Assembly (NCBI GenBank): GCA_964571275.1
Contig: CAZNCQ010000011.1
Location: forward strand, 1-64,000
Length of the DNA stretch: 64,000 nucleotides
From: an uncultured Myxococcales bacterium
Lineage (GTDB): Bacteria > Myxococcota_A > Polyangia > Fen-1088
Direction of reading: 5' to 3'
Shown here: one piece after another, positions 1-64,000 of the stretch
Layout: each line of letters starts with the position of its first letter
Position numbering within the stretch: position 1 is the first letter of the stretch
The notes under the pieces: generated by a model
What the model saw: the letters and a program-made list of their open reading frames with translations, nothing else
The model's database searches: none
Told to the model about the DNA's origin: nothing
Translations under genes and position numbers: made by a program

Positions 1-459
1 CTCATCGTAAAAGCCGATCCCGTCGCACTGGACCATCCCGCCCGCTCGTTCGACGAACAGGCTCATGAGCCAGCCGTTGGTCTCGTAGCCGAGCGGCCCG
101 ACACCATCCTCCGGGAACTCCACCACCAGCTCGAAGCGGGTGTTGGTCAGGTGGTCGATCACGCGCGCGCGCTCCGCGCTCTCGGGCAGCTCGTCGATGT
201 CCGCGAGGAAGTCGCTCACCTCGGCGCGCAGCCGCTCGGCGCCGGCCGGATCGCTCGCGTGATGGCAGCGCAGCGTGAACGGCTCTTCGTCGGGATCATA
301 CGAGACGACGGCTTCGGTCCAGACCGGCGACAGCAAGTCGGTCGCGGCCGGTCCGCCGACGATCATGATGGGCGTGCCGTGCTGGCGCTGCCACCCCAGG
401 AGCTCGGTCAAGGTCGGGGCGGTCCCCTCTCGGCAAAAAACGCGGGTCGAAAACGGCAT
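1..459 (-). CDS. hypothetical protein, N-terminal part only (gene runs off the window start)
   Basis: ATG at 459..457 (MPFSTRVFCREG...), open minus-strand frame to position 1 with high GC3 codon usage; no recognisable motif. Confidence 0.35.
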   Translation of the reverse strand, partial: MPFSTRVFCREGTAPTLTELLGWQRQHGTPIMIVGGPAATDLLSPVWTEAVVSYDPDEEPFTLRCHHASDPAGAERLRAEVSDFLADIDELPESAERARVIDHLTNTRFELVVEFPEDGVGPLGYETNGWLMSLFVERAGGMVQCDGIGFYDE

Positions 460-529
460 GGCGTGGGCGGCTCGGTACGAACCGCCGTCAGCATAAACGA
501 TCGGCGTCGGCCAGCACCAGAGCGCGACG

Positions 530-1723
530 TCAATCGCCGGCGATCACCGGCCGCGGCGTCGTGACCGGCGGCGACGATGCGCCCGGAGCGGGGACGTCGC
601 CGTTGCCCAGCTGACCGGTGCTGTTGTCGCCCCAGCATTCGATCTCGCCGCCCGCGACCCGCGCGCAAGCGGACTCGTTGCCAACGCTGATCGAGATCGC
701 GCCGCTGAGCCCCGGCACCGGCACGGGCGTCAGCTTCGCCGTGTCGTTCCCCCAGCAGCGCACCGTTCCGTCGGCCAGCAGCGCGCAGGTCTGAAAACCG
801 GCGGCCCCGATCGCGACCGCGCCCGAGAGATCGCTCACCGGCCCCGGCGTCGGTGAATCCGTCATCGTTCCGTTGCCGAGCGAGCCAGAAGTGTTCCCGC
901 CCCAGCAGTCGACCGTGCCGTCGGCCAGCACGGCGCATGCGTGAAAATCGCCGGTGGCAACGCCGACCGCGCCACTGACGCCGGGCACGGGAACCGCCGT
1001 CGCGGAATCCGCCTCCGCAGATTTGCCGGGCTGGCCGAGGGGCCCCAGTCCCCAGCACGCCACCGTCCCGTCGGCCAGCAGGGCGCACGCGGAGCTCTCC
1101 GCCGCGGTCACCGCGACGGCACTGGTCACGCCGGGAACCGCGGTCGGCGGGATACCGATGACGTCGGAGCGATCGACGAGACCGAGAGCATTCGCGCCCC
1201 AGCACTGCACGCCCCCGGCCTGCAACACCGCACAGCTGTAGCCGATGTCGTCGGCGTAGTCGGTGCTCGCGATCAGCGCAGCCGCCGGGCCGCCGAGACC
1301 GGTCACCGCGAGCGGCATCAGGACCTCCTCTTGTTGCGCCGCAGTTCCCGACGCCCCACAGAGGGCACATCCGTTGCCGATCTCGCCGGACAGGTTCAGG
1401 CCCCAGCAAGAGATGGCCCCGTCCGCGCCGAGCGCGCACGTGTAGTCGTGCCCGACGGCGATTGATCGCACGCCGGTGAGACCCATGACCGCGCTCGGCC
1501 TCGGCACGATGTAGTCCTTCCCGCCGTCGCCGACCTGGCCGAAGACATCCAGTCCCCAGCAACGTGCGGTCCCGTCGTCCATGACCGCGCAGGCGTGCGC
1601 CGCGCCGATCGCCACCGAGACCGCGCCGGTCAGCGGCGGTCCCTTCGACGAGGCGCTGCCGCCGCAGCCCGCCCCCAGCACGACCTCGGCCACCAGCGTC
1701 CCGATAACCCACGTCCGGCCCAT
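530..1723 (-). CDS. RCC1-repeat (beta-propeller) lipoprotein
   Basis: N-terminal signal with lipobox (LGAGC); about 7 tandem repeats of a ~50-aa unit with conserved C-x-G / CWG / GxxGxLGxG signature typical of RCC1/BLIP-II propellers. Confidence 0.75.
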   Translation of the reverse strand: MGRTWVIGTLVAEVVLGAGCGGSASSKGPPLTGAVSVAIGAAHACAVMDDGTARCWGLDVFGQVGDGGKDYIVPRPSAVMGLTGVRSIAVGHDYTCALGADGAISCWGLNLSGEIGNGCALCGASGTAAQQEEVLMPLAVTGLGGPAAALIASTDYADDIGYSCAVLQAGGVQCWGANALGLVDRSDVIGIPPTAVPGVTSAVAVTAAESSACALLADGTVACWGLGPLGQPGKSAEADSATAVPVPGVSGAVGVATGDFHACAVLADGTVDCWGGNTSGSLGNGTMTDSPTPGPVSDLSGAVAIGAAGFQTCALLADGTVRCWGNDTAKLTPVPVPGLSGAISISVGNESACARVAGGEIECWGDNSTGQLGNGDVPAPGASSPPVTTPRPVIAGD

Positions 1724-1753
1724 GACCGGCCGAGTATAGCGCGACCGGTCTGG

Positions 1754-3325
1754 TCACTCGAACCAGTTTTTGCGCTGCAAGAACGACTGCAAACCGGGAT
1801 CGTCGCGCGACAAAGGCGGCAACCACGGGCCGAGGCGCGTGCGCTCCCACCACACCGGTGCGCCAGGACGCGCGAAACGATACTGGTAGAGCTCGACGCG
1901 CACGTAGCGAGGGCGCGCGCCGGCGAACGGATCGCCATCGAACAGCGACAAGATTCCCGGATCGCCATCCAGGAGCTTGGCGACCAGGTGCACGGCCCAG
2001 GGATACCGGCCCGGGCTGCCCATGGCGGCGAACCAGAGGAGCCAATCGAGACGGCGATGATAGGGGCTCATCCAGCAGGGGCGGCGCGCGGGATCGCCCG
2101 GCTGGCAGCGCGGTTGATAGGCGAGCCAGCGCGTCGCCGGCGTGATCGCCTCGTCGGTCGTGCCCTCGATCACCAGCTGCTGCCGCACGCGGCCCACGCT
2201 GCCGAACGCGCCGTAGGTGTTGACGAGCGGCAGCGTCGTGAACGATGTGTTCATGACCTGCGTCCCCGAGAGCATGTTCAACACCGGCGGCAAGCTGAGC
2301 GCCGCGATGGCCAGCGTCAGGGCGCCCGCGCTCAGGCCCTGCGCGCGCGACGGCGTCGCGAGGCCGCGCGCGGTGGTGGCGCGCGTGGTGAGCCGCGCGG
2401 GCAGGATCCGGATCCAGACGCGGTCGTCGAAGCAAGCCGCGATCGGGACCAACGTGAGCCAGTTGAGAAACGCCAGGTTGCCGCTGAGGATCAGCACGAC
2501 CTGCAGCGCCGTCATGAGCAGTCCGGCCACGATGCGCGCCCGGCGCGGGCCGAGCGCCAGCAGCGGCGCGACGAGCTCGACCACGTGGTTGAAGAGCACG
2601 CCCACCCGGTGCGCCCACGGCGGCAAGAAGTGAAAGAGCGGCGTGAGCGGATTCGGGATCGGTTGCGTCTCGAAGTGAAAGTCGAGGCAGGTGAGATCGC
2701 GCCAGCACGGATCGCCGCGCAGCTTGATCAACCCCGCGCCCAGCATGATGCGGATGGCCAGCCAGCGGAGCAGCCAGATCACCACCGGCGGGGGCGGCCG
2801 GCGTGAGAACGGCCGCGCGTCGAGGAGTGGACAGAGGAAGATGCACAGGAACCCGGTCTCGACGAGCTGGATCTCCCAGCCGAACCCGTAGAACGTCTGA
2901 CCGACGCTGACGATCGAGATCTGCAGCGCGCACAGGACCGCGAGCACGATCGCGTTCGCGTAGCCGAGCATCACCGCCGTCGCCAGCGCCGCGCCCACCC
3001 ACCCCGCGGCGCGCAGCGCGCCGTCGCCGGCGCCGAGCCAGAAGACGGATGGCAGCGCGCGAAACCCGGCGGCGCGCGCGCCGAGCGCGCCCGCCACCGC
3101 GTCGAGATACCCATTCACCGGCAAGAGGCCGTGCGGCCCAAGCAACGCCGGCCCCTGGTTCGCCAGCGTCAGGAACGCCATCAGATAGCAGAGCCCGAGC
3201 AGGCGCAGCACGACGAAGCGCGTGAGCCAATCGCCCCGCGCGCCCGCCGGCTCGCGCGCGACGCGGTCCGCGAGCCAGGCTAACCGGCTCGAGAGGGTCT
3301 TCGGCGGCGACGCGTCCATGGCCAT
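1754..3325 (-). CDS. lipase-maturation-factor-like (LMF1/HTTM family) polytopic membrane protein
   Basis: Multiple TM helices in the N-terminal half and a conserved LMF-like C-terminal region (NLAFLNWLTLVPIAACFDD ... YRFARPGAPVWWERTRLGPWLPP); start taken at MAMD (3325), 4 nt after the stop of the upstream small gene. Confidence 0.6.
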   Translation of the reverse strand: MAMDASPPKTLSSRLAWLADRVAREPAGARGDWLTRFVVLRLLGLCYLMAFLTLANQGPALLGPHGLLPVNGYLDAVAGALGARAAGFRALPSVFWLGAGDGALRAAGWVGAALATAVMLGYANAIVLAVLCALQISIVSVGQTFYGFGWEIQLVETGFLCIFLCPLLDARPFSRRPPPPVVIWLLRWLAIRIMLGAGLIKLRGDPCWRDLTCLDFHFETQPIPNPLTPLFHFLPPWAHRVGVLFNHVVELVAPLLALGPRRARIVAGLLMTALQVVLILSGNLAFLNWLTLVPIAACFDDRVWIRILPARLTTRATTARGLATPSRAQGLSAGALTLAIAALSLPPVLNMLSGTQVMNTSFTTLPLVNTYGAFGSVGRVRQQLVIEGTTDEAITPATRWLAYQPRCQPGDPARRPCWMSPYHRRLDWLLWFAAMGSPGRYPWAVHLVAKLLDGDPGILSLFDGDPFAGARPRYVRVELYQYRFARPGAPVWWERTRLGPWLPPLSRDDPGLQSFLQRKNWFE

Positions 3326-3329
3326 GGCG

Positions 3330-3731
3330 TCACGGCGCGACCAGCGGCAGGCAAGCACGCAGCGGCGCGCAGGCGTCGGCGGTCGCGAGAGCGCACAGGT
3401 CCGCGAAGCAGTCGAGGACATCGCCGACGACGAGGTTCGGACAGGCCGCGCCGATCTTCTGCACCGCCGTCACGCAGGCGGATTGATTGGCGTCGGCGCC
3501 GGGCGTGCTGCCGTCGGGACAGCTCAGCTGCGCACCGTAGCCGCCCGCGAGGCCGTTGAACTCGTCGCAGAAGCGCCGCTGCTCGGGCGGTGAAAGACCG
3601 GCGAGCGGGCGCGCGCGATCGGGCGGAGCGCCGGTGTCGGCGGTGTCGCAGCTGGCGGCGGCGGTGTCCGCGAGCGCTACGGCCAGTAGCAGCACGATCC
3701 GGAGCCGCATGCGATCGATGGTCCTCGTCAT
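3330..3731 (-). CDS. small secreted cysteine-rich protein (133 aa)
   Basis: N-terminal signal peptide (LRIVLLLAVALADTAAASC), 10 Cys, tightly linked to the LMF-like gene. Confidence 0.5.
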   Translation of the reverse strand: MTRTIDRMRLRIVLLLAVALADTAAASCDTADTGAPPDRARPLAGLSPPEQRRFCDEFNGLAGGYGAQLSCPDGSTPGADANQSACVTAVQKIGAACPNLVVGDVLDCFADLCALATADACAPLRACLPLVAP

Positions 3732-3791
3732 GAATCGCTCGAGTCAGAGAAACACGACAGTACCAGAGCGTGCCGTGGTAAATCCTCCGGC

Positions 3792-3888
3792 GGAAGTGCG
3801 TCCGGCGCTGGTGTCCGGCTCGGTCTTCAAAACCGATGGGGCGCCGCGAAAGCGTGCGCTCGGCGGGTTCGATTCCCGTGCGCTTCCG
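3792..3888 (+). tRNA. selC: candidate tRNA-Sec (selC-like), anticodon UCA, 97 nt, CCA not encoded
   Basis: Hand-folded cloverleaf: acceptor GGAAGUGCG/UGCGCUUCC (9 bp with two G-U pairs, or 8/5 fold); anticodon stem UCGGU/ACCGA with loop CUUCAAA (U33, UCA, A37), identical to the E. coli selC loop; 25-nt variable arm with GAAA-capped hairpin; T arm CGGG-UUCGAUU-CCCG; 5' GGAAG as in selC genes. D arm is only CCGG/CCGG with a 9-nt loop, which is atypical for tRNA-Sec. Confidence 0.5.
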
Positions 3889-4587
3889 CTGGGCTACCTA
3901 GTCCCCGAGAGGCAGACGACCTCCGCCCGAGCAGCAGAGTGTCCAAAGTCCTGACCGCCCTCCGCCCCATACCCGCGATCTCATCTCGCGTCCCAAATCA
4001 GAAGGCTCCCGGAACTGCGACCTGCCCCGCGAAATACTCGCCGTAAGCGCCTCGCCCTGCAAAAGCCGTGGGGGAAAGGCCTCCAGGTAGTAGCGTGCGA
4101 TAGCGCGCCCGGAACGTCGCGCTTCGCGAGTTCCAGGTCGACGCGTCCTCTCCGAGAGCCCACACCGAACAGCACGTCGCCACCATGGCCCAGCTGCACC
4201 GAGACAACCGTTACGACCGCAGGGCCGACGGCGTCGAGCGCGTGACAGGCGTCGCGCCTGAGTCGATCGAGACGTTCGTGGCCGCCCGCAGGCACTTCTA
4301 CCTGGGCTGAGCCCCCGGACTCCCGTCATCAGCCGGAAGTTCAGGTGCGCGCACGCCGTCTGCGTGAGAAGCGGTAGCCTCGTGAAGCCGACGTCGACCT
4401 TCTTATACGCCACAGCGTACCGCGGCGTATAAAAGCCTGACAGGACCACGGCGAGGCTTCCTCCCGCCGCTCGAAGACCGCTCGCCAAGCGGGCTCGCCT
4501 CGGCCGCCGGTGCCTCCCCCCACGACGCGCACTAGGGCTTACCTCCCGAGCTTCAAGGTCTCGCGCGATGTGCCGTTGTGTCGACCA

Positions 4588-5841
4588 ATGATATCTGCGC
4601 CTCTTCATCCAAGCGAAGCGTCGCGTCTCGAGAGCCTTCGCAGGTACGAGCTCCTGGACTCCGAGCTGGACGCTCGCTTTCAGCTCCTGGCCGAGCAGGC
4701 AACCGCGGTCTGCGGCGTCCCGGTTGGTCTCATCAGCTTGGTCGACGAGCATCGCCAGTGGTTCAAGGCGCGGGTGGGGATCGACGTCATGGAGACTCCG
4801 CGCGAGCTGGCCTTCTGCGCGCACGCGATCCTTCAAGAAGGGGTGTTCGAGGTGCCCGACGCGCGCGTCGACCCCCGGTTCCATGACAATCCGCTCGTCG
4901 CCGGCCCGAACGGGCTCGTGTTCTACGCGGGAATGCCGGTTCACGGCAGCGATGGGCTGCCGCTCGGGACGGTCTGCGCCGTCGACGCCGTGCCCCACGT
5001 GCTCGACGAAGGTCAGCGCGAGGCGCTGCGGATGATCGCCCGGCAGGTCGAGGTGCTCATCGAGGCGCGACAGCGGGCTCTCGTCGCGCTCGCTGCGCCG
5101 CCAACATCGACCGAGCGCGAGCCAGAGCCCGCGCAGCCGGAGGCCGGCGAATCGAGCGGGCAAGGCAGTGACCAGGCCGCCGGCGCCGCCGAGGCGATCG
5201 ACGTCATTCGCCGCGCGCCCGCGTGGTCACGCTGTCGCGTGACGGTCGCCCAGGCGCTCACCGAATTCTTTCAGGAGCCGTTGCGCCCGCGCGCGGAGTG
5301 GTCGACTGACAACGGCATGCGAATCGCCACCATGGTGCAGCTCGACACTCTCCACCAGGTGGCCCTGACGCTCGACCTGAGCGTCGAGCCGGCATTCCTT
5401 CGATCGTTCGCGCGCCAGCTCTTTGGAGGCTCGCCCGACGAGCGGGCCGAGAGGGCCGTCTTGCTCGAGTCGGCCAACATCGTCATGGGGGCCGTGAAGG
5501 CGAGCTTCGAGGCCACGGGATTTCGTCCGACGATGGGCCTTCCGCACGAGCGCAGCGCCGGGGAGGTCAGCACGGAGCTGTCCCACGCCGAAGCCGCTCA
5601 ATTTCAGCTGTTCGACGTCGCCGAGAGCCTGGTCGCGATCACCGCAGGCCTTCGCCAGTACGCGAACCGGGTGCTTCCGATCTCTGAATTGACGGAGGGG
5701 ATGGTCCTCGCGTCGGACGTGCGTGACGCCAACGGTGAGCTGCTGGCCAGCCGAGGGACGCGGCTCACCGACCACACCATCGACCGGATCGCCGCGGCGG
5801 CCCCGCATGGCCGAATCGCCGTGGGTGGTCATTCCCTGTAG
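4588..5841 (+). CDS. GAF-domain signalling protein with uncharacterised C-terminal domains
   Basis: GAF signature (LESLRRYELLDSELDARFQ ... GVPVGLISLVDEHRQWFKARVG ... VFYAGMPV ... GTVCAVD); start chosen at MISAPLHP (4588) rather than the upstream in-frame ATG. Confidence 0.6.
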   Translation: MISAPLHPSEASRLESLRRYELLDSELDARFQLLAEQATAVCGVPVGLISLVDEHRQWFKARVGIDVMETPRELAFCAHAILQEGVFEVPDARVDPRFHDNPLVAGPNGLVFYAGMPVHGSDGLPLGTVCAVDAVPHVLDEGQREALRMIARQVEVLIEARQRALVALAAPPTSTEREPEPAQPEAGESSGQGSDQAAGAAEAIDVIRRAPAWSRCRVTVAQALTEFFQEPLRPRAEWSTDNGMRIATMVQLDTLHQVALTLDLSVEPAFLRSFARQLFGGSPDERAERAVLLESANIVMGAVKASFEATGFRPTMGLPHERSAGEVSTELSHAEAAQFQLFDVAESLVAITAGLRQYANRVLPISELTEGMVLASDVRDANGELLASRGTRLTDHTIDRIAAAAPHGRIAVGGHSL

Positions 5842-5869
5842 CGCCCGCGAACAGTCCAGCTCGAGCTCG

Positions 5870-6274
5870 TCATTCCTTCCGTGATTCGGACGCTCGCGCG
5901 GCCGCTTCGGCCAGAACCTCTCGATCGATCTCTTCGCGCACACTCGTGAGGACGCACTCGAGGGTGACGCCGCGGCGCTTGGTCTCACCCTTTGCCCAAT
6001 GCAACAGGCGCCACAGGGTGAACAAGCCCATCCCATCCGAGCCGACAGCCAGAGTCGTCCCACACCGACAATTTGCCAGCGACAGCGTCCCCGCCGGCCT
6101 CTTCGGCCGCCAATCGCCCATCTGCGCATCCAGGGAAGCCACATCACCAACGTGCGTGGTCAGGCGCAGATATTCGATGAGCGACTCGAACCGCTGGCCA
6201 CACGCTCCGCAGACCTTGGGAAACTGCCGCTCGACGTGCTGCCGGGTGAGGCGAATGGCGTCGGCGCTGGTCAC
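5870..6274 (-). CDS. hypothetical protein with CxxC...CxC motif (possible zinc ribbon)
   Basis: 134-aa ORF with good codon usage; VCGACG and CRCG cysteine pairs. Confidence 0.4.
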   Translation of the reverse strand: MTSADAIRLTRQHVERQFPKVCGACGQRFESLIEYLRLTTHVGDVASLDAQMGDWRPKRPAGTLSLANCRCGTTLAVGSDGMGLFTLWRLLHWAKGETKRRGVTLECVLTSVREEIDREVLAEAAARASESRKE

Positions 6275-6346
6275 GCGATCAAGTCTACGTCAACGAAAGG
6301 CCCTGGGCGGGCATGCGCATGACCTGGTAGAAGCTCTTGCGGGTCA

Positions 6347-6697
6347 ATGGCCATTCCTGTCGACAAGCCCTTCGGCATCCCCAATATCCTGACGAGCTCC
6401 GAGAAGGCAAAGCGCAAGCAGGAAAACGAAGCGTCGCGTGACATCGGGCACTTCCACGACTACGTCGCGGGGAACCTGGTCTGGCGCCGGCAGTGGGTCG
6501 ACCATCGTGACCGCGAGGTCGAGCAGGCAGAGCAGGAGTCGCGACGCTACACCCTCTTGTTGATGCAGATCCGACAGCTTCACCCCGACTGGATCAGCGA
6601 GAACGTTCGAAGGGAAGCGCTGCGCCTGCTCGGGATCGAGAGGAGCAACCGCGAGCTGCGCCTCAGCTACGTACCGAAGTCGATCTCAGCGAAGTGA
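6347..6697 (+). CDS. hypothetical protein
   Basis: 116-aa ORF divergent from the previous gene; charged, no recognisable motif. Confidence 0.35.
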   Translation: MAIPVDKPFGIPNILTSSEKAKRKQENEASRDIGHFHDYVAGNLVWRRQWVDHRDREVEQAEQESRRYTLLLMQIRQLHPDWISENVRREALRLLGIERSNRELRLSYVPKSISAK

Positions 6698-6758
6698 CCT
6701 CCAGGGCGCGGACTCGAGAGGTGCCGGCCTCTCGAACGTCGCGGTGAAGCGGACGCCT

Positions 6759-8159
6759 TCAGCGCCGGTTGGGGGCCGGGGGTGGTCCGTTTGCGGCAAG
6801 AACACCTCCGGGACCGCCGGGGCGACGGGCTCCGCCGTCGCCGTTGTCGCCGAGGCCTCTCCCGGTCACGATCTGCGCCGCCATCAAGGTCTGCACCACG
6901 CGCAGCACGTCATCCGAACCGGTGGTCACCGCGCCGTGATCGCCGCCGGCACCGCCGCTGCTGCCGAAGTTGACGAACTGGCTGTTGGCCAAGGCGTTGG
7001 CCACTTGCGCCGTGAGCTCGGGCGCCATCTCGAGGCGACGAAGGTCGAGATAGGCGCCGCCGGCTTCCATCAGTGCCTGCGCCTTGATGCGGATGGCTTC
7101 GGCCTCCGCCTGAGCGATGGCGCGAATGCGCGCGGCCTGCGCGCGACCCTCCGCTTCCTGATTGATGACGTTCTGCTCGGCGTCCGCGCGCGCCTGGGTG
7201 ATCTGGGTCGCATTCAACTCGGCCTCCCGTTGCTGGCGCACGGCGGCCTGCTTTTCGGCTTCGGCCTTGGCGATCGAGGCGCCGTTGGAGGCGATCTGCA
7301 TGTTGAGCGCCTTCTCCTGATCGTTGATCTTCTGGGCCGCCTCGAGCTGGGCGATGCGCGCGCGTTGCTCCTCCTGAGCCTGGACCACGTCGGCGTCGGC
7401 CTTGGCGCGGGCGCCCGACTCGCGTCGTCGCGCCTCGGCGACCTCGCTCAACACGGCCTTGATGTTGAGGCTGTTGAACGACAGCCCGATGTCCATCAGC
7501 TCGCGCGAGCAGGCGTCCTTGATGATCACGGCCAGCTCGTCATCCTCGCCGCGCGCCGCGGGCGTCAGGGCCAGCGCCGTCGGTGCCGCCACGACCAAGC
7601 CAGGGGTGCCTGGGCCCACGCCCACCGAGCGAACGCTGAAGAGCTGATCGTGCTTGAGGAGGTTGATGGCGCGGCGGCCGGCGGAGGACAGCACGTCGGT
7701 CAGCGTCGAAAGCTGCTCGGCGTTGGACTTGGAGAAGAACTTGTTGGCGGCGGTGTTGACCATGGCCTCGTCCTCGCCGACGCTGACGATCGCCGAGGCC
7801 CTGACGGTGACCTTCACCGGCGCCGATCGGCCGTTGTTGTCGACGTCGGCCGTTTGATCGGTGATCTCGATGTCGACGTTGATGGCCTGCGCCGGGATGA
7901 AGCGCGTTTGCGTGATGACCGGTACGATGAGGGCCTTGCAGGGCCCCCGGTAGATGTGGAGGTTTCTGCCGCGGCTGGCCAGCAAGATCTCGCCGGCGTC
8001 CACGCTGCGCAGGAACGTGGTGATGATGACCGAGGTGAGGACGAGGACGGCGGCGACGACGCCTCCAACGAGAATCAATGACGTTTCCAAGATGACGGCT
8101 CCTTGTGATGACGACGCTGGCGCGTCGTCATGTTTGGTTGTTGTCGATTGCCCTGTCAT
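6759..8159 (-). CDS. flotillin-like SPFH/band-7 protein
   Basis: N-terminal TM, SPFH core, then long Ala/Glu/Gln-rich coiled coil (EAEKQAAVRQQREAELNATQITQARADAEQNVINQEAEGRAQAARIRAIAQAEAEAIRIKAQALMEAGG) typical of flotillin/YqiK; the upstream ATG overlaps the nfeD-like gene by 32 nt so the true start may be internal (TTG/GTG). Confidence 0.8.
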   Translation of the reverse strand: MTGQSTTTKHDDAPASSSQGAVILETSLILVGGVVAAVLVLTSVIITTFLRSVDAGEILLASRGRNLHIYRGPCKALIVPVITQTRFIPAQAINVDIEITDQTADVDNNGRSAPVKVTVRASAIVSVGEDEAMVNTAANKFFSKSNAEQLSTLTDVLSSAGRRAINLLKHDQLFSVRSVGVGPGTPGLVVAAPTALALTPAARGEDDELAVIIKDACSRELMDIGLSFNSLNIKAVLSEVAEARRRESGARAKADADVVQAQEEQRARIAQLEAAQKINDQEKALNMQIASNGASIAKAEAEKQAAVRQQREAELNATQITQARADAEQNVINQEAEGRAQAARIRAIAQAEAEAIRIKAQALMEAGGAYLDLRRLEMAPELTAQVANALANSQFVNFGSSGGAGGDHGAVTTGSDDVLRVVQTLMAAQIVTGRGLGDNGDGGARRPGGPGGVLAANGPPPAPNRR

Positions 8160-8802
8160 TGGGGAGCACGGAGACGGTTACGCGTTCATTTCGAGCGTCC
8201 ACGTCTTCGATGCGCAGTCGTTGTCCGAAGGCGACCGGCATCGCCGCGTGTTGGTCGCACAGCCGCGCGTTGAGCTGAATGCTGCGCCCGTCGCGGACGG
8301 TGGTGACCACCCCTCGGCCGTTGCGAAACGGCACGACGGCCTGCGCCTCGGCCAGGATCAGCGTTTCGAGCGGAGAGCTTGCGTCGGCCTTGAAGCGGAA
8401 CATCAGGTTCCAGATCGGGCGAACCAGGAACCACTCGACCAGAAGGGCCGGTCCGATCGCGAGCAGAGCGGCGCTGTGCCGGCTGAGATGTCCCGCGTGG
8501 ACCAGCGCGTTTCCGGACGCACCGTAGAGCGCGAACAGACTGAACGCGGCCCGGGGCGACGGGATGACCCTGCGGATGGCGCTGGTCGCGGTGGGGATGG
8601 ACAGAAGGCTCGCACTCGGATGCGGGATCAGACTGGGCGCGGGGAGCTCGGCCGGGTGGGCGTGGGTCGCGACTGCGCCGGGACCGGCGCCGTGCGCACC
8701 GATGTGCCCGAGCCCATGTCCATGGCTGGGGGGCAAATGGTGACCACCAAGCGCAGGCAACGCCATCATCACCAGTCCGACGAGACCAATGACCATCATC
8801 GT
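8128..8802 (-). CDS. NfeD-like membrane protein (flotillin partner)
   Basis: Start taken at MMVIGLVGLVMMALPALGG (TM helix), His/Gly-rich segment, C-terminal OB-fold-like NfeD motif (AQAVVPFRNGRGVVTTVRDGRSIQLNAR); classic nfeD-flotillin gene pair. Confidence 0.6.
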   Translation of the reverse strand, partial: TMMVIGLVGLVMMALPALGGHHLPPSHGHGLGHIGAHGAGPGAVATHAHPAELPAPSLIPHPSASLLSIPTATSAIRRVIPSPRAAFSLFALYGASGNALVHAGHLSRHSAALLAIGPALLVEWFLVRPIWNLMFRFKADASSPLETLILAEAQAVVPFRNGRGVVTTVRDGRSIQLNARLCDQHAAMPVAFGQRLRIEDVDARNERVTVSVLPNDRAIDNNQT

Positions 8803-9041
8803 CAAGAACAAGACGCCAATCTCCTCCCCGCAGGTCCGCGCACATCGGCAGCGGAACGTTAAGTCAGCGCTCGGGTCTCGCCTGGAGGCAAAGTATGTGC
8901 CCAGGCCAAGATTTGTCGAGTCGGATGTCGGCGGTGCCCAAAGTCCGTCGCGCATGCACGCCTCCAGCGGCCTTGACAGGGGCGCCTTATCCGGTCCGGG
9001 TCCCATTGCCGTCGCGGCGAAGGATCCGCATCCGATCTCTC

Positions 9042-9091
9042 ATGAAGAACGATCCTTTCTTCATCGTCGAGATCGCCATCGTCGAGATCGC
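9042..9091. promoter_or_regulatory. 8-bp perfect inverted repeat (ATGAAGAA-N7-TTCTTCAT) abutting a perfect 15-bp tandem duplication (CATCGTCGAGATCGC x2)
   Basis: Read directly in the divergent intergenic region between nfeD-flotillin (-) and the alpha/beta hydrolase gene (+). Confidence 0.4.
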
Positions 9092-9158
9092 CGATGCCAT
9101 GCGAGCGTTCCTCGCCGCGAGCGGCGTATCGCGCGGGCGGAAGTAGCGCGAGCTTCGG

Positions 9159-9860
9159 ATGCGCTCCTATCCCGAGAATGCCACCGTCGTGCTGGTTCAC
9201 GGCGCCTGGGCGGATGGTTCCTGCTGGCAGAGCATCATCCAGCCGTTGCGACGGCAGGGTCTGCGGGTGACGGCCGCGCCCATTCCGCTCACGTCACTCG
9301 CGGATGACGTTGCGGCTCTCCGGCGGGTGCTCGAGCGAACCAACGGACCGGTGATCCTGGCGGGTCACGCCTACGCGGGCGCGGTGATCGCTGCGACGCC
9401 CGACGACCGGGTCCGGGCGCTGGTGTTCATCGCGGCGCTGGCACCCGATGAGGGTGAAACGGTCGCGCACGTGTTCTACCGGGGCGACCCGCATCCGAAC
9501 GCTCCCCGTCTGGCGCCCGATTCGCATGGCTTCATCTGGATGTCGGAAGAGGGGTTTCGCCGCGCGGTCGCGCACGAGGCCTCGACGGATCAGGCGACCA
9601 TCCTGGCGGCCGTCCAGCGGCCGATCGCCGTGAAGTGCATCGAGGAGCCGTCGCCGGCGCCGGCGTGGCGCACCAAGCCGTCGTGGTTTCTCGTCGCTGA
9701 GCGGGATCGCATGATCCATCCGGAGACCCAGCGCTTCATGGCCGGTCGCATGCGCGCGACCCTCCGCCCGCACGCCGTGGATCACTCGCCCATGTGGTCG
9801 GCGCCCCATATCGTCGTCGACGTGCTCATCGACGCCGCGGGTGAGGTGCTGTCGCGCTGA
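9159..9860 (+). CDS. alpha/beta-fold hydrolase family protein (SABP2/esterase-like), nucleophile Ser replaced by Ala
   Basis: VVLVHGAW...W start typical of the fold; nucleophile elbow reads VILAGHAYAGAV (G-H-A-Y-A-G) instead of G-x-S-x-G. Confidence 0.7.
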   Translation: MRSYPENATVVLVHGAWADGSCWQSIIQPLRRQGLRVTAAPIPLTSLADDVAALRRVLERTNGPVILAGHAYAGAVIAATPDDRVRALVFIAALAPDEGETVAHVFYRGDPHPNAPRLAPDSHGFIWMSEEGFRRAVAHEASTDQATILAAVQRPIAVKCIEEPSPAPAWRTKPSWFLVAERDRMIHPETQRFMAGRMRATLRPHAVDHSPMWSAPHIVVDVLIDAAGEVLSR

Positions 9861-9916
9861 GCGGCGCGGTTGCGTGGTCACCGGCATGACAGTTTGAAAC
9901 GCCCGTGCTCGCGTCG

Positions 9917-9948
9917 CCTGTGGATATGTCCGGTTTTCCCTGTGGATA
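9917..9948. promoter_or_regulatory. direct repeat CCTGTGGATA x2, 22-bp spacing start to start, upstream of the FG-GAP/TSP3 gene
   Basis: Seen at 9917-9926 and 9939-9948 in the moderately AT-richer intergenic region; spacing equals two helical turns. Confidence 0.35.
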
Positions 9949-10107
9949 ATCTGCCGCCGCGCGCGATCGCGTTTGACAGGTCGGCAACGATTTCACGCAT
10001 CGCGCAATCGTCGCTCGACCCACCCTTCGAAAGGGTGTTAGTAGACCCTCCAAAATAGGATTGCATCCGCAGTCGCTCCGACGGCGAAGCAATCAAGGGG
10101 GGACGGT

Positions 10108-12129
10108 ATGACAACGGGGGAGTTTGGTACCAGCCAAACACACACGGCGGTTCCGACAAGGGTGTCCGGTATCGGGTCGCTGTCCGGTATTTGGCGACTC
10201 CATTGCCGGTTGATTGTTTCGTTCTTTGCCGCTCCGCTGGTCATTTGCGGCGCCACCTCCGGCGCGCGCGGGGCATCGGTTCCGTTTTTCAGCGAGCTCG
10301 CGCCGTCGGCGGTGACGATGGGTGGACAGTCGCTCAATCCGCCCGACACGGGCGTCGCCGAGTTCGGCGCGTCCGTCTCGTCGTACTCGGACGGGTTCAA
10401 CGACTACGTCGTCGTCGGTGCGCCCGGGCTCGGTGCGGGCCGCGCCTTTTACTTCGCCAAATCGACGTCGGTCCCGACGTTCGGCGCCGCCATCGAGCTG
10501 CGCCAGCCGAGCGGGGTCAGCGGCGACCGCTTCGGCGCCAGCGTCTTCGTCCAGGAAGGGACGATTCTGATCGGCGCGCCCAATCACGCCATGAACAATG
10601 GCTCCACCGGGAGCGTCTACGTCTTCGAGCAACCGAGGGACGCCAACGGGTTTCCCTTGATTGGCCCATTTCCCAACTACACGCCGAGCACATTCAGCAA
10701 CACGGCGACGCTGGGGTCCGTGTCGTCCGGAAACCCTCACTTCGGCCGTTCCGTCAGCTACGACTACCGGCTCAACATCGCCCTCCTGTGCAACGATTCC
10801 TTCTGCGAGTTCCGCGCGAAGTCCGGCGCGACCTGGGGCTTCGCCGCGCAAAGCCACCAGGGCCAGACCTTTCGGGGTAGCCAGGTGTTTCAGCAGAGCA
10901 TCACGCCCGGCTGGGGGTACTTCGTCACGCTGGGCCCGTCCAGCAACCTCGACTTTTACGAGTTCCAGCCGGTCGTCGACAGCAACGCCCAGTACATGTT
11001 TACCCAGTCTGTGGTCCCCGGCTCACTGATTGGCGGGGCCGGCGGGCAGGTTGATCGCCTCCTCGTTGGCATCTTGTCATCGTCCGGACACGGCTCCGTT
11101 GCGCAATTCACAAAGAACCTCTTTGGCGCGGTTCCGTTCACGCAGTGGACAAACAGCAATACGTTCACGTTTGCCAGCGCCGGACCGAATTTTGGCGCGG
11201 CCATCGCGCTGACCGGCGACGAGGTGCTCGTCACCGACCCACGCTCGGTCATCGGAACGGTTCACCGCCTCCAGGTCGATCGGCGCGGGAACGACGACAC
11301 CACCGACGACGTCTGGACCGAGACCGGGACGTTCGGCACGTTCGACGATCCCACCTCCAGCCTGACGGTCTCCGGTTTCGCGGATGCCGCCGTGGTCGGG
11401 TGGCCGGCCGGCAACAAGGCCTATGCCGTCGACCTGGCCAATCCCATCCCGACCAGCACCGTCGTCGATCCAGCGACGGGGGTGACCGTCACCGCGACGA
11501 CCATCGGTACCGGGGGCCATATCGCCGTGACGGCGCAACCCATGTGCTCGATGTTCCAGTCCCTGATTGACGTGCAGACTGGCACCGCTACCTGCGTCGA
11601 CATCACGACCAACGCCGAGCTTCTTGGTCTGGCCGAGATCTGCTTTCCCAATCCGTCGGGAAACCAGCCCGTCGTGCTTCGATGTCGGATGAAACCATCT
11701 TGCACCACCAATGAGAGGCCGGGCCCCGGGGGCTTTTGCTGTCGCTCGCTCACGACCGACGCGATCTCGTATCCCGGCTACATGTGCGTGAGCAGCGACG
11801 GGTTCTCCAGCTATGCGGTCGGGCAGGCGGCAGACAGCGACAACGATTTCATACCCAACATTAGCGATAACTGCCCCAACGTCGTTAACACCTTCCAGCA
11901 GGACAGCGACGGTGACCTGATCGGCGACGCCTGCGACAACTGCCCGGCGGTCGCCAACCAGGATCAGCTGGATTCGGACCACGATGGCATTGGTGACGCG
12001 TGCGACCCGACGCCCCTGCCGCCGGTAGCGGCGCCGGTGCCAGCGATCGGGGGCAACGGACTTTGGGCGCTGGCGGCGCTGTTGGGGACGCTGGGCGCGG
12101 GCGTGACACGGAGGAGACGCAGACGATGA
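10108..12129 (+). CDS. secreted FG-GAP repeat / thrombospondin type-3 (TSP3) calcium-binding repeat protein with C-terminal GlyGly/PEP-CTERM-like sorting signal
   Basis: Signal peptide; FG-GAP-like units ([15 protein letters not shown]; [20 protein letters not shown]); C-terminal DxDxDGxxDxCDNCP repeats ([36 protein letters not shown]); ends ...[29 protein letters not shown] (Gly-Gly, hydrophobic helix, Arg cluster). Confidence 0.7.
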
Positions 12130-13289
12130 TGAAGTCGGGTCAGTGGGTGTTCGTGCTGTGCGCGGCTTTGCTTTGCTCTTGTGACAATCGACACCTGGGC
12201 TTCGGTTCCGGAAGCTCGAACAGGCGAGGCGTGACGGAAGAACCGGACGCGGGCGTACTGACGGCCGCCCCGGATGCTGCGTCCGCGCCTGAGGTCGCGA
12301 GCGGCACCGACGCATCGAACGTGCCGCACGTCGATTCTGGCGGCAACTCGGATGTGGGCTATTCATTCGATGCGACCCCGGTATCGTGTGCCGCTCTGCC
12401 GGCGGGAATGTTCCCGTCAACCGACGTCACCTGCCAGCTGGTCGACCCGCGGGCCGACCGGGTTTGCGTCCCCGATCCATTCCACGATGGTCGAAAGTTC
12501 GTGGATTTCGTTGGTTGCATCCAGGGTGCGCCGGCGACGAAGGGGGCGGTTTGTGCGAATGGGATGTGTTGCCACGGGCTACTGACGTCATTCGTCACCA
12601 CACCCGGCTATGTCTGTGGGATCACCTCCGGCATGCAGATCGTCGCCTATGGCCAGGCCCTGGATACCGATCAGGATTTCGTCCCTGACTACTGGGACAA
12701 CTGTCCCTACGTCGCCAACACGTTCGGGCAAGGCGACGACGACGACGGCGACGGGATCGGCAACGCCTGCGACCCCTGTCCCGAAGTCCCCGGCGTGACC
12801 TGCGCCGATGCGGGACCGCACTCAGGGGCCTCGTGCGCGGACATTCCGGCCGAGATCTTCCCAGCCGGTAGCCTCACCTGCCAGCCGGTCGATACGCAGG
12901 CCGGCCTGGCCGCCAAGCCATTCTGCGTCCCCCCGATCGTCGGCGACGGTGGACTGCTCAAACTGGATTTCGTCGGCTGCAAGCGCGGCGCGCCTGCAAC
13001 GACGGAGGGCGCCTGCTCGAACGGGATCTGTTGCTACGCGCTACAAACGACCACGTACGCTGGCGCTCCGGGCGACGATTGCGCGTACCCGGGCGGCATG
13101 GAGGTCGTCGCCTACGGCAAGGCCCTGGACACCGATCAGGATTCCATCCCCGACTACTGGGACAACTGCCCCGACGTCGCCAACCCGCTTGGGCAGGCAG
13201 ACGACGACGACCTCGACGGCATCGGCAACGCCTGCGACCCCTGCCCACAGGTCTTCGGCGTCACTTGCGCCGACGCAGGCGCGCACTGA
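12126..13289 (+). CDS. TSP3-repeat lipoprotein with internal tandem duplication
   Basis: ATGA start/stop overlap with the upstream gene; lipobox [12 protein letters not shown]; two ~140-aa tandem copies, each Cys-rich and ending in [13 protein letters not shown]...[16 protein letters not shown]; paralogous to the C-terminus of the previous gene. Confidence 0.7.
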
Positions 13290-13313
13290 ACGACAGATCA
13301 AATCGGCGTCCGC

Positions 13314-14264
13314 TCACGGCGCGCTCGTACGCTTCGCGCGGTTCATCGCGTCCTCGATCTCTCGCGCGCGCTTTTCCGCTTCCACCGCGGACGGTCCCTT
13401 GGGCACGCGGCGCAGGTACGTGCGGTAGAAGTGCAGCGCCTCCTCGTTGTTGCCGAGCTTTCGCTGACACTGGGCCATGTCGTAGAGCAACGCGGGATCT
13501 TGCTCGATCAGGTAGGCCTGCTCGAACTCGTTGAACGCCTCCTGGAAGCGCTTCAGGTCGTAGAAAGCCAGCGCCTGGCGGGCATGCGCGCGCGCCGCGG
13601 CGACCGACGAGCCAGCCGCCGCCGGCTCGCCGGGCGCAGAGCCCACGGGCGCCCCCGACCCCGTCGGCGACGATGCGACGCTGCCCTCGGGCGGCGGTGG
13701 CGGAGCGGGCGCCAGCGCCATCGCGTTCATGGTGACGCCTGACGGAGGCGCGCCCGGCGCCGAGGGCCCGCCTGAAACCGTGTCGGCGTACGTCGCGAGC
13801 CGCGCCGAGTGGACCAACGCTTCCACCAGCTCGCGCGCCAGGGCGCGCGCGAAGGAGGTGGCAGGCTCGACGTGCTCGCTGGTCGACCACTGGTCTATCA
13901 CCTGCCCGTTCGCGACCGCGACCAGCGCCGCCGTGCCGTAGAGCAGCACCGAGCCGCCGCGCGCCGACAGCGACAGCCGCAGCTCGACGTCGCCGGGGCT
14001 CGGCGGATTCGCCGCCGGCGGCAAGCCGACCTGGGACAGATACTGCCCGAGCCACTGGCGCAGCTGGTCGGTGGTGCCGGCCGGCCCCAGCGAGGTCGGC
14101 TCGCCGGTGACACCCGCGGCGATGAGATAGCGCACGCGTCGCGCCGCCTCCAGCGTGGACAGCGTCGCCGGCTGGCGCGGAGCGGTGTTGTGGGCGCAGC
14201 CCGCGCAAATACCGGCGAACAGCGCGAAAACCAGGGAGACCCGACCAGGCAGGACCGGACGCAT
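13314..14264 (-). CDS. lipoprotein with C-terminal TPR-like repeats
   Basis: Start at MRPVLPGRVSLVFALFAGICAGC (lipobox); Pro/Ala/Ser linker; C-terminal TPR-like helices (ALAFYDLKRFQEAFNEFEQAYLIEQDPALLYDMAQCQRKLGNNEEALHFYRTYL). Confidence 0.55.
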   Translation of the reverse strand: MRPVLPGRVSLVFALFAGICAGCAHNTAPRQPATLSTLEAARRVRYLIAAGVTGEPTSLGPAGTTDQLRQWLGQYLSQVGLPPAANPPSPGDVELRLSLSARGGSVLLYGTAALVAVANGQVIDQWSTSEHVEPATSFARALARELVEALVHSARLATYADTVSGGPSAPGAPPSGVTMNAMALAPAPPPPPEGSVASSPTGSGAPVGSAPGEPAAAGSSVAAARAHARQALAFYDLKRFQEAFNEFEQAYLIEQDPALLYDMAQCQRKLGNNEEALHFYRTYLRRVPKGPSAVEAEKRAREIEDAMNRAKRTSAP

Positions 14265-14394
14265 CAGCGCCTGATTGTCTGCGATGCGACGCAAAACTCC
14301 TACCGGAATTGACCCCGATCCCGGCCAGCCGTCGCGCTCGGCCGACCCGAGCGGGAGTTGACCTGGCGGGTTTCGATACATAGAACCCAACCAG

Positions 14395-15108
14395 ATGGTC
14401 CGATCGAAGTGGTCGAAGGTCCGGGGAGCCACGCGGGCGGCGCTGGTTCCGACGCTGTGGCTGTGCGCCGCGGGGATCGCGCGCGCCGAGCCGATGGTCT
14501 ATCACCCGACCCCGGCCCCCGAGGGGAGCTCCAGCGTCCACGTCACCCTGCCCTACACCTTCGGGACGCACAACCTCGATGCGCGCGCGCTGCAAGGCGA
14601 GGTGCGCGTCGACTGGCGGGCCGCGCCGGTCGTCACGGGACGCCTGACGCTCCCGCTCGCGTCGCTGCGCGGGGGCGGCGACACGCTCAACTGCCACATG
14701 CGCGAGGCGATGGGGCTCGACTACTCTCGGTCGGCCTTTCCGCGCGAGCACGTCTGCTCCGACGGCAAGTTACCGGCGGCCGGCAACGACGCGGTGGCGT
14801 TTCCGGACATCACGTTCGAGATCCAGCGGATCGTCGTCGACCCCGCGCACGCGCGCTCCGGCGAATACGACGTCTGGCGTGCGTCGGCGGTCGGCCGCTG
14901 GACCATCCACGGCGTCACGCGCGACGACCGCATCGAGCTGCGCCTGACCCTGCCCGTGAACGAGGCCGCGCATCCGCGCTGGGTGCAAGTCGACGGCGAA
15001 CGAAAGATCCGCCTCGCCGACTACGGCATCCAGGTCAAGCGCGCCCTGGTGATCACGGCCGGTGACACCGCGACATTGAGGTTGAGCTTCTTGCTGCGCA
15101 CGCAGTAG
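14395..15108 (+). CDS. YceI-like periplasmic (polyisoprenoid-binding family) protein
   Basis: Signal peptide; ...FPDITFEIQRIV...WRASAVGRWTIHGVTRDDRIELRLTLP matches the YceI pattern (...TFKS...G.LTLHGVTK...). Confidence 0.55.
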   Translation: MVRSKWSKVRGATRAALVPTLWLCAAGIARAEPMVYHPTPAPEGSSSVHVTLPYTFGTHNLDARALQGEVRVDWRAAPVVTGRLTLPLASLRGGGDTLNCHMREAMGLDYSRSAFPREHVCSDGKLPAAGNDAVAFPDITFEIQRIVVDPAHARSGEYDVWRASAVGRWTIHGVTRDDRIELRLTLPVNEAAHPRWVQVDGERKIRLADYGIQVKRALVITAGDTATLRLSFLLRTQ

Positions 15109-15245
15109 CTCGCGCCCATCGACGATCGCGCGCCCAATGAGCGAAAGGTCGATGACACTTGGTACGCGGGTCGTTCACGATCCTTGATCCAACCCATAGG
15201 CCCGTGCTATCGCGACCCGATGGGTGTGGATGGGTGAGCGAGCCG

Positions 15246-15290
15246 GTTGCGATCCTCGCGCGTTCGCCGGGAATAGCGCGCGTTCGCAAC
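15246..15290. promoter_or_regulatory. repeat cluster upstream of vgrG: 7-bp inverted repeat GTTGCGA/TCGCAAC bracketing two copies of GCGCGTTCGC
   Basis: Read in the 205-bp intergenic region 24 bp upstream of the vgrG ATG. Confidence 0.35.
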
Positions 15291-15313
15291 GTTGACGATC
15301 AAGGAACGACCAC

Positions 15314-17527
15314 ATGAGTCTGATCGGCCCTGTGACGGTGAGCCCCATTGGCGGGCATGACATGTACCTGCTCTCGATGAGCGGCGACGAGGAGCTGGGC
15401 AGGCTCTTCGAGTACAACCTGGAGCTCCTGAGCCCCGACCCGACGATCTCGCTCGCCGACGTGCTGGCCCAGAACGTCACGGTGACGCTCGAGCTGTCGG
15501 GCGCCAGCTTCCGGTATTTCAACGGCTACGTCAGTCGATTCTCCTTCGCGGGGACGTCGGGCGACCAGTGCGTCTACAAGGCGACGCTGCGCCCCTGGCT
15601 CTGGTTCCTGACCCGGACCTCCGACTGCCGCATCTTCAACCAGCGCTCGACGCCCGACGTGGTCAAGCGCGTCTTCCGCCACTACAGCCAGGCGCTGTTC
15701 GACGGGCCGCTGCCCGGGCACGCGTCGCGCGACTTCGTCGTCCAGTACCGCGAGACCGACTTCAACTTCGTGAGCCGGCTCATGGAAGAGGAAGGGATCT
15801 ACTACTACTTCCGCCACGAGCTCGGGAAACACACGCTGGTGTTCGCCGACTCGATCGGGGCGCACGACAAGTACCCGGGCCTGAGCATTCCCTATATGCC
15901 GCCGACCGACAGCGGACGGCGCCAGGGCGATCACTTCGATTCGTGGCGCGTGTCGCAGGAGATCCAGCCCGCGGCGTACGTCATGAAAGAGTACGACTTC
16001 AAGCGGCCGCGCGCCGACCTGCGCGCGGTCGTGAACCCGCAGGCCAACAAGACTCGCCACCTGATGGGCGAGTACTTCGACTACCCGGGCGGCTATCCCG
16101 AGCGCACCGACGGCGAGACGTTGGGCGGCATCCACCTCGACGAGCTCGGCGTCCACTACGAGACCGTGGAGACGACGGGGACGACGCGCGCGCTCAGCGT
16201 CGGGCAGACGTTCCGCGTGACCGACGTGCCGCGCCCGGATCAGAACCGCGAATACCTGGTCATGCGCGCGCACTACGAGCTGCACAGCCACGACATCACC
16301 ACCGGGACGACCGACGACCAGGAGATCTTCCAGGGCGCGTTCACGTTGATGGATTCGGGCAAGCCGTTCCGTCCCGCGCGCCACACGCCGCGGCCGGTGG
16401 TGCAGGGGCCGCAGACCGCTGTCGTGGTCGGCGACAAGAAGACCCAGCCCGACTCGAGCGAGATCGTCACCGACGAGCACGCGCGCGTGCGCGTGCGCTT
16501 CTTCTGGGAGCGCCTCGGCGGCGAACGCACCGACGAGCCGGACGATGAGGAGAAGCGCAACGAGGACATGACGACCTGGGTCCGCGTGTCGCAGGTCTGG
16601 GCCGGCGCGCAGTGGGGCGCAATCCACATCCCGCGCATCGGACAGGAGGTGATCGTCGACTTCCTCGAAGGCGATCCGGATCGCCCGATCGTCACCGGCC
16701 GCGTCTACAACGGCGACAACATGCCGCCGTATGCGCTCCCGCAGAACAAGACCCAGAGCGGTATCAAGAGCCGCAGCACCACCGGCGGCGGGCCGAGCAA
16801 CTTCAACGAGATCCGTTTCGAGGACAAGAAGGGCGGCGAAGAGCTGCACGTCCAGGCGGAGCGCGATCACTCGACGCTGGTCAAGCGCAACCAGTCGCTG
16901 AGCGTCGGCGGCGACCGCAGCGTCAGTGTCAGCGGAAACGAGACGGTCAGCGTCAGCGGCACGCGTTCGACGACGATCACCAAGAAGGAGACCGAGACCT
17001 TCAACGACGCGCGCGTGATGACGGTGGCGCAGACGGACGAGGTCACGATCACCGGCCACGCCACCGGCACCTACAACGGCGGCCGCACCGAGACGGTCAA
17101 GAGCGGCGACAGCCTGGAAGTGATGGGCTCGAACAAGACCGTCACCGTGCACGGCGAATACAACACCACCGCCGACACGCAGTTCCAGGTCGAGCAGGGC
17201 CCGAACAGCATCATGGTCAAGGACTCGATCACCGTTCACTCGACGACCGAGGTCAAGGTCACCAACGACAAGTGCACGGTGCATCTCAACGGCGGCTTGC
17301 TGTGCATCGACGCTGCAGACGAGATCAAGCTGACCTGCGGCGGCTCGACGATCTCGCTAGCCAAGGACGGGACGATCACGATCACCGGCGGCAAGCAGGT
17401 GACCACGACCGGTGGCGGCTCGGGCGTCGACCTGGTGGCGGCGGGCGCGACGATGTCCGGTACCAAGGCCACGGTCTCGGGCACGAGCACGACCGAAGTC
17501 ACCGGGGGGATCGTCAAGATCAACTGA
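15314..17527 (+). CDS. vgrG: type VI secretion spike protein VgrG (TssI)
   Basis: gp27-like N-terminal region (FEYNLELLS...YFNGYVSRFSF...YKATLRPWLWFLTRTSDCRIFNQ...FNFVSRLMEEEGIYYYF...YFDYPGGY); gp5 OB-fold (VSQVWAGAQWGAIHIPRIGQEVIVDFLEGDPDRPIVTGRVYNGDNMPPY); C-terminal beta-helix octapeptide-like repeats; no extension domain. Confidence 0.9.
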   Translation: MSLIGPVTVSPIGGHDMYLLSMSGDEELGRLFEYNLELLSPDPTISLADVLAQNVTVTLELSGASFRYFNGYVSRFSFAGTSGDQCVYKATLRPWLWFLTRTSDCRIFNQRSTPDVVKRVFRHYSQALFDGPLPGHASRDFVVQYRETDFNFVSRLMEEEGIYYYFRHELGKHTLVFADSIGAHDKYPGLSIPYMPPTDSGRRQGDHFDSWRVSQEIQPAAYVMKEYDFKRPRADLRAVVNPQANKTRHLMGEYFDYPGGYPERTDGETLGGIHLDELGVHYETVETTGTTRALSVGQTFRVTDVPRPDQNREYLVMRAHYELHSHDITTGTTDDQEIFQGAFTLMDSGKPFRPARHTPRPVVQGPQTAVVVGDKKTQPDSSEIVTDEHARVRVRFFWERLGGERTDEPDDEEKRNEDMTTWVRVSQVWAGAQWGAIHIPRIGQEVIVDFLEGDPDRPIVTGRVYNGDNMPPYALPQNKTQSGIKSRSTTGGGPSNFNEIRFEDKKGGEELHVQAERDHSTLVKRNQSLSVGGDRSVSVSGNETVSVSGTRSTTITKKETETFNDARVMTVAQTDEVTITGHATGTYNGGRTETVKSGDSLEVMGSNKTVTVHGEYNTTADTQFQVEQGPNSIMVKDSITVHSTTEVKVTNDKCTVHLNGGLLCIDAADEIKLTCGGSTISLAKDGTITITGGKQVTTTGGGSGVDLVAAGATMSGTKATVSGTSTTEVTGGIVKIN

Positions 17528-17547
17528 TGGGCGTGTAGCGCGGGTCG

Positions 17548-18993
17548 ATGGAAGCCATTGCGGTCCCTCTGCGGCGTCTTCACGAGGAGGCGAGCTGGTT
17601 CGCGCGCGCGGCGGAGATCAAGCTCCTGCACGTCGCTGCCGACGCGACGTTGCGGGGCGCGGCGATCAAGCTCCTGATGGGGCAGGAGTTCCACGCGGAC
17701 AATCGCGCGCTCTATTTCCGCTTCGACGATGAGGTCACCGGCCCGATGCGCGGCTGGCCCGCGCGCGCGGCGCGCCTGCGCGAGCAGTTCGCGGACAAGG
17801 CCGCGTCGCTGAAGCCGGCGGCGATCCACCTGGCGGCCATTCGCGACGTCTCGTCCTCGCCGGCGGGCGCGGCGGCGCGCTCGCCCGCGGCGGAGTTCGC
17901 GGCGCAGCTCTACGAGGCGCGGCGCGCGCTGGCGGCGCCGCTGACGCAGATCGTGGCGCTGCTCGCGCCGACGCGGGTCGAGGACCCGAAGATATTCGCC
18001 GCCGAGATGACGTCGTTGATTCGCGCGCGCGAGCTCGCCGACGTGCGCTGGATCGTGGTCGAGACCGACGGCGATGCCATTGGCCCGCTCGCGCAGGACC
18101 TCGGACGCGCCGCGCTCTCGTGCGCGTGCGTGATCGACAGCGCGGCCCAGAGCGATGCCTTGGCGGCGCAGGGCGCGGCGGCGGTCTCGGATCCGGTGAT
18201 CGTGCGCGCGCCGCCCGGCAACTGGCGCGCGCCCGGCGCCATGCCCGACGTCGAGCCGCCGCCGCACGTGGGTGCCCCGCCGGTGGCGACCGACGAGGAG
18301 CTGCGCGCCGCCGGCCTGTCGCCGGTGTTCGTCAAAGGCGGCGGCGATGCGCTCAAGCGCCTGGTGCTGGGCGGGGCGCTGGCCCTGCGCAACGGAAAGA
18401 ACGCGGACGCGGTCACGCTGCAGGCGCGCGCGGCCGCGCTCTGTGATGAGATGCAGATGCCCACCGAGGAGGTGCTGAACCTGCACGTCCTCGCCGGGTA
18501 TCTGATCGCAGGCTCGCAAGGCGCGCGCGCGCGCGAGGTCTACGTCCAGGCCGGAACGCTCGCGCGAACCCACGGGCTCAAAGATCTGGAGGCGCAGACC
18601 GAGCTGGCGCTCGGCATGCTGGAGGCGGTCGATCGCGCGCCCGCCAAGGCCGCGGCGCACTACGCCGCCGCGGGACGCCTGGCCGAGGATGCGAAGATCG
18701 ACGTCCTGGCGATCGAGGCCTGGCGAATGGCCGGCCAGCTGGCGCTGGAGAGCCGCCTCGAGACCTCGGCGGTCGAATGCTGGAAACGCGCGCTGGATCT
18801 GGCCGACGAGCTCGACCCCAAGCTCGCGCAGTCCACGAGCGCCGCCGAAATCGCGCGGGCGCTGGCCGCGGTCTACCGCAAGCGCGGGCTCGTCGCGCCG
18901 GCGAGCGCGCTGGAAGAACGCAGCGCGGAGCTGGAGCAAGGCACGCCTCCCACAGAGGAGGTCCCGCCCAGAACCGCTGGAAACACTGGCTGA
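17548..18993 (+). CDS. unclassified protein between vgrG and the PAAR-Rhs gene (candidate T6SS adaptor/chaperone)
   Basis: 481-aa Ala/Leu-rich, predicted alpha-helical, no signal peptide; starts 21 nt after vgrG; its stop overlaps the Rhs start (TGATG); does not match DUF4123, DUF1795 or DUF2169 as I remember them. Confidence 0.5.
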   Translation: MEAIAVPLRRLHEEASWFARAAEIKLLHVAADATLRGAAIKLLMGQEFHADNRALYFRFDDEVTGPMRGWPARAARLREQFADKAASLKPAAIHLAAIRDVSSSPAGAAARSPAAEFAAQLYEARRALAAPLTQIVALLAPTRVEDPKIFAAEMTSLIRARELADVRWIVVETDGDAIGPLAQDLGRAALSCACVIDSAAQSDALAAQGAAAVSDPVIVRAPPGNWRAPGAMPDVEPPPHVGAPPVATDEELRAAGLSPVFVKGGGDALKRLVLGGALALRNGKNADAVTLQARAAALCDEMQMPTEEVLNLHVLAGYLIAGSQGARAREVYVQAGTLARTHGLKDLEAQTELALGMLEAVDRAPAKAAAHYAAAGRLAEDAKIDVLAIEAWRMAGQLALESRLETSAVECWKRALDLADELDPKLAQSTSAAEIARALAAVYRKRGLVAPASALEERSAELEQGTPPTEEVPPRTAGNTG

Positions 18994-21900
18994 TGCTCGC
19001 CAGCACGTTCATGGACCTGGTGCTCGGGGTGGACATCCACTTCGAAATGGTCCCGATGCCGGCACCGGTCCCGACGCCGATCCCGAACCCGTTCGTCGGC
19101 ATGGTCTTCGATCCGGGCGGTTTGCTCGTCGGTCAGGTGATGAGCCTGACGATGGCGCTGGCCACTGGCAAGCCGCCGCTGGGACCGGTGCTGATCAACT
19201 CGATGCCGGCCACCACCGTCGGTACGAACGCAATCAACTCGCTCGGCGTGCCACACATCCTGATCCCGCCCGGCACGGCCTGGGCGCCGATGCCCAAGCT
19301 GCCGAAGCCGTCGTTCAAGGGGCCTCCGCCCGCGCCCGGCGCGCCGGTCAAACCCGAGGGCGACGCGATCAGCGTCTTCGGTTCGCAGACCGTCAACCTG
19401 ATGGGCACCAGCGCCGTGCGCATGGGCGACAAGTCGATGAGCTGCGGCGAGCCCGTGCGCCTGCCGTCGTCGACGGTGCTGGCGATTCCCAAGGGCATGC
19501 CGGTGATGATCGGCGGACCGCCGGCGATCTCGATCATGGACGCGGTCGGCGCTCTCCTGCGATCGAAGTGGGTCGCCGGCTACCTGCACGACATCTTGAG
19601 CCGCTTCAAGCCCGGTCGCTTGCGGAGCCTGATCAGCAAGGCGATCTGCTTCGTCACCGGGCACCCCGTCGACGTCGCGACGGGACGCGTGCTCACCGAC
19701 CAGGTCGACTGGCAGCTGCCCGGACCGCTGCCGCTGACGTTCGAGCGCAGCTACTCGTCGGCGTGGGCCAACCGCAACGGTCCGCTCGGCCACGGCTGGT
19801 CGCACAGCCTGGATCAAGCGGTCTGGGCGGAGCGCGGCCGCGTCGTCTATCTCGACGGCGAGGGGCGCGAGCTCGAGTTCGACACGTTCGCTTTTCCCGA
19901 CCACGTGCTGCCGGCCGGGGAGAGCGTCTACGAACCGATCACCCGCCTCACGCTGCGGGCGCTCGGCCAGCGTCGCTACGAGATCCACACGCACGACGGC
20001 ACCGCCCACGCGTTCGCGCCGGTCGAGGGCGCGACCGGCGAGCGCCGCTCCTGGTCGCGGCTCCTGCGCACGACGGCGCGCGCTGGCGCCGCGATCGCGC
20101 TCGAATACGATCGGCGCGGCGACCTCGCCTGGGTGCGCGATTCGGCCGGGCGTCAGATCGGGTTCGAGCACGACGCCGCCGGCCGGCTGAGCGCGGTCAA
20201 GCTACCGCATCCGACGGACGCCGGCTGGCAGGTGCACACTCGGTACGCTTACGACGCGCACGGAGACCTGGTGCAGGTCACTGACCCGCTCGGTGGGACC
20301 TGGCGCTTCGCCTACAAGCAGCACTTGCTGGTACAGGAGACCAACCGCAACGGCCTGTCGTTCTATTTCGCCTACGACGGCTTCGGAGAAGACGCGTATT
20401 GCGTCCGCACCTGGGGCGACGGCGGCATCTATGACCACATCATCGACTACGACAAGGTCGGCAAGGTCACCTGCGTGAGCGACAGCCTTGGCCGCACGAC
20501 GACCTACCGCATGAACGCCGTCGGGTGTGTCGTGAAGGTGACCGACGCGCTCGGCGGAGCGACATCCTACGAGTACGACGAGCGCACGCTGCGCAAGATC
20601 AAGGAGACCAGCGCCACCGGCGGGGAGACGCAGTGGAAGTACGACGACCGCGGCAACACCATCGAGATGACCGACCCGGGCGGCGCGGCGATCGCGGTGG
20701 CGTTCGACGAGCGCAACCTACCCGTGCGCGCCGTCGACGCCGTCAAGGGCGAGTGGACGTGGGGCTATGGCGACGGCGGCCGCCTGATCGGGCGGATCGA
20801 TCCCCTGGGCCGGCGCGTTCAGTTTCGCTGGGATCATCAAACCAAGCGGCTCGCGGCGATCACCGATCCCGCCGGTCACGAGTCGGCGCTCGGCTACGAC
20901 GCCCACGGAAACCTGACGTCGCTGACGGCGCCCGACGGTGCAGTGAGCGGCTGGCAGTACGACAACCTCGGGCGCTGTGTCGCGGCGATCGACGCGAACG
21001 GAAGCACGGAGCGGCGCGAGCACGATGCGCTCGGCCGGGTCGTGCGCGTCATCGAGCCCGACGGCAACGTGCGCGAGCTCTCGTACGACGGCGAGGGGAA
21101 CCTGATTGTCGCGCGCGACCGGCAGCACGACGTGCGCTTCACCTACCGCGGAATGGGCCGCCTGGCGTCGCGCCGCGAGGGCGAGACCACCGTCGCTCTC
21201 GACTACGACACCGAGGAGCGCCTGGTTGCGATCGCGAACGAGCACGGTCACGTTTACCGCTTCGAGCTGGGCGCCACCGGCCAGGTCGACGTCGAGCGCG
21301 GGTTCGACGGCATCCGGCGCCAGTACGCGCGCGACAAGGCGGGACGGGTCACCAAGATCTACCGCCCCGACGGCAGCGAGACCGTCTACCGCTACGACGA
21401 CGCCGGTCACGTCGCCGCCATCCTGCACAGCACCGGCGCCAAGGAAACATACGCCCACCGACCGGACGGTCAGCTGATCCAAGCCACCAACGATGCAGCG
21501 ACGGTGAACCTGGAACGCGACCTGCTCGGGCGCGTGCTGCGAGAGACGGTCGGCGACGATTGGGTCGCCTCGGAATTCGACGCCACCGGGCGGCGCGCCG
21601 GCGTCCGCTCGTCGAAGGGACTCGAGCAACGCATCCAGCGCGACGCCACCGGCCAGGCCGTGCGCGTGACGGCGGCGGTCAAGCACCAGGGCGACGACGC
21701 CGGGGGCTCGTGGCACGACGCCTGGCAAGCGCGGATCGTGCGCGACGCGCTCGGCGCTGAGATCGAGCGCGATCTACCCGGCGGCGTACAAAGCCGCTGG
21801 CAAAGAGACAAGCTCGGCCGCCCGGTGCAACAACGGATCTCCAGCGCGGCCGGGTTCCTGCGCGCCGTTCAATACACCTGGGACGTCAACGACCGCCTGC

Positions 21901-23261
21901 GCATGATGGTCGACGCGACCCGCGGCCCGATCCGCTACGAGCACGACACCTTCGGCAACCTCTCGGCGGCCGTGTACGAAGACGGCCGCGTCGACCTGCG
22001 CATGCCCGACGCAGTCGGGAACCTGTTCCGCAGCGCGGACCGCGGCGACCGCAAGTACGGTCCCGCCGGCCAGCTTCTGGAGTCGCGCGAGCCCGACGGC
22101 CGCGTCGTCGCCTACGAATACGACACCGAGGGAAACCTCGCGAAGAAGATGGAGCGCCGTGACACGCGCGGCGACGCGCGCGTCTGGACCTATCACTGGA
22201 ACGCCAGCGGCACGCTCGCGCGGGTCGTCCGCCCCGACGGCGAGGCGGTCACGTTCACCTACGACGCGCTGGCGCGCCGTCTTTCGAAGTCATTCCGCGG
22301 GAAGACCACGCGCTGGATCTGGGATGGCGACGTGCCGCTCCACGAGTGGGTCGAGCGCTCGGCGCCGGTCCGGGATGTCGCGCCGGCTCCGCCGTCGGCC
22401 GCTTTCTTCGCCGACGAGCGCGCGGCACGCCGGCGCAAGGCCGAGCTGGCGGCGCGTCCGTCGGTTGGCCCTCCGGGTTGGGCCGCGTCGGCTGCAAACG
22501 AGCCCGGAACCCGCGAGCGTCCGGTCACCTGGCTCTTCGATCCCGAGAGCTTCGCACCGATGGCCAAGCTCATCGGCGATGACGAATACGCGATCGTCAC
22601 GGATCACCTCGGCACGCCGTCGGCGATGTACGACGCCGCAGGCGACGAGGTCTGGTCCGCAACCTTCGACGTCTATGGCGGCCTGCGCGAGGTCCAGGGC
22701 ACGCGCGGCGCCTGCCCCTTCCGCTGGCCCGGCCAATACGAAGACGAGGAGACCGGCCTCTACTACAACCGGTTCAGGTACTACGATCCGCAGAGCGGCG
22801 AGTACGTCGCCAGCGATCCGATCGGTCTGTCAGCTGGCCTTCGCCTGTTCGGATACGTCGTCGATCCGAACAGTTGGTCCGATCCGCTCGGTCTCGCCGC
22901 GGGCTGCGGCAAGGACATCGCGCTCGGGAAGGACATTCCCGGCAGCCACGGGCTCAAGGGCCTGGCCACGCAGACGGGCTCCTCGTGGTGGCGCAACTGG
23001 GCGCGCGACGGGATTACCCGGCGAACCGTGTCGAACCGGTTTGGCCGCGCGTTTCATCAGGCGGCGGACCGGGCCGAGCACATTCACTTTTCACTCGACG
23101 GCATTCCCGATGTCGGGGAGGCTGTTCGGCAAGGCGCGGCGGGGTTCACGCCTGGAAACTTCACCCACGCCGAGTTGAATCACATTGTCAACAACCCGGA
23201 CCTGCTCTCGAAGACAACGTTCTATCGTGACGGCGTGCCCCAGACCGGTTCAATATTCTGA
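18993..23261 (+). CDS. rhs: PAAR-like (DUF4150-type) N-terminal domain - Rhs/YD-repeat polymorphic toxin
   Basis: Start at MLASTFMDLVLGVDIHFEMVPMPAPVPTPIPNPF (PAAR-like); many YD repeats (YAYDAHGDLVQVTDPLGG, YDDRGNTIEMTDPGG, YDAHGNLTSL, YDGEGNLIV...); Rhs core end PFRWPGQYEDEETGLYYNRFRYYDPQSGEYVASDPIGL...SWSDPLGL (DPxGL autoproteolysis motif at 22881-22895), followed by a 121-aa C-terminal domain. Confidence 0.9.
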   Translation: MLASTFMDLVLGVDIHFEMVPMPAPVPTPIPNPFVGMVFDPGGLLVGQVMSLTMALATGKPPLGPVLINSMPATTVGTNAINSLGVPHILIPPGTAWAPMPKLPKPSFKGPPPAPGAPVKPEGDAISVFGSQTVNLMGTSAVRMGDKSMSCGEPVRLPSSTVLAIPKGMPVMIGGPPAISIMDAVGALLRSKWVAGYLHDILSRFKPGRLRSLISKAICFVTGHPVDVATGRVLTDQVDWQLPGPLPLTFERSYSSAWANRNGPLGHGWSHSLDQAVWAERGRVVYLDGEGRELEFDTFAFPDHVLPAGESVYEPITRLTLRALGQRRYEIHTHDGTAHAFAPVEGATGERRSWSRLLRTTARAGAAIALEYDRRGDLAWVRDSAGRQIGFEHDAAGRLSAVKLPHPTDAGWQVHTRYAYDAHGDLVQVTDPLGGTWRFAYKQHLLVQETNRNGLSFYFAYDGFGEDAYCVRTWGDGGIYDHIIDYDKVGKVTCVSDSLGRTTTYRMNAVGCVVKVTDALGGATSYEYDERTLRKIKETSATGGETQWKYDDRGNTIEMTDPGGAAIAVAFDERNLPVRAVDAVKGEWTWGYGDGGRLIGRIDPLGRRVQFRWDHQTKRLAAITDPAGHESALGYDAHGNLTSLTAPDGAVSGWQYDNLGRCVAAIDANGSTERREHDALGRVVRVIEPDGNVRELSYDGEGNLIVARDRQHDVRFTYRGMGRLASRREGETTVALDYDTEERLVAIANEHGHVYRFELGATGQVDVERGFDGIRRQYARDKAGRVTKIYRPDGSETVYRYDDAGHVAAILHSTGAKETYAHRPDGQLIQATNDAATVNLERDLLGRVLRETVGDDWVASEFDATGRRAGVRSSKGLEQRIQRDATGQAVRVTAAVKHQGDDAGGSWHDAWQARIVRDALGAEIERDLPGGVQSRWQRDKLGRPVQQRISSAAGFLRAVQYTWDVNDRLRMMVDATRGPIRYEHDTFGNLSAAVYEDGRVDLRMPDAVGNLFRSADRGDRKYGPAGQLLESREPDGRVVAYEYDTEGNLAKKMERRDTRGDARVWTYHWNASGTLARVVRPDGEAVTFTYDALARRLSKSFRGKTTRWIWDGDVPLHEWVERSAPVRDVAPAPPSAAFFADERAARRRKAELAARPSVGPPGWAASAANEPGTRERPVTWLFDPESFAPMAKLIGDDEYAIVTDHLGTPSAMYDAAGDEVWSATFDVYGGLREVQGTRGACPFRWPGQYEDEETGLYYNRFRYYDPQSGEYVASDPIGLSAGLRLFGYVVDPNSWSDPLGLAAGCGKDIALGKDIPGSHGLKGLATQTGSSWWRNWARDGITRRTVSNRFGRAFHQAADRAEHIHFSLDGIPDVGEAVRQGAAGFTPGNFTHAELNHIVNNPDLLSKTTFYRDGVPQTGSIF
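22896..23261 (+). other. C-terminal toxin domain of the Rhs protein (unassigned family)
   Basis: 121 aa after DPLGL: AAGCGKDIALGKDIPGSHGLKGLATQTGSSWWRNWARDGITRRTVSNRFGRAFHQAADRAEHIHFSLDGIPDVGEAVRQGAAGFTPGNFTHAELNHIVNNPDLLSKTTFYRDGVPQTGSIF; no motif I recognise. Confidence 0.6.
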
Positions 23262-23270
23262 GGAGTTGCT

Positions 23271-23627
23271 TTGTCGAACACGTCCCACGACCCATTCTTC
23301 GAACGGACGTTGAAGTCGGGCGCGACGTTCCTGGCGCGCTGGTCCGGCGCGGATGCACAGCTGTGGGAGCTGACGGCATCGCACCGGACCCTCAAGGTGC
23401 TGCTCACGCGCCCCGGATCGACGCAGAACCTGCGGCAAAACTTGCAGATCGGTTGCCTCGATCCGATCCGGATCGAGGCGCCGGTCCGATGGACGAACGC
23501 TTCGCTCTCGCTTCAAATCACGTCGTTACCAGGCGACGACACCGGTTTCGTGCTGAGTGACGCCAACGGAGCCGTCTCGATCCTCTGCGGCTCGATCGAG
23601 TTCGCGGAGAACGTCAAGGCTCCGTAG
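23271..23627 (+). CDS. putative cognate immunity protein for the Rhs C-terminal toxin (118 aa)
   Basis: Starts with TTG 10 nt after the rhs stop with GGAG 5 nt upstream; small cytoplasmic protein; position directly 3' of the polymorphic toxin gene is the basis. Confidence 0.5.
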   Translation: MSNTSHDPFFERTLKSGATFLARWSGADAQLWELTASHRTLKVLLTRPGSTQNLRQNLQIGCLDPIRIEAPVRWTNASLSLQITSLPGDDTGFVLSDANGAVSILCGSIEFAENVKAP

Positions 23628-23654
23628 TATTGCGGCGGCGGCTCGATCCCGAGC

Positions 23655-25643
23655 TCAGCGCGGCACCTTCAGCCGGTGCGTGTGGCAGGGCTCCGATTCG
23701 TCGGCGTGGCCGGGATTCAAGCGGCGCCAGCGGTTGCGCAGCTCCTGGTCGGTTTCGACCGCGACCCGATGCGCGGCGTACTCGCCCTGCGCGACTTCGG
23801 CCTCGCCGGCGCGGCCGAGCTCGCCGAGCGCGAGCGCGCGCTGATAGGAACCGTCTTCGGACTCCGGATCGATCACCAGGATCGCGTCCGCGGCCGCCAG
23901 CGCGCCGGGCGCGTCGCCGTTCAGGCCGCGCACACGCGCCAGTAAACCGAGCCCGCCGCGATCGTCGGGTAGGCGCCGCGCGAGGCGTTCCGCGAACGAC
24001 AGCGCGGGCCCGAACCGGTAGGCGTCGGTGAGCGCGCGCGCCGCGAGCCAGAGCGGCGCCGGATGGTTGGGCGCCACCGCCAGCGCTCGTTGCGCGAGCG
24101 CCAGCACGTCGTCGGTGCGGCCCTGCCGGACCGCCAGCCGCGCCAGGCCGAGCAGCGGCTCGACGCGCGTCGGCCACGCGGCGCGCGCGGCCTCGAGCGG
24201 CGCGCGTGCTTCGTCGGCGTGGTCGGCGGTCGCGTCGGCCAGCGCCAGGCCCCAATCGAGCAGCACCGCCGGATCGCTCGGCAGCGGCGCACCCGCAACG
24301 ATGCGGTCGCCGGCGATCTCGACGACGGGCAGATCCAGGCAACGCCGGCGCGGACCGGCGGGGAGATCCGCGCAGGCGAGACGCGCGTAGGCCGGCGAGA
24401 ACTTGCGGTAGTTGAGCCGCGCCTCGACGCGCGCCGTCCCTTCTGGCACCTCGAAGCGCACCACCTGCGGATCCGACGGTGCCAGCGCGGCGTCGAACGC
24501 GACGCCGCGCATGTGCTGGGGATCCCGGCGCAAGAGCGGGCGGCCGTCGGCGTCGACGGGCTGCGCGCGCACGAGGTGCGTGTCGGCGTCGAGCGCGCCG
24601 TCGCGCCCGCGCGCGCCCGATCGGCCCATCACGCGTCCGCTGGCATCGAATGCGGTGACCTCGAGCCAGACTTCGTTCGAATCCATCGTGCCGCCGGGAA
24701 AACGGTGGCCGACGCCGCGCGCGCGCAGCAAGGCATCGATCCGCCGCGGCCCCGACCAGATCAGCGCCAGCGACGCGCGACCCCGCAGGTTGCGCGCGAC
24801 ACGATCCTCTTGCTCGCCGTCGCCGCGCAGGTGCGGGAGCGCGGTATTCGCACCCAGAAAGCGGTGCGACCGGATCATGCCGTTCTTCGCGGCCGCGTCA
24901 CCCTCGGTCGCTGGCTCGAGCGGCATGTGGCAATCCTGGCAGGTCTGGCTGGCGGCGGGGCGATACACCGATCCGGCGCCGTTGCCGGCGACCGCGCTCA
25001 CGTGCCAGGCGTCGTAGTCGTCCTGGCCGCGCAACCAGCGATCGGCCGTGACGTCGGCGCCGAGCCCCACCTTGTGGCAAGTCGCGCAGAAGATCGCCTG
25101 GTTCATGAGCGGCGGGCGGACGCGCGCGCCATGCACGCCGGCGGCGGTGGGCACCGGCCGCAGATCGACGAGGTATCGCCCGTTGCCCTCGCGATCGACG
25201 TGGGTCACCGAATGGCAGATCAGGCAGGTCACGCCCGCCTGCGCGGCCCGCGTGCCGCGGAAGAGGACGCCCGGCTGATCCATCGCGCCGCTCGCGACCA
25301 GCAGCGGCTCGTGGCAGTTGCCGCAGAAGCGCGACGCGACCGCGCCTTTTTCCTGGCGAAATTGATCGGTCGCCGCGCGGTAATAGGGATTGTTGAACGA
25401 CGAGAATCGATGCGCCGACGCCGACCACTGCTTGGCCACGTCGGCGTGGCACCCGACGCAATCGGCGACACCGACGGGCGCGCCGGCGTAGAAGCCGCGC
25501 CGCGCGACCTCGCGCGCGATCGCGGCGTCCTCGGGACCGTCGCTGCCCGCAATCAACGACAACGGCGCGCCGCCGTGGGCCTCGAAGCGCGGCAACGAAG
25601 CGTCGGCCCACGCCGCTGACGACGCCATCAACGAACAAACCAT
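23655..25643 (-). CDS. multiheme c-type cytochrome (5 CxxCH) with C-terminal TPR domain
   Basis: CVGCH, CGNCH, CLICH, CATCH, CQDCH heme-binding motifs; signal peptide at MVCSLMASSAAWA; TPR-like C-terminal third; start is approximate (could be up to 25859). Confidence 0.75.
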   Translation of the reverse strand: MVCSLMASSAAWADASLPRFEAHGGAPLSLIAGSDGPEDAAIAREVARRGFYAGAPVGVADCVGCHADVAKQWSASAHRFSSFNNPYYRAATDQFRQEKGAVASRFCGNCHEPLLVASGAMDQPGVLFRGTRAAQAGVTCLICHSVTHVDREGNGRYLVDLRPVPTAAGVHGARVRPPLMNQAIFCATCHKVGLGADVTADRWLRGQDDYDAWHVSAVAGNGAGSVYRPAASQTCQDCHMPLEPATEGDAAAKNGMIRSHRFLGANTALPHLRGDGEQEDRVARNLRGRASLALIWSGPRRIDALLRARGVGHRFPGGTMDSNEVWLEVTAFDASGRVMGRSGARGRDGALDADTHLVRAQPVDADGRPLLRRDPQHMRGVAFDAALAPSDPQVVRFEVPEGTARVEARLNYRKFSPAYARLACADLPAGPRRRCLDLPVVEIAGDRIVAGAPLPSDPAVLLDWGLALADATADHADEARAPLEAARAAWPTRVEPLLGLARLAVRQGRTDDVLALAQRALAVAPNHPAPLWLAARALTDAYRFGPALSFAERLARRLPDDRGGLGLLARVRGLNGDAPGALAAADAILVIDPESEDGSYQRALALGELGRAGEAEVAQGEYAAHRVAVETDQELRNRWRRLNPGHADESEPCHTHRLKVPR

Positions 25644-25666
25644 CGCGGCAACCAGGCTCGCCGGTT

Positions 25667-27196
25667 TCACGGCTTGCGCTCCCGCCGCGGCGGCGGCTGC
25701 CCCGGAAGCCCGAGCAGCGGCACCGGCGACCGCACGTCGCGTTTCAAGGACACCGTGCCGCGCGGAGCGGTGGCCAGCCCCTTGGCGGCCGTCGGCGGCG
25801 CCTTGCCGAACGGATTGTCGGGCGGGCCGCCCCAACGACCGTAGATCGGCTCCTTGCACGCCACCGGACGTTCCCAGTAGTGGCGGATGATGTAGCGCGC
25901 CTGGAAATTGTTGGTGCCGCCGTCGATGATCTGCGCGCCCGCGTCGTCGTTGGCGCCGTCCCAGCTGGCGCGGCCACCCATGACCGGTTTGGCCTCGCGG
26001 AAGATCAAGTCCTCGGACAGCGTCTCCGCGCTGTAGCGCGTGTGCAGCCGCGTGAGCACCCAGCCGGCTCCCATGCTGCCGAAGAACGGCATGCGCCGCG
26101 CAGGCGCGCCGGCCGCGGCGCCGGACTTACCGGCACCGCCCGTTGCCGGCGGCGGGACCGCGATGGCCGCACCCTCCAGCGCGTCCAGTCCCAGCGTGGC
26201 CAGGTCGGACGCCGTGAGCGGTGGCGTCGGACACGGGTCGCACGACGTGGTCTGCCACGCGTACTCGGTGACCACAGCCTTGCGTCCCATCTTCTCGATC
26301 GTGGCGTCGAAGAGCGTCGCATAGAACGCGGGGAAGCCCTGGCGAACGGCGTCGGCGACCTCGAGGTTCGTGGGCGTGAACACGTTCGGGTAGTTCGCGA
26401 CCTCGAATCGCGACGACGGGTGCAGCACGTACACGATCAGGTCCTGCTTGCCGGTGGCGTTGAGCAGCCCGAGACGCACCGGCAAGCGCAGCTCGTTGGC
26501 GTCGAAGGCGAAACGCAGCGGCGACAGGTGGACCACACCGGCCGCGTCGCGACTCACCTTCTTGACGTCGACCTTGGCGACGAAGAACTTCGATTTGTCG
26601 CGCACGTACGGCGCCAGCGCCGCCGCCGCGCCCGCGGGGATGTGGTACTTCTCGCGGTGCAGCCAGGTCTCGAGCCCCGACGACTCGGTCGCCGACAGGA
26701 TCACGATCTGGTATTCGCCGGCGACGAACTGCGCCTCGATCTTCACGCCCAGGCCGCCGGCGACGCCCACCTCCCCTCTCCGACTCATGCCCCTGCCGCC
26801 CATGGCGCTCATGGGCGCCATGGCGCGCATGGGCGGCGTGCAGGGATCCTGCTCCCAGTACTCGACCAGCCGCGGCGCCGACAGTGAATCGATGCGGTCG
26901 AACACGTCCGTGGGCAGCGTCTTCACGTCTTCCTTGTGCAGCACGACGGGAACCGGCACGACCATCGCGAAGTCCTCGGGCGGTCCCTTGTAGTCATTGG
27001 ACATCGTCATCACCGTGCGGTTGCCCTTGCGCATCAGCACGACCTGGGACGCGTCGTTGGTCAGCTTGGCGTCGCTGCCGGCGACGAAGAACCCGCAGAA
27101 CGCCAGCGCGCGCGGCGAACCCGCGATGACGCCGATCAACCCGAACAAACCAACCAACGCGAACGGCTGCGAACGACACCACCGAGATCGGATCAT
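25667..27196 (-). CDS. secreted conserved protein of unknown function (DUF2330-like as far as I can recall), paralog A
   Basis: GGAGGAGG RBS, signal peptide then FCGFFVAGSDAKLTNDASQVVLMRKGNRTVMTMSNDYKGPPEDFAMVVPVPVVLHKEDV...; about 75% identical over the core to the adjacent gene. Confidence 0.65.
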   Translation of the reverse strand: MIRSRWCRSQPFALVGLFGLIGVIAGSPRALAFCGFFVAGSDAKLTNDASQVVLMRKGNRTVMTMSNDYKGPPEDFAMVVPVPVVLHKEDVKTLPTDVFDRIDSLSAPRLVEYWEQDPCTPPMRAMAPMSAMGGRGMSRRGEVGVAGGLGVKIEAQFVAGEYQIVILSATESSGLETWLHREKYHIPAGAAAALAPYVRDKSKFFVAKVDVKKVSRDAAGVVHLSPLRFAFDANELRLPVRLGLLNATGKQDLIVYVLHPSSRFEVANYPNVFTPTNLEVADAVRQGFPAFYATLFDATIEKMGRKAVVTEYAWQTTSCDPCPTPPLTASDLATLGLDALEGAAIAVPPPATGGAGKSGAAAGAPARRMPFFGSMGAGWVLTRLHTRYSAETLSEDLIFREAKPVMGGRASWDGANDDAGAQIIDGGTNNFQARYIIRHYWERPVACKEPIYGRWGGPPDNPFGKAPPTAAKGLATAPRGTVSLKRDVRSPVPLLGLPGQPPPRRERKP

Positions 27197-27224
27197 GCGG
27201 ACCTCCTCCTGACGCTGGCGTGAG

Positions 27225-28727
27225 TCACTTTGCCCGGCGCCGCGGCGCCACCGGACTCTTGAGCCCGAGCAACGGCACGGGCGAATGCACTTCCTTGGCG
27301 AGCGAGATCGTCCCGCGCGCCGCGGCCGCCAACCCCTTGGCCGGCGACACCGGCGCGGCGCTGAACGGAGCATCGGCCGGGCCGCCCCACATCCCGCGGC
27401 GCGGCTTTTCGCAGGCGACCGGCTTCGTCCAGTAGTGGCGGATGATGTAGCGCGCCTGAAAATTGTTGGGGCCGCTGGTTCCCGTCGCGATGGTGTCCTG
27501 GTCAATCCCGCCGCCGCCGCGTCCACCGACCACCGGCGCGGCCTCGCGGAAGATCAGATCCTCCGACAGCGTCTCCGGGCTATAGCGCGTGTGCAGCCGC
27601 GTCAGCACCCAGCTGGGCGGCCTGCCGATGAATCGCGGCGGCGCGGGCGGGCGAGCCCCGCGCGCCGTCACGGCTGGCTTGTTCGTGCCCGTTCCGATCG
27701 GCGGCGGAGCCTCGGGCGCCGCGCCGATCCCTTCGAGCACGTCGAGCCCGAGCGTCGACAGATCGTCGAGCGACAGCGGCTGCACCGGGCAAGGATCGCA
27801 CGACGTCGTCTGCCAGGCGTACTCGGTCAGCACCGCGCGCTTCCCCATCTTCTCGATGACCGCATCGAACAGCTCGGCGTAGAACGCCGGGAACGCCCCG
27901 CGCACACCGTCGCCCACTTCGAGGTTGGTCGGGATGAACGCGTTCGTGTAGTTCGCGACCTCGAACCGCGACGACGGGTGAACGACGTAGACGATCAGGT
28001 CCTGCTTGCCGCCGGCGTTGAGCAACCCGAGGCGCACCGGCAGTCGCAGCTCGTTGGCGTCGTAGCTGAACCGTAACGGCGACAATTGCACCACGCCGCT
28101 GGCGTCGCGGCGGACCTTGCGGATGTCGACCCTCGCGACGAAGAACTTCGATTTGTCACGTACGTACGGCGCCATCGCCGCGGCCGCGCCCGCGGGAATG
28201 CTGTAGCGGTTCTCGCGCAACCAGGTCTCGAGCCCTGACGACTCGGTCGCCGAGAGGATCACCACCTCGTACTCGCCGGTCACGAAGCGCGCCTCGACCT
28301 TGACCCCGAGGTCCTTGCGGCGTCTCGGGGACGACGCGCCCTCGGCGGACATCAGTTCTTCGGCCTCGACCCCGTAAGACACGCGCGCGCAGGGATCCTG
28401 CTCCCAGTATTCGACCAGCCGCGGCGCCGACAAGGAGTCGACGTGGTCGAACACCTCGGCCGGCAACGTGCGTACATCTTCCTTGTGCAGCACCACCGGC
28501 ACCGGCACCACCATCGCGAAACCCTGCGGCGGCCCTTGATAGTTGTTGGACATCGTCATCACCGTGCGGTTCCCCTTGCGCATCAGCACGACCTGCGACG
28601 CGTTGTTGGTCAGCTTGGCGTCGCTGCCGGCGACGAAGAACCCGCAGAACGCGCGGGCTGGCGCGGCGGGCAGCGCGACCACCGCGAGGGCCGCCGAGAC
28701 GCCCAGCGCGAGCGCCCAGCGCTGCAT
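27225..28727 (-). CDS. secreted conserved protein of unknown function (DUF2330-like), paralog B
   Basis: Start at MQRWALALGVSAALAVVALPAAPARA then FCGFFVAGSDAKLTNNASQVVLMRKGNRTVMTMSNNYQGPPQGFAMVVPVPVVLHKEDV...; tandem duplicate of the downstream gene. Confidence 0.65.
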   Translation of the reverse strand: MQRWALALGVSAALAVVALPAAPARAFCGFFVAGSDAKLTNNASQVVLMRKGNRTVMTMSNNYQGPPQGFAMVVPVPVVLHKEDVRTLPAEVFDHVDSLSAPRLVEYWEQDPCARVSYGVEAEELMSAEGASSPRRRKDLGVKVEARFVTGEYEVVILSATESSGLETWLRENRYSIPAGAAAAMAPYVRDKSKFFVARVDIRKVRRDASGVVQLSPLRFSYDANELRLPVRLGLLNAGGKQDLIVYVVHPSSRFEVANYTNAFIPTNLEVGDGVRGAFPAFYAELFDAVIEKMGKRAVLTEYAWQTTSCDPCPVQPLSLDDLSTLGLDVLEGIGAAPEAPPPIGTGTNKPAVTARGARPPAPPRFIGRPPSWVLTRLHTRYSPETLSEDLIFREAAPVVGGRGGGGIDQDTIATGTSGPNNFQARYIIRHYWTKPVACEKPRRGMWGGPADAPFSAAPVSPAKGLAAAARGTISLAKEVHSPVPLLGLKSPVAPRRRAK

Positions 28728-28919
28728 TCGGAAACAGGATCGGCATCGGACCATGGCAAGCCTCCTCGGTTTTGGGGTTCCCACGTCCGGCAAACGCAGC
28801 TCGGCCAAAAAAGATCTCGCGCGTCGCACAATAACGCCACCTGCGCGTGAACTCCACGCCGTCGCCGCCGGGCAGACCGCGATTTCAGTTTTGGCGCACC
28901 CGGCCGATGAACCGGGCCT

Positions 28920-30242
28920 GTGCGTGTGCCCCGCAACAGCCTGGCGTTCGTGTCGGCCGGTGTGTGGGCCCTGGCGGGGCGCGTGCCGCTCCTTCACGCC
29001 GAGCCGGCCCTCGTGCCGGCCAACGCAAACGGGGCGGCGCTGGCGTGCGACGGAGATGACCCGGGCCCCGACCCGGTGCTCATGGAGACCGCGCGCCTGC
29101 GCGGGGATCGCTATATCGCCGACCGCGCCAGCGGCGCCGTCGCCGAGCTGACGCTCGACCCGCGCCTGCAAGCGGCGACCGAGCGCCTGCTGCGCCGGTC
29201 GCAGATCAAGTACGGCGCGTCGGTGCTGATCTCGCTGCCCGACGGCAAGGTGCTGGCGCTGGCCGGCCGCTCGTCGGTCGACCCGGCCGCCGGCGCCAGC
29301 GAGCTGGCCCTGCGCCCGTGGGCGCCGGCCGCGTCGGTGTTCAAGATCGTCTCGGCGGTGGCGCTGGTCGAGGAGGCCGGTCTCAACGGCGATTCGCGCG
29401 CCTGCTATCACGGCGGCGTCTCATCGCTCCGGCGCGACAACCTGGTCGACAACCCACGCCTGGATCGCTGCGCTTCGCTGGCGTACGGCATCGGCAAATC
29501 GCAGAACGCGATCCTGGCCAAGCTGGCGATCCAGCACCTGTCACCGCTACAACTGGAACGAACCGGCCGCGCGCTGGGGTTCGAGGAAACCCTGGCCTTC
29601 GACCTGCCGGTCGAACCATCGCACCTGGACGTACCCGAGGGCGATCCGCTCGAGTTCGCGCGCACGGCGGCGGGCTTCTGGCATTCGACGCTGTCGCCCC
29701 TGCACGGTGCGCTGCTGGCGTCGGCGATCGCCGACGGCGGCATCATGGTCACGCCCTATCTCGTGGATCGCCCGCGCGAGGAGGCCGTCCCGCCCTCTTC
29801 CGCGCCCGGGTCGCTTCCCGATGCCGCCTTCGGCGTGCCCGCGCCCGCGGCGCGCCAGGTCCTGACGCCCGAGGCCGCGGCCGCCGTCGCCGAGATGATG
29901 GCCGGCGTGACGCGCATGGGGACGGCGCGCAAGGCGTTCTACGATCGCGCGGGCCGGCGCCGGCTGCCGTTCGCGGCGGCGGGCAAGACCGGCACGCTCT
30001 ACGGCAAAGCCGATCGCGGCTTTGTCGGCTACAGCTGGTTCGTCGGCTTCGCGCCGGTCGAGCACCCGACGGTCGCCTTCGCCGTCCTGCTGGGCAACAA
30101 GCCGGGTCACCAGCTGCGCGCGTCCGAGGTGGCGCGCGACCTGCTGGCCGAGTACGCCGCCGAGAACGCGGCGTCGCTGAACGCGCGGGCGACCAGCGAG
30201 CGGCCGGGCAGCCCGGTCGCGACGGCCGCCGCGCTCAGATGA
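28920..30242 (+). CDS. penicillin-binding-protein transpeptidase-domain protein
   Basis: SxxK (ASVFK), SxN (KSQNA), KTG (AGKTGT) motifs in the correct order; N-terminal signal/anchor. Confidence 0.7.
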   Translation: MRVPRNSLAFVSAGVWALAGRVPLLHAEPALVPANANGAALACDGDDPGPDPVLMETARLRGDRYIADRASGAVAELTLDPRLQAATERLLRRSQIKYGASVLISLPDGKVLALAGRSSVDPAAGASELALRPWAPAASVFKIVSAVALVEEAGLNGDSRACYHGGVSSLRRDNLVDNPRLDRCASLAYGIGKSQNAILAKLAIQHLSPLQLERTGRALGFEETLAFDLPVEPSHLDVPEGDPLEFARTAAGFWHSTLSPLHGALLASAIADGGIMVTPYLVDRPREEAVPPSSAPGSLPDAAFGVPAPAARQVLTPEAAAAVAEMMAGVTRMGTARKAFYDRAGRRRLPFAAAGKTGTLYGKADRGFVGYSWFVGFAPVEHPTVAFAVLLGNKPGHQLRASEVARDLLAEYAAENAASLNARATSERPGSPVATAAALR

Positions 30243-31425
30243 TGCGCGTGCGGATGTTGGTGGGCAGCGCGGCGATGCGCTCGTGGACCTCGGCGGAGAC
30301 GTCCTGGTCCAGGTCCATCACCAGGTAGCCGATCTCGGGATCGGTGGCCAGGGTCTGGCTGCGAATGTTGGCGTGCAGGTCGGAGACGATCTTGTTGATG
30401 TCGCGCAACACGCCGGGGACGTTGCGATGCACGTTGAGGATCCGCCGTGCGCCCCCGCGTGCCGCCGGCTCGACGATCGGGAAGTTCACCGAGCCGGCCG
30501 TCGCGCCCGCGCGCACGAACTTGGCCAGCACCGTCGCGACCTCGCGGCCGATCGCCGCCTGCGCCTCGCTGGTCGAACCGCCGATGTGCGGCGTGAGGAT
30601 CACGTTGGGCAGCCCCTGCAGCGGCGTCCGGAACCCGTCGGCGTTCGACTCGGGCTCCTCGGGGTAAACGTCGACCGCGGCGCCGGCGAGGTGCCCCGAG
30701 CGCAATGCCGCCGCCAGCGCCGGAATGACGACGACACCGCCGCGGCTGGCGTTCAGGAAATAGCTGCCGCGCTTCATCGCGGCGAGCTCGGCCTCGCCGA
30801 TCATGTTCCTGGTCTCGGGCGTCTCCGGCACGTGCAGCGACACGAAGTCGGCGCGCCCGAGCAGATCGCCGAGCGCCGCGGCCGCCGCGTTGTTGCCCAT
30901 CGGCAACTTTGCGGCGTGGTCGTAGAAGATCACCCGCATGCCCAGACCTTCGGCCAGCACACCCAGCTGCCGGCCGATGTGGCCGTAGCCGACGATGCCC
31001 AGCGTCTTGCCGCGCATCTCGAAGGAGTTCGCGGCGACCTTGCGCCAGGTCCCGGCGTGCACCTCGCGCGAGCGGTCGCCCAGCTGCCGGCCGAGCGCGA
31101 TCACCTCGGCGATGATCAGCTCGGCGACACTGCGGGTGTTCGAAAACGGCGCGTTGAACACCGGCACCCCGCCCCGGTTGGCGGCGGCGAGATCGACCTG
31201 GTTGGTGCCGATGCAAAAGCACCCGATAGCCAGCAGTGACGACGACTCGATGACCAGCGCCGGCACTTGCGTCTTCGACCGGATGCCCAGGATGTCGACG
31301 CCGGCGATCCGCCGCGTCAGCTCGTCGGGCGGCAATGCGTGCGCGAGCGATTCGACGGTGAACCCCTCGGCGCCGAAGATCTCCAGAGCGGTCTGGTTGA
31401 CGTTCTCGAGGAGGAGGATGCGCAC
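30235..31425 (-). CDS. serA: D-3-phosphoglycerate dehydrogenase
   Basis: 2-hydroxyacid dehydrogenase fold (GIVGYGHIGRQLG NAD motif, catalytic region) plus C-terminal ACT domain; about 396 aa, typical SerA layout. Confidence 0.85.
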   Translation of the reverse strand: MRILLLENVNQTALEIFGAEGFTVESLAHALPPDELTRRIAGVDILGIRSKTQVPALVIESSSLLAIGCFCIGTNQVDLAAANRGGVPVFNAPFSNTRSVAELIIAEVIALGRQLGDRSREVHAGTWRKVAANSFEMRGKTLGIVGYGHIGRQLGVLAEGLGMRVIFYDHAAKLPMGNNAAAAALGDLLGRADFVSLHVPETPETRNMIGEAELAAMKRGSYFLNASRGGVVVIPALAAALRSGHLAGAAVDVYPEEPESNADGFRTPLQGLPNVILTPHIGGSTSEAQAAIGREVATVLAKFVRAGATAGSVNFPIVEPAARGGARRILNVHRNVPGVLRDINKIVSDLHANIRSQTLATDPEIGYLVMDLDQDVSAEVHERIAALPTNIRTRII

Positions 31426-31477
31426 GATCGCGACGAAGCGTAGCAGCCGCCGGACGCGATCGGTACCCGTCCTCGTA

Positions 31478-31550
31478 ATCGTCTTCGTCCTCGTCCTCGT
31501 CGCCGTCCGCGATCCGTTGGGCCGAGGCCGAGGACGAAGACGAGGACGAT
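31478..31550. repeat. imperfect 22-bp-arm palindrome built from CGTCCT/CGTCTT units (about 29-nt spacer), then further GAGGACG repeats
   Basis: ATCGTCTTCGTCCTCGTCCTCG ... CGAGGACGAAGACGAGGACGAT (2 mismatches); lies between the 3' end of the hypothetical gene and the serA start. Confidence 0.45.
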
Positions 31551-31573
31551 CACGAGGACGGAGGACGGGGCTC

Positions 31574-32125
31574 CTAGGTCGCGGTCGACGTCGTCGCGGT
31601 CGTCGCGTCTGGGGTCGTGGGCACCGATGTCGTCGGCGCCGTTGTCGACGACACCGAGCTCAGCGCACCCGAGATGATCCCCTGCAGGATCTGTCCGACG
31701 GACTCGCCGCCCTCGCCGCCGGTCGCCGCGCCGCCGCCACCGCCACCGCCGTGGTGGCCGCCGTGGTGTCGGTGGCCCTGCGCGCGCCCGCCCTGCTGGG
31801 GAGCGAGATCCGAGATGTTGCCGCTCTGCGAGGCGCTCTGAAAGCGGTCGGCGATCTTGTTCAAGAAGTCGGCTTGCGATCCGGTCGCCGAGCCGGCGGC
31901 GTCCTTCAGCTTCTGCGCGATGTCGCCCGTGACCGACTTGAACTGATCCGGGTTGCTCTGCGCCAGGCTCGACAGCTCGCTGAAGAGTTGACCCGGCCGC
32001 GAGATGTCGACGTTCACGCCGTTCGCCGCGCCCGCCGACGCGACCGGTGTCGCGGGGGACGCCGTCGGCGTCACGGCCTGAACGTCGCTAGGTGAGGATG
32101 GAGAGAAAATGCTGCTGATCGACAT
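31574..32125 (-). CDS. hypothetical Ser/Thr/Gly/His-rich protein (183 aa)
   Basis: Strong GGAGG RBS 6 nt before ATG (MSISSIFSPSSP...); low-complexity, HRHHGGHHGGGGGGG tract; no signal peptide. Confidence 0.5.
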   Translation of the reverse strand: MSISSIFSPSSPSDVQAVTPTASPATPVASAGAANGVNVDISRPGQLFSELSSLAQSNPDQFKSVTGDIAQKLKDAAGSATGSQADFLNKIADRFQSASQSGNISDLAPQQGGRAQGHRHHGGHHGGGGGGGAATGGEGGESVGQILQGIISGALSSVSSTTAPTTSVPTTPDATTATTSTAT

Positions 32126-32343
32126 TGGGAACCTCCTGCGAACGTCATCGGCGCGCCGGGACGGTTTCTTCAGCGCTCGCAACATTTCGAAACAACACGC
32201 TGTTTCTCGCTGTGTGCGAGTGCCATCGGTCACGACACCGCGATCACGATCGACTGCATCCGGCGCTCTCCGACGGCCATTTGCGTGTCAAAAAGAACAC
32301 GAGCGCGGCGCGCGCGCCGCGCGGTGGGTGTTAAGGTGTTCGC

Positions 32344-33084
32344 GTGAGCGAAGCGCGTGAAGTGTCCGCGACGACCGGAGAGAGCATCCGATTGCTCTTC
32401 ATCGACGACGATCGCCAGCTGGCGCACCTGACCACACGCTACCTGCAGGCGCACGACGTCGATGTCACCTGGGTCGACAGCGGCGAGAGCGGGCTCGCAC
32501 ACTTGATTCACGGCGCGTTCGACGCCGTGCTTCTGGACGTCATGCTGCCGGGGATCGGCGGTATCGATGTGTGCCGCGAGATCCGCGCGCGCTCCGACGT
32601 GCCGGTTCTCATGCTGACCGCGCTCGGCGACGAAGCCGATCGCGTGAGCGGCCTCGAGATCGGCGCCGACGACTACATCCGCAAGCCGTTCTCGTCGCGC
32701 GAGCTGCTGGCGCGCCTGCGCGCGCACGTGCGCCGCGCGCGCGGGCGCTGCGGCCCGAGCGGACGTTTCCTCACGGCGGGCAGCCTGCGCATCGACCTGG
32801 GTGCGATGGCGGTGACTGTCGACGGGCGGCCGGTCACTCTGACGTCGTACGAGTTCGCGTTGCTGCGCGCGCTCGCCGAGCAGCCGGGCCGGGTCATGAG
32901 CCGCGAGCAGCTGATGGATCTCGCGCGCGGCAACGCCGAGGACGCGTTCGACCGCTCCATCGACGTCCACATCTCGCGGCTGCGGCAGAAGCTGGAGCCC
33001 GACCCACGGCATCCCTCGTTCCTGAAGACGGTACGCGGCGTCGGCTACATGGTGGCCGACCCGACGCTGACCGGCGACGATTGA
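32344..33084 (+). CDS. OmpR-family response regulator (receiver + winged-helix)
   Basis: GTG start; receiver motifs (LLFIDDD, D at DAVLLDVMLPG, TALG..., K in RKPF) and OmpR-type C-terminal wHTH (TLTSYEFALLRALAEQPGRVMSREQLMD...VHISRLRQKLE...TVRGVGY). Confidence 0.85.
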   Translation: MSEAREVSATTGESIRLLFIDDDRQLAHLTTRYLQAHDVDVTWVDSGESGLAHLIHGAFDAVLLDVMLPGIGGIDVCREIRARSDVPVLMLTALGDEADRVSGLEIGADDYIRKPFSSRELLARLRAHVRRARGRCGPSGRFLTAGSLRIDLGAMAVTVDGRPVTLTSYEFALLRALAEQPGRVMSREQLMDLARGNAEDAFDRSIDVHISRLRQKLEPDPRHPSFLKTVRGVGYMVADPTLTGDD

Positions 33085-33179
33085 AGAGGGAGACGCTCGA
33101 GGGCCCCATCCCCTCGGCGCCAGGTTTGAGGCGCCAAATTTCCGGCGCGGCGGGCGATGCTTTACCATCCCCGGTGATC

Positions 33180-34022
33180 ATGCGCACGCGGTGGCGTTGG
33201 ACGTCTGGGGGCCGGCCGACGCGGGGTCGCGCCTGGATCGCGTGCGCGGTGGTCGCGGCGCTGGACCTGGTGGGCGCGCCGGCCCCCGCCAACATCCGCG
33301 CGCCGATCGTCCAGCCCCAACCGCCGTCATCGGCGGCGCACCCGGTGGCGCCGCTGGGTGATCTGCTGATCGTGCTCGGCGAGAGCCTGTCGTTTCGCTG
33401 CGACGACACGTCGTGCGACGTCGAGGCGCGCTATCGGATTCGCGCGAGGGAGACGGTGAACACCGAGCTCGGCTTCGTGCTGCCGCAGGCGGCGCCGCTG
33501 GCCGTGCACGTCGGCACGCAGATCGCCACCGTCGACGTCAGCGGCGCGCCCGAGCCCGCGCCCGCGCCCGAGGATGAGGTTCAGTTCGAGACGTTCGCGC
33601 TCGGCAAGCAGCATCTCGCGACGGTGCAGGCGCGTTTTCCGGCGGCCTTCGCCGCGGGCGAGAACGTCGTTTCGGTCAGCTACAAGCAGGGGCTCGGGCG
33701 GCGAGAATACGGCCACGGCTACTTCAGCCGCGGCCGCTTCGTCGACTATTTTCGCTACGAGCTGTGGCCGCTCGCGGAGTGGAAGCACGCTCCGGGATTT
33801 CGCATCGACGGCGAAGTGGTGATCTTGCGCCCGCGGCCGTCGTGGTGGCGCCGGCTCTTCTCGACGCCGCGCTCGATCGGCTGCCGCGGCGCGGAGCCGC
33901 TGAACCACGTCGCGCTGGAGCAGCGCGGCCAGGAATTACATCTGGTGTTCCAGATTCCCGATCCGATCCCGCGCCGGCTCTGGTGTGAGATCGGCGACGA
34001 CGATCTGGTTCCCGCGCCCTGA
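33180..34022 (+). CDS. hypothetical secreted protein (280 aa)
   Basis: ATG at 33180 inside a longer spurious ORF; N-terminal hydrophobic segment; no motif recognised. Confidence 0.4.
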   Translation: MRTRWRWTSGGRPTRGRAWIACAVVAALDLVGAPAPANIRAPIVQPQPPSSAAHPVAPLGDLLIVLGESLSFRCDDTSCDVEARYRIRARETVNTELGFVLPQAAPLAVHVGTQIATVDVSGAPEPAPAPEDEVQFETFALGKQHLATVQARFPAAFAAGENVVSVSYKQGLGRREYGHGYFSRGRFVDYFRYELWPLAEWKHAPGFRIDGEVVILRPRPSWWRRLFSTPRSIGCRGAEPLNHVALEQRGQELHLVFQIPDPIPRRLWCEIGDDDLVPAP

Positions 34023-34047
34023 TACGGGTAGTCTTCGACTCGCTTCC

Positions 34048-35715
34048 ATGGCGACATCGACGGATCGCGATCGGTTGGGGTTTTCGCGCTGTTTTCAGCG
34101 CGCTTCGCTCGTCGTGACCGCGCTGGCGGCGGCGAGCTGCTCTCATTCATCGTCGAAGGGCAACGATGCCTCGGTGCTCGCGGATGCATCGACGGGCAGC
34201 GGCGGCAGCGACGGCAGCACCGACGGCGGCGGCACCGACGCCGATATGCTCGCGGTGGTCGACGGCCCGTCGGGCTTCGCCACGCAGTACATGGATCCCA
34301 CCACCGGTCAGATCCAGGTGGTCAGCGGCGGCACGGGGGCGCCGCCGAGCAACGTCTATGTCGTCACCAACCGCAAAGAATTGCTGGCCGCGCTGCTCAA
34401 CAGCAACAGCCCGACGTTCGCGACCGATCCGATGACGGCGCAGAACGAGGCCAAGATCATCTACGTCTCGGGCTCGATCCTCGGCAACCAGCTCGACGAC
34501 GGGACGCTGGCGACCACCGACACCTATCGGATGACGCCCAACCCCAATCAGTACGACTTCAACCTGTACGTGATGTCGTTCGACACGCAGCTCATCGCCA
34601 CCCTCACGGCGCAAGCGACTGGCGACGGCGGCGCCGACGCTGGCGCCGACGGTGGCGCCGACGGCGGCGTCGACGGCGGTGACCCGGCGGCGATGGCGGC
34701 TGCGGCGGCGCAGCTCGCGCTGCTGAAGAGCCAGCCGGGCGCGGCGCGCACCACGTTCTCGAACAACCAGAAGTCGCAGATCCAGTTTCAGGTGCCGCCC
34801 AACACCAGCCTGCTCGGCATCGGCCAGGACGCCAAGCTGATCGACGGCTACCTGTCGATCAACACCGACAGCGCGTCGTTCGGCAAGATCGTCGACAGCA
34901 ACATCATCATCCGCAACATCGAGTTCCAGGTGCCGCAGGACTACTCGCCGGCGTGGGATCCGACCGACACCTCGACCGGCAACTGGAACGCGCGCTTCGA
35001 CGGGATCAGCATCGTCACCGGCCGCAACATCTGGATCGATCACTGCACGTTCAGCGACGGCGTGCACATCGACACGCTGGAGCCGACGCCGTTCAACGGC
35101 AAGCACGTGCAGCGCCACGATGGCTTGATCGACATCGAGGACGGCTCGGACGACATCACCATCTCGTACAACATCTTCCAGCAGCACGACAAGACCACGC
35201 TCATCGGCTCGACCGGCGGCGGCACGTTGGGGACGGACAACTACGAGACCGGGCACGAGCGCATCACGTTCTTCGCCAACATGTGGTCGACGTCGACCCA
35301 GCGCGCGCCGCTCGGGCGCTGGGGCGAGTTCCACCTCTACAACAACATCTACAGCGGCAACTACACCGATCCCAACTACCCGCTGCTGTACTTCATCGGG
35401 CTCGGCACCAGCTCGAGCATCCTGTCAGAGAGCAACGTCTTCGACGTCACCGGTTCGTCGGACGCATTCCTGAGGGGCCGCATCTTCCAGGGTTCGGGCG
35501 GGACAAAGTTCCACGACGTCGGCTCGTGGTTCAACGGCGTGCCGTTCACCGACATCGAGGCGCAGGCGCTGGCGAAGGCGCCGGGGCTGACCAACGCGAT
35601 CGGCTGGACACCGCCCTATCCCTACGTCGTCGGCACCACGCCCGACAGCGTTCGCCAGCACGTGCTGGCGAACGCGGGCGCGGGCAAGCTGAGCTTGCAG
35701 CCACCCGGACCCTGA
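34048..35715 (+). CDS. pectate lyase (PL1-like) lipoprotein
   Basis: Lipobox (LAAASCS); Gly/Asp-rich linker; parallel beta-helix catalytic motifs WIDHCTFSDG...HDGLIDIEDGSDDITISYNIFQQHDKTTLIGS...R (vWiDH / DGLIDi / iTiSnN.f..H.K..LiG pattern of pectate lyases). Confidence 0.75.
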   Translation: MATSTDRDRLGFSRCFQRASLVVTALAAASCSHSSSKGNDASVLADASTGSGGSDGSTDGGGTDADMLAVVDGPSGFATQYMDPTTGQIQVVSGGTGAPPSNVYVVTNRKELLAALLNSNSPTFATDPMTAQNEAKIIYVSGSILGNQLDDGTLATTDTYRMTPNPNQYDFNLYVMSFDTQLIATLTAQATGDGGADAGADGGADGGVDGGDPAAMAAAAAQLALLKSQPGAARTTFSNNQKSQIQFQVPPNTSLLGIGQDAKLIDGYLSINTDSASFGKIVDSNIIIRNIEFQVPQDYSPAWDPTDTSTGNWNARFDGISIVTGRNIWIDHCTFSDGVHIDTLEPTPFNGKHVQRHDGLIDIEDGSDDITISYNIFQQHDKTTLIGSTGGGTLGTDNYETGHERITFFANMWSTSTQRAPLGRWGEFHLYNNIYSGNYTDPNYPLLYFIGLGTSSSILSESNVFDVTGSSDAFLRGRIFQGSGGTKFHDVGSWFNGVPFTDIEAQALAKAPGLTNAIGWTPPYPYVVGTTPDSVRQHVLANAGAGKLSLQPPGP

Positions 35716-35753
35716 TTCGTTCCCCGGAGGTCGGAGGCCCGACGCCCGAGGCC

Positions 35754-36254
35754 CTAACCCTGGCCGGCGTCGAGCTGCTCCATGCGGCGCTTCATCTCTT
35801 CCGAGCTCACGTCCTCGATGTGCGTGCCCAGCGTCCACACGTGGCCGAACGGATCGGCGATGGTGCCGCTCCGATCGCCGTAGAACTGATCCTTGACCGG
35901 ACGCTTGACGGTGGCGCCCGCCTCGACGGCGCGCGCGAACGCAGCGTCGACGTCGGGCAAATAGACCATGAAGCCGCAGGTCGTTCCGCCGAGCGTGGCC
36001 GGACTGCGGGAGACGGTCTCGGGCATCTCCGGCATCTCGTCGGCGAGCATGAATCGCGACTCGCCGATCTGCATCTCGGCGTGCCCGATGCGGCCATCGG
36101 GCATGTCCATGTGAAACAGCTCCTGCGCGCCGAACGCTTTCTTGTAGAACTCCAGCGCCTCTCGCGCCCCCTTGACGCTGATGTAGGGGGTCAGCGTGTG
36201 GTAGCCGTCGGGAATCGCTTTGACCTTCGCCTTCGCCTTGCCTTGCTCCGCCAT
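35754..36254 (-). CDS. VOC-family (glyoxalase/bleomycin-resistance fold, PhnB-like) protein
   Basis: Typical PhnB-like sequence (YISVKGAREALEFYKKAFGA...GHAEMQIG...FGHVWTL); AGGGAG RBS. Confidence 0.75.
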   Translation of the reverse strand: MAEQGKAKAKVKAIPDGYHTLTPYISVKGAREALEFYKKAFGAQELFHMDMPDGRIGHAEMQIGESRFMLADEMPEMPETVSRSPATLGGTTCGFMVYLPDVDAAFARAVEAGATVKRPVKDQFYGDRSGTIADPFGHVWTLGTHIEDVSSEEMKRRMEQLDAGQG

Positions 36255-36332
36255 GGTCGTCTCCCTTTCGCGCGCATTCGAGGCGCGGGGGGAAGATAGA
36301 TCCGCGGCGACCGTTTTCCAGGGCGATCGGCG

Positions 36333-36989
36333 TCAGCAGCCGGGCGCGCGGCAGACGCCGGCCTTGAGGCGCGCCAGCTCTTGCAGCTCGTCGGCGATCC
36401 GCAACGTCGTCTCCGCGGCGGCGCGGGCGCGCGCCTGCTGTTCCTCGGTCACCGCATATCGAAGCAACAACCGGCGCCCGAGCTCGTGGTGGTGCTGCTC
36501 GTCGGGCTGGATCCGATCGCGGTAGAGCGCGGCGGTCTGCAAGTCGCCGCGCTCGGCGCAAAACGCGGCGAACACCTCGTTGCGCGCGACCGCGATCGCC
36601 TCGCGCGTGAACGGGCCCGCGGCAGCGCGCTCCGACGTCCCCTTCAACGTGCGCAGATAGGCCGACAGCGGGCTCAGCCCCGGCGCTTGCGGATCGAATC
36701 CAGCGAGATCGACGCCCATCGCGCCGAGCCGCTCCTCGATCCAGCGATAGTGCTTGGCCTCGTCGCCGCACTGGCGCGCCAGCGCCAGGCGCACGTCCCG
36801 CTCGGGCGCGTCGACCATCCAGAACGCCGCCAGCTCCGTCGCCTCCAGCTCGTTACGCAACGCCATCTTCAGCAGCTGCGCGATCGCGAGCGACTCGCCG
36901 GGCTCGCCGGCCGCCGACTTTGCCGCCAGCTCAGCGAGCCGCGCGCGGTTCCGCTCGTCGAGCTCGGCGACGAAAGCCTCGGGCGTCAC
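36333..36989 (-). CDS. ferritin-like di-iron protein
   Basis: Two E...ExxH-type motifs (ELEATELAAF...GDEAKHY and EQHHHELG) in a four-helix-bundle-sized protein. Confidence 0.55.
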   Translation of the reverse strand: MTPEAFVAELDERNRARLAELAAKSAAGEPGESLAIAQLLKMALRNELEATELAAFWMVDAPERDVRLALARQCGDEAKHYRWIEERLGAMGVDLAGFDPQAPGLSPLSAYLRTLKGTSERAAAGPFTREAIAVARNEVFAAFCAERGDLQTAALYRDRIQPDEQHHHELGRRLLLRYAVTEEQQARARAAAETTLRIADELQELARLKAGVCRAPGC

Positions 36990-37007
36990 GCGGCACCTCG
37001 CGCGGCC

Positions 37008-37607
37008 TCACTCACGGGGCTCGCTCCCGGCGCCGATGCCCGCGCTCTGCCAGGCGTCGCGGAACGCCGCCAGCGCCGGCCAGCCCGCCAGATCGACGAC
37101 GTCGCGAAAGACGATCCAGTCGAGAGCGCAGCCGAGCGACAGCGCCGCCAGGCCGAGCGGGCGCGCAAAGCGGATGCGCCGCCCGTCGAGCCAGATCAGC
37201 GTCCGCTCCACGCGTACGCGCTGCTTGGCGATGTAGCCCGCCTCGGAGAAGCCATCGAGGCGCAGGTAGCGAAAGTTGATGGCCGCGTCGAGCGCCCCCT
37301 CGACCACCTCTTGCAGCCGGCGATCCGCCCAGTCGCGCGGGTCGAGGTTGAAGCCGGCGGTGCGCAGCGCGAAGCCGTGGGTGTCCCACAGCCAATCCGT
37401 GATCAACGATGAGTCAGGCAACGGGCCCACGCCGCCGTCGACGATCAGGACCGGGACCTTGCCGAGCGGCGAGGCCTCGGCGAGCGCCGTCGTGCCGGCG
37501 TCGCTGCGCGTGTCGACCAGCTCGTGGGGATGGCCCAGCGCCGACAGCAGGATACGTATCTTGCGCGTGTACGGAGACGTCGTCGTGCCCAGCAGCTTCA
37601 TCGCCAT
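37008..37607 (-). CDS. glutathione S-transferase-like protein
   Basis: N-terminal thioredoxin-like GST motif (MKLLGTTTSPYTRKIRILL...GKVPVLIV) and helical C-domain. Confidence 0.7.
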   Translation of the reverse strand: MAMKLLGTTTSPYTRKIRILLSALGHPHELVDTRSDAGTTALAEASPLGKVPVLIVDGGVGPLPDSSLITDWLWDTHGFALRTAGFNLDPRDWADRRLQEVVEGALDAAINFRYLRLDGFSEAGYIAKQRVRVERTLIWLDGRRIRFARPLGLAALSLGCALDWIVFRDVVDLAGWPALAAFRDAWQSAGIGAGSEPRE

Positions 37608-37690
37608 GACGCCCGGGTCTTAGCATATGCGATCGGAGAGCCACGTCTCTTTTACGATACGAGGCGCCTCATGGTACGTTCCGCGCCACC

Positions 37691-38317
37691 ATGCCGAAGA
37701 CGCAGACCAAACGGGGGTCACTGCGTGAGACGCCGATCCCACCGGGAGACGAGGTCGGCGCCGCCGAACTAGCGGCGCGGGTCGCCGAGAACCTGCGCGA
37801 ACAGCGCCGGCGGCGCGACATGTCGCTGGATCAACTGGCCCAGCGAACGGGGGTCAGCCGCGCCGGCCTGTCGCAGATCGAGACGCGCAAGACCAACCCG
37901 TCGATCGGCGTGCTGTGGAAGATCGCATCGGGTCTGGGCATCCCGTTCGCCGAACTGATCGGCGAGGGGCAACCGACGCTCTCCGTCCTGCGGCGCAATG
38001 ACACCCAGGTCCTCCGCTCGACCGATCGCAAGTTCGAGAGCCGGCCGCTGATGCCGGCCTCCGGCAACAACCAGGTCGAGGTCTACGAGCTGCGGCTGGC
38101 CGCGCGCGCGCGCCACGTCTCCGATCCGCACGGCCCGGGCACCCGCGAGCTGGTGGTGGTGCTGAGCGGCGCCCTGCGCATGGTCGTCGGCGAGCAGGCC
38201 GAGGATCTGGCCGCGGGCGACTCCATGCTCTTCGACGCCAACGTGCCGCACGTCTACGAGAATCCCGGCGGCGCCGAGGGCCGCTACCACGACGTGATCA
38301 TCTACCCGCTGCGCTGA
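37691..38317 (+). CDS. XRE-family HTH transcriptional regulator with C-terminal cupin domain
   Basis: HTH_XRE (MSLDQLAQRTGVSRAGLSQIETRKTNPSIGVLWKIASGLGIPFAEL) then cupin beta-barrel (ELVVVLSGALRMVVGEQ...GDSMLFDANVPHVYEN); an 8-bp palindrome GCATATGC lies upstream at 37623-37630. Confidence 0.8.
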   Translation: MPKTQTKRGSLRETPIPPGDEVGAAELAARVAENLREQRRRRDMSLDQLAQRTGVSRAGLSQIETRKTNPSIGVLWKIASGLGIPFAELIGEGQPTLSVLRRNDTQVLRSTDRKFESRPLMPASGNNQVEVYELRLAARARHVSDPHGPGTRELVVVLSGALRMVVGEQAEDLAAGDSMLFDANVPHVYENPGGAEGRYHDVIIYPLR

Positions 38318-38407
38318 TCGCGTGAATGGATGGCGCGGCGTCGGATGGCGCGGGCGTCGGCGTAAAAGACAGACCTCCCGTCGAACGGACGACGCCGCGC
38401 GCGGCGG

Positions 38408-39856
38408 TTGAAGGCCACCGCCGAAAGGCCTACGCTGCGCGCCATGCCACGCCGTTTGCCTGACGGCCGCGCGCCGACGTCTGCGAGCGCGCATGCGTTC
38501 GCCTCGTTGGTCGCGGTGGTTTTGTCGTCGTCTCTTCTGGGCTGTGGAGCCAGCCGCGGCGGCGACAACCCCGGCACCGGCGGCGATGGTCGCGGCGCGG
38601 GTGGCAGCAGCGTCACCGGCGGCGGCGGCGCCGCAACAGGCGGCAGCGGCGGCGCGACCGGCCCGGGCGGTGCCACCGGAACCGGCGCCGGCGGCAGCTC
38701 CACCGATGGCGGCGCACCGGGAACCGGCCTGCTCAAGAACGGAATGTGCTACCCGGTCTGCGCCTTCCCGGCGATCACCAACCCCACGGGCGATGGCTAC
38801 GGCTGGGAACAGCAGCGCACCTGCTTGGTCGCGACGTCGGCCGCAGCGGCGAACACGGTACCCTGTAACCCGACGCCGCTTCCCAACTTGCCGGCGCCCG
38901 GCAGCGGTGTCTTCGATGGGACGAACTGTCTCGCCTATTGCTCGAGCGCGCTCACCGACCCCCATCACACCGGCTACGGATTCGAGCACGGGCTCAACTG
39001 CGTCGTCACCGGGACCGCGGCGGCCTACGGCGGAGTCTCCTGCGCACCGGTGGCGCTGCCGGCCGGCAACGGCGTGATCATCACGGCTACGGGCGGCACG
39101 ATGATGTGCGCGCCGATCTGCATGAACCCCGCCGTATCGGATCCCGACGGCGACGGCTTCGGCTTCGAGAGCAACCAGACGTGCGTGGTCTCGACGTCGC
39201 TCACCGCGCTGCAGGGCACGCCGTGCAACGCGCCCAATCCACCACCGCCGCCCCCGCCGCCGCCCCCGCCACCTGGCACGGGCTGGAACGCGATGTACAC
39301 GGCGACGATGTTCGGCCAGCTCGACTGCGCGCCCCTCGGCGTCAGCGACACGACCAACCTGAACGGCAGCACCTGCGTCGCACGGGGCGCCGTGCGTCTC
39401 GCCGGCGCGAACACCACGTACTACGGCGCGGCCGGCGACCTGAGCACGCTGTGGAACGGCGCGCCCACGTGTACCTGCAACGGCGCGCAGAGCGCGCCCG
39501 ACCGTTGCGCGAGCCCGCCCGCTTGCTCCGGGCAGACAGACTGCGGTCTGTGCGCCGAGGTGGCGTGCAACGGGACCGGCACGTTTTCATTCAACGGCGA
39601 CGGCTTCACGCACGACGAGTTCTGCAAAGCCGGCCAGTCGGTCGTCGTGCAGCTGATTGACGCCTGCCCGCACAACCACCCGAACAACACCTACTGGTGC
39701 ACCGCCGCGCGCCCGCAGCACATCGATCTCAGCTGCACGGCGTTCAACGATCTGGTGAACGCCACCACCGCGCGCCCGCTGTCGTCGATCGGCAGCATCA
39801 ACGTCTACGCCCGCCAGGTCGACTGCAGCGTGGGACTCGGCGCGCACACGTTCTGA
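38408..39856 (+). CDS. secreted lipoprotein: three CBM10-like modules + poly-Pro linker + expansin/EG45-like (DPBB) domain
   Basis: Lipobox (LLGC; alternative start 38444); 3 repeats of C..C......GDGYGWE/GYGFE/GFGFE..(T/N)C(L/V)V (CBM10 cellulose-binding pattern); PPPPPPPPPPPPP linker; C-terminal CGLCAEVACNG...SVVVQLIDACP...HIDLSCTAFNDL resembling expansin/GH45 double-psi beta-barrel. Confidence 0.65.
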   Translation: MKATAERPTLRAMPRRLPDGRAPTSASAHAFASLVAVVLSSSLLGCGASRGGDNPGTGGDGRGAGGSSVTGGGGAATGGSGGATGPGGATGTGAGGSSTDGGAPGTGLLKNGMCYPVCAFPAITNPTGDGYGWEQQRTCLVATSAAAANTVPCNPTPLPNLPAPGSGVFDGTNCLAYCSSALTDPHHTGYGFEHGLNCVVTGTAAAYGGVSCAPVALPAGNGVIITATGGTMMCAPICMNPAVSDPDGDGFGFESNQTCVVSTSLTALQGTPCNAPNPPPPPPPPPPPPGTGWNAMYTATMFGQLDCAPLGVSDTTNLNGSTCVARGAVRLAGANTTYYGAAGDLSTLWNGAPTCTCNGAQSAPDRCASPPACSGQTDCGLCAEVACNGTGTFSFNGDGFTHDEFCKAGQSVVVQLIDACPHNHPNNTYWCTAARPQHIDLSCTAFNDLVNATTARPLSSIGSINVYARQVDCSVGLGAHTF

Positions 39857-39859
39857 GCG

Positions 39860-41632
39860 CTATTCCGTGTAGATCGTCGCCTTGGTCGTGCTGGTCATGA
39901 GTCCGTTCGTGCCCTTGATCAGCGTGTTCCCCCAGCTCGAGAGCTGCGTCCCCTCCCAGTCGACCGCCAGATCGAGATACGCCTGCGCCGTGCTGTTGCC
40001 TTTCCACGACCAGCCGAGGTAGCCGAGCTTCAGGCGCACACACTCGGACATGATGAACGCGGCGTCGATCGGCATCACCGGACTGCCGGCTTGCCAGCCG
40101 AACTCGCCGACGACCAGCGGCAGCTGCGCGGTCACCGCCGACTGCAACGTCGACGTGATCTTCGTGTGCCCGCCGGCGTTGGTCGCGTACTGCTCGTACA
40201 TGTGCACGCTGAACATCAGATTGTGCTGCGGATCGGCCGCCAGCAGCGCCGAGCCGTCGGTCATGATCGACGCTGCGTTCTGGCCGAAGCCGTTGGCGTC
40301 GATGATCAACGTGTGGTTGATCCCGCCGGAGCGCATGGCCGCAACCGCGGCCGTGTAGCCGCCGCGGAAATCGGTGCCGCTCCATTCGTTGGCGATGTTG
40401 ATCAGCAGGAACGCCTCGAAATCGAGCAGGATCTGTTTGATCGGCGCGCTGGTGTAGTAAGCGGCCATGTTCAGCAGGTCTTGATCGCTCGTACCGCCGG
40501 TGACGTCGTGCAATTCGACCAGCGGCACCATGCGCAGCTCCACGACGTGACGGATGATCCGGCGCAGCAACGCCGGCGTGCCCGGCGCGGCGGTGTCCCA
40601 GACGATGCGCACGACGTTCGCGCCGTCGGCCGCGATGTTGTCGAGCGCGTTGTACGCCAGGTACTGGTCGCCGACATCGAACCAAAAATCCGGGTTGTTG
40701 ATGCCGCGGGGAACGAAGTCGTTGCCGAACTTGTCGTAGAGCCGCCCGCCGGTGACGAAGAAACCGTTGCTCAGCATGCCGGCGGGCTTTTTCACCTGGC
40801 CCGGCGGCGGATTCGGGTTCAGCGTGATGGGCGGGCCAGTCGGCTCGGGCACGCCCACCTGGCAGGCGAGCCCTTTCATCGCCTCCGCCGTGCCGGCGAT
40901 GACGCACGAGGCGCCGAACTCGAAGCCAAAGCCGGTGCCGTTGGTATCGGTGGTCGTCACCGTGCAGATGCGCGTGCAGCTGTCGCCGAGCAGCCGCCCC
41001 GGCCCACCGGCGGTCGAACCACCGTCGGTGAGGGGCGCGCCCGTCGTACACGGCAGCGACGTCATCGCCACCGTCCCGCCCGGAATGATGCAGCTCGATT
41101 CGAACTCGTACCCGTAGCCGTCGCCCGGATTGGCGTCGAGGTCATCCTGAACCTCGGGCCCGCAGAGCGCCACGCACTGGTTGCTGACGATGACACCCGG
41201 CGATCCAGCGGGATGTCCGGCCGGCGGCAGCGCCATGCCGACGATGCAAGGGAGGTTGGTCGACGCCGTATAGGTGCCTTTGACCACGCACGACATGGCG
41301 TTCTCGTAGCCGTAGTCGCCGGAGGTCGCGCCGCTGGTCACGCACAGCGGGAAGCATTTGCCGCCGAGCGAGACGCCGGCAATCGAGGTCACCGGCGGCA
41401 TATTGGGGTTGCCGGCGTCGCCGCTCATGCCGGCCGCGCCGCCGTCGGGGAACGTCCCCGCACCGCCGCCGCCGTTGTTGCCGCCGGTGCCCGCCTGCGC
41501 GCCGCCGTCGCCACCGACGGTCGAGCCGCCGCCGACGCCGTCACTCGCGCCCATGACGCCGCCGCCGCAACCCGCGGCCGCGAGCACCACCGCCGCGACG
41601 AGAAATGAGGGGAATGGCTGTCCGGTCTTCAC
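39860..41632 (-). CDS. GH5-family endo-beta-1,4-mannanase-like glycoside hydrolase with three N-terminal CBM10-like modules
   Basis: GTG start 9 nt after GGAGG; lipobox (LAAAGCGG); Gly-rich linker; three CBM10-like units (GDYGYEN, GDGYGYEFESSC, GTGFGFEFGASC); catalytic domain with acid/base NEW (IANEWSG), nucleophile GEFG (LVVGEFGW) and LGWSWKGN. Confidence 0.7.
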   Translation of the reverse strand: MKTGQPFPSFLVAAVVLAAAGCGGGVMGASDGVGGGSTVGGDGGAQAGTGGNNGGGGAGTFPDGGAAGMSGDAGNPNMPPVTSIAGVSLGGKCFPLCVTSGATSGDYGYENAMSCVVKGTYTASTNLPCIVGMALPPAGHPAGSPGVIVSNQCVALCGPEVQDDLDANPGDGYGYEFESSCIIPGGTVAMTSLPCTTGAPLTDGGSTAGGPGRLLGDSCTRICTVTTTDTNGTGFGFEFGASCVIAGTAEAMKGLACQVGVPEPTGPPITLNPNPPPGQVKKPAGMLSNGFFVTGGRLYDKFGNDFVPRGINNPDFWFDVGDQYLAYNALDNIAADGANVVRIVWDTAAPGTPALLRRIIRHVVELRMVPLVELHDVTGGTSDQDLLNMAAYYTSAPIKQILLDFEAFLLINIANEWSGTDFRGGYTAAVAAMRSGGINHTLIIDANGFGQNAASIMTDGSALLAADPQHNLMFSVHMYEQYATNAGGHTKITSTLQSAVTAQLPLVVGEFGWQAGSPVMPIDAAFIMSECVRLKLGYLGWSWKGNSTAQAYLDLAVDWEGTQLSSWGNTLIKGTNGLMTSTTKATIYTE

Positions 41633-41900
41633 GGCAAAATACCTCCGAGCGACGATTCTCGGACCGAGCGCACACCGACGAAGCACCCGCCGAACGACGG
41701 CTCCCCGCTGACCGCAACGACGCGCCAACCTATCACGCGTCGCGCAGACCTGGCGAGTCGAGAACGGCTCGAAAATCGTGCGTGAACCAAACCGGGCACT
41801 TCGTGGCTCGGGGTCATTCCTGACTCGCCTGGCCGACTGGGAGCGCAGGCGCAACGATGATGTGGGCCTTGATGGGGGCGCTTTCTGGCATGATGCGCAC

Positions 41901-42605
41901 ATGGTCGCTTGGGGCGATGACGGCTCCGGAAAAGAGCCGACCAAGGGGACCGATCCGGTCGCCGAGCCGGGCGAGGGACAACCGCCAGCCCGCACGACAC
42001 GCGACTATGCCGTGCAACTCTTGCGGCGCTACGGCAACGGCCCCACGATTCGCCGCGTCTTCCTCGCCGGCGGCGTCGTCGGCGTTTCGCTGGTGATCGC
42101 GCTGGTGCTCGCGGGCGGGATGACCTTCAAGCGCGCGATCGACTACGTCGAATGCGAGCGCTTCGCGGTCCCGTCCGCGACCGTGCGCATCCAGAGCTCG
42201 CCCAACGGGCACGGCTGGGGGAACCCGGCGTTCCTCGGGTTCGCCAGCTTCGGCCCGCCCTATGACCTGCTGGTGATTGGAACGCTGCCCGACGGCGACG
42301 CCGCACAGGCGTTCGAGCTGCGTGACCTGGTCGTCGAGGCCGACGGCGCGGTCGACCTGACCGTGCCGCGGGTCGAGGCCCACGTCGAAGATCTGGTCGT
42401 GAACCAGGCGGGCATGAAGCGGCCCGCGCGCGGCTTTCTCTACCGGCAACGCGCGGTGACCGCTGCGACGCCGAACCGCCTGCGCGTCACCGGCACCGTG
42501 ACCGAGACCGCGCCGGTGGCGGGAAAGCCGCAGCACTTCACGCACGTCTTCGAGGCGCGCCGTACGAACCGCATCTCGCTCGGCCGCTGGTCGTGGGCGT
42601 TTTAG
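41901..42605 (+). CDS. hypothetical single-pass membrane protein
   Basis: ORF 41778..42605 with first plausible start at MVAWGDD (41901); one TM helix (VFLAGGVVGVSLVIALVLAGG); start uncertain. Confidence 0.3.
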   Translation: MVAWGDDGSGKEPTKGTDPVAEPGEGQPPARTTRDYAVQLLRRYGNGPTIRRVFLAGGVVGVSLVIALVLAGGMTFKRAIDYVECERFAVPSATVRIQSSPNGHGWGNPAFLGFASFGPPYDLLVIGTLPDGDAAQAFELRDLVVEADGAVDLTVPRVEAHVEDLVVNQAGMKRPARGFLYRQRAVTAATPNRLRVTGTVTETAPVAGKPQHFTHVFEARRTNRISLGRWSWAF

Positions 42606-42642
42606 ACGCCACGCCGCGGCGGTTCCTCGACCGGCATCGATT

Positions 42643-43032
42643 CTAGACGTCGCGCTTGAAGCCGGGCTTCACGTCGAACGACGACACGCCGTTGCGCGGG
42701 CTCCAGTTCTCGAGCGGCGGCTCGCTGAGGACGACGAAGAGGTCGCTCGGGTTGACGCCCGCGGCTTCGAACCGGCGCGCCATCGATTGAAACAGCGTCC
42801 GCTTCGCGCCGACCGAGCGTCCCGGAAACGCCGTGATCTCGACCAGCGTGAACGCCGGCGTGCGATCAGCGGTGATCTCGAACGACGCCGCGTCGAGCTC
42901 GACCAGCGCCTGATGGCGATCGACCTCGGGGATCTTGAACGCCTCGACGAGCGCAGCGTGAACGGCGTCGAGCAGGCGGCGGTTCTCGTCGGCGGGGCGG
43001 CCTTGCCGGCGCGTGATGCGAACCAGTGGCAT
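42643..43032 (-). CDS. tautomerase-family protein (129 aa, catalytic Pro1)
   Basis: Begins MPLVRITRRQG (Met-Pro N-terminus characteristic of the 4-OT/tautomerase superfamily); extracted from a longer spurious ORF. Confidence 0.55.
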   Translation of the reverse strand: MPLVRITRRQGRPADENRRLLDAVHAALVEAFKIPEVDRHQALVELDAASFEITADRTPAFTLVEITAFPGRSVGAKRTLFQSMARRFEAAGVNPSDLFVVLSEPPLENWSPRNGVSSFDVKPGFKRDV

Positions 43033-43058
43033 GGGTCCTCTCTTCCTCTTCCGGCTCG

Positions 43059-44072
<1,014 letters not shown>

Positions 44073-44204
44073 GGCAAGCCTCCTCGAAGTGACGGCCCAT
44101 TACTTAGGACGCCAGCGACGTCCGCGCAAGGCGGCGACGAAACGGTGGCGGCCCGGTTGGCGCCACCGGCAAATTGTCGGCACAATCGGCGCGGTGAGAC
44201 GCAA

Positions 44205-44840
44205 ATGACCGAAGGAACGAACCCGCCGGGGCGGCAATTTGTGCTTGGCGTCGATCTCGATGGTGTGGTCGCCGACTTTTACGCGGGCTTGCGGCCGATC
44301 GCCGCCGAGTGGCGCGGCGTGGCCGTCGAGGCGCTGCCGCTCGAGGTCTCGTACGGCCTGTCGGAGTGGGGGCTGGACGCGGTCGGCGGCTACGAGGATC
44401 TGCACCGGTTCGCGGTCACCCAGCGCGAGCTCTTCCGCAAGCTGACGCCGATGCCGGGCGCGCCGGCGGCGTTGCGGCGGATCTCGCAGAACGATGTACG
44501 CATCCGCATCATCACCCACCGCCTGTACGTGAAGTACTTTCACGAAGAGGCGGTGACCCAGACCACCGCGTGGCTCGAGCACCACGGCATCCCGTACTGG
44601 GACCTCTGCTTCATGAAGGACAAGGCCGCCGTCGGCGCCGATCTTTACGTGGAGGACTCGCCGGAGAACGTCGAGGCGCTGCGCGCCGACGGGCATGAGA
44701 CGATCGTCTTCCGCAATTCGACCAACCGGCACGTCGCCGCGCCGGCCGCGTCGACCTGGATCGAAGTCGAGGAGCTGGTCGCGGATCGCCAGCGCCGCTG
44801 GCGCGAGGCGCGCGCCGGCCGCAGCGTCGCGGGGCGCTGA
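44205..44840 (+). CDS. HAD-superfamily 5'(3')-deoxyribonucleotidase-like protein
   Basis: HAD motif I VDLDGVVADF near the N-terminus; size and pattern like NT5C/YorS-type nucleotidases. Confidence 0.55.
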   Translation: MTEGTNPPGRQFVLGVDLDGVVADFYAGLRPIAAEWRGVAVEALPLEVSYGLSEWGLDAVGGYEDLHRFAVTQRELFRKLTPMPGAPAALRRISQNDVRIRIITHRLYVKYFHEEAVTQTTAWLEHHGIPYWDLCFMKDKAAVGADLYVEDSPENVEALRADGHETIVFRNSTNRHVAAPAASTWIEVEELVADRQRRWREARAGRSVAGR

Positions 44841-44860
44841 CCGCTCACGGGCGCTCGCGG

Positions 44861-46227
44861 TCAGCTCACGACGGGCGACGGCGGCGGCGCCGGGGGCAGC
44901 CAGCAGCGCACCACCAGGCCCCCGCCGTCGCGCGGGTGCAACGACAGGCGGCCGCCGTGAGCCTCGATGATCTCGCGGCAGATCGCGAGCCCGAGGCCGC
45001 TGCCCGCCTTCTTCGTGGAATAGAACGGCAAGAGAGCGTTGCGCAGCACCTCGGGCGACATCCCCTTGCCACGATCGCGCACGCTCACGCCGACGCCGCC
45101 GCGCTCCTCGGCGTCGAACGCGACGGTGATCTCCGCGGGCGCGCTGCCCGATTCGGACGCGTTCTTGAGCAGGTTGATCAACACCTGCTGCAGCTGGGCG
45201 GCGTCGGCGAACGCCGGCGCCTCGGGCAGCGCGCCCTCGAGCGTGTACGGGTAGAGCCCGGCGACGCCCGCGAGCAGGGCCGTCCACGATACCGATCGCT
45301 TCGTCGGCAGCGGCAGCCGCGCGAAGCTGGCGTAGCCGTCGAGGAAGGTCTTGAGGTGCGTCGCGCGCTCCTCGATGGTGTCGAACGCCGCCGCGAGGCG
45401 CCGCTCGTGTCCCGCGGGGTTGGCGAGCATCAGGCGCGACGAGTGCAGCAGCGACGTGATGGGCGCGAGCGAGTTGTTGACCTCGTGGCTGAGCACGCGG
45501 ATCGCCTTCTTCCAGGTCTCGACCTCCTTGCGCGCCAGCTCCTTCGTGAGCGGTTTGAGCATGAACAGCGTGTGCGGTTGCGTCGAGATCTCGAAGTGGT
45601 GCCTCGACAGCTGGAACGTCTCCGGCTCGTCGGAGCCCGGCCGCTCACAGGTGAACAGGACGTCGGTCACCGCACGCGCCGCTTCCTGCAGCTTGTCGGG
45701 CGCGAGCGCGATCAGATCGGGCAGCAGCCGCCCTTCGATCTTATGCCCGCCCGCGAGGAACTGCTCGGCCGACGTGTTGGCGTAGATGATCCGCCCCGCC
45801 TCGTTGACGATGACCGCGATCGTCGTGCTGGCCGCCAGCACGGTCTCGAGCAGCATCTCGCGCTGGTAGATGCCGCTGCGGTCGCGCCGCAACGTCTCGG
45901 CGAGCGTGTTGAACCGGCCGATGAGCCGGCCCACTTGATCGTTGCGGACGACCGCCAGCCGCATGCCGTAGTCGCCTTCGCTCAAGCTCAGCAGACCGTC
46001 GCTGACCGCGAAGACGCCGTCCCAGACGAAGCGCGCCGCCGCCGTACGGTTGACCGCGAAGACCAGCATCGTCGAGACGATCGCGCCCGCGCTCCAGACG
46101 GTGAGGCCAGACGCCGCCGGGCCGAGCAGGCGGCGGCACCCCTCGCCCGCCGCCAGCGTCACGAGCACGACGACCAGCGACACCCCCAGCGTCGTCAAGA
46201 GGCCCGACGCAGGGCGCGACGGCCGGC

Positions 46228-46231
<4 letters not shown>
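44861..46231 (-). CDS. sensor histidine kinase (2 TM, PAS-like, HisKA, HATPase_c; NtrB/AtoS-like)
   Basis: ATGA overlap with the upstream regulator stop; H-box (AIRVLSHEVNNSLAPI), N/G boxes (VLINLLKNASESG; RDRGKGMSPE; STKKAGSGLGLAICREI). Confidence 0.8.
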
Positions 46232-47727
<1,496 letters not shown>

Positions 47728-47773
47728 GGGGCCTCCAGGCTTCGAAGCACGCGCACTCCGGGAGAGAAAGGCC

Positions 47774-49054
47774 TCACAGGCTGCGCCCTGCGACGCTGGG
47801 TGAGACGCGCGCGGCGCGCAGCGCCGGGATCAACGTCGCGACGATGGTGCCGACCCACAGCGTCGCCAGCGCCAGCAGCATCAGGGCGAAGTTGAAACGG
47901 ATCGCATGAAACACCGTTCGCATGACCGCGAACAGCGCGACCGTTGCGACGACGCCGATGATCGAGCCCATGACGGCGGCGATCGCGCTCTCGAGCAGGA
48001 AGTAGGTCACGATGTCGCCGCGTGTGGCGCCCAGCGCGCGCCGGATGCCGATCTGGCGCGTGCGTTGAGCCACCAGGAACGACGTGGCCGCGAGCGCGCC
48101 CAGAAGCGCGATCAGCGCCACCATGACCCCGAAGAAGCCCAGGAGGCGCAGCAACCCGAAGCCGATGCGGTGATGCGCGCCGGTCGTCGAGTCGAAGGCG
48201 CGCACGTCGGCGCGGCGTTGCGCGGACGCGCGCGCCAGCGCTTCGGCCGCGGCGGCGACGGCCGCATCACGTCGCCCCGGGCGGGCGCGCACGATCATGC
48301 GTGCCTCGTGATCGACGGGCGCGCCACCGATCAGGAACGCCGTGCAGCGCGGGTACGGCATCAGCGCCATGCGCATGGTGACGTCCTCGACCACGGCGCG
48401 CACGGGCACGTCGGCGATGCGGCTCGACGTCAGGTGCGCGCCCACCGCCGCGCGCGGGTCGCCGAATAGGCGCGCGGCCAGGCAGCGCGTGAGCACGGCC
48501 GCCGCCGGTCGCTCGCCGAGCGCGGGATCTCCGTCGGCATCGGCAATGACTGCACGCGCCGGCATCTCGCCCGCGAGAAACCGCAAACCGAGAGCACGCG
48601 CGACCTCACCGTCCGTGTAGGTCAGCCACGCGACCGCCTCCGGCGCGGCGGCGGACGAGCTTCTCGCCGCGGCCGGCGCAGCCCCGACCACCGAGAGCAA
48701 CGTCGGGTAGGTCCAGTGGTCCTCGAGGATGGTGCTGGTCACCCAGGCCGCGGCCTCGACGTCGGGCAGCGCGCGCACGATCCGCCGGTCGGCGCGCTCT
48801 CGCGCGCGCACCGCGCGTTCGGCGGCGGTCGGATCGAGCCCCGCCGGGCTCGGCGTGTACGTCGAGATCAGAACCAGGTTCGGCTCGTCGAGGCCACTCG
48901 GCTGCTGGCCCCCCTCGCCGTACCACGCGCCGGAGATCAGCAGCGATCCGATGGTCGTGACGCCGACCGCGACCTCGAGCACCATGAGCGCCCAGATGCC
49001 GGGACGGCGGCGAATCGTGCGGACCAGCGGTCCGACGTCGAGCGCCACTGTCAC
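47774..49054 (-). CDS. ABC transporter permease, MacB/FtsX-like (two-permease system, subunit 2)
   Basis: GTG start 6 nt after GGAGGG; N-terminal TM (LMVLEVAVGVTTIGSLL), large periplasmic domain, C-terminal FtsX 3-TM bundle (FLVAQRTRQIGIRRALGATRGDIVTYFLLE...). Confidence 0.75.
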   Translation of the reverse strand: MTVALDVGPLVRTIRRRPGIWALMVLEVAVGVTTIGSLLISGAWYGEGGQQPSGLDEPNLVLISTYTPSPAGLDPTAAERAVRARERADRRIVRALPDVEAAAWVTSTILEDHWTYPTLLSVVGAAPAAARSSSAAAPEAVAWLTYTDGEVARALGLRFLAGEMPARAVIADADGDPALGERPAAAVLTRCLAARLFGDPRAAVGAHLTSSRIADVPVRAVVEDVTMRMALMPYPRCTAFLIGGAPVDHEARMIVRARPGRRDAAVAAAAEALARASAQRRADVRAFDSTTGAHHRIGFGLLRLLGFFGVMVALIALLGALAATSFLVAQRTRQIGIRRALGATRGDIVTYFLLESAIAAVMGSIIGVVATVALFAVMRTVFHAIRFNFALMLLALATLWVGTIVATLIPALRAARVSPSVAGRSL

Positions 49055-50382
49055 GCCCTCCCCAGCGTCATCGTCGGCCGGCGCCGCGACGCGATCCAGC
49101 TCGGGTACAGCGCCGAGCCGATGCCCACCGCCATCGTCGCCGCGAAGATCAGCGCCACCGCCAGCCACGACATGCGCAGCGGGATGTCGTTGTCGCGCAC
49201 GAAGCGGTTGTAGAACGCGGCCTGCGGAAACGCGAGCAGCGTCCCCAGCGCGGCGGCGATGGCCGACAAGAGCGTCGCCTCGATGATCTGACGCCAGAAG
49301 AGCGCGCCGCGCGGCGCCCCCAGCGCGCGAAACACGCCCAGCTCGTCGCCGCGGACCAGCCCCTTGGCCAGCAGCAGGCGCGCGACGATCAGCCCCGAGC
49401 CGGCGAAGATGATCAGCGTCAGCAGCGTGAAGAAGCTGATCACCGACGGCGGGATCTTCACCATCTCGCGCCAGTCCGCGAGGTCGCGCAGCCGGTAGCG
49501 CAGCCCGCGCCGGCCGAGCTCGGCGGCCAGGTAGCGCTGGTAGGCGGCGCGCTGCTCGGGAGTCACCAGATCGACCCAGAAGGTGACGAAGACCGCGTCG
49601 GACTTCAACAGCTCCTCGTGGTGCGGTCCGACCGGCGTCAGGTAGTACGGCGTCTCCGGCCAGGCCTGCAGGCGCTGCTGGTCGGCAAAAGGCAGGTAGA
49701 CCGCGTCCTGGCCACCGCCGGCGGCAGCCGGGTCCCACTCGGCGTTGACCGGAGCGTCGTCGGCGAGCACGCCGCTCACGACGTACGGCCGGCCGTCGAT
49801 GCGCACGGTCTGGCCCGTGCTGTCATCGCCGCTGAATAGATCCTCGTTCAGCCGCCGGCCCAGCACCACCCGCGGGCGGTCGGCGACCTCATCCTCGCGC
49901 GACCACGGAGATCCCCAGCGCAAGCGCTGGGAGAACATCGTGAAGAACGCGGCGTCGACGAAGCGCGCGTTGCGCGCGCAGGCGAGCTCGGACGACACGA
50001 TGCCGGTCGAGATGGCGGCGCCGCCGTCGGAGGCGACCCAGAGCCGCGAGCGGAACGTCGCCATCTGGCGCGCGGGAATTCCGCTGGCCGCCAGCACCTG
50101 ATAGTTGGAGAAGCTGACGCGCGTGTGCGGCGCCAGCCGGCTGGGCGCGGCGGTCGAGCCGACGAACGCCAGGCGCAAGGTGCGATCGTCGACGCCGATC
50201 TCGACCTGGTGCAGCCCGGGCGAGAGCTCCGGTCGCGGGCCGTAGAGCCGCAGGTAGTGGATCAGCGCCGTGCTGAAGATGCACGCCGCGACCGCGAGGA
50301 CGATCACGATGGTGGCCGACAGTCCGGGGTCGCGCCGCAGGCTCCGCCAGGCGAGCCGCGTGTGGTAAGGGATCAGCCGCAC
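49051..50382 (-). CDS. ABC transporter permease, MacB/FtsX-like (subunit 1)
   Basis: Same architecture (LAWRSLRRDPGLSATIVIVLAVA ... LLAKGLVRGDELGVFRALGAPRGALFWRQIIE); 4-nt overlap with the downstream permease. Confidence 0.7.
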   Translation of the reverse strand: MRLIPYHTRLAWRSLRRDPGLSATIVIVLAVAACIFSTALIHYLRLYGPRPELSPGLHQVEIGVDDRTLRLAFVGSTAAPSRLAPHTRVSFSNYQVLAASGIPARQMATFRSRLWVASDGGAAISTGIVSSELACARNARFVDAAFFTMFSQRLRWGSPWSREDEVADRPRVVLGRRLNEDLFSGDDSTGQTVRIDGRPYVVSGVLADDAPVNAEWDPAAAGGGQDAVYLPFADQQRLQAWPETPYYLTPVGPHHEELLKSDAVFVTFWVDLVTPEQRAAYQRYLAAELGRRGLRYRLRDLADWREMVKIPPSVISFFTLLTLIIFAGSGLIVARLLLAKGLVRGDELGVFRALGAPRGALFWRQIIEATLLSAIAAALGTLLAFPQAAFYNRFVRDNDIPLRMSWLAVALIFAATMAVGIGSALYPSWIASRRRPTMTLGRA

Positions 50383-50391
50383 GCCGCCACC

Positions 50392-51141
<750 letters not shown>

Positions 51142-51152
51142 CGCGAGCGAAT

Positions 51153-51317
51153 TTACGATGACTGGACCGTCAACCGGCACGCATAGTTCGTGTGGAAGAG
51201 GCCGATCGCCCGGCCGAGCGCCAGCGCGACCCCACCCGCCGACAGCCCCGCGAGGACCCACATGATGGCGAGCCCGCTCGTCATCGCGAAAGCGGTCAGT
51301 CTCTGCGGAAGGCTCAT
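51153..51317 (-). CDS. possible small hydrophobic membrane peptide (54 aa) leading the ABC operon
   Basis: Not in the ORF track (<60 aa): GGAGAA 5 nt before ATG; MSLPQRLTAFAMTSGLAIMWVLAGLSAGGVALALGRAIGLF...; sits between the sigma54-like promoter and the ATPase gene; speculative. Confidence 0.25.
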   Translation of the reverse strand: MSLPQRLTAFAMTSGLAIMWVLAGLSAGGVALALGRAIGLFHTNYACRLTVQSS

Positions 51318-51373
51318 GGCGGTTCTCCGGGGCGATGGGTGGCGTAGGCGAACGACTTACGCCCCGCCTTCAG

Positions 51374-51389
51374 AGCACCGCGCGTGCCA
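51374..51389 (-). promoter_or_regulatory. candidate sigma54 (-24/-12) promoter: TGGCACG-CGCG-GTGCT
   Basis: Minus strand reads TGGCAC G CGCG GTGCT (perfect -24 element, -12 with conserved GC), about 45 nt upstream of the small ORF/ABC operon; an NtrC-type activator is encoded in the same gene string. Confidence 0.45.
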
Positions 51390-51497
51390 AGGCCCAAACG
51401 CGCGCGCGGCGCGGACTTAGAGCGTCCGCGCCGCGCCATCAACCTCGGACGTTCCAGCTGTCCGCGGACAGGTGTCCGCGGCGCTGGCGTCCCTGGA

Positions 51498-53813
51498 CTA
51501 CGGGTAGCTCGGCGAGCAGCTGATGCAGCTGATGCCGGTGGCGTTCGTGACCGTCCAGACCGTGCTCTGCGAGTTGCTCACGAAGGTCAGTCCGGTGAAC
51601 ACGCCGGTGTTGAACTGATCGATCGAAGCGCCCTTGGTCTTGGTGAGAGTGACGTTGGTCAGGTTGATGTGGTTGTGCTGCATGTTCGACAGGCCGTGGA
51701 TCCAGAGACCGTAGCCCTTGGCCGTCGACACGGTGATGTTGCTCAGGTTGATGTTCTGGAACACGCCGGGGATGCTGGCGGCGGCGTAGCCGCTGCCGGC
51801 CGGGTAGCTGCTGTCGAACAGGATGGCGTCGGTGGCGATGCTGGTCATGGTGATATCGCGCGCGGTCACCAGCGTGGCGCCGCCGCCGCGATCCGAGCCG
51901 GTCTTGAAGCGCAGGCCGATATCGGTGCCGTTGAAGGTCGAATCCTCGACGAGCACGTTCTTGATCCAGCCCGCGGTGAAGCTGCCGAAGACCACGCCGC
52001 CGTGGCCGCGGTTGGTGAGGACGTTGAAGACGCGGATGTTGTTGTCGGGCTTGTTCTCGGTGACGCCGGGGGCGCTGGTGCCGGCATTGAGGTTGACGCA
52101 GTCGTCGCCGGTGTCGAACGTCGAGTTGAAGATGTACGCGGTGTCGGTGGTGGCCAGGTCGATGCCGTCGGCGTTGTGGATGCCGTAGGTGCTGACGTTG
52201 ATGCCGTTGACGGTGACGTTGGTGCTGTAGCTGATGAAGATCGTGTGCTCCGACGGATGCACGATGTTGAGGCCGCCGCCCAGGAACAGGCCGTTCACGC
52301 CCTTGGCGGTGATCAAGTCGCCGCGCGCGGTGTCGCCCTTGGCGTTGGTCTGCGCCGTCCCGAGCGTGGTCAAGCTGGCGCCGCTGCTGTAGGTGCCGCC
52401 GTCAATGGTTCCGGTGCCGGTGATGCGCACGTTGCTCATCGAGCCGTACGTCGTCGTGTACGCGTTCACGAGACCCATGTAGTTCGCGTTGGTGTAGTAC
52501 GGGAAGCGCCAGCTCGTGTACGGGTAGTCCGCCAGCAAGTCGCTGCCCTTGAGCGTGCCGTCGATCTGCAGGGTCATGTTGCTCTTGAGCATGATGGCGC
52601 CCGACACGAACGTGCCGGCCGGGACCAGGACGGTGCCGCCCGCGGGGCAGGCGTTGATGGCGGCTTGAATCGCCAGCGCGTTGGTGGCGCCGCTGGCCGA
52701 CGTCGACGCCGAGTACGGCGACGAGGTGATGTTGATGACCGTCGGCGCCGCCGGGGTGGTCACCGCCAGCGCGTTGCTGTCGGCCGAGAGCGCGCCGCTG
52801 CCCGAGACCGCCTTGACGGTGAACGACGTCGTGGTGCTCGGCGCGAGGCCGGTCACCGTGTAGAACAGCTTCGTGGTGTTGCCGAGCAGCGCGCCGCTCT
52901 TGTAGATGTTGTAGCTGGCGACGTTGGAGTAGGTCGACGGCTTCGACCAGATCAGCGTGGTGCCGGTGCTGGTGGTCGAGACCGGCGGGACCATGAGCGT
53001 CTGCGGCGCGCTCGGTGTGCCGCCGCCGACAGCGCCGCCCGTGCCGGTCGCGCCGCCCGTGCTGGTCGTGCCGCCGGTGCCGGTCGCGCCGCCGGTGCCG
53101 GTCGTGCCGCCCGCGCCTGCGCTGCCGCCCGCGCCCGACGAGCCGCCGCTGCCGCCGGCCGCGCCGGTCGCGACGGTGACGTAGTCGAACTCGGCGTTGG
53201 CGCCGTAGGTGCCGAACGCCAGCTTGCCGGCCGCGGTGACCTGGCTGCTGCTGGTGTCCGAGTAGGTCTTCTTGAGCACGCCGTTCAGGTACATGTTCAG
53301 AGTCACCGGGTTGGATCCGGTGATCGTGAGCCGAACCGTGTTCCAGGTGCCGGTGGTCAGGCTGGCGCCGACGCTGGTCAGCGTGGTGAGACTGCCGTTG
53401 TAGCGGCGATCGATCGCGATCGAGCCGCCACCGCGCACGACCGCCAGGTACGCATTGGCGCCGGTGCCGGACTGGATGCCCGAGTGGCGGCCGTAGACGC
53501 CGGCGAGGTAGGTCGAGCTCGACGAGCTGAACGCGTTGACCTTGATCTTGATCTCGATGTCCTGGTCGGCGCTGGACATCGCCGGTCCCATGACGTCGTT
53601 GTACGACGCGGTGGTCACGTTGCGCTCGAGCGCCTTGACGCTGCCGTCGGTGACGACTACCCACTCCGACGCGGTGGGCGCCGACCAGCCGTTGGCGTTG
53701 CCGTCCTCGAAATCATCCGAGAACGTGGCTGCCGCGTGGCCGCTGATGGAAAGCAATCCCACCGCCGCACCCGCCAACAACCCCGACGTCACCCGAGCTT
53801 GCGTCAATCGCAT
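51498..53813 (-). CDS. secreted multidomain polygalacturonase: LamG-like/DUF1080-like module + Gly-rich linker + FN3-like + GH28 catalytic domain
   Basis: Signal peptide; N-terminal FSDDFEDGNANGW... module paralogous to the downstream gene; GH28 motifs NADGIDL, GDDCVNLN, RGHGGVVFGS, GLRFKT (NTD / G.DD / G.HG / R.K pattern). Confidence 0.75.
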   Translation of the reverse strand: MRLTQARVTSGLLAGAAVGLLSISGHAAATFSDDFEDGNANGWSAPTASEWVVVTDGSVKALERNVTTASYNDVMGPAMSSADQDIEIKIKVNAFSSSSSTYLAGVYGRHSGIQSGTGANAYLAVVRGGGSIAIDRRYNGSLTTLTSVGASLTTGTWNTVRLTITGSNPVTLNMYLNGVLKKTYSDTSSSQVTAAGKLAFGTYGANAEFDYVTVATGAAGGSGGSSGAGGSAGAGGTTGTGGATGTGGTTSTGGATGTGGAVGGGTPSAPQTLMVPPVSTTSTGTTLIWSKPSTYSNVASYNIYKSGALLGNTTKLFYTVTGLAPSTTTSFTVKAVSGSGALSADSNALAVTTPAAPTVINITSSPYSASTSASGATNALAIQAAINACPAGGTVLVPAGTFVSGAIMLKSNMTLQIDGTLKGSDLLADYPYTSWRFPYYTNANYMGLVNAYTTTYGSMSNVRITGTGTIDGGTYSSGASLTTLGTAQTNAKGDTARGDLITAKGVNGLFLGGGLNIVHPSEHTIFISYSTNVTVNGINVSTYGIHNADGIDLATTDTAYIFNSTFDTGDDCVNLNAGTSAPGVTENKPDNNIRVFNVLTNRGHGGVVFGSFTAGWIKNVLVEDSTFNGTDIGLRFKTGSDRGGGATLVTARDITMTSIATDAILFDSSYPAGSGYAAASIPGVFQNINLSNITVSTAKGYGLWIHGLSNMQHNHINLTNVTLTKTKGASIDQFNTGVFTGLTFVSNSQSTVWTVTNATGISCISCSPSYP

Positions 53814-53868
53814 CGTTGATCCCTTTCGAGCAAAATTCGTTCCGTTGAGAGAACCGGTTCACGGCGCG

Positions 53869-54546
53869 CTAGTAGGTCATCCAGCTCTCGGAGCCGATGA
53901 CGTCGCCGTTGGTGACCACAAAGCTGTCGAACGAAGCGTCGGTCCCGAACGTACCGACACCGACCTGGCCGTTGGCGATCCAGGAGTTGGCGTCGACGGC
54001 GGTGACGCGCAGAACGCCGTTCAGGTACGCGTTCAGGCGCACCGGGTTGGCGCCAATGACCTCGAGGCGAATGCGGTAAAACGAACCGGCGATCATTCCG
54101 GCGGCCGGAAAGCTCGACAACGTCGTATTGACGCCGTTCGTGCGCTTGTTGATGCCGATCGAGCCGTCACCACGCACGGTCACGAAATAGCCGTTGGTGG
54201 TCGAGGGCGAATTGCCCGAATAGCGCGCGTAAACCGCGGCCAGGTAGGTTGGATCGCCGGCGACGAGCCAGCGGTTCACCTTCACGGTCGCCTCGACCGA
54301 GGTGTCGGTCCACGCGTACTGGCCGATCAGGCTGTCGTTCCAGGTCGCGGTCGTCGCGGTCCGGTGGTAGGTGAACTCGACGCCGTCGCTGTCGACCGAC
54401 CACTCCGGGGCGTTGGTCGGCGTCCAGCCGGTCGAATTGCCGTCGCTGAAGTCGTCGGAGAACAGCGTCGTCGTCGTCGCGCGCGCATCGACGCTGGCGA
54501 CCGCGATCGAGAAGCCGACGAGCAGAGCCAAAGCCTTCGAAGTCAT
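53869..54546 (-). CDS. secreted LamG-like/DUF1080-like protein, standalone paralog of the GH28 N-terminal module
   Basis: Signal peptide (MTSKALALLVGFSIAVASVDA); LFSDDFSDGNSTGWTPTNAPEWSV...AAVYARYSG...YFVTVRGDGSIGINKR... aligns with residues ~30-220 of the upstream gene. Confidence 0.6.
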   Translation of the reverse strand: MTSKALALLVGFSIAVASVDARATTTTLFSDDFSDGNSTGWTPTNAPEWSVDSDGVEFTYHRTATTATWNDSLIGQYAWTDTSVEATVKVNRWLVAGDPTYLAAVYARYSGNSPSTTNGYFVTVRGDGSIGINKRTNGVNTTLSSFPAAGMIAGSFYRIRLEVIGANPVRLNAYLNGVLRVTAVDANSWIANGQVGVGTFGTDASFDSFVVTNGDVIGSESWMTY

Positions 54547-54836
54547 CTGTGGGCGCGAGGCGCGGTCGTACATCCGTGGTCTCCTTTGTTGGCGAACCGC
54601 TTCCGCGGCCCGACATTGCTTCCAACTGAAGCAGTAAGTGGGCCAACGTTTCCTAACGCCGGAGATGGTGGTTTATTGCGGGTCTAGCGCGCTCATTACC
54701 GCTGCCCTGTTGTGATCACTGCAACTGGGACGAACACGCTGTTGTCGTGCCGGCGACACCCATGCAGCGCGTAGGCGTGGCGCGACAATCGGGTCCGGCG
54801 TGGGTCGTGAGGCGCGAAGGCGCGCGATTGGCGCGA

Positions 54837-55586
54837 CTACTTCTTCGGCTTCTTCGCCTTGGCCGCGCCCGTCAACCCGGTATGGCCAGGGGCGTCAGCG
54901 CTCTTGCCAGGCGAGCTCGCACCGGCGCCGCCGGCCCGATCGCCAGACTCGAGCGCGCGCGAGAGCGCAGAATCGAGCGAGGCGCCGCGCGACCGCATGT
55001 TGCGGCCCAGCGCCTCGAGCGCGTCGGCGCGGCTCACCGTCTGCTCGGTGCGAATCGCCTCGAGACCGGCAACGACACGACCCAGCGACGGCGCGTCGCG
55101 ATCGGCGATCTCCTGCACCAGCGACGCCGATGGGCGGCTCGGATAGCCGCGAACGGTCAAATCGGTCACGACCTCGATGGCGCGCGCGACCACCGCGTCG
55201 CCTTCGTGCGACGCCGCGAGCGGCGCGATCGCCTCGGGCTCCACGCCCGCCATGCGCGCCTCGGTGACCACGCGCACCAGCGCCAGTGATGGCGACGGCG
55301 ACGGCGACGGCGACGCCGCGCGGTGGGCGCGCAGCAGCGCCGCCGACGCGCTCAGGTTCTGCGCCAATCGCTGCGCCACGTCGCGGATGACCTCGGGCGC
55401 GACGCCCTTGGCCAGGCCCTCGCGCACCTTGCTCACGACCATGTCGGCAGGCAGCCCCTCGTGCGAGACCCTGGACAGGGTCCTTTCCAGGTCAGCCCGT
55501 ACCGGCCCCAGGCGCGGATCGGCGGGCAGCGCCGGCTCCGCCGCCGCCGTGGCCGCGAGCAACAGGGAAAAGAGAGCGATGCCCAT
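54837..55586 (-). CDS. hypothetical secreted protein with (SP)n tract and Lys-rich C-terminus
   Basis: Start MGIALFSLLLAATAAA (signal peptide); helical Ala/Arg-rich; SPSPSPSPS encoded by (GGCGAC)4; ends KAKKPKK; extracted from a longer spurious ORF. Confidence 0.45.
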   Translation of the reverse strand: MGIALFSLLLAATAAAEPALPADPRLGPVRADLERTLSRVSHEGLPADMVVSKVREGLAKGVAPEVIRDVAQRLAQNLSASAALLRAHRAASPSPSPSPSLALVRVVTEARMAGVEPEAIAPLAASHEGDAVVARAIEVVTDLTVRGYPSRPSASLVQEIADRDAPSLGRVVAGLEAIRTEQTVSRADALEALGRNMRSRGASLDSALSRALESGDRAGGAGASSPGKSADAPGHTGLTGAAKAKKPKK

Positions 55587-55624
55587 GTATCGACGATGCC
55601 CCTTCCTCGAGCTACGACGCAACG

Positions 55625-56887
55625 TCATCGGCGATACACCGAATCGGCACCGACGGCCAACACGCCATCCTCGCCTCCGAAGCCGTCGGGCAGATAGCGC
55701 GGGGCATCGACCGGCCGCACCGACCGCCCGTCGACCAGGAAGTGGTAGCGGTGGTCGCCGGCGCCGACGTCGACCCAACCTTCCCAGAGATCGGGATCGC
55801 CCGTCGCGCGCAGCCGCTGCCGGGACTGATCGGACGCCCAGTCGTTCCAGGAGCCGATGACCTCGACCGTCGCCGCGCCACGCGCCCGTAAGCGAAAACG
55901 CACGCGGTCCTTCTCGATGAGGGGCGCCTCTCCGCCGTCGCCGACGGGCGCGGCTGTGACGCGCACCGGCGATGCGGCCAGGTGGCCCACCAGCGCCAGC
56001 GTCAGGACCTGGCGCGAATAGTCCGATGACGCCGAGACCGCGCGGTTGAGCAGCGCCTCGTAACGGCCGACCACATCGATGGCGGCGGCGGCGCGCACCG
56101 AGACGGCCAGCGTGCCGCCAAGCTGCCGGTCGGTCTCCACGCCTTCGGTGCTCTGCGTCCCGGCCCACACCGCCGCGCTCGTGGTGACCGTGGCGACCGG
56201 AATGTACGAGACGCTGGAGCCGCCGCGGAAGCGCCGCAACGACCCGGCGGTCTGCGTGGGATCGAAGAGGTCGGAGCGCAGCGACAGGTACTCGCCGTCC
56301 AGGCCGACGTCGACGCTCGCCGTCGGCGACCAGATCGCCGCCAGCCGCGCCGATTGGCCGAGATCCCCGCGCACCTGCAGCGCCGTCGCGTCGACGAACT
56401 GGCGCCGGTCGATCTCGTAGCTGGCCGCCGCGCGCAACCTGTCGCGCGCGCGCAACGTCAGCTGCGCGCGCCCGCCCCACGACCAGAAGCTGTCCGTGGT
56501 GAACTGCCCGGCGTCGAAACGCCCGCCCGTGGCCGCCACGCGCAGGGCGAAGGGCCCGATCTCGGCAACGATGAGCGATAGGTCGGCGTCCTGCAGATAG
56601 AGCACCCCTGCGCCAAAGGTTTGAATCACGTCGGCGCCGTAGCGCAGCTCGAAGCGGTAGTCGCTACCGATGACCGCGCCGGCCAGCATGGGATGCGCGC
56701 GAACGAACGCTCCCCGATACGCGTGAAAGTTCGGGCTGTCGGGGCTGGCGGCTATTTGCAGGAACAGGTTCGTGTCGTAGCCTGCCGCAGCTTCCATCTC
56801 GGCGCTGGCCGACCCATGAACCGGCGGGGCCGCCGAGGCGACGCTGCACACCGCGAGGAGTGAGAGAGCGACGCACGCACGAAGCAC
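55625..56887 (-). CDS. secreted protein: beta-strand-rich (barrel-like) N-terminal region + C-terminal CBM48/AMPK-beta glycogen-binding-like domain
   Basis: Signal peptide; alternating hydrophobic beta-strand pattern; C-terminus VRFRLRARGAATVEVIGSWNDWASDQ...HRYHFLVDGRSVRPVDAP...DGFGGEDGVL homologous to the C-terminus of the upstream anti-sigma factor. Confidence 0.5.
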   Translation of the reverse strand: MLRACVALSLLAVCSVASAAPPVHGSASAEMEAAAGYDTNLFLQIAASPDSPNFHAYRGAFVRAHPMLAGAVIGSDYRFELRYGADVIQTFGAGVLYLQDADLSLIVAEIGPFALRVAATGGRFDAGQFTTDSFWSWGGRAQLTLRARDRLRAAASYEIDRRQFVDATALQVRGDLGQSARLAAIWSPTASVDVGLDGEYLSLRSDLFDPTQTAGSLRRFRGGSSVSYIPVATVTTSAAVWAGTQSTEGVETDRQLGGTLAVSVRAAAAIDVVGRYEALLNRAVSASSDYSRQVLTLALVGHLAASPVRVTAAPVGDGGEAPLIEKDRVRFRLRARGAATVEVIGSWNDWASDQSRQRLRATGDPDLWEGWVDVGAGDHRYHFLVDGRSVRPVDAPRYLPDGFGGEDGVLAVGADSVYRR

Positions 56888-56916
56888 CGCGTGTCGAGAA
56901 TATCATCAGATGCTCG

Positions 56917-57504
56917 TTACAACCGCAGCAGGGCGTTCTGGCGGCCGAACCCGTCGTCGCGGCGCTCGCCGGCGGCCGGGTCGGTGATCCACTGGCCGTC
57001 GACGACGAACATGTACTCGTAGTCGCCCGGCGGCAGCTCGAGCGTGCCGACGAAGACGCCGTCGGCGGTCGCCGGCTCGAGCACCGTCTCGTCGGCGCGC
57101 CACTGGTTGAACGAGCCGGCCAGCGCGACCCGCCGGGCGCCCTTGGCCAGCAACTGAAAGCGCACGCGCACCGGCGCGACGCCCGCGACGCCCGCGGGCG
57201 TGGCCGGCGCAATCACGACGGCAACCGGCTGGGCGGCGCGCGGCGGCGTCGCGACCCGCATCAACAAGACGGCCGCGAGCGCCAAGCCCAGCGTCGCGGC
57301 GCTCGCACCCAGCGGTGTCACGCGCAGGCGGATCACGAACGGCCGCTGCAGCCACCGCCAGACACTGGGAGGCCGCGGCTCCTCGATGCGCCGCATGACA
57401 CCGGCGACCAGCGACGGCGGCGGTGTGACGTCCCGCAGCTTGGCGAGATCCGGATCCGGTCCCGGCTCGGCGAGATCGCGCGCGTCGCCCGGCGTTGCCT
57501 TCAT
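56917..57504 (-). CDS. anti-sigma factor (single TM) with periplasmic CBM48/AMPK-beta-GBD-like domain
   Basis: ATGA overlap with the ECF sigma gene; cytoplasmic N-terminus, one TM (LGASAATLGLALAAVLLM), C-terminal VRVRFQLLAKGARRVALAGSFNQWRADE...GDYEYMFVVDGQWITDPAAGERRDDGFGRQNALL. Confidence 0.55.
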   Translation of the reverse strand: MKATPGDARDLAEPGPDPDLAKLRDVTPPPSLVAGVMRRIEEPRPPSVWRWLQRPFVIRLRVTPLGASAATLGLALAAVLLMRVATPPRAAQPVAVVIAPATPAGVAGVAPVRVRFQLLAKGARRVALAGSFNQWRADETVLEPATADGVFVGTLELPPGDYEYMFVVDGQWITDPAAGERRDDGFGRQNALLRL

Positions 57505-58168
57505 GGCTGGCTGTCCTGGTCGAGCAGCTTCTGCATCATCGCGCGGCCCCGCACGACGCGAATCTTGAGCGTGGTGATCGGCAGGCGCAAGATCGCGTGG
57601 ATCTCGTCGTAGGGAAGCTCCTCGACGTCCTTCAGGATCAAGACCTCGCGATACTTCACGGGAACGCGCAGCAGTGCGCGTTCGAGGCGCCGCACCTGCT
57701 CGCCGCGCAGCGCATGGGCTTCCGGCGTCGCGGGCTCGTGCGCGAACGACGCTTCGCCGCCGCCGACGTCGCGGTCCAGCGGCTCTTCGCTCCAGCGCTT
57801 CGACTTGAGCACGTCCTTTGCCCGATTGACCGCGATGCGGACCAGCCAGGTCGAGAACGCGTGCGGGCGCCCGTCGCCGCGAAATCGATCGAGCGCGTCG
57901 AACGCGTCGACGAAGGCCTGTTGCGCGACGTCCTCGGCTTCGGCGCGGCCGCCCAGCATGCGCAGCGCGACCGAGAAGATCAGCCGCTGATACCGCTGCA
58001 CCAGCGGGCGAAAGGCGTCGGCCTCGCCCGCGAGGCAGCGGGCGATGAGCGTTTGTTCCTCGCGATCCGTGGCGCTGGCCGGCGCCGGCGCCGCCGCGGG
58101 CGCAGCCGCCGTCAGTGTGATCGCGCCCGACACGCCGGAGGTACGAGCGTTGGGGTCGTCAGGATGCA
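57501..58168 (-). CDS. ECF (group IV) sigma-70 factor
   Basis: Region 2 (QTLIARCLAGEADAFRPLVQRYQRLIFSVALRMLGGRAEAEDVAQQAFVDAF) and region 4 (YREVLILKDVEELPYDEIHAILRLPITTLKIRVVRGRAMM); 5' start uncertain (GTG near 58168 in an AT-richer divergent promoter region). Confidence 0.8.
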
Positions 58169-58299
58169 CCTTTTTTAGAGTATTCCGATATGGGCGATCC
58201 GGGAATGCCGTCGCGGCTTTTCTGTATCGAACGCGAGCGCGAGTCGTTGTCCGTGCGACCGACGCGCGGGCACACGCGCGTCGAGTCGAAGGAGCATCC

Positions 58300-59211
58300 A
58301 TGAAGGTCCAGAACCCGTTTTGGTATCTCGCCGTCCTGTCCGTGCTCGCGTTCGAGCTCTCTCCCAGCGGTTGCAACGATTCCAGCGCTCCCGGGAACGG
58401 CGGCAGCGGCATGGGCGGCAATGGTGGGACATCGACCGACGCCGGCGCCTCGGGCAACGGAGGCGATGGCCATGCCGACGGCGGCACCGACGGCCCGACG
58501 TTGGGCGTTGACGCGAGCGGCAAGCTCACGATTGGACATACCCAGTGCAGCGACGGCATCGACAACGACGGCGATGGCTTGATTGATTACGCCGATCCGG
58601 AATGCGTTGGCCCCAACGACAACGATGAGAGCTCGTTTGCGACCGGCATCCCCGGCGACAATGTCGACGCCTGCAAGCAAGACTGTTTCTTCGACGGCAA
58701 TTCGGGCATGGGGGACGACCATTGTTTGTGGCAGCTCAAATGCGATCCGCTTTCGCAAAGCGCGAGCTGCCCCTACGATCCGGCCTACGCCGCGCAACAC
58801 GCCACGGAGTGCTCGGTCTCGAGCTCGCAATCGCAAGCTTGCATCGACAGCTGCCGCAAGCTGGTGCCGAACGGCTGCGATTGCTTCGGCTGCTGTCAGA
58901 TTCCGGGCGCGCCGACCGCGATCCGACTGGCGGCGACGTGCACGGCGGCCAAGTTCAACGATCCCACAGCCTGTCCGCCGTGCACGCAGGTCACCCAGTG
59001 CGCGAACACCTGCGAGCACTGCGAGATCTGCGTCGGCAAACCGACGCTGCCGCCCGATTGCGGCCCGGTCGTCGACGCCGGCGGCACGACGCCGCCCCCG
59101 CCGGTCTGCCCAGGGACGTCGCAGGCCTGTGGCCCGGGCGGCATCGATCCCGCGGCTTGCCCCACGGGGACCGGCTGCATCACCGGCTGCTGCCTCAATC
59201 TGGTCCCGTAG
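58300..59211 (+). CDS. cysteine-rich lipoprotein (myxobacterial Cys-rich repeat-like)
   Basis: GAAGGAG RBS; lipobox LSPSGC; Gly/Asn-rich linker; CSDGIDNDGDGLIDYADPEC-type Cys-rich repeats; 36 Cys in the mature part. Confidence 0.6.
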   Translation: MKVQNPFWYLAVLSVLAFELSPSGCNDSSAPGNGGSGMGGNGGTSTDAGASGNGGDGHADGGTDGPTLGVDASGKLTIGHTQCSDGIDNDGDGLIDYADPECVGPNDNDESSFATGIPGDNVDACKQDCFFDGNSGMGDDHCLWQLKCDPLSQSASCPYDPAYAAQHATECSVSSSQSQACIDSCRKLVPNGCDCFGCCQIPGAPTAIRLAATCTAAKFNDPTACPPCTQVTQCANTCEHCEICVGKPTLPPDCGPVVDAGGTTPPPPVCPGTSQACGPGGIDPAACPTGTGCITGCCLNLVP

Positions 59212-59287
59212 GCCGGGAGCGCTCAGCCACCGACGGATGGCGGGTGCCGTGCTGACCCGCGGCGCGAGACCGGGTAGATTTCGCGCC

Positions 59288-59710
59288 ATGCGATACCTCC
59301 ATACGATGCTGCGGGTGCGCGACCTCGATGCCGCGCTGAAGTTCTTCGGCACCTTGGGCCTGCGCGAGACGCGCCGCCAGCCCAACGAGGCGGGTCGGTT
59401 CACGCTGGTCTTTCTCGGCAGCGGCGCCCCCGACGACCCGGCCGAGATCGAGCTCACCTACAATTGGGATCAGAAAGACCCCTACCCCACCGGGCGCTTC
59501 TTCGGCCACCTGGCGTTCGAGGTCGACGACATCTACCAGTTCTGTGAGCGCATCGAGGCGAACGGCGTCGAGGTGCTGCGGCCACCCCGCGACGGGCGGA
59601 TGGCGTTCGTCAAATCGCCCGACGGGCACTCGGTCGAGCTGCTGCAACGCGGCCCGGCGCTCGAGAAGCGCGAGCCGTGGGCGTCGCGCGCCAATCGCGG
59701 TGAATGGTAG
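59288..59710 (+). CDS. gloA: lactoylglutathione lyase (glyoxalase I)
   Basis: MRYLHTMLRVRDLDAALKFFGTLGLRE...ELTYNWD...GHLAFEVDDIYQFCERIEANGVEV...PDGHSVELL: near-textbook GloA sequence. Confidence 0.8.
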   Translation: MRYLHTMLRVRDLDAALKFFGTLGLRETRRQPNEAGRFTLVFLGSGAPDDPAEIELTYNWDQKDPYPTGRFFGHLAFEVDDIYQFCERIEANGVEVLRPPRDGRMAFVKSPDGHSVELLQRGPALEKREPWASRANRGEW

Positions 59711-59719
59711 GCGTTGGCC

Positions 59720-60265
59720 ATGAAGCTCGCCGAAAAGGCAGCAACGAAGATCCTCGAGCCGACGCAGCACCGGTTCGAGGACGACACCGTCTTCCCGAAC
59801 AGCCGCCTGCCGGTGCTCATCTATCGCGCGGCGATCGTCGCTGACGTCGTTGCGGCCAGGGGCGCGGCGTTCGAGGAGCTGTTCGAGGCGCACGGCTGGT
59901 CGTCGGCGTGGCGCAACGGGCTTTACACCGTGCACCACTATCACAGCACCGCGCACGAGGTGCTGGGCATCTTCCAGGGCTGGGTGACGGCGCGGCTGGG
60001 CGGGCCGCGCGGCCAGACCGTGCGGCTGCAAGCGGGCGACGTGGTGATCATCCCGGCCGGCGTCGCGCACAAGAACGACGGCGCCAGCTCCGACTTCCGC
60101 GTGGTCGGCGCCTATCCCGACGGGACCGGGCCCGACATGCAGTACGGTAAGCCGGGCGAGCGTCCGGGCACCGATCGCAACATCGCCGCGGTGCCGGCGC
60201 CCGCCGCGGATCCCCTGCACGGCAGCGCGGGTCCGCTCATGCGACTGTGGCGGCGCGCGACGTAG
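59720..60265 (+). CDS. cupin-domain protein
   Basis: HYHSTAHEVLGIFQGWVTARLGG...GDVVIIPAGVAHKN cupin two-motif pattern; ATG at 59720 (the track's 59714 codon is TTG). Confidence 0.55.
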   Translation: MKLAEKAATKILEPTQHRFEDDTVFPNSRLPVLIYRAAIVADVVAARGAAFEELFEAHGWSSAWRNGLYTVHHYHSTAHEVLGIFQGWVTARLGGPRGQTVRLQAGDVVIIPAGVAHKNDGASSDFRVVGAYPDGTGPDMQYGKPGERPGTDRNIAAVPAPAADPLHGSAGPLMRLWRRAT

Positions 60266-60275
60266 GGGCTGACTC

Positions 60276-60503
60276 ATGGGACGCAAGCAGAAGCACGCAC
60301 GGAGGGCCAGAGCGGGCGGTGGCGGTGGCGGGGCGCTCACGCGCTTGCGCGGCGGCTTCCGCTCGACGGTCCACAGCGCGACCGGCGCGAGCAAGCCGCG
60401 GCCGACGACGCCCCTGCGCCGCACGATCACGAACCTGATCACGATCGCGCTGGTGATCGCGGCGGCGGCGTTCCTGCTGCGGCGGTTCGGCGTGCTCCAC
60501 TAG
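60276..60503 (+). CDS. possible small tail-anchored membrane protein (75 aa)
   Basis: Arg/Gly-rich N-terminus and one C-terminal TM (LITIALVIAAAAFLL); weak support. Confidence 0.25.
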   Translation: MGRKQKHARRARAGGGGGGALTRLRGGFRSTVHSATGASKPRPTTPLRRTITNLITIALVIAAAAFLLRRFGVLH

Positions 60504-60611
60504 AGTGCTGTCGTAGTTACGACGTATTTGTCTCGATGAAACCCGGCGTTTACCTGGCGTAGATACTATGCGGGCTGTCTCGCCCTGACGCTCGGGCGAA
60601 GAAGGAGACAC

Positions 60612-61715
60612 ATGCGGTCCACAACGCGACGGTTTGGGGCTCGGGATCTTTCGCTTCTCTTCGGCGGCATCGCCTGCATCGGACTGGCGACGGCCGGCAT
60701 CGCCTGCCAAAAAACGGAGACCGCCGCGACCCCGCCGCCGGCCGCCGCACCGACGCCACCTCCACCGCCCGCACCCGCGGCCAAGCCGCCGTTGCGCATC
60801 GCCTACAGTGACTGGCCGGGCTGGACGGCGTTCGAGATCGCCATCCAGAAGGGCTGGTTCAAAGAAGCCGGCGTCGACGTGAAGTTCGACTGGTTCGAGT
60901 ACGCGCCGTCGATGGAGGCGTTCGCCGCCGGCAAGGTCGACGCGGTGATGGTGACCGTCGGTGACGCGCTGGTGACGGGCGCCCCCGGCGCGCGCAGCGT
61001 CGGCATCATCGCCACCGACTACAGCAACGGCAACGACATGATCGTTGCGCGGCCGGGCATCAAGGATCTGAAGGGCCTCAAGGGGAAGAAGGTCGGCCTC
61101 GAGATCGGCCTCGTCGAGCACCTGCTGCTCCTCAAAGGATTGGAGAAGGCCGGCCTGAAAGAGACCGACGTCAAGCTGGTCAACGTGCCGACGCACCAGA
61201 CGGCGCAGACGCTGGCATCCAAGGACGTCGACGCGATCGGCGCCTGGCAGCCGAACGCGGGACAAGCGCTCAAGGCGGTCGCCCATTCGAAGGCGATCCT
61301 GACCAGCGCCGACCTGCCCGGCCTGATCTACGACCTGGTGAGCGTCAGCCCCAAGAGCTTGTCGACCCGCCGCGACGACTGGATCAAGGTGGTCAAGGTC
61401 TGGAACCGCACCGTCGCGTTCGTGACCGATCCTGCCAACAACGCCGAGGCGGTGAAGATCATGGCCGGCCGCGCCGGCGTACCGGCCGAAGAGTATGCGA
61501 AGTTTTTGCCGGGCACGCGGTTCCTGAGCCCGCAAGAGGCGCTGGCGCGCTTCGAAAAGAAGGAAGGCCTGGACACGCTGTACGGGTCGGGGATGGTCGC
61601 CGACGCCTTCAACGTCGCCAACAAGGTCTACGCCAAGCCGCAGCCGGTCGCCGAGTATCTCGACGGATCGCTGTTGCGCGAGGCGCTGGGCGCTCCCCAA
61701 GCCGCCGCTCAATAA
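60612..61715 (+). CDS. ABC transporter substrate-binding protein, NitT/TauT (NMT1/SsuA-like) family
   Basis: GAAGGAG RBS; signal/lipobox; [33 protein letters not shown]...GKVDA...: typical NMT1-like periplasmic binding fold pattern. Confidence 0.8.
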
Positions 61716-61716
61716 C

Positions 61717-62820
61717 ATGGCCGCCGGCCGGCGTGACTGGCTGCGGCCCTTTGGCGAGCTGCCGCGGCGGCGGGGGCTCACGCTGCGCGTGCTGGCGTTC
61801 GTGCTGCCGCTCGGCCTCTGGTGCGTCGTCAGCTACGTGCCGTTCATCTGGCACCCGATGATCCGGGTAACCGATCCAGGTGACGTCGACTGGATGACGC
61901 GCGACCAGGTGGTCGAGGGCGACGCGTTCCGCACGGAAAATCAAGCGATCGCCGCGCGCGGCGGGCACATCGCGCGCGGCGCGCCCACGAACCCAGTCTT
62001 CCTCCCCGCGCCGCACGAAGTGCTGCGCGCGCTGGTGACCGGCTTCACCACGCCACCGGCGCGGCCCGACGAGCCCTGGTTGCACGAGGCGCTCCTTCAC
62101 AGCATCGGCATCATTTTTTGGGGCTTCCTCATCTCGTCGGTGATCGGCGTGCCGCTCGGGATCCTGTGCGGCGCGCTGCCGTCGATGGCGCGGCTCACCG
62201 AGCCGTTCATCGAGTTCTTCCGTTACCTGCCGGCGCCGGCGTTCGGCGCGCTGGCGGTCGCGGTGCTGGGCATCAACGACGCGCCCAAGATCGCGATCAT
62301 CTTCATCGGGACGTTCTTTCAGCAAGTCTTGGTCATCGCCAACACCGCACGCCGGCTGGATCCCGCGCTGCTCGAAGCGGCGCAGACGCTGGGCGCGAAA
62401 CCCCGCCAGCTGCTCTGGCGCGTGGTCGTGCCGGGCATCATCACCGACCTCTACAGCGATCAGCGCGTGCTGCTCGGCTGGGCCTGGACGTACTTGATCG
62501 TTGCCGAGCTCATCGGCGTCAGCTCGGGCATCACGTTCTTCATCAACCAGCAGGCGAAGTACCGTGCCTACGATCGCGTCTTCGCCTCGATCATCCTCAT
62601 CGGCCTCATCGGCCTCACCACCGACGTGATCCTGGCCTCGATCGGACGCCAGATCTTCCCCTGGGTGCGCACCTCGCGCACCGGCTGGTTGTCGCAGGCG
62701 CTGCAGAGGCTCAAGCGCGGCGAGCGTCGCATTCCCGTGGCCGCGATCTCGGCCGAGGTCACCGACGAGACGACGACCCAAACGACGGCTAACGTCGCCG
62801 CGCGCGAGGCGGCGTCGTGA
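61717..62820 (+). CDS. ABC transporter permease, NitT/TauT family
   Basis: BPD_transp_1-type permease with EAA-like loop ([23 protein letters not shown]); starts 2 nt after the SBP stop. Confidence 0.8.
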
Positions 62821-63731
62821 CCGCAGCGGAACCCGTCGCCGCCTTGCCCGACTACCGCGCGCAGGCGCCCGAGGTCGCCGAGCGCTTTCGCAAGCTGCAG
62901 GAACGCCCGGTGATTCTCGAGGTGCGCGGCCTGGTCAAAGACTTCACGGTGCGCGACGGCGGCACGACGCGCGCGCTCGACAACGTCAGCTTCCGCGCAC
63001 ACCGGCGCGAGATCATGTGCGTGATCGGCCCGTCGGGCTGCGGCAAGTCGACGGTGGCGCGGATCCTGGCGGGCCTCGAGGACGCGAGCGGCGGTGAAGT
63101 GCTGCTCGACGGCAAGCAGGTGCACGGCCCCGGGCCCGACCGCGGGATGGTCTTCCAGGGCTACACGCTCTTTCCCTGGCTCACGGTGACGAAGAACGTG
63201 ATGTTCGGCCTCGAGCTGTCGGGCGAGCACTCGAACGCCACCGCCGAGGAAGAGGCGCGCGCCTGGATCCAGCTCGTCGGCCTGCACAAGTTCGCCGATG
63301 CTTACCCGCACCAGCTGTCGGGCGGCATGAAGCAGCGGGTGGCGATCGCGCGCGCGCTGGCGCCGCGGCCGCGGATCTTGCTCATGGACGAGCCGTTCGG
63401 CGCGCTCGACGCGCAGACGCGCGCGCAGATGCAGTCCTACCTGCTGCAGATCTGGAAGCAGGTCGACGTCACCATCATCTTCATCACCCACGATCTCGAC
63501 GAGGCGATCTATCTCGCCGACCGGATCCTGGTGCTGGACGCGCACCCGGGGCGCGTGCGCGAATTGATGGAGGTCGCCGTGCCGCGGCCGCGCACGCCCG
63601 AGCAATTTCTCTCGCCAACCTTCATGGCGGCGCGCCGGCATCTTCAAGAGCTGATCCATCCGCCGGCAGCGCAAGCACAGGATCGCATTCCCATGATACG
63701 CATGACCGTCGTGGGGGACGACGTCGAATGA
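62817..63731 (+). CDS. ABC transporter ATP-binding protein, NitT/TauT family
   Basis: GTGA overlap with the permease gene; Walker [10 protein letters not shown], signature [15 protein letters not shown], Walker [14 protein letters not shown]-loop ITHD. Confidence 0.85.
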
Positions 63732-64000
63732 GCGCACCCAGGACCAGCATCACCACCAACCCCGCAGGCGCGACCGAAACGTTGCGCGGGGGCAGCGCCT
63801 GGTCGCGACGCATGCGCCGCGGGCAAGTGCTGCGCATCAGCGACCCGACCGGTCGCGCGGCGGTCGCGGCGCTGCTGTTCAACACCGAGGATCCGCTCGA
63901 GCGCTACAACATGCCCGACACGCTGAAGGCGCAGTACACAGCGTTTCTCACCACCGGCCGCGTGCTCTATTCCGACATGGGACGGATCCTGGCGTCGATC
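63728..64000 (+). CDS. DUF1989-like (urea-carboxylase-associated family) protein, N-terminal part only
   Basis: ATGA overlap with the ATPase gene; ...[55 protein letters not shown] resembles DUF1989 proteins that follow NitT/TauT transporters in urea-carboxylase loci; runs off the window end. Confidence 0.45.

What the first reader, a model, noticed from the sequence alone, without database searches (positions are those of the whole stretch)
3792..3888. tRNA-like gene with anticodon UCA (candidate selC / tRNA-Sec) not in the ORF track
Scanning the 850-bp gene-free stretch for GGTTCGATTCC revealed a complete cloverleaf. It has a 9-bp acceptor stem starting GGAAG, an anticodon stem-loop UCGGU-CUUCAAA-ACCGA (anticodon UCA, decoding UGA), a 25-nt variable arm and a canonical T arm. 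The anticodon loop and the 5' GGAAG match E. coli selC. The D arm (4 bp with a 9-nt loop) is unlike the 6/4 D arm of canonical tRNA-Sec. It is therefore either selC, a divergent variant, or an opal-suppressor-like tRNA.
Basis: seen in the sequence. Interest (0 to 1): 0.7.

Follow-up and report, generated by a model that had tools for sequence, protein, structure and literature searches.

The report
Ordinary bacterial selenocysteine tRNA gene (selC)
The flagged sequence is a normal, intact gene for the selenocysteine tRNA, which reads UGA as the 21st amino acid, in an uncultured high-GC soil bacterium; standard tools find it at once and its "odd" D arm is a common bacterial variant.

Summary
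Window 3792-3888 (+) is a bona fide bacterial tRNA-Sec (selC) gene. ARAGORN calls tRNA-SeC with anticodon UCA. Rfam RF01852 matches end to end at 72.9 bits (gathering score 47, E 5e-13).

The fold is the bacterial 8/5 cloverleaf:
- 8-bp acceptor stem plus 5-bp T stem, 13 bp in all
- anticodon loop CUUCAAA
- 26-nt variable arm
- discriminator G73
- the same C-G / G·U / C-G pairs at the acceptor/T junction as E. coli selC

It is a 6-bp stem with one bulged nucleotide and a UGGU tetraloop. That form occurs in 62 of 115 sampled bacterial tRNA-Sec genes.

A clade of 35 distinct relatives from soil metagenomes keeps the structure. 98.3% of cells are paired and 14 of 33 pairs show compensatory changes.

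No selA, selB, selD or selenoprotein gene lies in the about 84 kb available. About four fifths of the selC loci I sampled also lack them nearby, so the genome-level check stays open.

Verdict: already known kind, low interest. One side observation: a position-fixed promoter-like box abuts the gene across the clade.

The parts
3792..3888 (+). tRNA-Sec (selC) gene, 97 nt from G1 to discriminator G73. CCA is not encoded; the genome continues CTG.
   Evidence: ARAGORN tRNA-SeC. Rfam RF01852 at 72.9 bits, E 5e-13, full model. MFE cloverleaf at -49.7 kcal/mol.
3792..3799 (+). Acceptor stem 5' strand (GGAAGUGC). It pairs with 3880-3887 in 8 pairs, including U6·G91.
   Evidence: pair list. 8 of 8 pairs form. 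In the clade, pair 6-91 covaries as C-G 22, U-A 11 and U·G 2.
3802..3818 (+). D arm CCGG(C)GC-UGGU-GUCCGG: a 6-bp stem with bulged C15 and a 4-nt loop.
   Evidence: 62 of 115 sampled tRNA-Sec genes have this 17-nt form. Four of six D-stem pairs show compensatory changes in the clade.
3820..3836 (+). Anticodon arm UCGGU-CUUCAAA-ACCGA. The anticodon UCA is at 3827-3829.
   Evidence: The loop is identical to that of E. coli selC.
3837..3862 (+). Long variable arm of 26 nt: a 9-bp stem with one bulge and a GAAA loop.
   Evidence: family range 20-27 nt. Seven of nine pairs covary in the clade. The only SNP in a 99.7%-identical strain lies in its loop, GAAA to GAGA.
3863..3879 (+). T arm GCGGG-UUCGAUU-CCCGU: a 5-bp stem that starts with G·U and then C-G.
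   Evidence: G72·U88 is invariant in 35 of 35 clade members. Pair 73-87 covaries as A-U 14, C-G 12 and U-A 9.
3880..3888 (+). Acceptor stem 3' strand (GCGCUUCC) plus discriminator G73 at 3888.
   Evidence: The discriminator is G in 114 of 115 sampled tRNA-Sec genes.
3776..3784 (+). Putative extended -10 promoter element TGG-TAAATC, at -16 to -8 from the mature 5' end. This is an inference.
   Evidence: Position-fixed box in 63 non-identical upstream regions of the clade. TA sits at -13/-12 in 43 of 63, against a median of 0 at other positions, with 1.2-1.4 bits of information. The strict sigma-70 consensus scan did not flag it.

Best explanation
This is the organism's selC gene. It encodes tRNA-Sec, the tRNA that inserts selenocysteine at selected in-frame UGA codons.

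Shown here: the gene is intact, it has the bacterial tRNA-Sec architecture, and that architecture is held by compensatory substitutions in a clade of relatives.

Inferred from the established bacterial pathway (summarised in PMC13188914, PMC5330540 and PMC13449736):
1. The transcript is probably made from a promoter directly upstream, and CCA is added after transcription.
2. SerRS charges it with serine, using G73 and the long variable arm.
3. SelA converts Ser to Sec with selenophosphate made by SelD, recognising the 6-bp D stem with its 4-nt loop.
4. SelB, not EF-Tu, delivers Sec-tRNA-Sec to UGA codons that are followed by a SECIS hairpin. The 13-bp acceptor/T branch and the C-G / G·U / C-G pairs at its junction keep it away from EF-Tu. 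Ordinary UGA stop codons, the majority in this window, are therefore not suppressed.
For: Tool calls:
- ARAGORN calls tRNA-SeC with anticodon tca.
- Rfam tRNA-Sec matches at 72.9 bits against a gathering score of 47, full length, E 5e-13.

Fold:
- 8-bp acceptor stem and 5-bp T stem
- 6-bp D stem with one bulge and a UGGU loop
- CUUCAAA anticodon loop
- 26-nt variable arm
- discriminator G73

Place in the family, among 115 tRNA-Sec genes from many phyla:
- The discriminator is G in 114.
- The variable arm ranges from 20 to 27 nt.
- Length to the discriminator ranges from 90 to 98 nt; the window's gene is 97 nt.
- The window's three junction pairs (C8-G89, G72·U88, C73-G87) are the same as in E. 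coli selC.

D arm: 62 of 115 have the 17-nt form, and the inner pairs covary.

Clade of 35 distinct sequences from soil metagenomes:
- 98.3% of cells are paired, against 35-51% for slid controls.
- 14 of 33 pairs have changes on both sides.
- 0 of 500 shuffles reach the observed values.

Population data: three strain-level contigs carry the identical tRNA. A fourth, 99.7% identical over 11.7 kb, has one SNP, in the variable-arm loop.

Stop codons: TGA ends 30 of 44 predicted genes, so a general suppressor would be harmful.

Promoter: a position-fixed -10-like box lies upstream across the clade.
Against: - No selA, selB or selD homologue and no convincing in-frame-TGA gene is in the window or in 10 kb on either side. 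The rest of the genome could not be reached. This is weak evidence: in the broad sample only 21-26 of about 120 selC loci have any one of these genes within the fetched block of 8 kb or less. None of the 67 clade loci does.
- No expression data exist.
- The strict sigma-70 scan and the terminator scan found nothing.
- In the clade's commonest register the window has a C15·U23 mismatch. Six D-stem pairs form only if the bulge shifts by one position.
Confidence: 0.92

Rival explanations
1. Orphan or relic selC. The tRNA gene persists in a genome that has lost selA and selB, so it is idle, decaying or used for something else.
For: No Sec machinery or selenoprotein gene is in the about 84 kb available. 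None lies next to selC in any of the 67 clade loci.
Against: The gene is intact. Its clade shows strong compensatory covariation and invariant junction pairs, and a strain variant changed only a loop base. That is the pattern of a gene under selection. Absence of sel genes nearby is the norm in the broad sample.
Confidence: 0.05
2. A tRNA-Sec look-alike with another identity: an allo-tRNA, or a selC*-type tRNA-Cys with a UCA anticodon that reads UGA as Cys or Ser.
For: It has the UCA anticodon, a long variable arm and a long D stem. Those classes share these features, and they were first found as false positives in tRNA-Sec searches (PMC5389517).
Against: Allo-tRNAs have a 12-bp acceptor/T branch (8/4 or 9/3). 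selC* tRNA-Cys has U73, and A1:U72 in the forms linked to cysS*, with selB*/cysS* next door (PMC5389517). The window's gene has a 13-bp 8/5 branch, G73 and G1:C96. No selB-like gene lies nearby.
Confidence: 0.02
3. A chance cloverleaf or a tRNA-derived pseudogene with no function.
For: No consensus promoter or terminator was found by the simple scans.
Against: The E-value is 5e-13. Every stem is intact. The gene is conserved with compensatory changes in 35 distinct relatives. A conserved upstream box sits at a fixed distance.
Confidence: 0.01

Closest known systems
E. coli selC (tRNA-Sec, b3658), the reference bacterial selenocysteine tRNA
   Same: - Starts GGAAG.
- 8-bp acceptor stem plus 5-bp T stem.
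- GU linker after the acceptor stem.
- Identical CUUCAAA anticodon loop.
- G73 discriminator.
- Identical C-G / G·U / C-G pairs at the acceptor/T junction.
- Long variable arm.

   Different: - The D arm is 17 nt (6 bp plus one bulge) here, against 16 nt in E. coli.
- The variable arm is 26 nt, against 22.
- CCA is not encoded.
- Sequence differs through most stems.
- In E. coli a perfect TATAAT lies about 33-38 nt upstream. Here a -10-like box lies at -13 to -8.
selC of a Kofleriaceae (Myxococcota) MAG (locus L075) and a clade of 62 soil-metagenome tRNA-Sec genes (L131-L197)
   Same: - Same 97-nt layout and the same 5' half pattern.
- Bulged 17-nt D arm.
- Invariant G72·U88.
- Stand-alone gene with no sel genes nearby.
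- Two metagenome copies are identical to the window's gene.
- L139 shares the LMF1 neighbour at 86% identity.

   Different: - Most clade members encode CCA. The window's sub-clade has CT after the discriminator.
- The bulge sits at position 15 here and at 16 in most others.
allo-tRNAs and selC* tRNA-Cys (Mukai et al., Nucleic Acids Res 2017, PMC5389517)
   Same: tRNA-Sec-like appearance: a long variable arm and a long D stem with a tetraloop. Some have a UCA anticodon.
   Different: They have a 12-bp acceptor/T branch (8/4 or 9/3). selC* has U73 and adjacent selB*/cysS*. The window's gene has 13 bp, G73 and no such neighbours.

Membership tests
Bacterial tRNA-Sec (selC; Rfam RF01852) | Covariance-model score at or above the curated gathering score | tested here: met
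   72.9 bits against 47, model positions 1-91 of 91, E 5e-13. ARAGORN also calls tRNA-SeC.
Bacterial tRNA-Sec (selC; Rfam RF01852) | UCA anticodon in a 7-nt loop | tested here: met
   The loop is CUUCAAA and the anticodon lies at 3827-3829.
Bacterial tRNA-Sec (selC; Rfam RF01852) | 13-bp acceptor/T branch, 8/5 in bacteria (PMC5330540, PMC5389517) | tested here: met
   8 of 8 acceptor pairs and 5 of 5 T-stem pairs form. In the clade these helices are 99.3% and 100% paired.
Bacterial tRNA-Sec (selC; Rfam RF01852) | 6-bp D stem with a 4-nt D loop (PMC5330540) | tested here: met
   Six pairs and a UGGU loop, with one bulged nucleotide. The bulged form occurs in 62 of 115 sampled genes, and its inner pairs covary. 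A D-stem bulge has also been reported in Clostridiales (PMC5330540).
Bacterial tRNA-Sec (selC; Rfam RF01852) | Long variable arm and G73 discriminator, the SerRS identity elements (PMC13449736) | tested here: met
   The variable arm is 26 nt, within the sample range of 20-27. The discriminator is G, as in 114 of 115.
Bacterial tRNA-Sec (selC; Rfam RF01852) | Acceptor/T junction pairs that exclude EF-Tu in E. coli (C7-G66, G49·U65, C50-G64). The role of these pairs is from my own knowledge of the E. coli work. | tested here: met
   The three pairs are the same as in E. coli selC. G·U is invariant in 35 of 35 clade members. Their function was not tested.
Bacterial tRNA-Sec (selC; Rfam RF01852) | selA, selB, selD and SECIS-bearing selenoprotein genes in the same genome | not testable with these tools
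   None lies in the window or in 10 kb on each side. The rest of the genome is out of reach. In the broad sample each of these genes is also absent from about four fifths of the selC blocks.
Bacterial tRNA-Sec (selC; Rfam RF01852) | Expression, serylation and conversion to Sec-tRNA-Sec | not testable with these tools
   The only indirect evidence is a conserved promoter-like box.
allo-tRNA (PMC5389517) | 12-bp acceptor/T branch in an 8/4 or 9/3 arrangement | tested here: not met
   The branch is 13 bp, as 8/5 or equivalently 9/4.
selC* tRNA-Cys (PMC5389517) | U73 discriminator. In the opal-decoding forms, also A1:U72 and neighbouring selB*/cysS*. | tested here: not met
   The gene has G73 and G1:C96. 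No SelB homologue is in the window or its flanks.

The most novel reading that the evidence does not exclude
In this clade of soil bacteria the selC promoter sits so close to the gene that transcription would start at or within 1-2 nt of the mature G1. The -10-like box is at -13 to -8, position -1 is always a pyrimidine and +1 is G. The 5' end, and hence the eighth acceptor pair, would then be set largely by transcription initiation, not by RNase P.

This would parallel eukaryotic tRNA-Sec, which from my own knowledge is transcribed without a 5' leader.

A weaker signal at the same positions appears in the phylum-wide selC sample.
Probability: 0.2. Interest if true: 0.4.

Novelty: already known. 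Interest (0 to 1): 0.1.

Why it matters
The gene marks this uncultured high-GC soil bacterium, probably a myxobacterium, as a likely user of selenocysteine. Some of its in-frame TGA codons elsewhere in the genome should therefore be read as Sec and not as stops, which matters for annotating that genome.

It adds nothing new about how tRNA-Sec works.

The practical lesson for the scan is that tRNA genes are invisible to an ORF track. A hand-folded D arm can also look unusual when it is in fact the bulged 6-bp form found in 62 of the 115 genes parsed here.

Tried and rejected
- A simple sigma-70 promoter and intrinsic-terminator scan of 3500-4600 found nothing. The promoter-like box only showed up by comparing clade members.
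- I searched for an att-like repeat of the tRNA 3' end in the window, allowing up to 3 mismatches, and for repeats in 3500-6500. Neither search found anything. No integrase lies nearby, so there is no sign of an island inserted at selC.
- A screen for in-frame TGA flanked by coding-like GC3 on both sides covered the window and both flanks. It returned only gene junctions (ABC/MacB, GST/DUF455) and antisense frames, with no CxxU or UxxC motif.
- tblastn with E. coli SelA, SelB and SelD found no hit in the window, its flanks or the 67 clade loci.
- A synteny search with the window's neighbouring proteins against 120 genome loci found nothing.
- The organism could not be named.
- A literature search gave nothing specific on the Sec trait in Myxococcota.
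- The look-up of the GAF protein failed because the called start codon differs.
- A weak Rfam hit to ASdes at 4099-4174 (-), 17.8 bits against a gathering score of 40, E 0.58, was dismissed as chance.
- I ran no further search on hunting for this organism's SelA, SelB or SelD. No close query sequence was available, and the hits carry no organism label.

Full report
**Observation.** The sequence at 3792-3888 (+) is a complete tRNA gene.
- ARAGORN finds two tRNAs in the 64-kb window. One is tRNA-SeC at 3792-3889 with anticodon tca.
- Rfam's tRNA-Sec model (RF01852) matches 3792-3887 over its whole length. The score is 72.9 bits against a gathering score of 47, E 5e-13. It is the only family to reach its gathering score in the window.
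- A relaxed search of 3500-4700 added only a chance-level hit.

**Anatomy.** The minimum-free-energy fold of the 97-nt sequence, at -49.7 kcal/mol, gives the following:
- An 8-bp acceptor stem, 1-8 with 89-96, including one U6·G91 wobble.
- A GU linker.
- A D arm CCGG(C)GC-UGGU-GUCCGG, which is six pairs with C15 bulged and a 4-nt loop.
- The anticodon arm UCGGU-CUUCAAA-ACCGA, with the anticodon at 3827-3829.
- A 26-nt variable arm with a 9-bp stem and a GAAA loop.
- A 5-bp T stem GCGGG/CCCGU that begins with G72·U88.
- Discriminator G at 3888.

The genome continues CTG, so CCA is not encoded. The 8/5 reading is the bacterial convention (PMC5330540).

**The D arm.** I tested this against other tRNA-Sec genes.
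- I scanned one genome per species for this gene's anticodon-arm core (GGU-CUUCAAA-ACC) plus its T-arm core, leaving the D arm free.
- ARAGORN called tRNA-SeC in 114 of these loci.
- With the window's gene included, 62 of 115 have a 17-nt D arm and 52 have the 16-nt arm seen in E. coli.
- In the 17-nt class the loop is UGGU in 60 of 62. The innermost pair is C-G in 62 of 62. The next pair forms in 59 of 62 with five pair types.
- Six pairs can form with one 5'-strand bulge in 59 of 62. With the extra base placed on the 3' strand, six pairs form in only 15 of 62.

So the arm is the tRNA-Sec 6-bp stem with a 4-nt loop and a common one-base bulge. D-stem variation of this kind has been noted in Clostridiales (PMC5330540) and in mycobacteria (PMC13449736).

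**Fit to the family.** I parsed all 115 sequences plus E. coli selC into their parts. L050 could not be parsed, so 115 rows remain.
- The discriminator is G in 114 of 115.
- The variable arm is 20-27 nt; the window's is 26.
- Length to the discriminator is 90-98 nt; the window's is 97.
- CCA is encoded in 85.

The window's gene has all 8 acceptor pairs and all 5 T-stem pairs. Its three pairs at the acceptor/T junction (C-G, G·U, C-G) are the same as in E. coli selC. I read the E. coli sequence from the annotated K-12 genome. From my own knowledge of the E. coli work, these pairs block EF-Tu binding.

**Conservation.** I then scanned JGI metagenomes for the 5'-half pattern shared by the window and the closest named relative, a Kofleriaceae MAG (L075, 84.5% identical). 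The six 5'-strand positions 11-16 and the five 3'-strand positions 23-27 of the D stem were left free.
- The scan returned 67 loci with 63-77% GC. ARAGORN called tRNA-SeC in 62 of them.
- With the window's gene these make 39 distinct sequences, and two copies are identical to the window's.
- I aligned the 35 of these that span 96 or 97 nt to the discriminator, the window's gene among them.
- On that alignment the 8/5 cloverleaf has 98.3% of cells paired, against 35-51% when partners are slid by 1-3 columns.
- 14 of 33 pairs have changes on both sides, and no shuffle out of 500 reaches the observed values.
- Caveat: columns 1-10, 17-22 and 28-48 were fixed by the search pattern. The informative helices are therefore the outer D stem (4 of 6 pairs compensatory), the variable arm (7 of 9), the T stem (2 of 5, with G72·U88 invariant) and acceptor pair 6-91 (C-G 22, U-A 11, U·G 2).

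At population level, three contigs from other assemblies carry the identical tRNA. A fourth, 99.7% identical over 11.7 kb, differs only in the variable-arm loop.

**Context.**
- The window is 69% GC.
- Pfam hits include LMF1-like, RCC1-repeat, GAF and FG-GAP/TSP3 proteins, VgrG and Rhs, sigma-54 activators, a cellulase, a pectate lyase and ABC transporters.
- Together with the Kofleriaceae-like tRNA, this suggests a myxobacterium.
- The same population recurs in a series of ENA metagenome assemblies, on contigs up to 219 kb.
- There is no selA, selB or selD homologue in the window or in 10 kb on either side. There is no convincing in-frame-TGA gene, no integrase, and no repeat of the tRNA 3' end.
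- As a control, in the broad sample only 21 (selA), 26 (selB) and 24 (selD) of about 120 selC loci have the gene within the fetched block of 8 kb or less. None of the 67 clade loci does, though most of those are short. Absence nearby therefore says little.
- TGA ends 30 of the 44 predicted genes. UGA is the normal stop codon here, and a general suppressor would be costly.

**Rivals.**
- Allo-tRNAs have a 12-bp acceptor/T branch.
- selC* tRNA-Cys has U73, and in the opal-reading forms A1:U72 with selB*/cysS* alongside (PMC5389517).
- The window's gene fails each of these tests.
- An orphan selC cannot be excluded without the genome, but the covariation pattern argues for a gene in use.

**Mechanism.** What is shown is an intact, conserved gene with every sequence-level tRNA-Sec determinant. 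The rest is inferred from the established bacterial pathway (PMC13188914, PMC13449736):
1. SerRS charges the tRNA with serine.
2. SelA converts Ser to Sec using selenophosphate made by SelD.
3. SelB delivers Sec-tRNA-Sec to UGA codons followed by a SECIS element.

**Side observation.** The upstream regions of clade members do not align otherwise, yet they share a box at a fixed distance from the gene.
- It reads T-15, G-14, T-13, A-12, A-11, then T-8 and C-7. TA sits at -13/-12 in 43 of 63, against a median of 0 at other positions.
- A weaker TTG lies near -36 to -33, which gives 17-nt spacing.
- Position -1 is always a pyrimidine.
- The window reads GTGGTAAATC at 3775-3784.
- This looks like a sigma-70-type promoter that would start transcription at about -1 or +1.
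- A fainter signal at the same positions appears in the phylum-wide sample.
- E. coli selC instead has a perfect TATAAT about 33-38 nt upstream.
- This is untested.

**Verdict.** This is a routine selC gene that standard tools detect. It is a known kind and of low interest.

Noticed in passing
window 3756-3791 (box at 3776-3784); loci L131-L197 and L075: A position-fixed promoter-like box (TG-TAAnnT at -15 to -8, with a weaker TTG near -35) lies directly upstream of selC across the clade. Position -1 is always a pyrimidine. This implies a very short 5' leader or none. The signal is weaker but visible in the phylum-wide selC sample and absent at that position in E. coli.
   Followed up: partly
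window 3889-3891; loci L131-L197: Most members of the soil clade encode CCA after the discriminator. The window and its nearest relatives (L139, L141, L197) have CT instead, so they depend on the CCA-adding enzyme.
   Followed up: partly
L123 (ERZ27245399 k141_1165816), tRNA variable-arm loop: A strain 99.7% identical over 11.7 kb carries a single SNP in the tRNA. It changes the variable-arm tetraloop from GAAA to GAGA. All stems are unchanged.
   Followed up: yes
loci L002-L121: In 83 of the 115 tRNA-Sec genes parsed, at least one of the eight acceptor positions is unpaired; 80 have seven of eight pairs. In about three quarters of them the eighth position itself is not a standard pair (for example U/C, G/A or A/C). 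This fits the 7-bp acceptor with 6-bp T stem drawn for mycobacteria in PMC13449736. The window's gene has a clean 8/5 branch like E. coli.
   Followed up: partly
window 27850-27924 (-): A second tRNA gene, tRNA-Gly(CCC). The long ORF 27228-29411 (-) that overlaps it is probably spurious.
   Followed up: no
window 15314-23624 (+): A type VI secretion effector module: VgrG (15314-17524), an unknown 481-aa protein, a 1494-aa Rhs/YD-repeat protein (18777-23258) and a small downstream ORF (23271-23624) that could encode an immunity protein.
   Followed up: partly
window 4185-4310 (+): A 41-aa ORF in the gene-free stretch downstream of selC is called as a gene in the ENA assemblies. No family was assigned, and no upstream extension exists in that frame.
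   Followed up: partly
L122 12947-15132 (left of the window): Genes with LarB-like (AIRC) and LarC-like (Ni_insertion) domains lie about 2-4 kb beyond the window's left edge. They suggest synthesis of the nickel-pincer cofactor.
   Followed up: no
window 23658-27526 (-): A multihaem cytochrome c/TPR protein (23658-25859) lies next to a DUF2330 protein (25670-27526).
   Followed up: no

Follow-up and report, generated by a model that had tools for sequence, protein, structure and literature searches.

What would a vgrG–rhs gene string encode where no T6SS core genes stand beside it, and what would be the task of the unclassified gene lying between its spike and toxin genes? These questions are raised by a locus of a soil bacterium of the Polyangia (Myxococcota), contained in a 64-kb stretch of DNA that was analysed here and is called the window. 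Since orphan vgrG–rhs islands occur widely, the module as such is unsurprising; its parts are less familiar. Four plus-strand genes follow each other in tight series from 15314 to 23627, preceded by an intergenic stretch:

15109–15313, plus strand: intergenic stretch 5′ of vgrG, 205 nt, containing a Shine-Dalgarno-like AAGGA some 9 nt from the ATG
15314–17527, plus strand: vgrG (tssI), spike protein of 737 aa, assigned by family models
17548–18993, plus strand: 481-aa candidate T6SS adaptor/chaperone gene, proposed from conserved gene order and an AF2 model
18993–23261, plus strand: rhs, Rhs polymorphic toxin of 1,422 aa, assigned by family models; its start overlaps the preceding stop
23271–23627, plus strand: 118-aa candidate immunity gene with a TTG start, proposed from homologues lying 3′ of toxin homologues

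The first-pass annotation had described a co-directional, tightly coupled string of these four genes. This was confirmed, and the breakage of frames for which it had allowed was not found: all four ORFs run without an internal stop. The gap between the vgrG stop and the 481-aa gene measures 20 nt rather than the 21 nt first given. The TGATG overlap leading from the 481-aa gene into rhs is present at 18991–18995, as is the GGAG–TTG start reported after rhs, with GGAG at 23262–23265, 5 nt 5′ of the TTG, and the TTG at 23271, 10 nt beyond the end of the rhs stop codon. Position 15109, from which the island had been counted, is the first base past the upstream YceI-like gene, although vgrG itself begins at 15314. 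On an identical contig in a second assembly, an independent metagenome gene caller again produced models of 737, 481 and 1,422 aa. A promoter probably lies within 15109–15313, upstream of vgrG; a scan for sigma-70-type promoters and intrinsic terminators, whose range does not extend to myxobacterial promoter types, returned none in any intergenic gap.

The surroundings of the module are as ordinary as had been described, with a YceI-like protein gene upstream and a multihaem cytochrome with TPR repeats as the other flank, and the GC content of the locus (0.64–0.73) falls inside the range of the 64-kb window (0.635–0.751). To these can be added the earlier statement that the window holds no T6SS core genes. 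When 43 other candidate ORFs, chosen from across the window outside the module (a few short gaps yielded no candidate), were scanned with Pfam, no member of the TssA–M, Hcp or ClpV families was found. Over these 43 ORFs, the module thus has no core T6SS genes adjacent to it, which is the mark of an orphan module.

The first gene encodes a VgrG. The protein scores 566 bits against TIGR03361 (cutoff 186), matches Phage_GPD at 5.5e-90 and also matches Phage_base_V and Gp5_trimer_C, so that the gp27-like hub, gp5 OB fold and β-helix of VgrG/TssI proteins are all present. The β-helix reaches the C-terminus, and a C-terminal effector extension is absent.

The third gene encodes an Rhs protein in which five regions can be told apart:

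18993–19532, plus strand: divergent PAAR-like N-terminal domain, residues 1–180, with proline-rich insertions
19659–19880, plus strand: DUF6531 domain, residues 223–296 (PF20148, 1.6e-26)
19881–22592, plus strand: YD/RHS-repeat shell (RHS_repeat 1.2e-75 in 10 stretches; YD_repeat_2x; TEN_YD-shell)
22593–22895, plus strand: RHS-associated core (PF03527 and TIGR03696, 72 bits against a cutoff of 32.5)
22896–23261, plus strand: C-terminal toxin domain, residues 1302–1422, with a predicted flavodoxin-like fold

The RHS-associated core is closed by the autoproteolysis motif PNSWSDPLGL, which ends at residue 1301. With a YD/RHS shell and DUF6531 domain, a core carrying PxxxxDPxGL, and a variable tip followed by its candidate immunity gene, the protein has the features of a T6SS Rhs toxin. 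Its closest relatives of solved structure (PDB 7q97, 8h8a, 8qja and 8uy4) are the T6SS Rhs effectors RhsA (7q97), Tse15, Tre23 and Tse5, the best match being RhsA 7q97 (1.7e-80). By likeness to these solved effectors, the DUF6531 domain may form the N-terminal plug. The toxin is polymorphic: between loci, the tips after DPxGL are unrelated, whereas the N-termini and shells are conserved.

The first-pass label of a PAAR-like/Rhs gene held well for its Rhs part, which lies well above cutoffs, and less firmly for its PAAR part: the N-terminus matches PAAR_motif (PF05488) with E=0.008 and 16.8 bits, under the gathering score of 27. Sub-threshold PAAR_motif matches recur in 9 of 12 homologues of the Rhs N-terminus (best E=5e-4), and a profile built from the 12 has the PAAR protein 4jiv_D as its top PDB match (E=0.005). 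The N-terminal MLASTF..D is conserved in these 12 homologues, and the rhs start codon is therefore placed at 18993. A longer Rhs of 1,494 aa, starting from the upstream ATG at 18777, was rejected, since the 12 homologues begin at MLASTF, the added stretch would run over the 481-aa gene in another frame, and the independent caller chose 1,422 aa. The N-terminus, MLASTFMDLVLGVDIH, contains no AAR, and the prePAAR motif AARxxDxxxH is absent. A Gly/Ala-rich segment (residues 41–62) was considered as a helper-shielded TM helix and rejected because its hydropathy is below the TM threshold, the maximum Kyte–Doolittle 19-residue window of the N-terminus being 1.58, under 1.6, and because prePAAR is lacking. 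No DUF1795 gene was found at the locus or among the scanned ORFs of the window, which places the protein outside the prePAAR/Eag-dependent class.

The product of the second gene gave no Pfam or NCBIfam match, even at E≤10. Its AF2 model (pLDDT 90.9) contains two domains:

17548–18168, plus strand: N-terminal alpha/beta domain, residues 1–207, the signature of the family
18292–18939, plus strand: C-terminal TPR domain, residues 249–464, about five helical hairpins

The N-domain alternates helices with five strands in the AF2 secondary structure. A profile of this domain collected 405 clusters at 50% identity, the domain being placed at the N-terminus in 149 of the 150 listed profile matches, and a sequence-profile search of it against the PDB returned noise only (E about 1). 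The C-terminal domain, with its tandem helix-turn-helix hairpins, is kinesin-light-chain-like; TPR domains are typical protein-binding scaffolds. When 42 family members were scanned, weak matches to TPR_12 and SNAP were the only ones, and none of the 42 matched DUF4123, DUF1795 or DUF2169 at E≤1. No toxin-like family was detected in the 481-aa protein. Judged from sequence, its family is undescribed and comprises about 400 clusters at 50% identity; among the annotated and genome-derived members, the family is essentially confined to Myxococcota (the 405-cluster library itself carries no taxonomy).

The annotation had guessed that this gene encodes an adaptor, and the guess gains support from gene order, which is kept in at least 12 loci. 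The succession of vgrG, a 481-aa homologue and an rhs with a homologous N-terminus was found in L007, L009–L013, L015–L017, L019, L020, L022 and L023. Variants of this order are L014, in which the homologue precedes rhs and vgrG is divergent; L008, in which vgrG and the homologue face a convergent rhs; and L024, in which the homologue precedes rhs with no vgrG upstream. The hosts are Polyangia metagenome-assembled genomes, Polyangium fumosum (two loci), P. jinanense, Hyalangium versicolor and one Acidobacteriota metagenome-assembled genome. Across 11 loci, the identity of the 481-aa homologue tracks that of the Rhs N-terminus (Spearman 0.95). In one family member, the protein is joined to the C-terminal gp5 domain of a VgrG, either by fusion or by read-through from it. 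In L023, tssJ, tssK, tssL and tssM lie about 2–7 kb upstream of the trio of vgrG, 481-aa homologue and rhs. This proximity links the module to T6SS and supports the earlier reading of an auxiliary T6SS effector module.

A split form of the arrangement occurs in L002, a Polyangia metagenome contig, in which a remote 481-aa paralogue (hhalign E=2e-5, covering both domains) stands between a second vgrG and a free PAAR gene, with rhs following. The paralogue shares the position between vgrG and a PAAR-bearing gene. Unlike in the present locus, the PAAR of L002 is a separate 323-aa protein that passes the Pfam PAAR_motif threshold, its Rhs starts at DUF6531, and its tip is Ntox46.

These observations suggest that the 481-aa protein is a candidate T6SS adaptor/chaperone, a proposal that draws on gene order and fold. 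Like the genes of the DUF4123 (Tap-1/TEC), DUF1795 (Eag) and DUF2169 adaptors, its gene lies between vgrG and that of the effector, with translational coupling; the protein likewise has no toxin or immunity features of its own, and would load a specific effector onto a specific VgrG. Unlike those adaptors, it combines an alpha/beta domain with a kinesin-light-chain-like TPR domain, and it has no sequence match to them. Auxiliary clusters of Proteobacteria are exemplified by Serratia marcescens Rhs1/Rhs2 with EagR and by Pseudomonas protegens RhsA with EagR1 (7q97). The present locus shares their order of spike, helper, PAAR-headed Rhs cage with a DPxGL-released polymorphic tip, and immunity gene. 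It departs from Eag clusters in its helper, whose family has no DUF1795/Eag match among 42 members, and from Eag-dependent Rhs proteins in that its Rhs lacks both prePAAR and a clear TM segment and has a highly divergent PAAR. A limited literature search found no description of a TPR-type T6SS adaptor or of a myxobacterial vgrG–adaptor–rhs arrangement, which is weak evidence for novelty.

Comparison with related genomes bears on how closely the four genes belong together. In two syntenic relatives, the corresponding site lies between the same flanks and holds vgrG and the 481-aa gene; a phosphopantetheinyl-transferase-like ORF takes the place of rhs and the immunity gene, and neither tblastx nor tblastn detected remnants of either missing gene. 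In one of the two, L005, vgrG and the 481-aa gene are themselves deletion remnants. Intact vgrG–481-aa pairs that no rhs adjoins are found in L001/L004, and the first pair of L002 is another. Since the relatives keep the pair and lack rhs and the immunity gene, the pair appears to be the resident part of the module and the rhs–immunity segment its variable part. The earlier suggestion that the whole island is old and chromosomally fixed does not survive this comparison.

Because such pairs exist without an adjacent rhs, the 481-aa protein may serve VgrG or a distant cargo rather than the neighbouring Rhs. It could be a VgrG-dedicated accessory or a secreted cargo or co-effector, with Rhs an interchangeable passenger that attaches unaided through its PAAR-like domain. 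Retention of the pair, and not of rhs, at this site is in keeping with that account, as is the purifying selection on the 481-aa gene (dN/dS=0.23) measured against L001, which has no rhs. However, no immunity-like small gene stands beside the pair where rhs is absent, and TPR scaffolds are binding modules, not toxins. The strong covariation with Rhs N-terminal identity and the placement of rhs directly next in most loci also argue against it, as does L024, in which the homologue precedes rhs without a vgrG upstream. We consider this account unlikely and favour an adaptor acting on the adjacent Rhs.

The same relatives could indicate that the module is a non-functional relic, carried in a genome with no working T6SS and drifting towards loss as in L005. 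Core genes were not found within 64 kb, L005 retains only deletion remnants of the pair, and rhs and its immunity gene are missing from both relatives. Against this, none of the four frames is broken and their starts are coupled, the dN/dS of vgrG versus the syntenic relative L001 is 0.10 and that of the 481-aa gene is 0.23, the catalytic-core motifs of Rhs are preserved, and the same gene set recurs in the second assembly. An orphan vgrG–rhs island served by a distant core cluster is, moreover, the normal T6SS arrangement. In Myxococcus xanthus, a single T6SS apparatus cluster of 14 genes has been described (PMC10433427), which we count against decay. A relic is very improbable.

The chemistry of the toxin was approached through its tip. 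The tip gave no Pfam or NCBIfam match at E≤10, and a sequence-profile search of the toxin alignment against the PDB returned only CheY, at E>1. The same domain also follows Hint and Rhs ends elsewhere, and by these searches it is an undescribed polymorphic-toxin domain family. The fold predicted for it bears a weak likeness to those of TIR, nucleoside deoxyribosyltransferase (NDT) and ADP-ribosyl cyclase enzymes, from which we tentatively propose an NAD+ or nucleotide glycosidase. Two independent methods rank TIR, SEFIR, SARM1, NDT, DNPH1 and the T6SS ADP-ribosyl cyclase toxin 9ro8 at the top. Glu1394 (in FTHAEL; position 103 of alignment A2) is invariant in 28 tip sequences, and a single invariant glutamate is the hallmark catalytic residue of the TIR/NDT/ADP-ribosyl cyclase group. 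Like toxins of this fold group, such as 9ro8 and the SARM1 TIR domain, the tip is a small domain, predicted to be alpha/beta and flavodoxin-like, with one invariant glutamate; unlike them, it is shorter, at about 105 residues, and has no detectable sequence similarity to them. The 9ro8 structure is that of a toxin of Pantoea ananatis (PMC12605009).

Another activity, for example that of an RNase or other nuclease, or a nucleotide-binding or signalling-type function on a flavodoxin-like scaffold, has a chance only a little below even. The fold matches are weak and scattered across flavodoxin-like proteins of many kinds, GTPases, CheY-like receivers and sugar kinases among them, and the invariant residues of the tip are rich in arginine (TRR, FGRA), which would suit binding of nucleic acid or phosphate. 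What speaks for a glycosidase instead is the grouping of the top matches of both methods and the single invariant glutamate.

The last gene had been taken for an immunity gene, and its genomic company strengthens that idea. In L025, L026 and L027, the gene immediately 3′ of a toxin-domain homologue encodes a homologue of the 118-aa protein (identities of 51% and 34%), so that toxin and small gene co-occur beyond this locus. No Pfam or NCBIfam family was matched at E≤10 except for the non-significant Inh (0.13) and Tal_Pri (0.27). This co-occurrence supports the 118-aa protein as the putative cognate immunity protein of the Rhs tip.

We conclude, with a probability of about 0.72, that these genes constitute an auxiliary (‘orphan’) T6SS effector module working as follows. 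A VgrG trimer would provide the spike for a T6SS with its core genes elsewhere, and Rhs would cap this spike through its divergent PAAR-like N-terminus, carrying the C-terminal toxin inside the YD-repeat shell until autoproteolysis at DPLGL frees it. The 481-aa protein would act as a cytoplasmic adaptor/chaperone, recognising or stabilising Rhs N-termini of this PAAR-like class and loading them onto their cognate VgrG, and so replacing the DUF4123, DUF1795 or DUF2169 adaptors of other phyla. The tip might then act as an N-glycosidase on NAD(P)+ or a nucleotide, and the 118-aa immunity protein would neutralise it in the producer. A broader proposal holds two things jointly: that the 481-aa family is a new class of T6SS adaptor (alpha/beta plus TPR, largely of Myxococcota), co-evolving with the PAAR-like Rhs head and needed for its loading, and that the tip and its 118-aa partner are a new TIR/NDT-like toxin/immunity family acting as an NAD+ or nucleotide glycosidase. 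Both halves together fall somewhat short of an even bet.

The value of the locus lies in three uncharacterised parts, helper, toxin and immunity protein, that come with testable predictions. These can be taken to the bench because the carriers Polyangium fumosum, P. jinanense and Hyalangium versicolor are culturable. The toxin and immunity protein both appear to be undescribed domain families, the toxin being tentatively linked to the NAD+/nucleotide glycosidase fold group. At a single site in three related genomes, the rhs–immunity cargo is present, absent, or lost with the whole module decaying, which offers a natural series of effector turnover. T6SS effectors can be traced through their adaptors, which makes these useful markers, and the loading of T6SS cargo in Myxococcota is, to our knowledge, poorly known; the helper family, with about 400 clusters at 50% identity and no Pfam or NCBIfam model, appears to fill the adaptor role in this phylum.

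Four co-directional open reading frames on the forward strand make up the module, as the first-pass annotation had described:

15314–17527, forward strand: vgrG, 737 aa
17548–18993, forward strand: unclassified gene, 481 aa (the helper, a candidate adaptor)
18993–23261, forward strand: rhs, 1422 aa
23271–23627, forward strand: small open reading frame, 118 aa, TTG start (candidate immunity gene)

No interruption was found in any of the four frames, and independent gene calling of an identical metagenome contig (ENA ERZ27245402) gave the same models of 737, 481 and 1422 aa. The junction sequences were read directly. The tight coupling claimed after vgrG held, with a gap of 20 nt rather than 21 nt, and a TGATG stop/start overlap joins the 481-aa gene to rhs. 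The TTG start of the last gene lies 10 nt past the rhs stop, with GGAG 5 nt before it. Position 15109, previously taken as the start of the module, is merely the first base past the upstream YceI-like gene, and 205 nt of intergenic sequence precede vgrG. In this high-GC DNA, the GC content of the module region resembles that of its surroundings (0.64–0.73 versus 0.635–0.751 window-wide, in 1-kb bins), as had been stated.

VgrG scores 566 bits against TIGR03361 (cutoff, 186) and contains gp27, OB and gp5-trimer domains; its β-helix extends to the final residue, and the protein therefore carries no fused effector. Rhs contains DUF6531 (residues 223–296), ten RHS repeats and an RHS-associated core (TIGR03696, 72 bits; cutoff, 32.5), and its motif PNSWSDPLGL ends at residue 1301. 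The solved structures closest to it are T6SS Rhs effectors throughout, with RhsA (7q97, 1.7e-80) followed by 8h8a, 8qja, Tse15, Tre23 and Tse5. The PAAR-like label attached earlier to its N-terminus is weakly suggested by a PAAR_motif match of 16.8 bits, below the gathering score of 27, and by a profile search of the PDB, in which the top match was the Vibrio cholerae PAAR protein 4jiv_D (E = 0.005). Across the Rhs N-termini of 12 homologues, Asp, His, Gly, Pro and Cys positions are invariant, two PAAR-motif-like segments (N.MPA..GT and GSSAVRMGD) are present, and 9 of the 12 give a sub-threshold match to PAAR_motif. A prePAAR effector was considered and rejected: the N-terminus lacks AARxxDxxxH and any convincing transmembrane segment (maximum KD-19, 1.58), and no Eag gene is near.

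On either side lie ordinary genes, as reported: one for a YceI-like protein, the other for a multihaem cytochrome that contains TPR repeats. A Pfam scan of 43 further candidate open reading frames, picked by length and third-position GC across the remainder of the 64 kb, revealed no T6SS core family, again in agreement with the first-pass annotation. A sigma-54-dependent response regulator of the NtrC type is encoded 23 kb away from the module (46228–47829, reverse strand). Sigma-54 regulates T6SS clusters in several bacteria; a link to this module would be conjectural. For M. xanthus, a single T6SS apparatus cluster has been reported (PMC10433427).

The 481-aa protein matched no family in Pfam or NCBIfam. 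A word-indexed search returned 56 clusters (90% identity) whose annotations go no further than 'hypothetical' or 'TPR repeat protein'; those that are named derive from Polyangia MAGs. A profile built on residues 1–207 recovered 405 clusters at 50% identity, 275 of them at E ≤ 1e-10. This domain lies at the protein N-terminus in 149 of the 150 members listed, which are mostly 450–500 aa long; one family member has a gp5 C-terminal domain upstream of it. A confident AlphaFold2 model (42 sequences; pLDDT 90.9) consists of an α/β domain (residues 1–207) joined by a Pro-rich linker to a TPR domain (residues 249–464). DUF4123, DUF1795 and DUF2169 were matched by none of 42 family members, and we found no description of the family in the literature, of which our coverage was incomplete.

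Gene neighbourhoods were scanned in one genome per species, giving 18 loci, and all fetched loci were then searched with the window's proteins by tblastn. In L007, L009–L013, L015–L017, L019 and L020, vgrG is followed by a 481-aa homologue and then by an rhs gene whose PAAR-like N-terminus is homologous to that of the window; L022 and L023 show this order as well. The three genes are still adjacent in L008, where rhs is convergent, and in L014, where vgrG is divergent. These trios come from Polyangia MAGs, Polyangium fumosum (two loci), P. jinanense, Hyalangium versicolor and one Acidobacteriota MAG. Helper identity to the window copy tracks Rhs N-terminus identity (Spearman 0.95, n = 11), as expected for a co-inherited pair, with shared phylogeny contributing. 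The trio in L023 lies ~2–7 kb from tssJ, tssK, tssL and tssM, which ties the helper family to T6SS. L002 encodes a 417-aa remote paralogue (hhalign E = 2e-5, spanning both helper domains), whose gene has a second vgrG on one side and, on the other, a free-standing PAAR gene followed by rhs. Taken together, these neighbourhoods make a putative adaptor or chaperone for the PAAR-headed Rhs on its cognate VgrG the best reading of the 481-aa protein, on the grounds of position and fold.

Further rhs sequences occur at two of these loci. Past the first rhs of L023 (15641–21031) are 324-aa and 94-aa genes without a family and a second full-length DUF6531–Rhs (1361 aa), so that tandem Rhs effectors adjoin the T6SS core cluster. 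Several partial Rhs-core fragments 3′ of the main rhs in L016 (16344–21411; P. fumosum DSM 14668) resemble an array of orphan rhs C-terminal cassettes; such an array is absent from the window.

Two syntenic relatives, L001/L004 and L005, have flanking genes in common with the window on both sides of the module; in L001 these encode an FG-GAP/TSP3 protein, a TPR protein, YceI, the cytochrome, two DUF2330 proteins, PBP and SerA. L001/L004 retain intact vgrG (93% amino acid identity) and the 481-aa gene (84%), with dN/dS between the window and L001 of 0.10 and 0.23, respectively; there is no rhs and no immunity gene. In L005 (9083–11126), the pair is reduced to deletion remnants: vgrG has lost both its C-terminus and roughly the first 256 codons, and what is left of it runs up against codon 58 of the 481-aa gene, which has an internal 131-nt deletion. 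These remnants suggest that the module is decaying in a lineage that lacks rhs, although misassembly of the MAG may also account for them. At the rhs/immunity position (syntenic to window 18994–23660), both relatives have a phosphopantetheinyl-transferase-like open reading frame (L001 11402–12304; L005 ~11130–12000) with the pattern GSI[ST]HT...G[VI]D[IV]ER...FSAKEAFYKC, and L005 has a CbiD-like gene in addition. In the public annotation of L001, this stretch is instead absorbed into a cytochrome model that is too long (959 aa). Neither relative yielded traces of rhs or of the immunity gene. Because relatives at the same site keep the pair or its remnants without rhs and the immunity gene, the vgrG–helper pair is resident and the rhs–immunity segment variable, and the description 'old, chromosomally fixed' is not borne out for the entire island. 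Loss in the relatives, rather than gain here, is the direction favoured by the association with rhs across the helper family.

The toxin tip (Rhs residues 1302–1422) has no Pfam match. It has 30 homologous clusters at 46–74% identity, many of them short fragments, and in some homologues the domain follows Hint-type (..LVHN) or Rhs (..DPxG) ends, which marks it as a shuffled polymorphic-toxin tip. Rhs tips in homologous loci are mutually unrelated, except in two P. fumosum paralogues, and polymorphism is thus confirmed. Invariant residues of the tip include TRR, FGRA and a single Glu in FT(N/H)AEL. An AlphaFold2 model (pLDDT 87, pTM 0.80) shows a small flavodoxin-like α/β domain, for which the Foldseek search proposed earlier gave 9ro8 as the best match (E = 0.067, probability 0.72), then DNPH1 and TIR domains, none at E ≤ 0.001. 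The Pantoea toxin 9ro8 is reported to be homologous in structure and function to human CD38 (PMC12605009); depletion of NAD(P)+ is the effect of related ADP-ribosyl cyclase toxins from bacteria (PMC12356396). From these fold matches and this NAD(P)+ chemistry, we propose, with low-to-moderate confidence, that the tip is a putative N-glycosidase with NAD(P)+ or a nucleotide as its substrate. The immunity assignment of the 118-aa protein gained support from homologues (51% and 34% identity) encoded directly 3′ of toxin homologues in L025, L026 and L027, which is where a cognate immunity gene is expected to lie. In L026 (4712–5441; a Candidatus Poribacteria MAG) and also in L027, a toxin-domain homologue of 115 aa stands alone, with no Rhs, Hint or other delivery domain, and the next gene encodes an immunity homologue, likewise of 115 aa; this pair, which adjoins groEL, may be an orphan cassette or a toxin–antitoxin-like use of the toxin–immunity pair.

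Elsewhere in the window, tandem paralogous DUF2330 genes (25667–27553 and 27225–29420, both reverse) lie beside the multihaem cytochrome/TPR gene (23655–25859, reverse), a trio kept in L001 and L005. Adjacent genes for secreted proteins with FG-GAP and thrombospondin type-3 repeats and common Cys-rich modules (10045–12129 and 11997–13289, both forward) are kept in L001. The product of the gene at 1754–3469 (reverse) is homologous to the lipase maturation factor of eukaryotes (LMF1, 4e-61; LMF1_C, 8.5e-39), a family usually discussed in animals. A secreted plant-polysaccharide cluster (33904–35715, forward; 39860–42004, reverse; 51498–53858, reverse; 38366–39856, forward), comprising a pectate lyase, a GH5 cellulase, a GH28 polygalacturonase and a Cys-rich repeat protein, suggests a plant-biomass-degrading lifestyle.

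In function, the module corresponds to the standard auxiliary T6SS effector type, in which vgrG, adaptor, PAAR-Rhs and immunity genes are combined; with no core family found in the scan of the 64-kb window, the T6SS that would serve it is presumably encoded elsewhere. It differs from the described Proteobacterial modules in its helper, which belongs to an undescribed α/β-plus-TPR family whereas theirs is Eag, Tap or DUF2169, in its strongly divergent PAAR-like Rhs head and in its undescribed toxin–immunity pair.

Follow-up and report, generated by a model that had tools for sequence, protein, structure and literature searches.

The DNA analysed here, a stretch of 64 kb that we refer to throughout as the window, holds what we read as a self-contained, autoregulated ECF sigma factor module of the SigW/RsiW-RpoE/RseA kind, whose co-translated anti-sigma factor would carry a functional periplasmic CBM48 glycan-binding module; we give this reading an even chance of being right. 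Pairs of ECF sigma and anti-sigma factors are a major bacterial signalling device, and the input signal of most groups has not been established. Glycan-sensing anti-sigma factors have, to our knowledge, so far been documented mainly in cellulolytic clostridia. Because the sensor considered here has a recognisable starch/glycogen-type ligand site, its signal lends itself to direct testing. Our literature search found no published description of an anti-sigma factor with an AMPK1_CBM (PF16561), CBM48 or glycogen-binding domain, and no CBM48/AMPK1_CBM domain is named in the main text of the paper that reclassified the ECF sigma factors.

The ECF Sigma Factor and Its Coupled Membrane Partner

57501..58133, minus strand: ECF sigma factor, 210 aa, SigW/AlgU/RpoE-like (Pfam, NCBIfam, PDB matches, start alignment, gene call)
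56917..57504, minus strand: putative anti-sigma factor, 195 aa, single-pass (ATGA overlap, sigma linkage, profile match, AlphaFold model)

Pfam finds only regions 2 and 4 in the sigma factor (Sigma70_r2, E=7.7e-19; Sigma70_r4_2, E=1.6e-9), with the other regions absent, and the NCBIfam model TIGR02937 is matched at 98.4 bits (cut-off 42.9). A protein of about 200 aa with sigma2 and sigma4 as its only regions belongs to the ECF group (group 4) of the sigma-70 family, and its best sequence matches in the PDB are SigW (8e-27), AlgU (2e-26) and RpoE (5e-23); it fits the ECF models and not SigI in Pfam and NCBIfam. The ECF identity given in an earlier note on this DNA is thus upheld by Pfam and TIGR02937, whereas the start that it had placed at about 58168 moves to the GTG at 58133, on which the starts of 11 related loci converge in the alignment and from which an independent gene call also yields 210 aa. 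Another GTG, at 58169-58167, was ruled out as the sigma start, as it forms part of the -35 element GTGCATCC. PADLOC defence models gave no match among the five proteins of the locus.

The stop codon of the sigma gene and the ATG of the gene for the membrane protein overlap as ATGA (57504-57501), and an NTGA overlap is found at this junction in 62 of 79 related loci, which supports the translational coupling already proposed. Equally, the proposed topology of one transmembrane helix and a periplasmic C-terminus agrees with the AlphaFold model, where a single predicted helix (residues 64-84; 57253-57315) is followed by a Pro/Ala linker. A gene that adjoins that of sigma, NTGA coupling and single-pass topology together make up the class I anti-sigma arrangement, and at each of the 80 related loci examined the gene immediately 5' of that for the CBM48 membrane protein encodes a sigma homolog.

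The cytoplasmic N-terminus is short. A family profile built on relatives from other phyla shows that their N-terminal domains match the anti-sigma domain of RsiW (E=3.8e-6), with RseA at 0.37 and zf-HC2 reaching only E=0.02-0.2; the window protein aligns to the family anti-sigma profile over some 20 residues only, so that the class I domain is reduced to its last helix motif (residues 27-46, PPPSLVAGVMRRIEEP). Neither the window protein nor its relatives contain a His/Cys motif corresponding to the zinc-binding HxxxCxxC of the ZAS subclass. With a remnant of about 20 residues and the zinc motif absent, inhibition of sigma by this protein is not assured. The loss of helices 1-3 and of the zinc ligands, together with the failure of Pfam to find an anti-sigma domain in the window protein, would also suit a different explanation, in which the membrane protein of the Polyangia subfamily is no longer an anti-sigma factor at all, and instead is a co-expressed glycan-binding envelope protein while sigma is regulated otherwise. 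We consider this improbable, since coupling and gene order are exactly those of relatives with a full-length domain, and since what is left of the cytoplasmic segment shows strong conservation in the Polyangia subfamily (LAxLRxVxPPPSLVAGVMRRIxEPxPPSLWRWL). Class II anti-sigma domains such as that of CnrY are short as well and function with few helices. The shortened N-terminus would still bind sigma in the reading that we prefer.

A Periplasmic CBM48 Module With Conserved Glucan-Contact Positions

56920..57177, minus strand: periplasmic CBM48/AMPK-beta-type module of the putative anti-sigma factor, residues ~110-195 (Pfam, PDB profile match, Foldseek, site conservation)

The C-terminal domain of the membrane protein had been assigned to the CBM48/AMPK-beta type by inspection, with profile alignment proposed as a check, and this assignment holds: the domain exceeds the Pfam cut-offs of both AMPK1_CBM (E=3.9e-13, 49.8 bits, cut-off 26.8) and CBM_48 (1.4e-7, 32.1 bits, cut-off 22.4). 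The family profile finds the AMPK beta CBM in the PDB at 7e-15, with residue mapping. The domain is predicted by AlphaFold with a pLDDT of 97-98, and the best PDB matches of this model in Foldseek are again AMPK beta CBMs (1z0m, 4yef, 6c9f), on which it superposes with an rmsd of 1.3-1.8 A and a target-normalised TM of 0.8-0.89.

The canonical glucan-contact positions, whose roles are described for AMPK beta (PMC9788615, PMC4339375), are occupied in the window protein by W135, W172, F186, G187 and N190. Of the five AMPK beta1 positions Trp100, Lys126, Trp133, Leu146 and Asn150, four are kept. Among the sensors of 80 species-level relatives the equivalent of Trp100 is present in all 80, that of Trp133 in 77 and that of Asn150 in 79; the Leu146 equivalent is Phe in 78, and the position of Lys126 is never Lys, being Met in 72 of the 80 and in the window protein. 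The module thus shares its fold and the Trp-Trp-Asn glucan-binding constellation with the CBM48 modules of AMPK beta, SNF1, SEX4 and PTST, and differs from AMPK beta by Met in place of Lys126. It also differs from all of these in setting, as those are regulators or enzyme appendages of the eukaryotic cytosol or plastid, whereas the present module is predicted to lie in the periplasm, as one domain of a putative bacterial anti-sigma factor. Because the glucan-contact residues are kept in nearly all 80 relatives, glycan sensing by this module is plausible. The CBM48 ligands known to us are alpha-glucans (glycogen, starch, cyclodextrin), with pectin and xylan not among them, and we would expect an alpha-glucan-like ligand here.

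A Predicted Outer-Membrane Barrel and a Helical-Repeat Protein

55625..56887, minus strand: p3, 420 aa, signal peptide, predicted 14-stranded outer-membrane barrel and CBM48-like C-terminus (AlphaFold, Foldseek, Pfam)
54837..55586, minus strand: p4, secreted helical-repeat protein, 249 aa, of no known family (homologs, N-termini of relatives, gene call)

The next gene had been described as encoding a beta-strand-rich secreted protein capped by the same domain. It is indeed beta-rich, and its identity can now be corrected to that of a predicted outer-membrane barrel: the AlphaFold model (pLDDT 82) has 14 long strands, and a signal peptide precedes the barrel (residues 24-305), to which a disordered linker joins a degenerate CBM48-like domain (residues 323-412; 55652-55921). 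Foldseek ranks OmpG first for the barrel (4e-9, TM 0.63 by target), then CymA, chitoporin and FadL, an assignment at fold level only, with about 10% identity to OmpG/CymA-like proteins and no match to a Pfam family. The duplication of the CBM48 module is likewise supported, the second domain being a degenerate copy whose Pfam scores are only at threshold (AMPK1_CBM 27.3 bits, cut-off 26.8; CBM_48 22.3 bits, cut-off 22.4), with a predicted fold at pLDDT 70-90. In related loci the CBM48 domains of the anti-sigma factor and of p3 match each other in phmmer at 1e-8 to 1e-12. In the p3 module the Trp100 equivalent is kept, that of Trp133 is Ser in the window, and that of Asn150 is Asp, which is invariant in p3 homologs. 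Because the barrel is 14-stranded, the C-terminal domain of p3 is expected to face the periplasm. In 43 of the 80 loci a barrel or a lipoprotein bears a second CBM48-like domain, and the small second copies keep both Trp residues and the Asn in 23 of 23 cases.

The follow-up added p4 to the locus, as the fourth gene after those of sigma, the anti-sigma factor and p3. Its product carries the motif GLPxxxhxxKhxEGLAKGV and matched nothing in Pfam or NCBIfam; searched as a profile against the PDB it found a single entry, a designed helical-repeat protein, and these same searches brought out no similarity to RseB or MucB. In 63 loci (cluster 3) the gene immediately 3' of that for the anti-sigma factor or p3 encodes a p4 homolog, and beyond that cluster the same holds for at least 10 further Polyangia-type loci (among L001-L011); judged by this linkage, p4 is the third conserved member of the sigma/CBM48 module. 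The start at 55586 is backed by the N-termini of relatives, an SD-like GAGGAAGG upstream and an independent gene call. The ATG at 55628, which would give an ATGA overlap, was rejected, as it lies inside the spacer of the internal promoter described below, and is probably not the start in use.

Three Copies of One Candidate Promoter and an Inferred Regulon

58142..58168, minus strand: candidate ECF-type promoter of the sigma operon, TGCATCC-N15-TCGTA (conserved in register, PWM 26.8 bits)
55613..55638, minus strand: candidate internal ECF-type promoter for p4, TGTATCG-N14-TCGTA (overlapping with the stop codon of p3, PWM 22.3 bits)
58223..58248, plus strand: candidate divergent ECF-type promoter, TGTATCG-N14-TCGTT (relatives, PWM 20.7 bits)
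58300..59211, plus strand: divergent Cys-rich acidic-repeat lipoprotein, 303 aa (homologs, promoter 5')

One candidate ECF-type promoter, TG(C/T)ATC(C/G)-N14/15-TCGT(A/T), is present in three copies at the locus, preceding the sigma gene, p4 and a divergently oriented lipoprotein gene. When a position weight matrix (PWM) trained on related loci only was scanned over the 64-kb window, these copies were the top three hits, the next best scoring 14.4 bits. The copy at the sigma gene, the sole exact match to TGCATCC-N15-TCGTA in the window, is found in register 5' of sigma in L001-L004, L006-L009, L011 and L061 (numbers denote individual related loci). This conserved bipartite element with a CGT-containing -10 part fits autoregulation. 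Since 8 nt separate the end of its -10 element from the GTG start, the sigma mRNA is probably leaderless or nearly so. The motif at the p3/p4 junction is kept in L001-L004, L006, L007, L009 and L011, being intergenic in L003 and L004, and at the same position the Eisenbacteria loci L030, L031, L070 and L073 have a TGTAACC...CGTC version. On the opposite strand, the motif 5' of the divergent gene recurs in L001, L002, L004, L008, L009, L011 and L062, and reads TGCATCC-N14-TCGTA in L008, L009 and L011. Homologs of the lipoprotein, for which NCBIfam gives a partial match below cut-off to an acidic double-disulfide repeat, stand divergent to sigma in L001-L004, L006 and L007, and it is a probable member of the regulon, which we assign here from promoter motifs. 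Such a cis regulon, devoid of enzymes, fits envelope biology better than nutrient use.

Neighbouring CAZyme Genes

51498-53813: GH28, adjoining the operon with one lectin-like gene between
33904-35715: pectate lyase, about 20 kb from the module
39860-42004: GH5, about 13 kb from the module

The earlier note placed the locus beside genes for pectin and hemicellulose degradation and suggested a circuit for polysaccharide utilisation, in which plant polysaccharide would be sensed by the CBM48 anti-sigma factor and GH28, pectate lyase and GH5 switched on by sigma. The adjacency is real for GH28 and not for the other two, which are separated from the module by an ABC transporter and a sigma-54 two-component system. 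Several observations speak for such control. The lectin-like gene and GH28 share the strand of the module and begin 264 nt 3' of p4, with no canonical terminator between p4 and the lectin gene (terminator scans, like the scan for sigma-70 promoters, were uninformative in this GC-rich DNA, and RNA folding of the intergenic region was not significant, z = -0.9); the GH28/lectin arrangement is kept in the two closest relatives, L001 and L002; and in Clostridium thermocellum cellulosome genes are under the control of CBM-bearing anti-sigma factors (PMC10328401, PMC4711584). The promoter search at the CAZyme genes, which the note had itself proposed, nevertheless came out negative, as the upstream PWM scores for the lectin gene (0.6 bits), GH28 (0.2), GH5 (8.2) and pectate lyase (9.8) contrast with 20.7-26.8 bits for the three copies at the locus. 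A motif match at 34162-34188 was discarded as a pectate-lyase promoter, being on the wrong strand and, at 14.4 bits, at background. Moreover, L001 and L002 are the only relatives in which the operon leads on to the lectin gene and GH28: in L003 the GH28/lectin/ABC block is missing, so that p4 borders directly on the sigma-54 regulator, all more distant loci lack the block as well, and the other 77 loci showed no CAZyme neighbours. The alpha-glucan specificity of known CBM48 ligands also argues against a pectin or xylan signal. Control of these genes by sigma is accordingly very improbable, the least likely of the readings considered here, and the three CAZyme genes appear to lie outside the sigma/CBM48 unit. 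Proximity to CAZymes, a tempting source of mis-annotation, does not indicate co-regulation here.

Proposed Mechanism

In the reading that we prefer, the co-translated membrane protein would hold sigma at the inner membrane, and an alpha-glucan-like oligo- or polysaccharide bound in the periplasm would alter the stability of that anti-sigma factor. The release of sigma might proceed, by analogy, via regulated proteolysis, possibly modulated by p4; no protease gene is present at the locus. Freed sigma would then fire the three promoters, with its own operon (sigma, anti-sigma factor, p3), p4 and the divergent lipoprotein as outputs. In Polyangia and Eisenbacteria the barrel with its second CBM48-like domain would probably be part of the input, providing an entry route or an envelope-spanning partner. 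The nature of the ligand, the proteolytic step and the parts played by p3 and p4 are inferred. Besides the shortened anti-sigma domain and the missing protease gene, this reading has against it the replacement of Lys126, the lack of linked alpha-glucan metabolism genes, the enzyme-free cis regulon and, in the p3 module, the lost equivalents of Trp133 and Asn150.

Alternatively, the CBM48-like fold could serve to sense protein contacts or the integrity of the envelope rather than free glycan, with p4 as its cap in the way that RseB covers RseA, and/or with the paralogous domain of the barrel or lipoprotein as its partner, so that envelope stress would break the contact and trigger proteolysis. 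The RpoE/AlgU/SigW-like sigma, a gene order of sigma, anti-sigma factor and periplasmic partner that parallels rpoE-rseA-rseB, and the standing of p4 as the most widely conserved partner are all consistent with this, as are the second CBM48-like domain of 43 loci, the extra outer-membrane barrel genes close by in L018 and L021, and a cis regulon of envelope proteins with no glucan metabolism context. The almost invariant Trp pair and Asn of the anti-sigma domain, retained also in 23/23 small second copies, are however hard to explain without sugar binding, and p4 bears no similarity to RseB or MucB. We regard this alternative as unlikely, though a good deal less so than a loss of anti-sigma function.

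Relation to Known Systems

The preferred glycan-sensing module resembles SigW-RsiW, RpoE-RseA-RseB and AlgU-MucA-MucB in that SigW, AlgU and RpoE are the solved structures that its sigma matches best. As further likenesses, the N-terminal domains of the family match the anti-sigma domain of RsiW, the putative anti-sigma factor is single-pass and translationally coupled, its apparently autoregulated promoter, TGCATCC-N15-TCGTA, is of SigW-like form, the SigW promoter being TGAAAC-N16-CGTA, and a gene for a periplasmic partner follows downstream. Differently from these systems, the outward domain is a CBM48 and not the C-terminal domain of RseA or RsiW, the zinc motif is absent, the last helix is all that the window subfamily keeps of the anti-sigma domain, p4 as the downstream partner is helical and shows no relation to RseB/MucB, and a barrel with a second CBM48-like domain has been added.

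Two systems of Clostridium thermocellum, the polysaccharide sensors SigI-RsgI and Sig24C-Rsi24C (PMC10328401, PMC4711584, PMC6582324), are similar in principle, a membrane anti-sigma factor with an outward C-terminal CBM coupling glycan to an alternative sigma factor. There, SigI-RsgI involves a sigma of the SigI class, in contrast to the SigW/RpoE-like ECF factor found here; Pfam detects no RsgI domain in the locus proteins, the N-terminal and autoproteolytic periplasmic domains of RsgI are absent, and the clostridial modules are CBM3, CBM42, PA14 or GH rather than CBM48. The hosts of the present module are moreover didermic and from other phyla, and the regulon seen here is without glycoside hydrolases. 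A periplasmic CBM48 anti-sigma factor in diderms would broaden the glycan-sensing principle and raise the question of which alpha-glucan their periplasm contains.

In Bacteroidota, PUL-linked systems made up of an ECF sigma (ECF240, formerly ECF10), a FecR-like anti-sigma factor and a SusC-like transducer (PMC7826278, PMC3243724) also tie an ECF sigma to glycan sensing via an outer-membrane barrel and an inner-membrane anti-sigma factor. Unlike in these, no match to FecR, Plug or TonB_dep_Rec was found in the locus proteins (Pfam, NCBIfam), and a FecR domain and a TonB-dependent transducer with an N-terminal signalling domain are thus absent; the barrel here is 14-stranded with a C-terminal CBM48-like domain, and SusD and CAZyme genes are unlinked.

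Distribution Across Phyla

Sigma, the CBM48 protein and the helical protein co-occur in Polyangia, Nitrospirota, Gemmatimonadota, Acidobacteriota and Eisenbacteria; the relatives are without exception uncultured metagenome-assembled genomes (MAGs). The group covers at least five phyla, which are abundant in soil and sediment and poorly studied, and in most loci it comes with the uncharacterised periplasmic p4 family. An exhaustive search with a profile of the anti-sigma alignment was swamped by multi-repeat CBM48-like proteins and gave no clean family count. Tentatively, and with clearly less confidence than we place in the module itself, we propose that these loci may represent a widespread undescribed trans-envelope module of soil and sediment bacteria, in which a SigW/RpoE-like sigma is governed by a CBM48 sensor of endogenous or imported periplasmic alpha-glucan, together with a new helical-repeat family and, in some phyla, barrels or lipoproteins with a second CBM48. 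If true, this wider proposal would give ECF signalling a new input class and point to a pool of periplasmic glucan that has escaped notice. No alpha-glucan metabolism genes are linked to the module in any phylum examined. The two closest relatives, L001 and L002, are 75-80% identical, and the neighbours of the module in other phyla include genes for aldehyde dehydrogenase, ArgJ, TPR and DsbH-like proteins, aminotransferase and outer-membrane barrels.

Sigma gene and its membrane-protein partner

The genes of the module all lie on the minus strand (G+C of the window ~69%), and the locus has its nearest relatives in MAGs labelled Polyangia or Myxococcales.

57501-58133, minus strand: ECF sigma gene
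56917-57504, minus strand: membrane protein of 195 aa with a single predicted TM helix (residues 64-84)
55625-56887, minus strand: p3, 420 aa, with a C-terminal domain related to that of the sensor
54837-55586, minus strand: p4, secreted helical-repeat protein, fourth gene of the unit

The ORF 57501-58565 holds an ECF sigma factor according to Pfam (Sigma70_r2, 7.7e-19; Sigma70_r4_2, 1.6e-9) and NCBIfam TIGR02937 (98 bits, cut-off 42.9), and the solved structures that it matches best are SigW (8e-27), AlgU (2e-26) and RpoE (5e-23). The earlier note had thus identified the gene correctly, but its start at ~58168 has to be moved to 58133: the GTG at ~58168 falls inside the conserved GTGCATCC element, and the GTG or ATG start codons share a single column, window position 58133, when the regions upstream of sigma are aligned between the window and 11 related loci. 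An independent gene call also gives a sigma factor of 210 aa. The ATG of the membrane-protein ORF overlaps the sigma TGA (CCATGAAGG, 57504-57501), which is the ATGA translational coupling that had been proposed.

A pattern derived from the anti-sigma alignment was run against GTDB genomes, one for each species; of the 209 loci obtained, 80 were kept. They come from Polyangia/Myxococcota, Nitrospirota, Gemmatimonadota, Vicinamibacterales (Acidobacteriota), Eisenbacteria and a few other taxa. In every one of them (80/80) the gene just before that of the CBM48 membrane protein encodes an ECF sigma homolog, and the two genes share an NTGA overlap in 62 of 79.

RsiW is the partner of SigW. For the family members of other phyla, a profile of their cytoplasmic N-termini hits the RsiW anti-sigma domain (E=3.8e-6, 64 positions) and, weakly, RseA (0.37); the HxxxCxxC zinc motif was not found in the anti-sigma family. 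Taken together, these results support anti-sigma function well for the CBM48 membrane-protein family. The Polyangia subfamily to which the window's protein belongs is ~25-30 residues shorter, and the window's protein can be aligned to the N-terminal anti-sigma profile over residues 27-46 only (PPPSLVAGVMRRIEEP), corresponding to the last helix of the domain. The residual cytoplasmic segment is strongly conserved inside the Polyangia subfamily. We infer an anti-sigma function for the 195-aa protein itself; the one TM helix ascribed to it in the earlier note is indeed predicted.

The CBM48 domain, a putative sensor

The C-terminal domain of the 195-aa protein had been proposed to adopt a CBM48/AMPK-beta fold, and profile alignment bears this out, with scores well above the Pfam thresholds for both AMPK1_CBM (49.8 bits, threshold 26.8) and CBM_48 (32.1, threshold 22.4). 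A profile built from 35 homologs matches the AMPK beta CBM at ~7e-15, and the AlphaFold model (pLDDT 97-98 across the domain) superposes on AMPK beta CBM structures with an rmsd of 1.3-1.8 A.

In AMPK beta1, Trp100 and Trp133 stack on cyclodextrin, Asn150 and Lys126 form hydrogen bonds, Leu146 pierces the ring, and binding is lost when the two Trp are mutated (PMC9788615); the plant protein PTST requires the equivalent Trp pair for starch binding (PMC4339375). The anti-sigma modules of the 80 loci were aligned to AMPK beta2, and the residues at the contact positions were counted.

Residues of the anti-sigma modules at AMPK contact positions
Trp100 position: Trp in 80/80; window W135
Trp133 position: Trp in 77/80, Phe in 2/80; window W172
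Asn150 position: Asn in 79/80; window N190
Leu146 position: Phe in 78/80; window F186
Gly147 position: Gly in 80/80; window G187
Lys126 position: Met in 72/80, Lys in 0/80; window M165

The near-invariance of the sugar-stacking site argues, at the level of sequence, for carbohydrate binding by the sensor, and CBM48 family precedent points to alpha-1,4/1,6-glucans, not pectin or xylan, as the likely ligand class. The main competing explanation, in which the fold would sense protein contacts or envelope stress, is strengthened by a local regulon made up of envelope genes and by the absence of glucan metabolism genes among the neighbours, but we disfavour it in view of the conserved sugar-binding site.

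The CBM48-subfamily profile retrieves 9790 representative proteins at E<=1e-10. Many of these carry 3-19 tandem copies, including a large set of ~480 aa with four copies, a family of repeated 'glycogen-binding' modules.

The predicted outer-membrane barrel and the second CBM48-like domain

The C-terminal domain of p3 barely reaches the AMPK1_CBM threshold (27.3 against 26.8 bits). Nevertheless, since the sensor and second CBM48-like domains cross-match in related loci (1e-8 to 1e-12), the duplication of the domain in the next gene, as claimed in the earlier note, is judged real from these comparisons. The description of p3 as a beta-strand-rich secreted protein is corrected by the model: a signal peptide is predicted, then a barrel of 14 long antiparallel strands (residues 24-305), a disordered linker and the CBM48-like sandwich. 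Structurally it comes closest to the 14-stranded porins OmpG and CymA, with chitoporin and FadL next. Barrels with an even number of strands have both termini in the periplasm, so the p3 module would be expected on the same side of the outer membrane as the anti-sigma sensor, in the periplasm.

The window's p3 has Ser at the Trp133 position and Asp at the Asn150 position, and this copy may have changed its function. A second CBM48-like domain is found in 43 of the 80 loci: as the C-terminus of a ~400-500-aa protein after the anti-sigma gene in Polyangia and Eisenbacteria, as a small lipoprotein upstream of sigma in Nitrospirota, and as a small downstream protein in Vicinamibacterales. The small copies retain Trp, Trp and Asn in 23/23 cases. 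Unfused outer-membrane barrel genes (Phenol_MetA_deg family; OMP_b-brl) lie beside the sigma/anti-sigma pair in an acidobacterial (L021:6303-7205) and a Nitrospirota locus (L018:10541-11140), echoing the barrel-CBM48 fusion of Polyangia.

Predicted promoters, p4 and the putative local regulon

Three promoter-like sites belong to the locus.

58168-58142, minus strand: sigma promoter, TGCATCC-N15-TCGTA, conserved upstream of sigma
58223-58248, plus strand: divergent promoter before a Cys-rich lipoprotein gene (ATG 58300)
55638-55613, minus strand: internal promoter at the p3/p4 junction

The sigma promoter is SigW-like in form. Because its -10 element TCGTA ends 8 nt before the GTG start (58131-58142, minus strand), the sigma transcript is probably leaderless or almost so. 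The permissive pattern TG[CT]AT[CG][CG]-N13-16-[TC]CGT[AT] occurs four times in the 64-kb window, three times at this locus, against ~0.2 expected by an estimate from information content. A promoter matrix (PWM) trained on related loci only gives its three best scores in the window (26.8, 22.3 and 20.7 bits) to the same three sites. The fourth match (34160-34190, minus strand; TGCATCC-N15-ATCGT), which ranks next by PWM with 14.4 bits, is antisense at the pectate lyase start and is most likely due to chance.

Most of the Polyangia loci L001-L011 show the three-site layout too, with spacers of differing sequence, and the third site is intergenic in L003 and L004. In Eisenbacteria the motif takes another form, TGTAAC(C/T)-N-CGTC; it precedes sigma and the p4-like gene, and two loci have a divergent site as well. 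Nitrospirota have TGTAACC-N-TCGTC upstream of sigma. Extra Nitrospirota copies of TGTAACC-N-CGTC further upstream (L018:5599-7238, L045:4753-4778, L054:4757-4782) precede a gene for a 295-aa protein without Pfam match and then the small CBM48 lipoprotein gene; these copies suggest a larger local regulon there.

Clustering of nearby ORFs brought out one further conserved family. In 63 loci its gene comes next downstream, in the same orientation, and Polyangia p4 homologs add more cases; this family and the window's p4 have the motif GLPxxPhxxKxxEGxAKGV in common. Apart from a designed helical repeat, no Pfam, NCBIfam or PDB relative of p4 was found. The internal promoter, the SD-like GAGGAAGG, the N-termini of homologs and an independent gene call all support ATG 55586 as the p4 start and speak against ATG 55628, which is part of an ATGA overlap.

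Relation to the neighbouring polysaccharide genes

The earlier note placed the module beside pectin and hemicellulose degradation genes, which it took to be controlled by the circuit.

53869-54573, minus strand: lectin-like gene, following p4 on the same strand
51498-53813, minus strand: GH28 gene, likewise following p4 on the same strand
39860-42004, minus strand: GH5 gene, in the 13-20 kb range from the module
33904-35715: pectate lyase gene, in the same range

GH28 is indeed close, but the pectate lyase and GH5 genes are separated from the module by unrelated genes, including a MacB-type ABC transporter and a sigma-54 two-component system. By PWM, no promoter of the sigma type was found upstream of the lectin-like (0.6 bits), GH28 (0.2), GH5 (8.2) or pectate lyase (9.8) genes; these scores are background, compared with 20.7-26.8 bits at the locus. 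Only L001 and L002 (anti-sigma 75-80% identical), in which the neighbourhood as a whole is collinear, have the lectin and GH28 genes after p4, and among the 80 related loci the window's CAZyme genes have no homologs beyond these two. In L003 (64% identical), homologs of the window's sigma-54 regulator and kinase come straight after p4. A ~6.8-kb block with lectin, GH28 and MacB-FtsX ABC transporter genes (47774-54573) thus separates p4 from the sigma-54 regulator in the window, L001 and L002 and is absent from L003 (compared region L003:4521-5154), where p4 abuts the regulator; judged by gene order, closely related lineages differ here by an insertion or a deletion. The neighbouring genes sampled around four loci of other phyla have housekeeping or envelope functions and are unrelated. 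With neither a promoter nor conserved synteny, control of the CAZyme genes by the circuit is unsupported.

The 264-nt p4-lectin spacer contains only a GC hairpin without U tract, and read-through from p4 into the lectin gene is possible; an AT-richer stretch and a good SD before the lectin ATG suggest that this gene has its own promoter.

The GH5 cellulase-family gene and a gene for a DPBB (expansin/lytic transglycosylase-like) protein (38744-39856, plus strand) are arranged tail to tail; both have weak CBM_10 matches.

Proposed mechanism and known systems

The module looks like a switch of the SigW/RsiW or RpoE/RseA type in which, differently from those systems, a CBM48 glycan-binding module replaces the extracytoplasmic input domain. 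A periplasmic alpha-glucan-like ligand would alter the stability of the anti-sigma factor, which by family precedent might be lost through regulated proteolysis, and the sigma factor, once released, would boost expression of its own operon and switch on p4 and the lipoprotein. The p3 barrel could let the ligand in, present it, or connect the sensor with the outer membrane. As the conserved companion, p4 could act as an RseB-like modulator or be the chief output.

The principle of CBM-bearing anti-sigma factors is already known from clostridial RsgI proteins. Our literature search found no paper on an anti-sigma factor with a CBM48/AMPK-beta module, the main text of the ECF reclassification paper does not mention one, and NCBI names such proteins merely 'glycogen-binding domain-containing protein'. 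For a CBM48 anti-sigma factor, the ligand hypothesis is directly testable.

Other genes in the window

A type VI secretion spike/toxin pair at 15332-23261 (plus strand) consists of VgrG (Phage_GPD and Gp5 domains) and, after it, a 1422-aa RHS-repeat protein with DUF6531 and RHS core. The gene at 23655-25595 (minus strand) encodes a fusion of TPR repeats with a multihaem cytochrome (MtrC/MtrF-like, cytochrome c7/c554 motifs).
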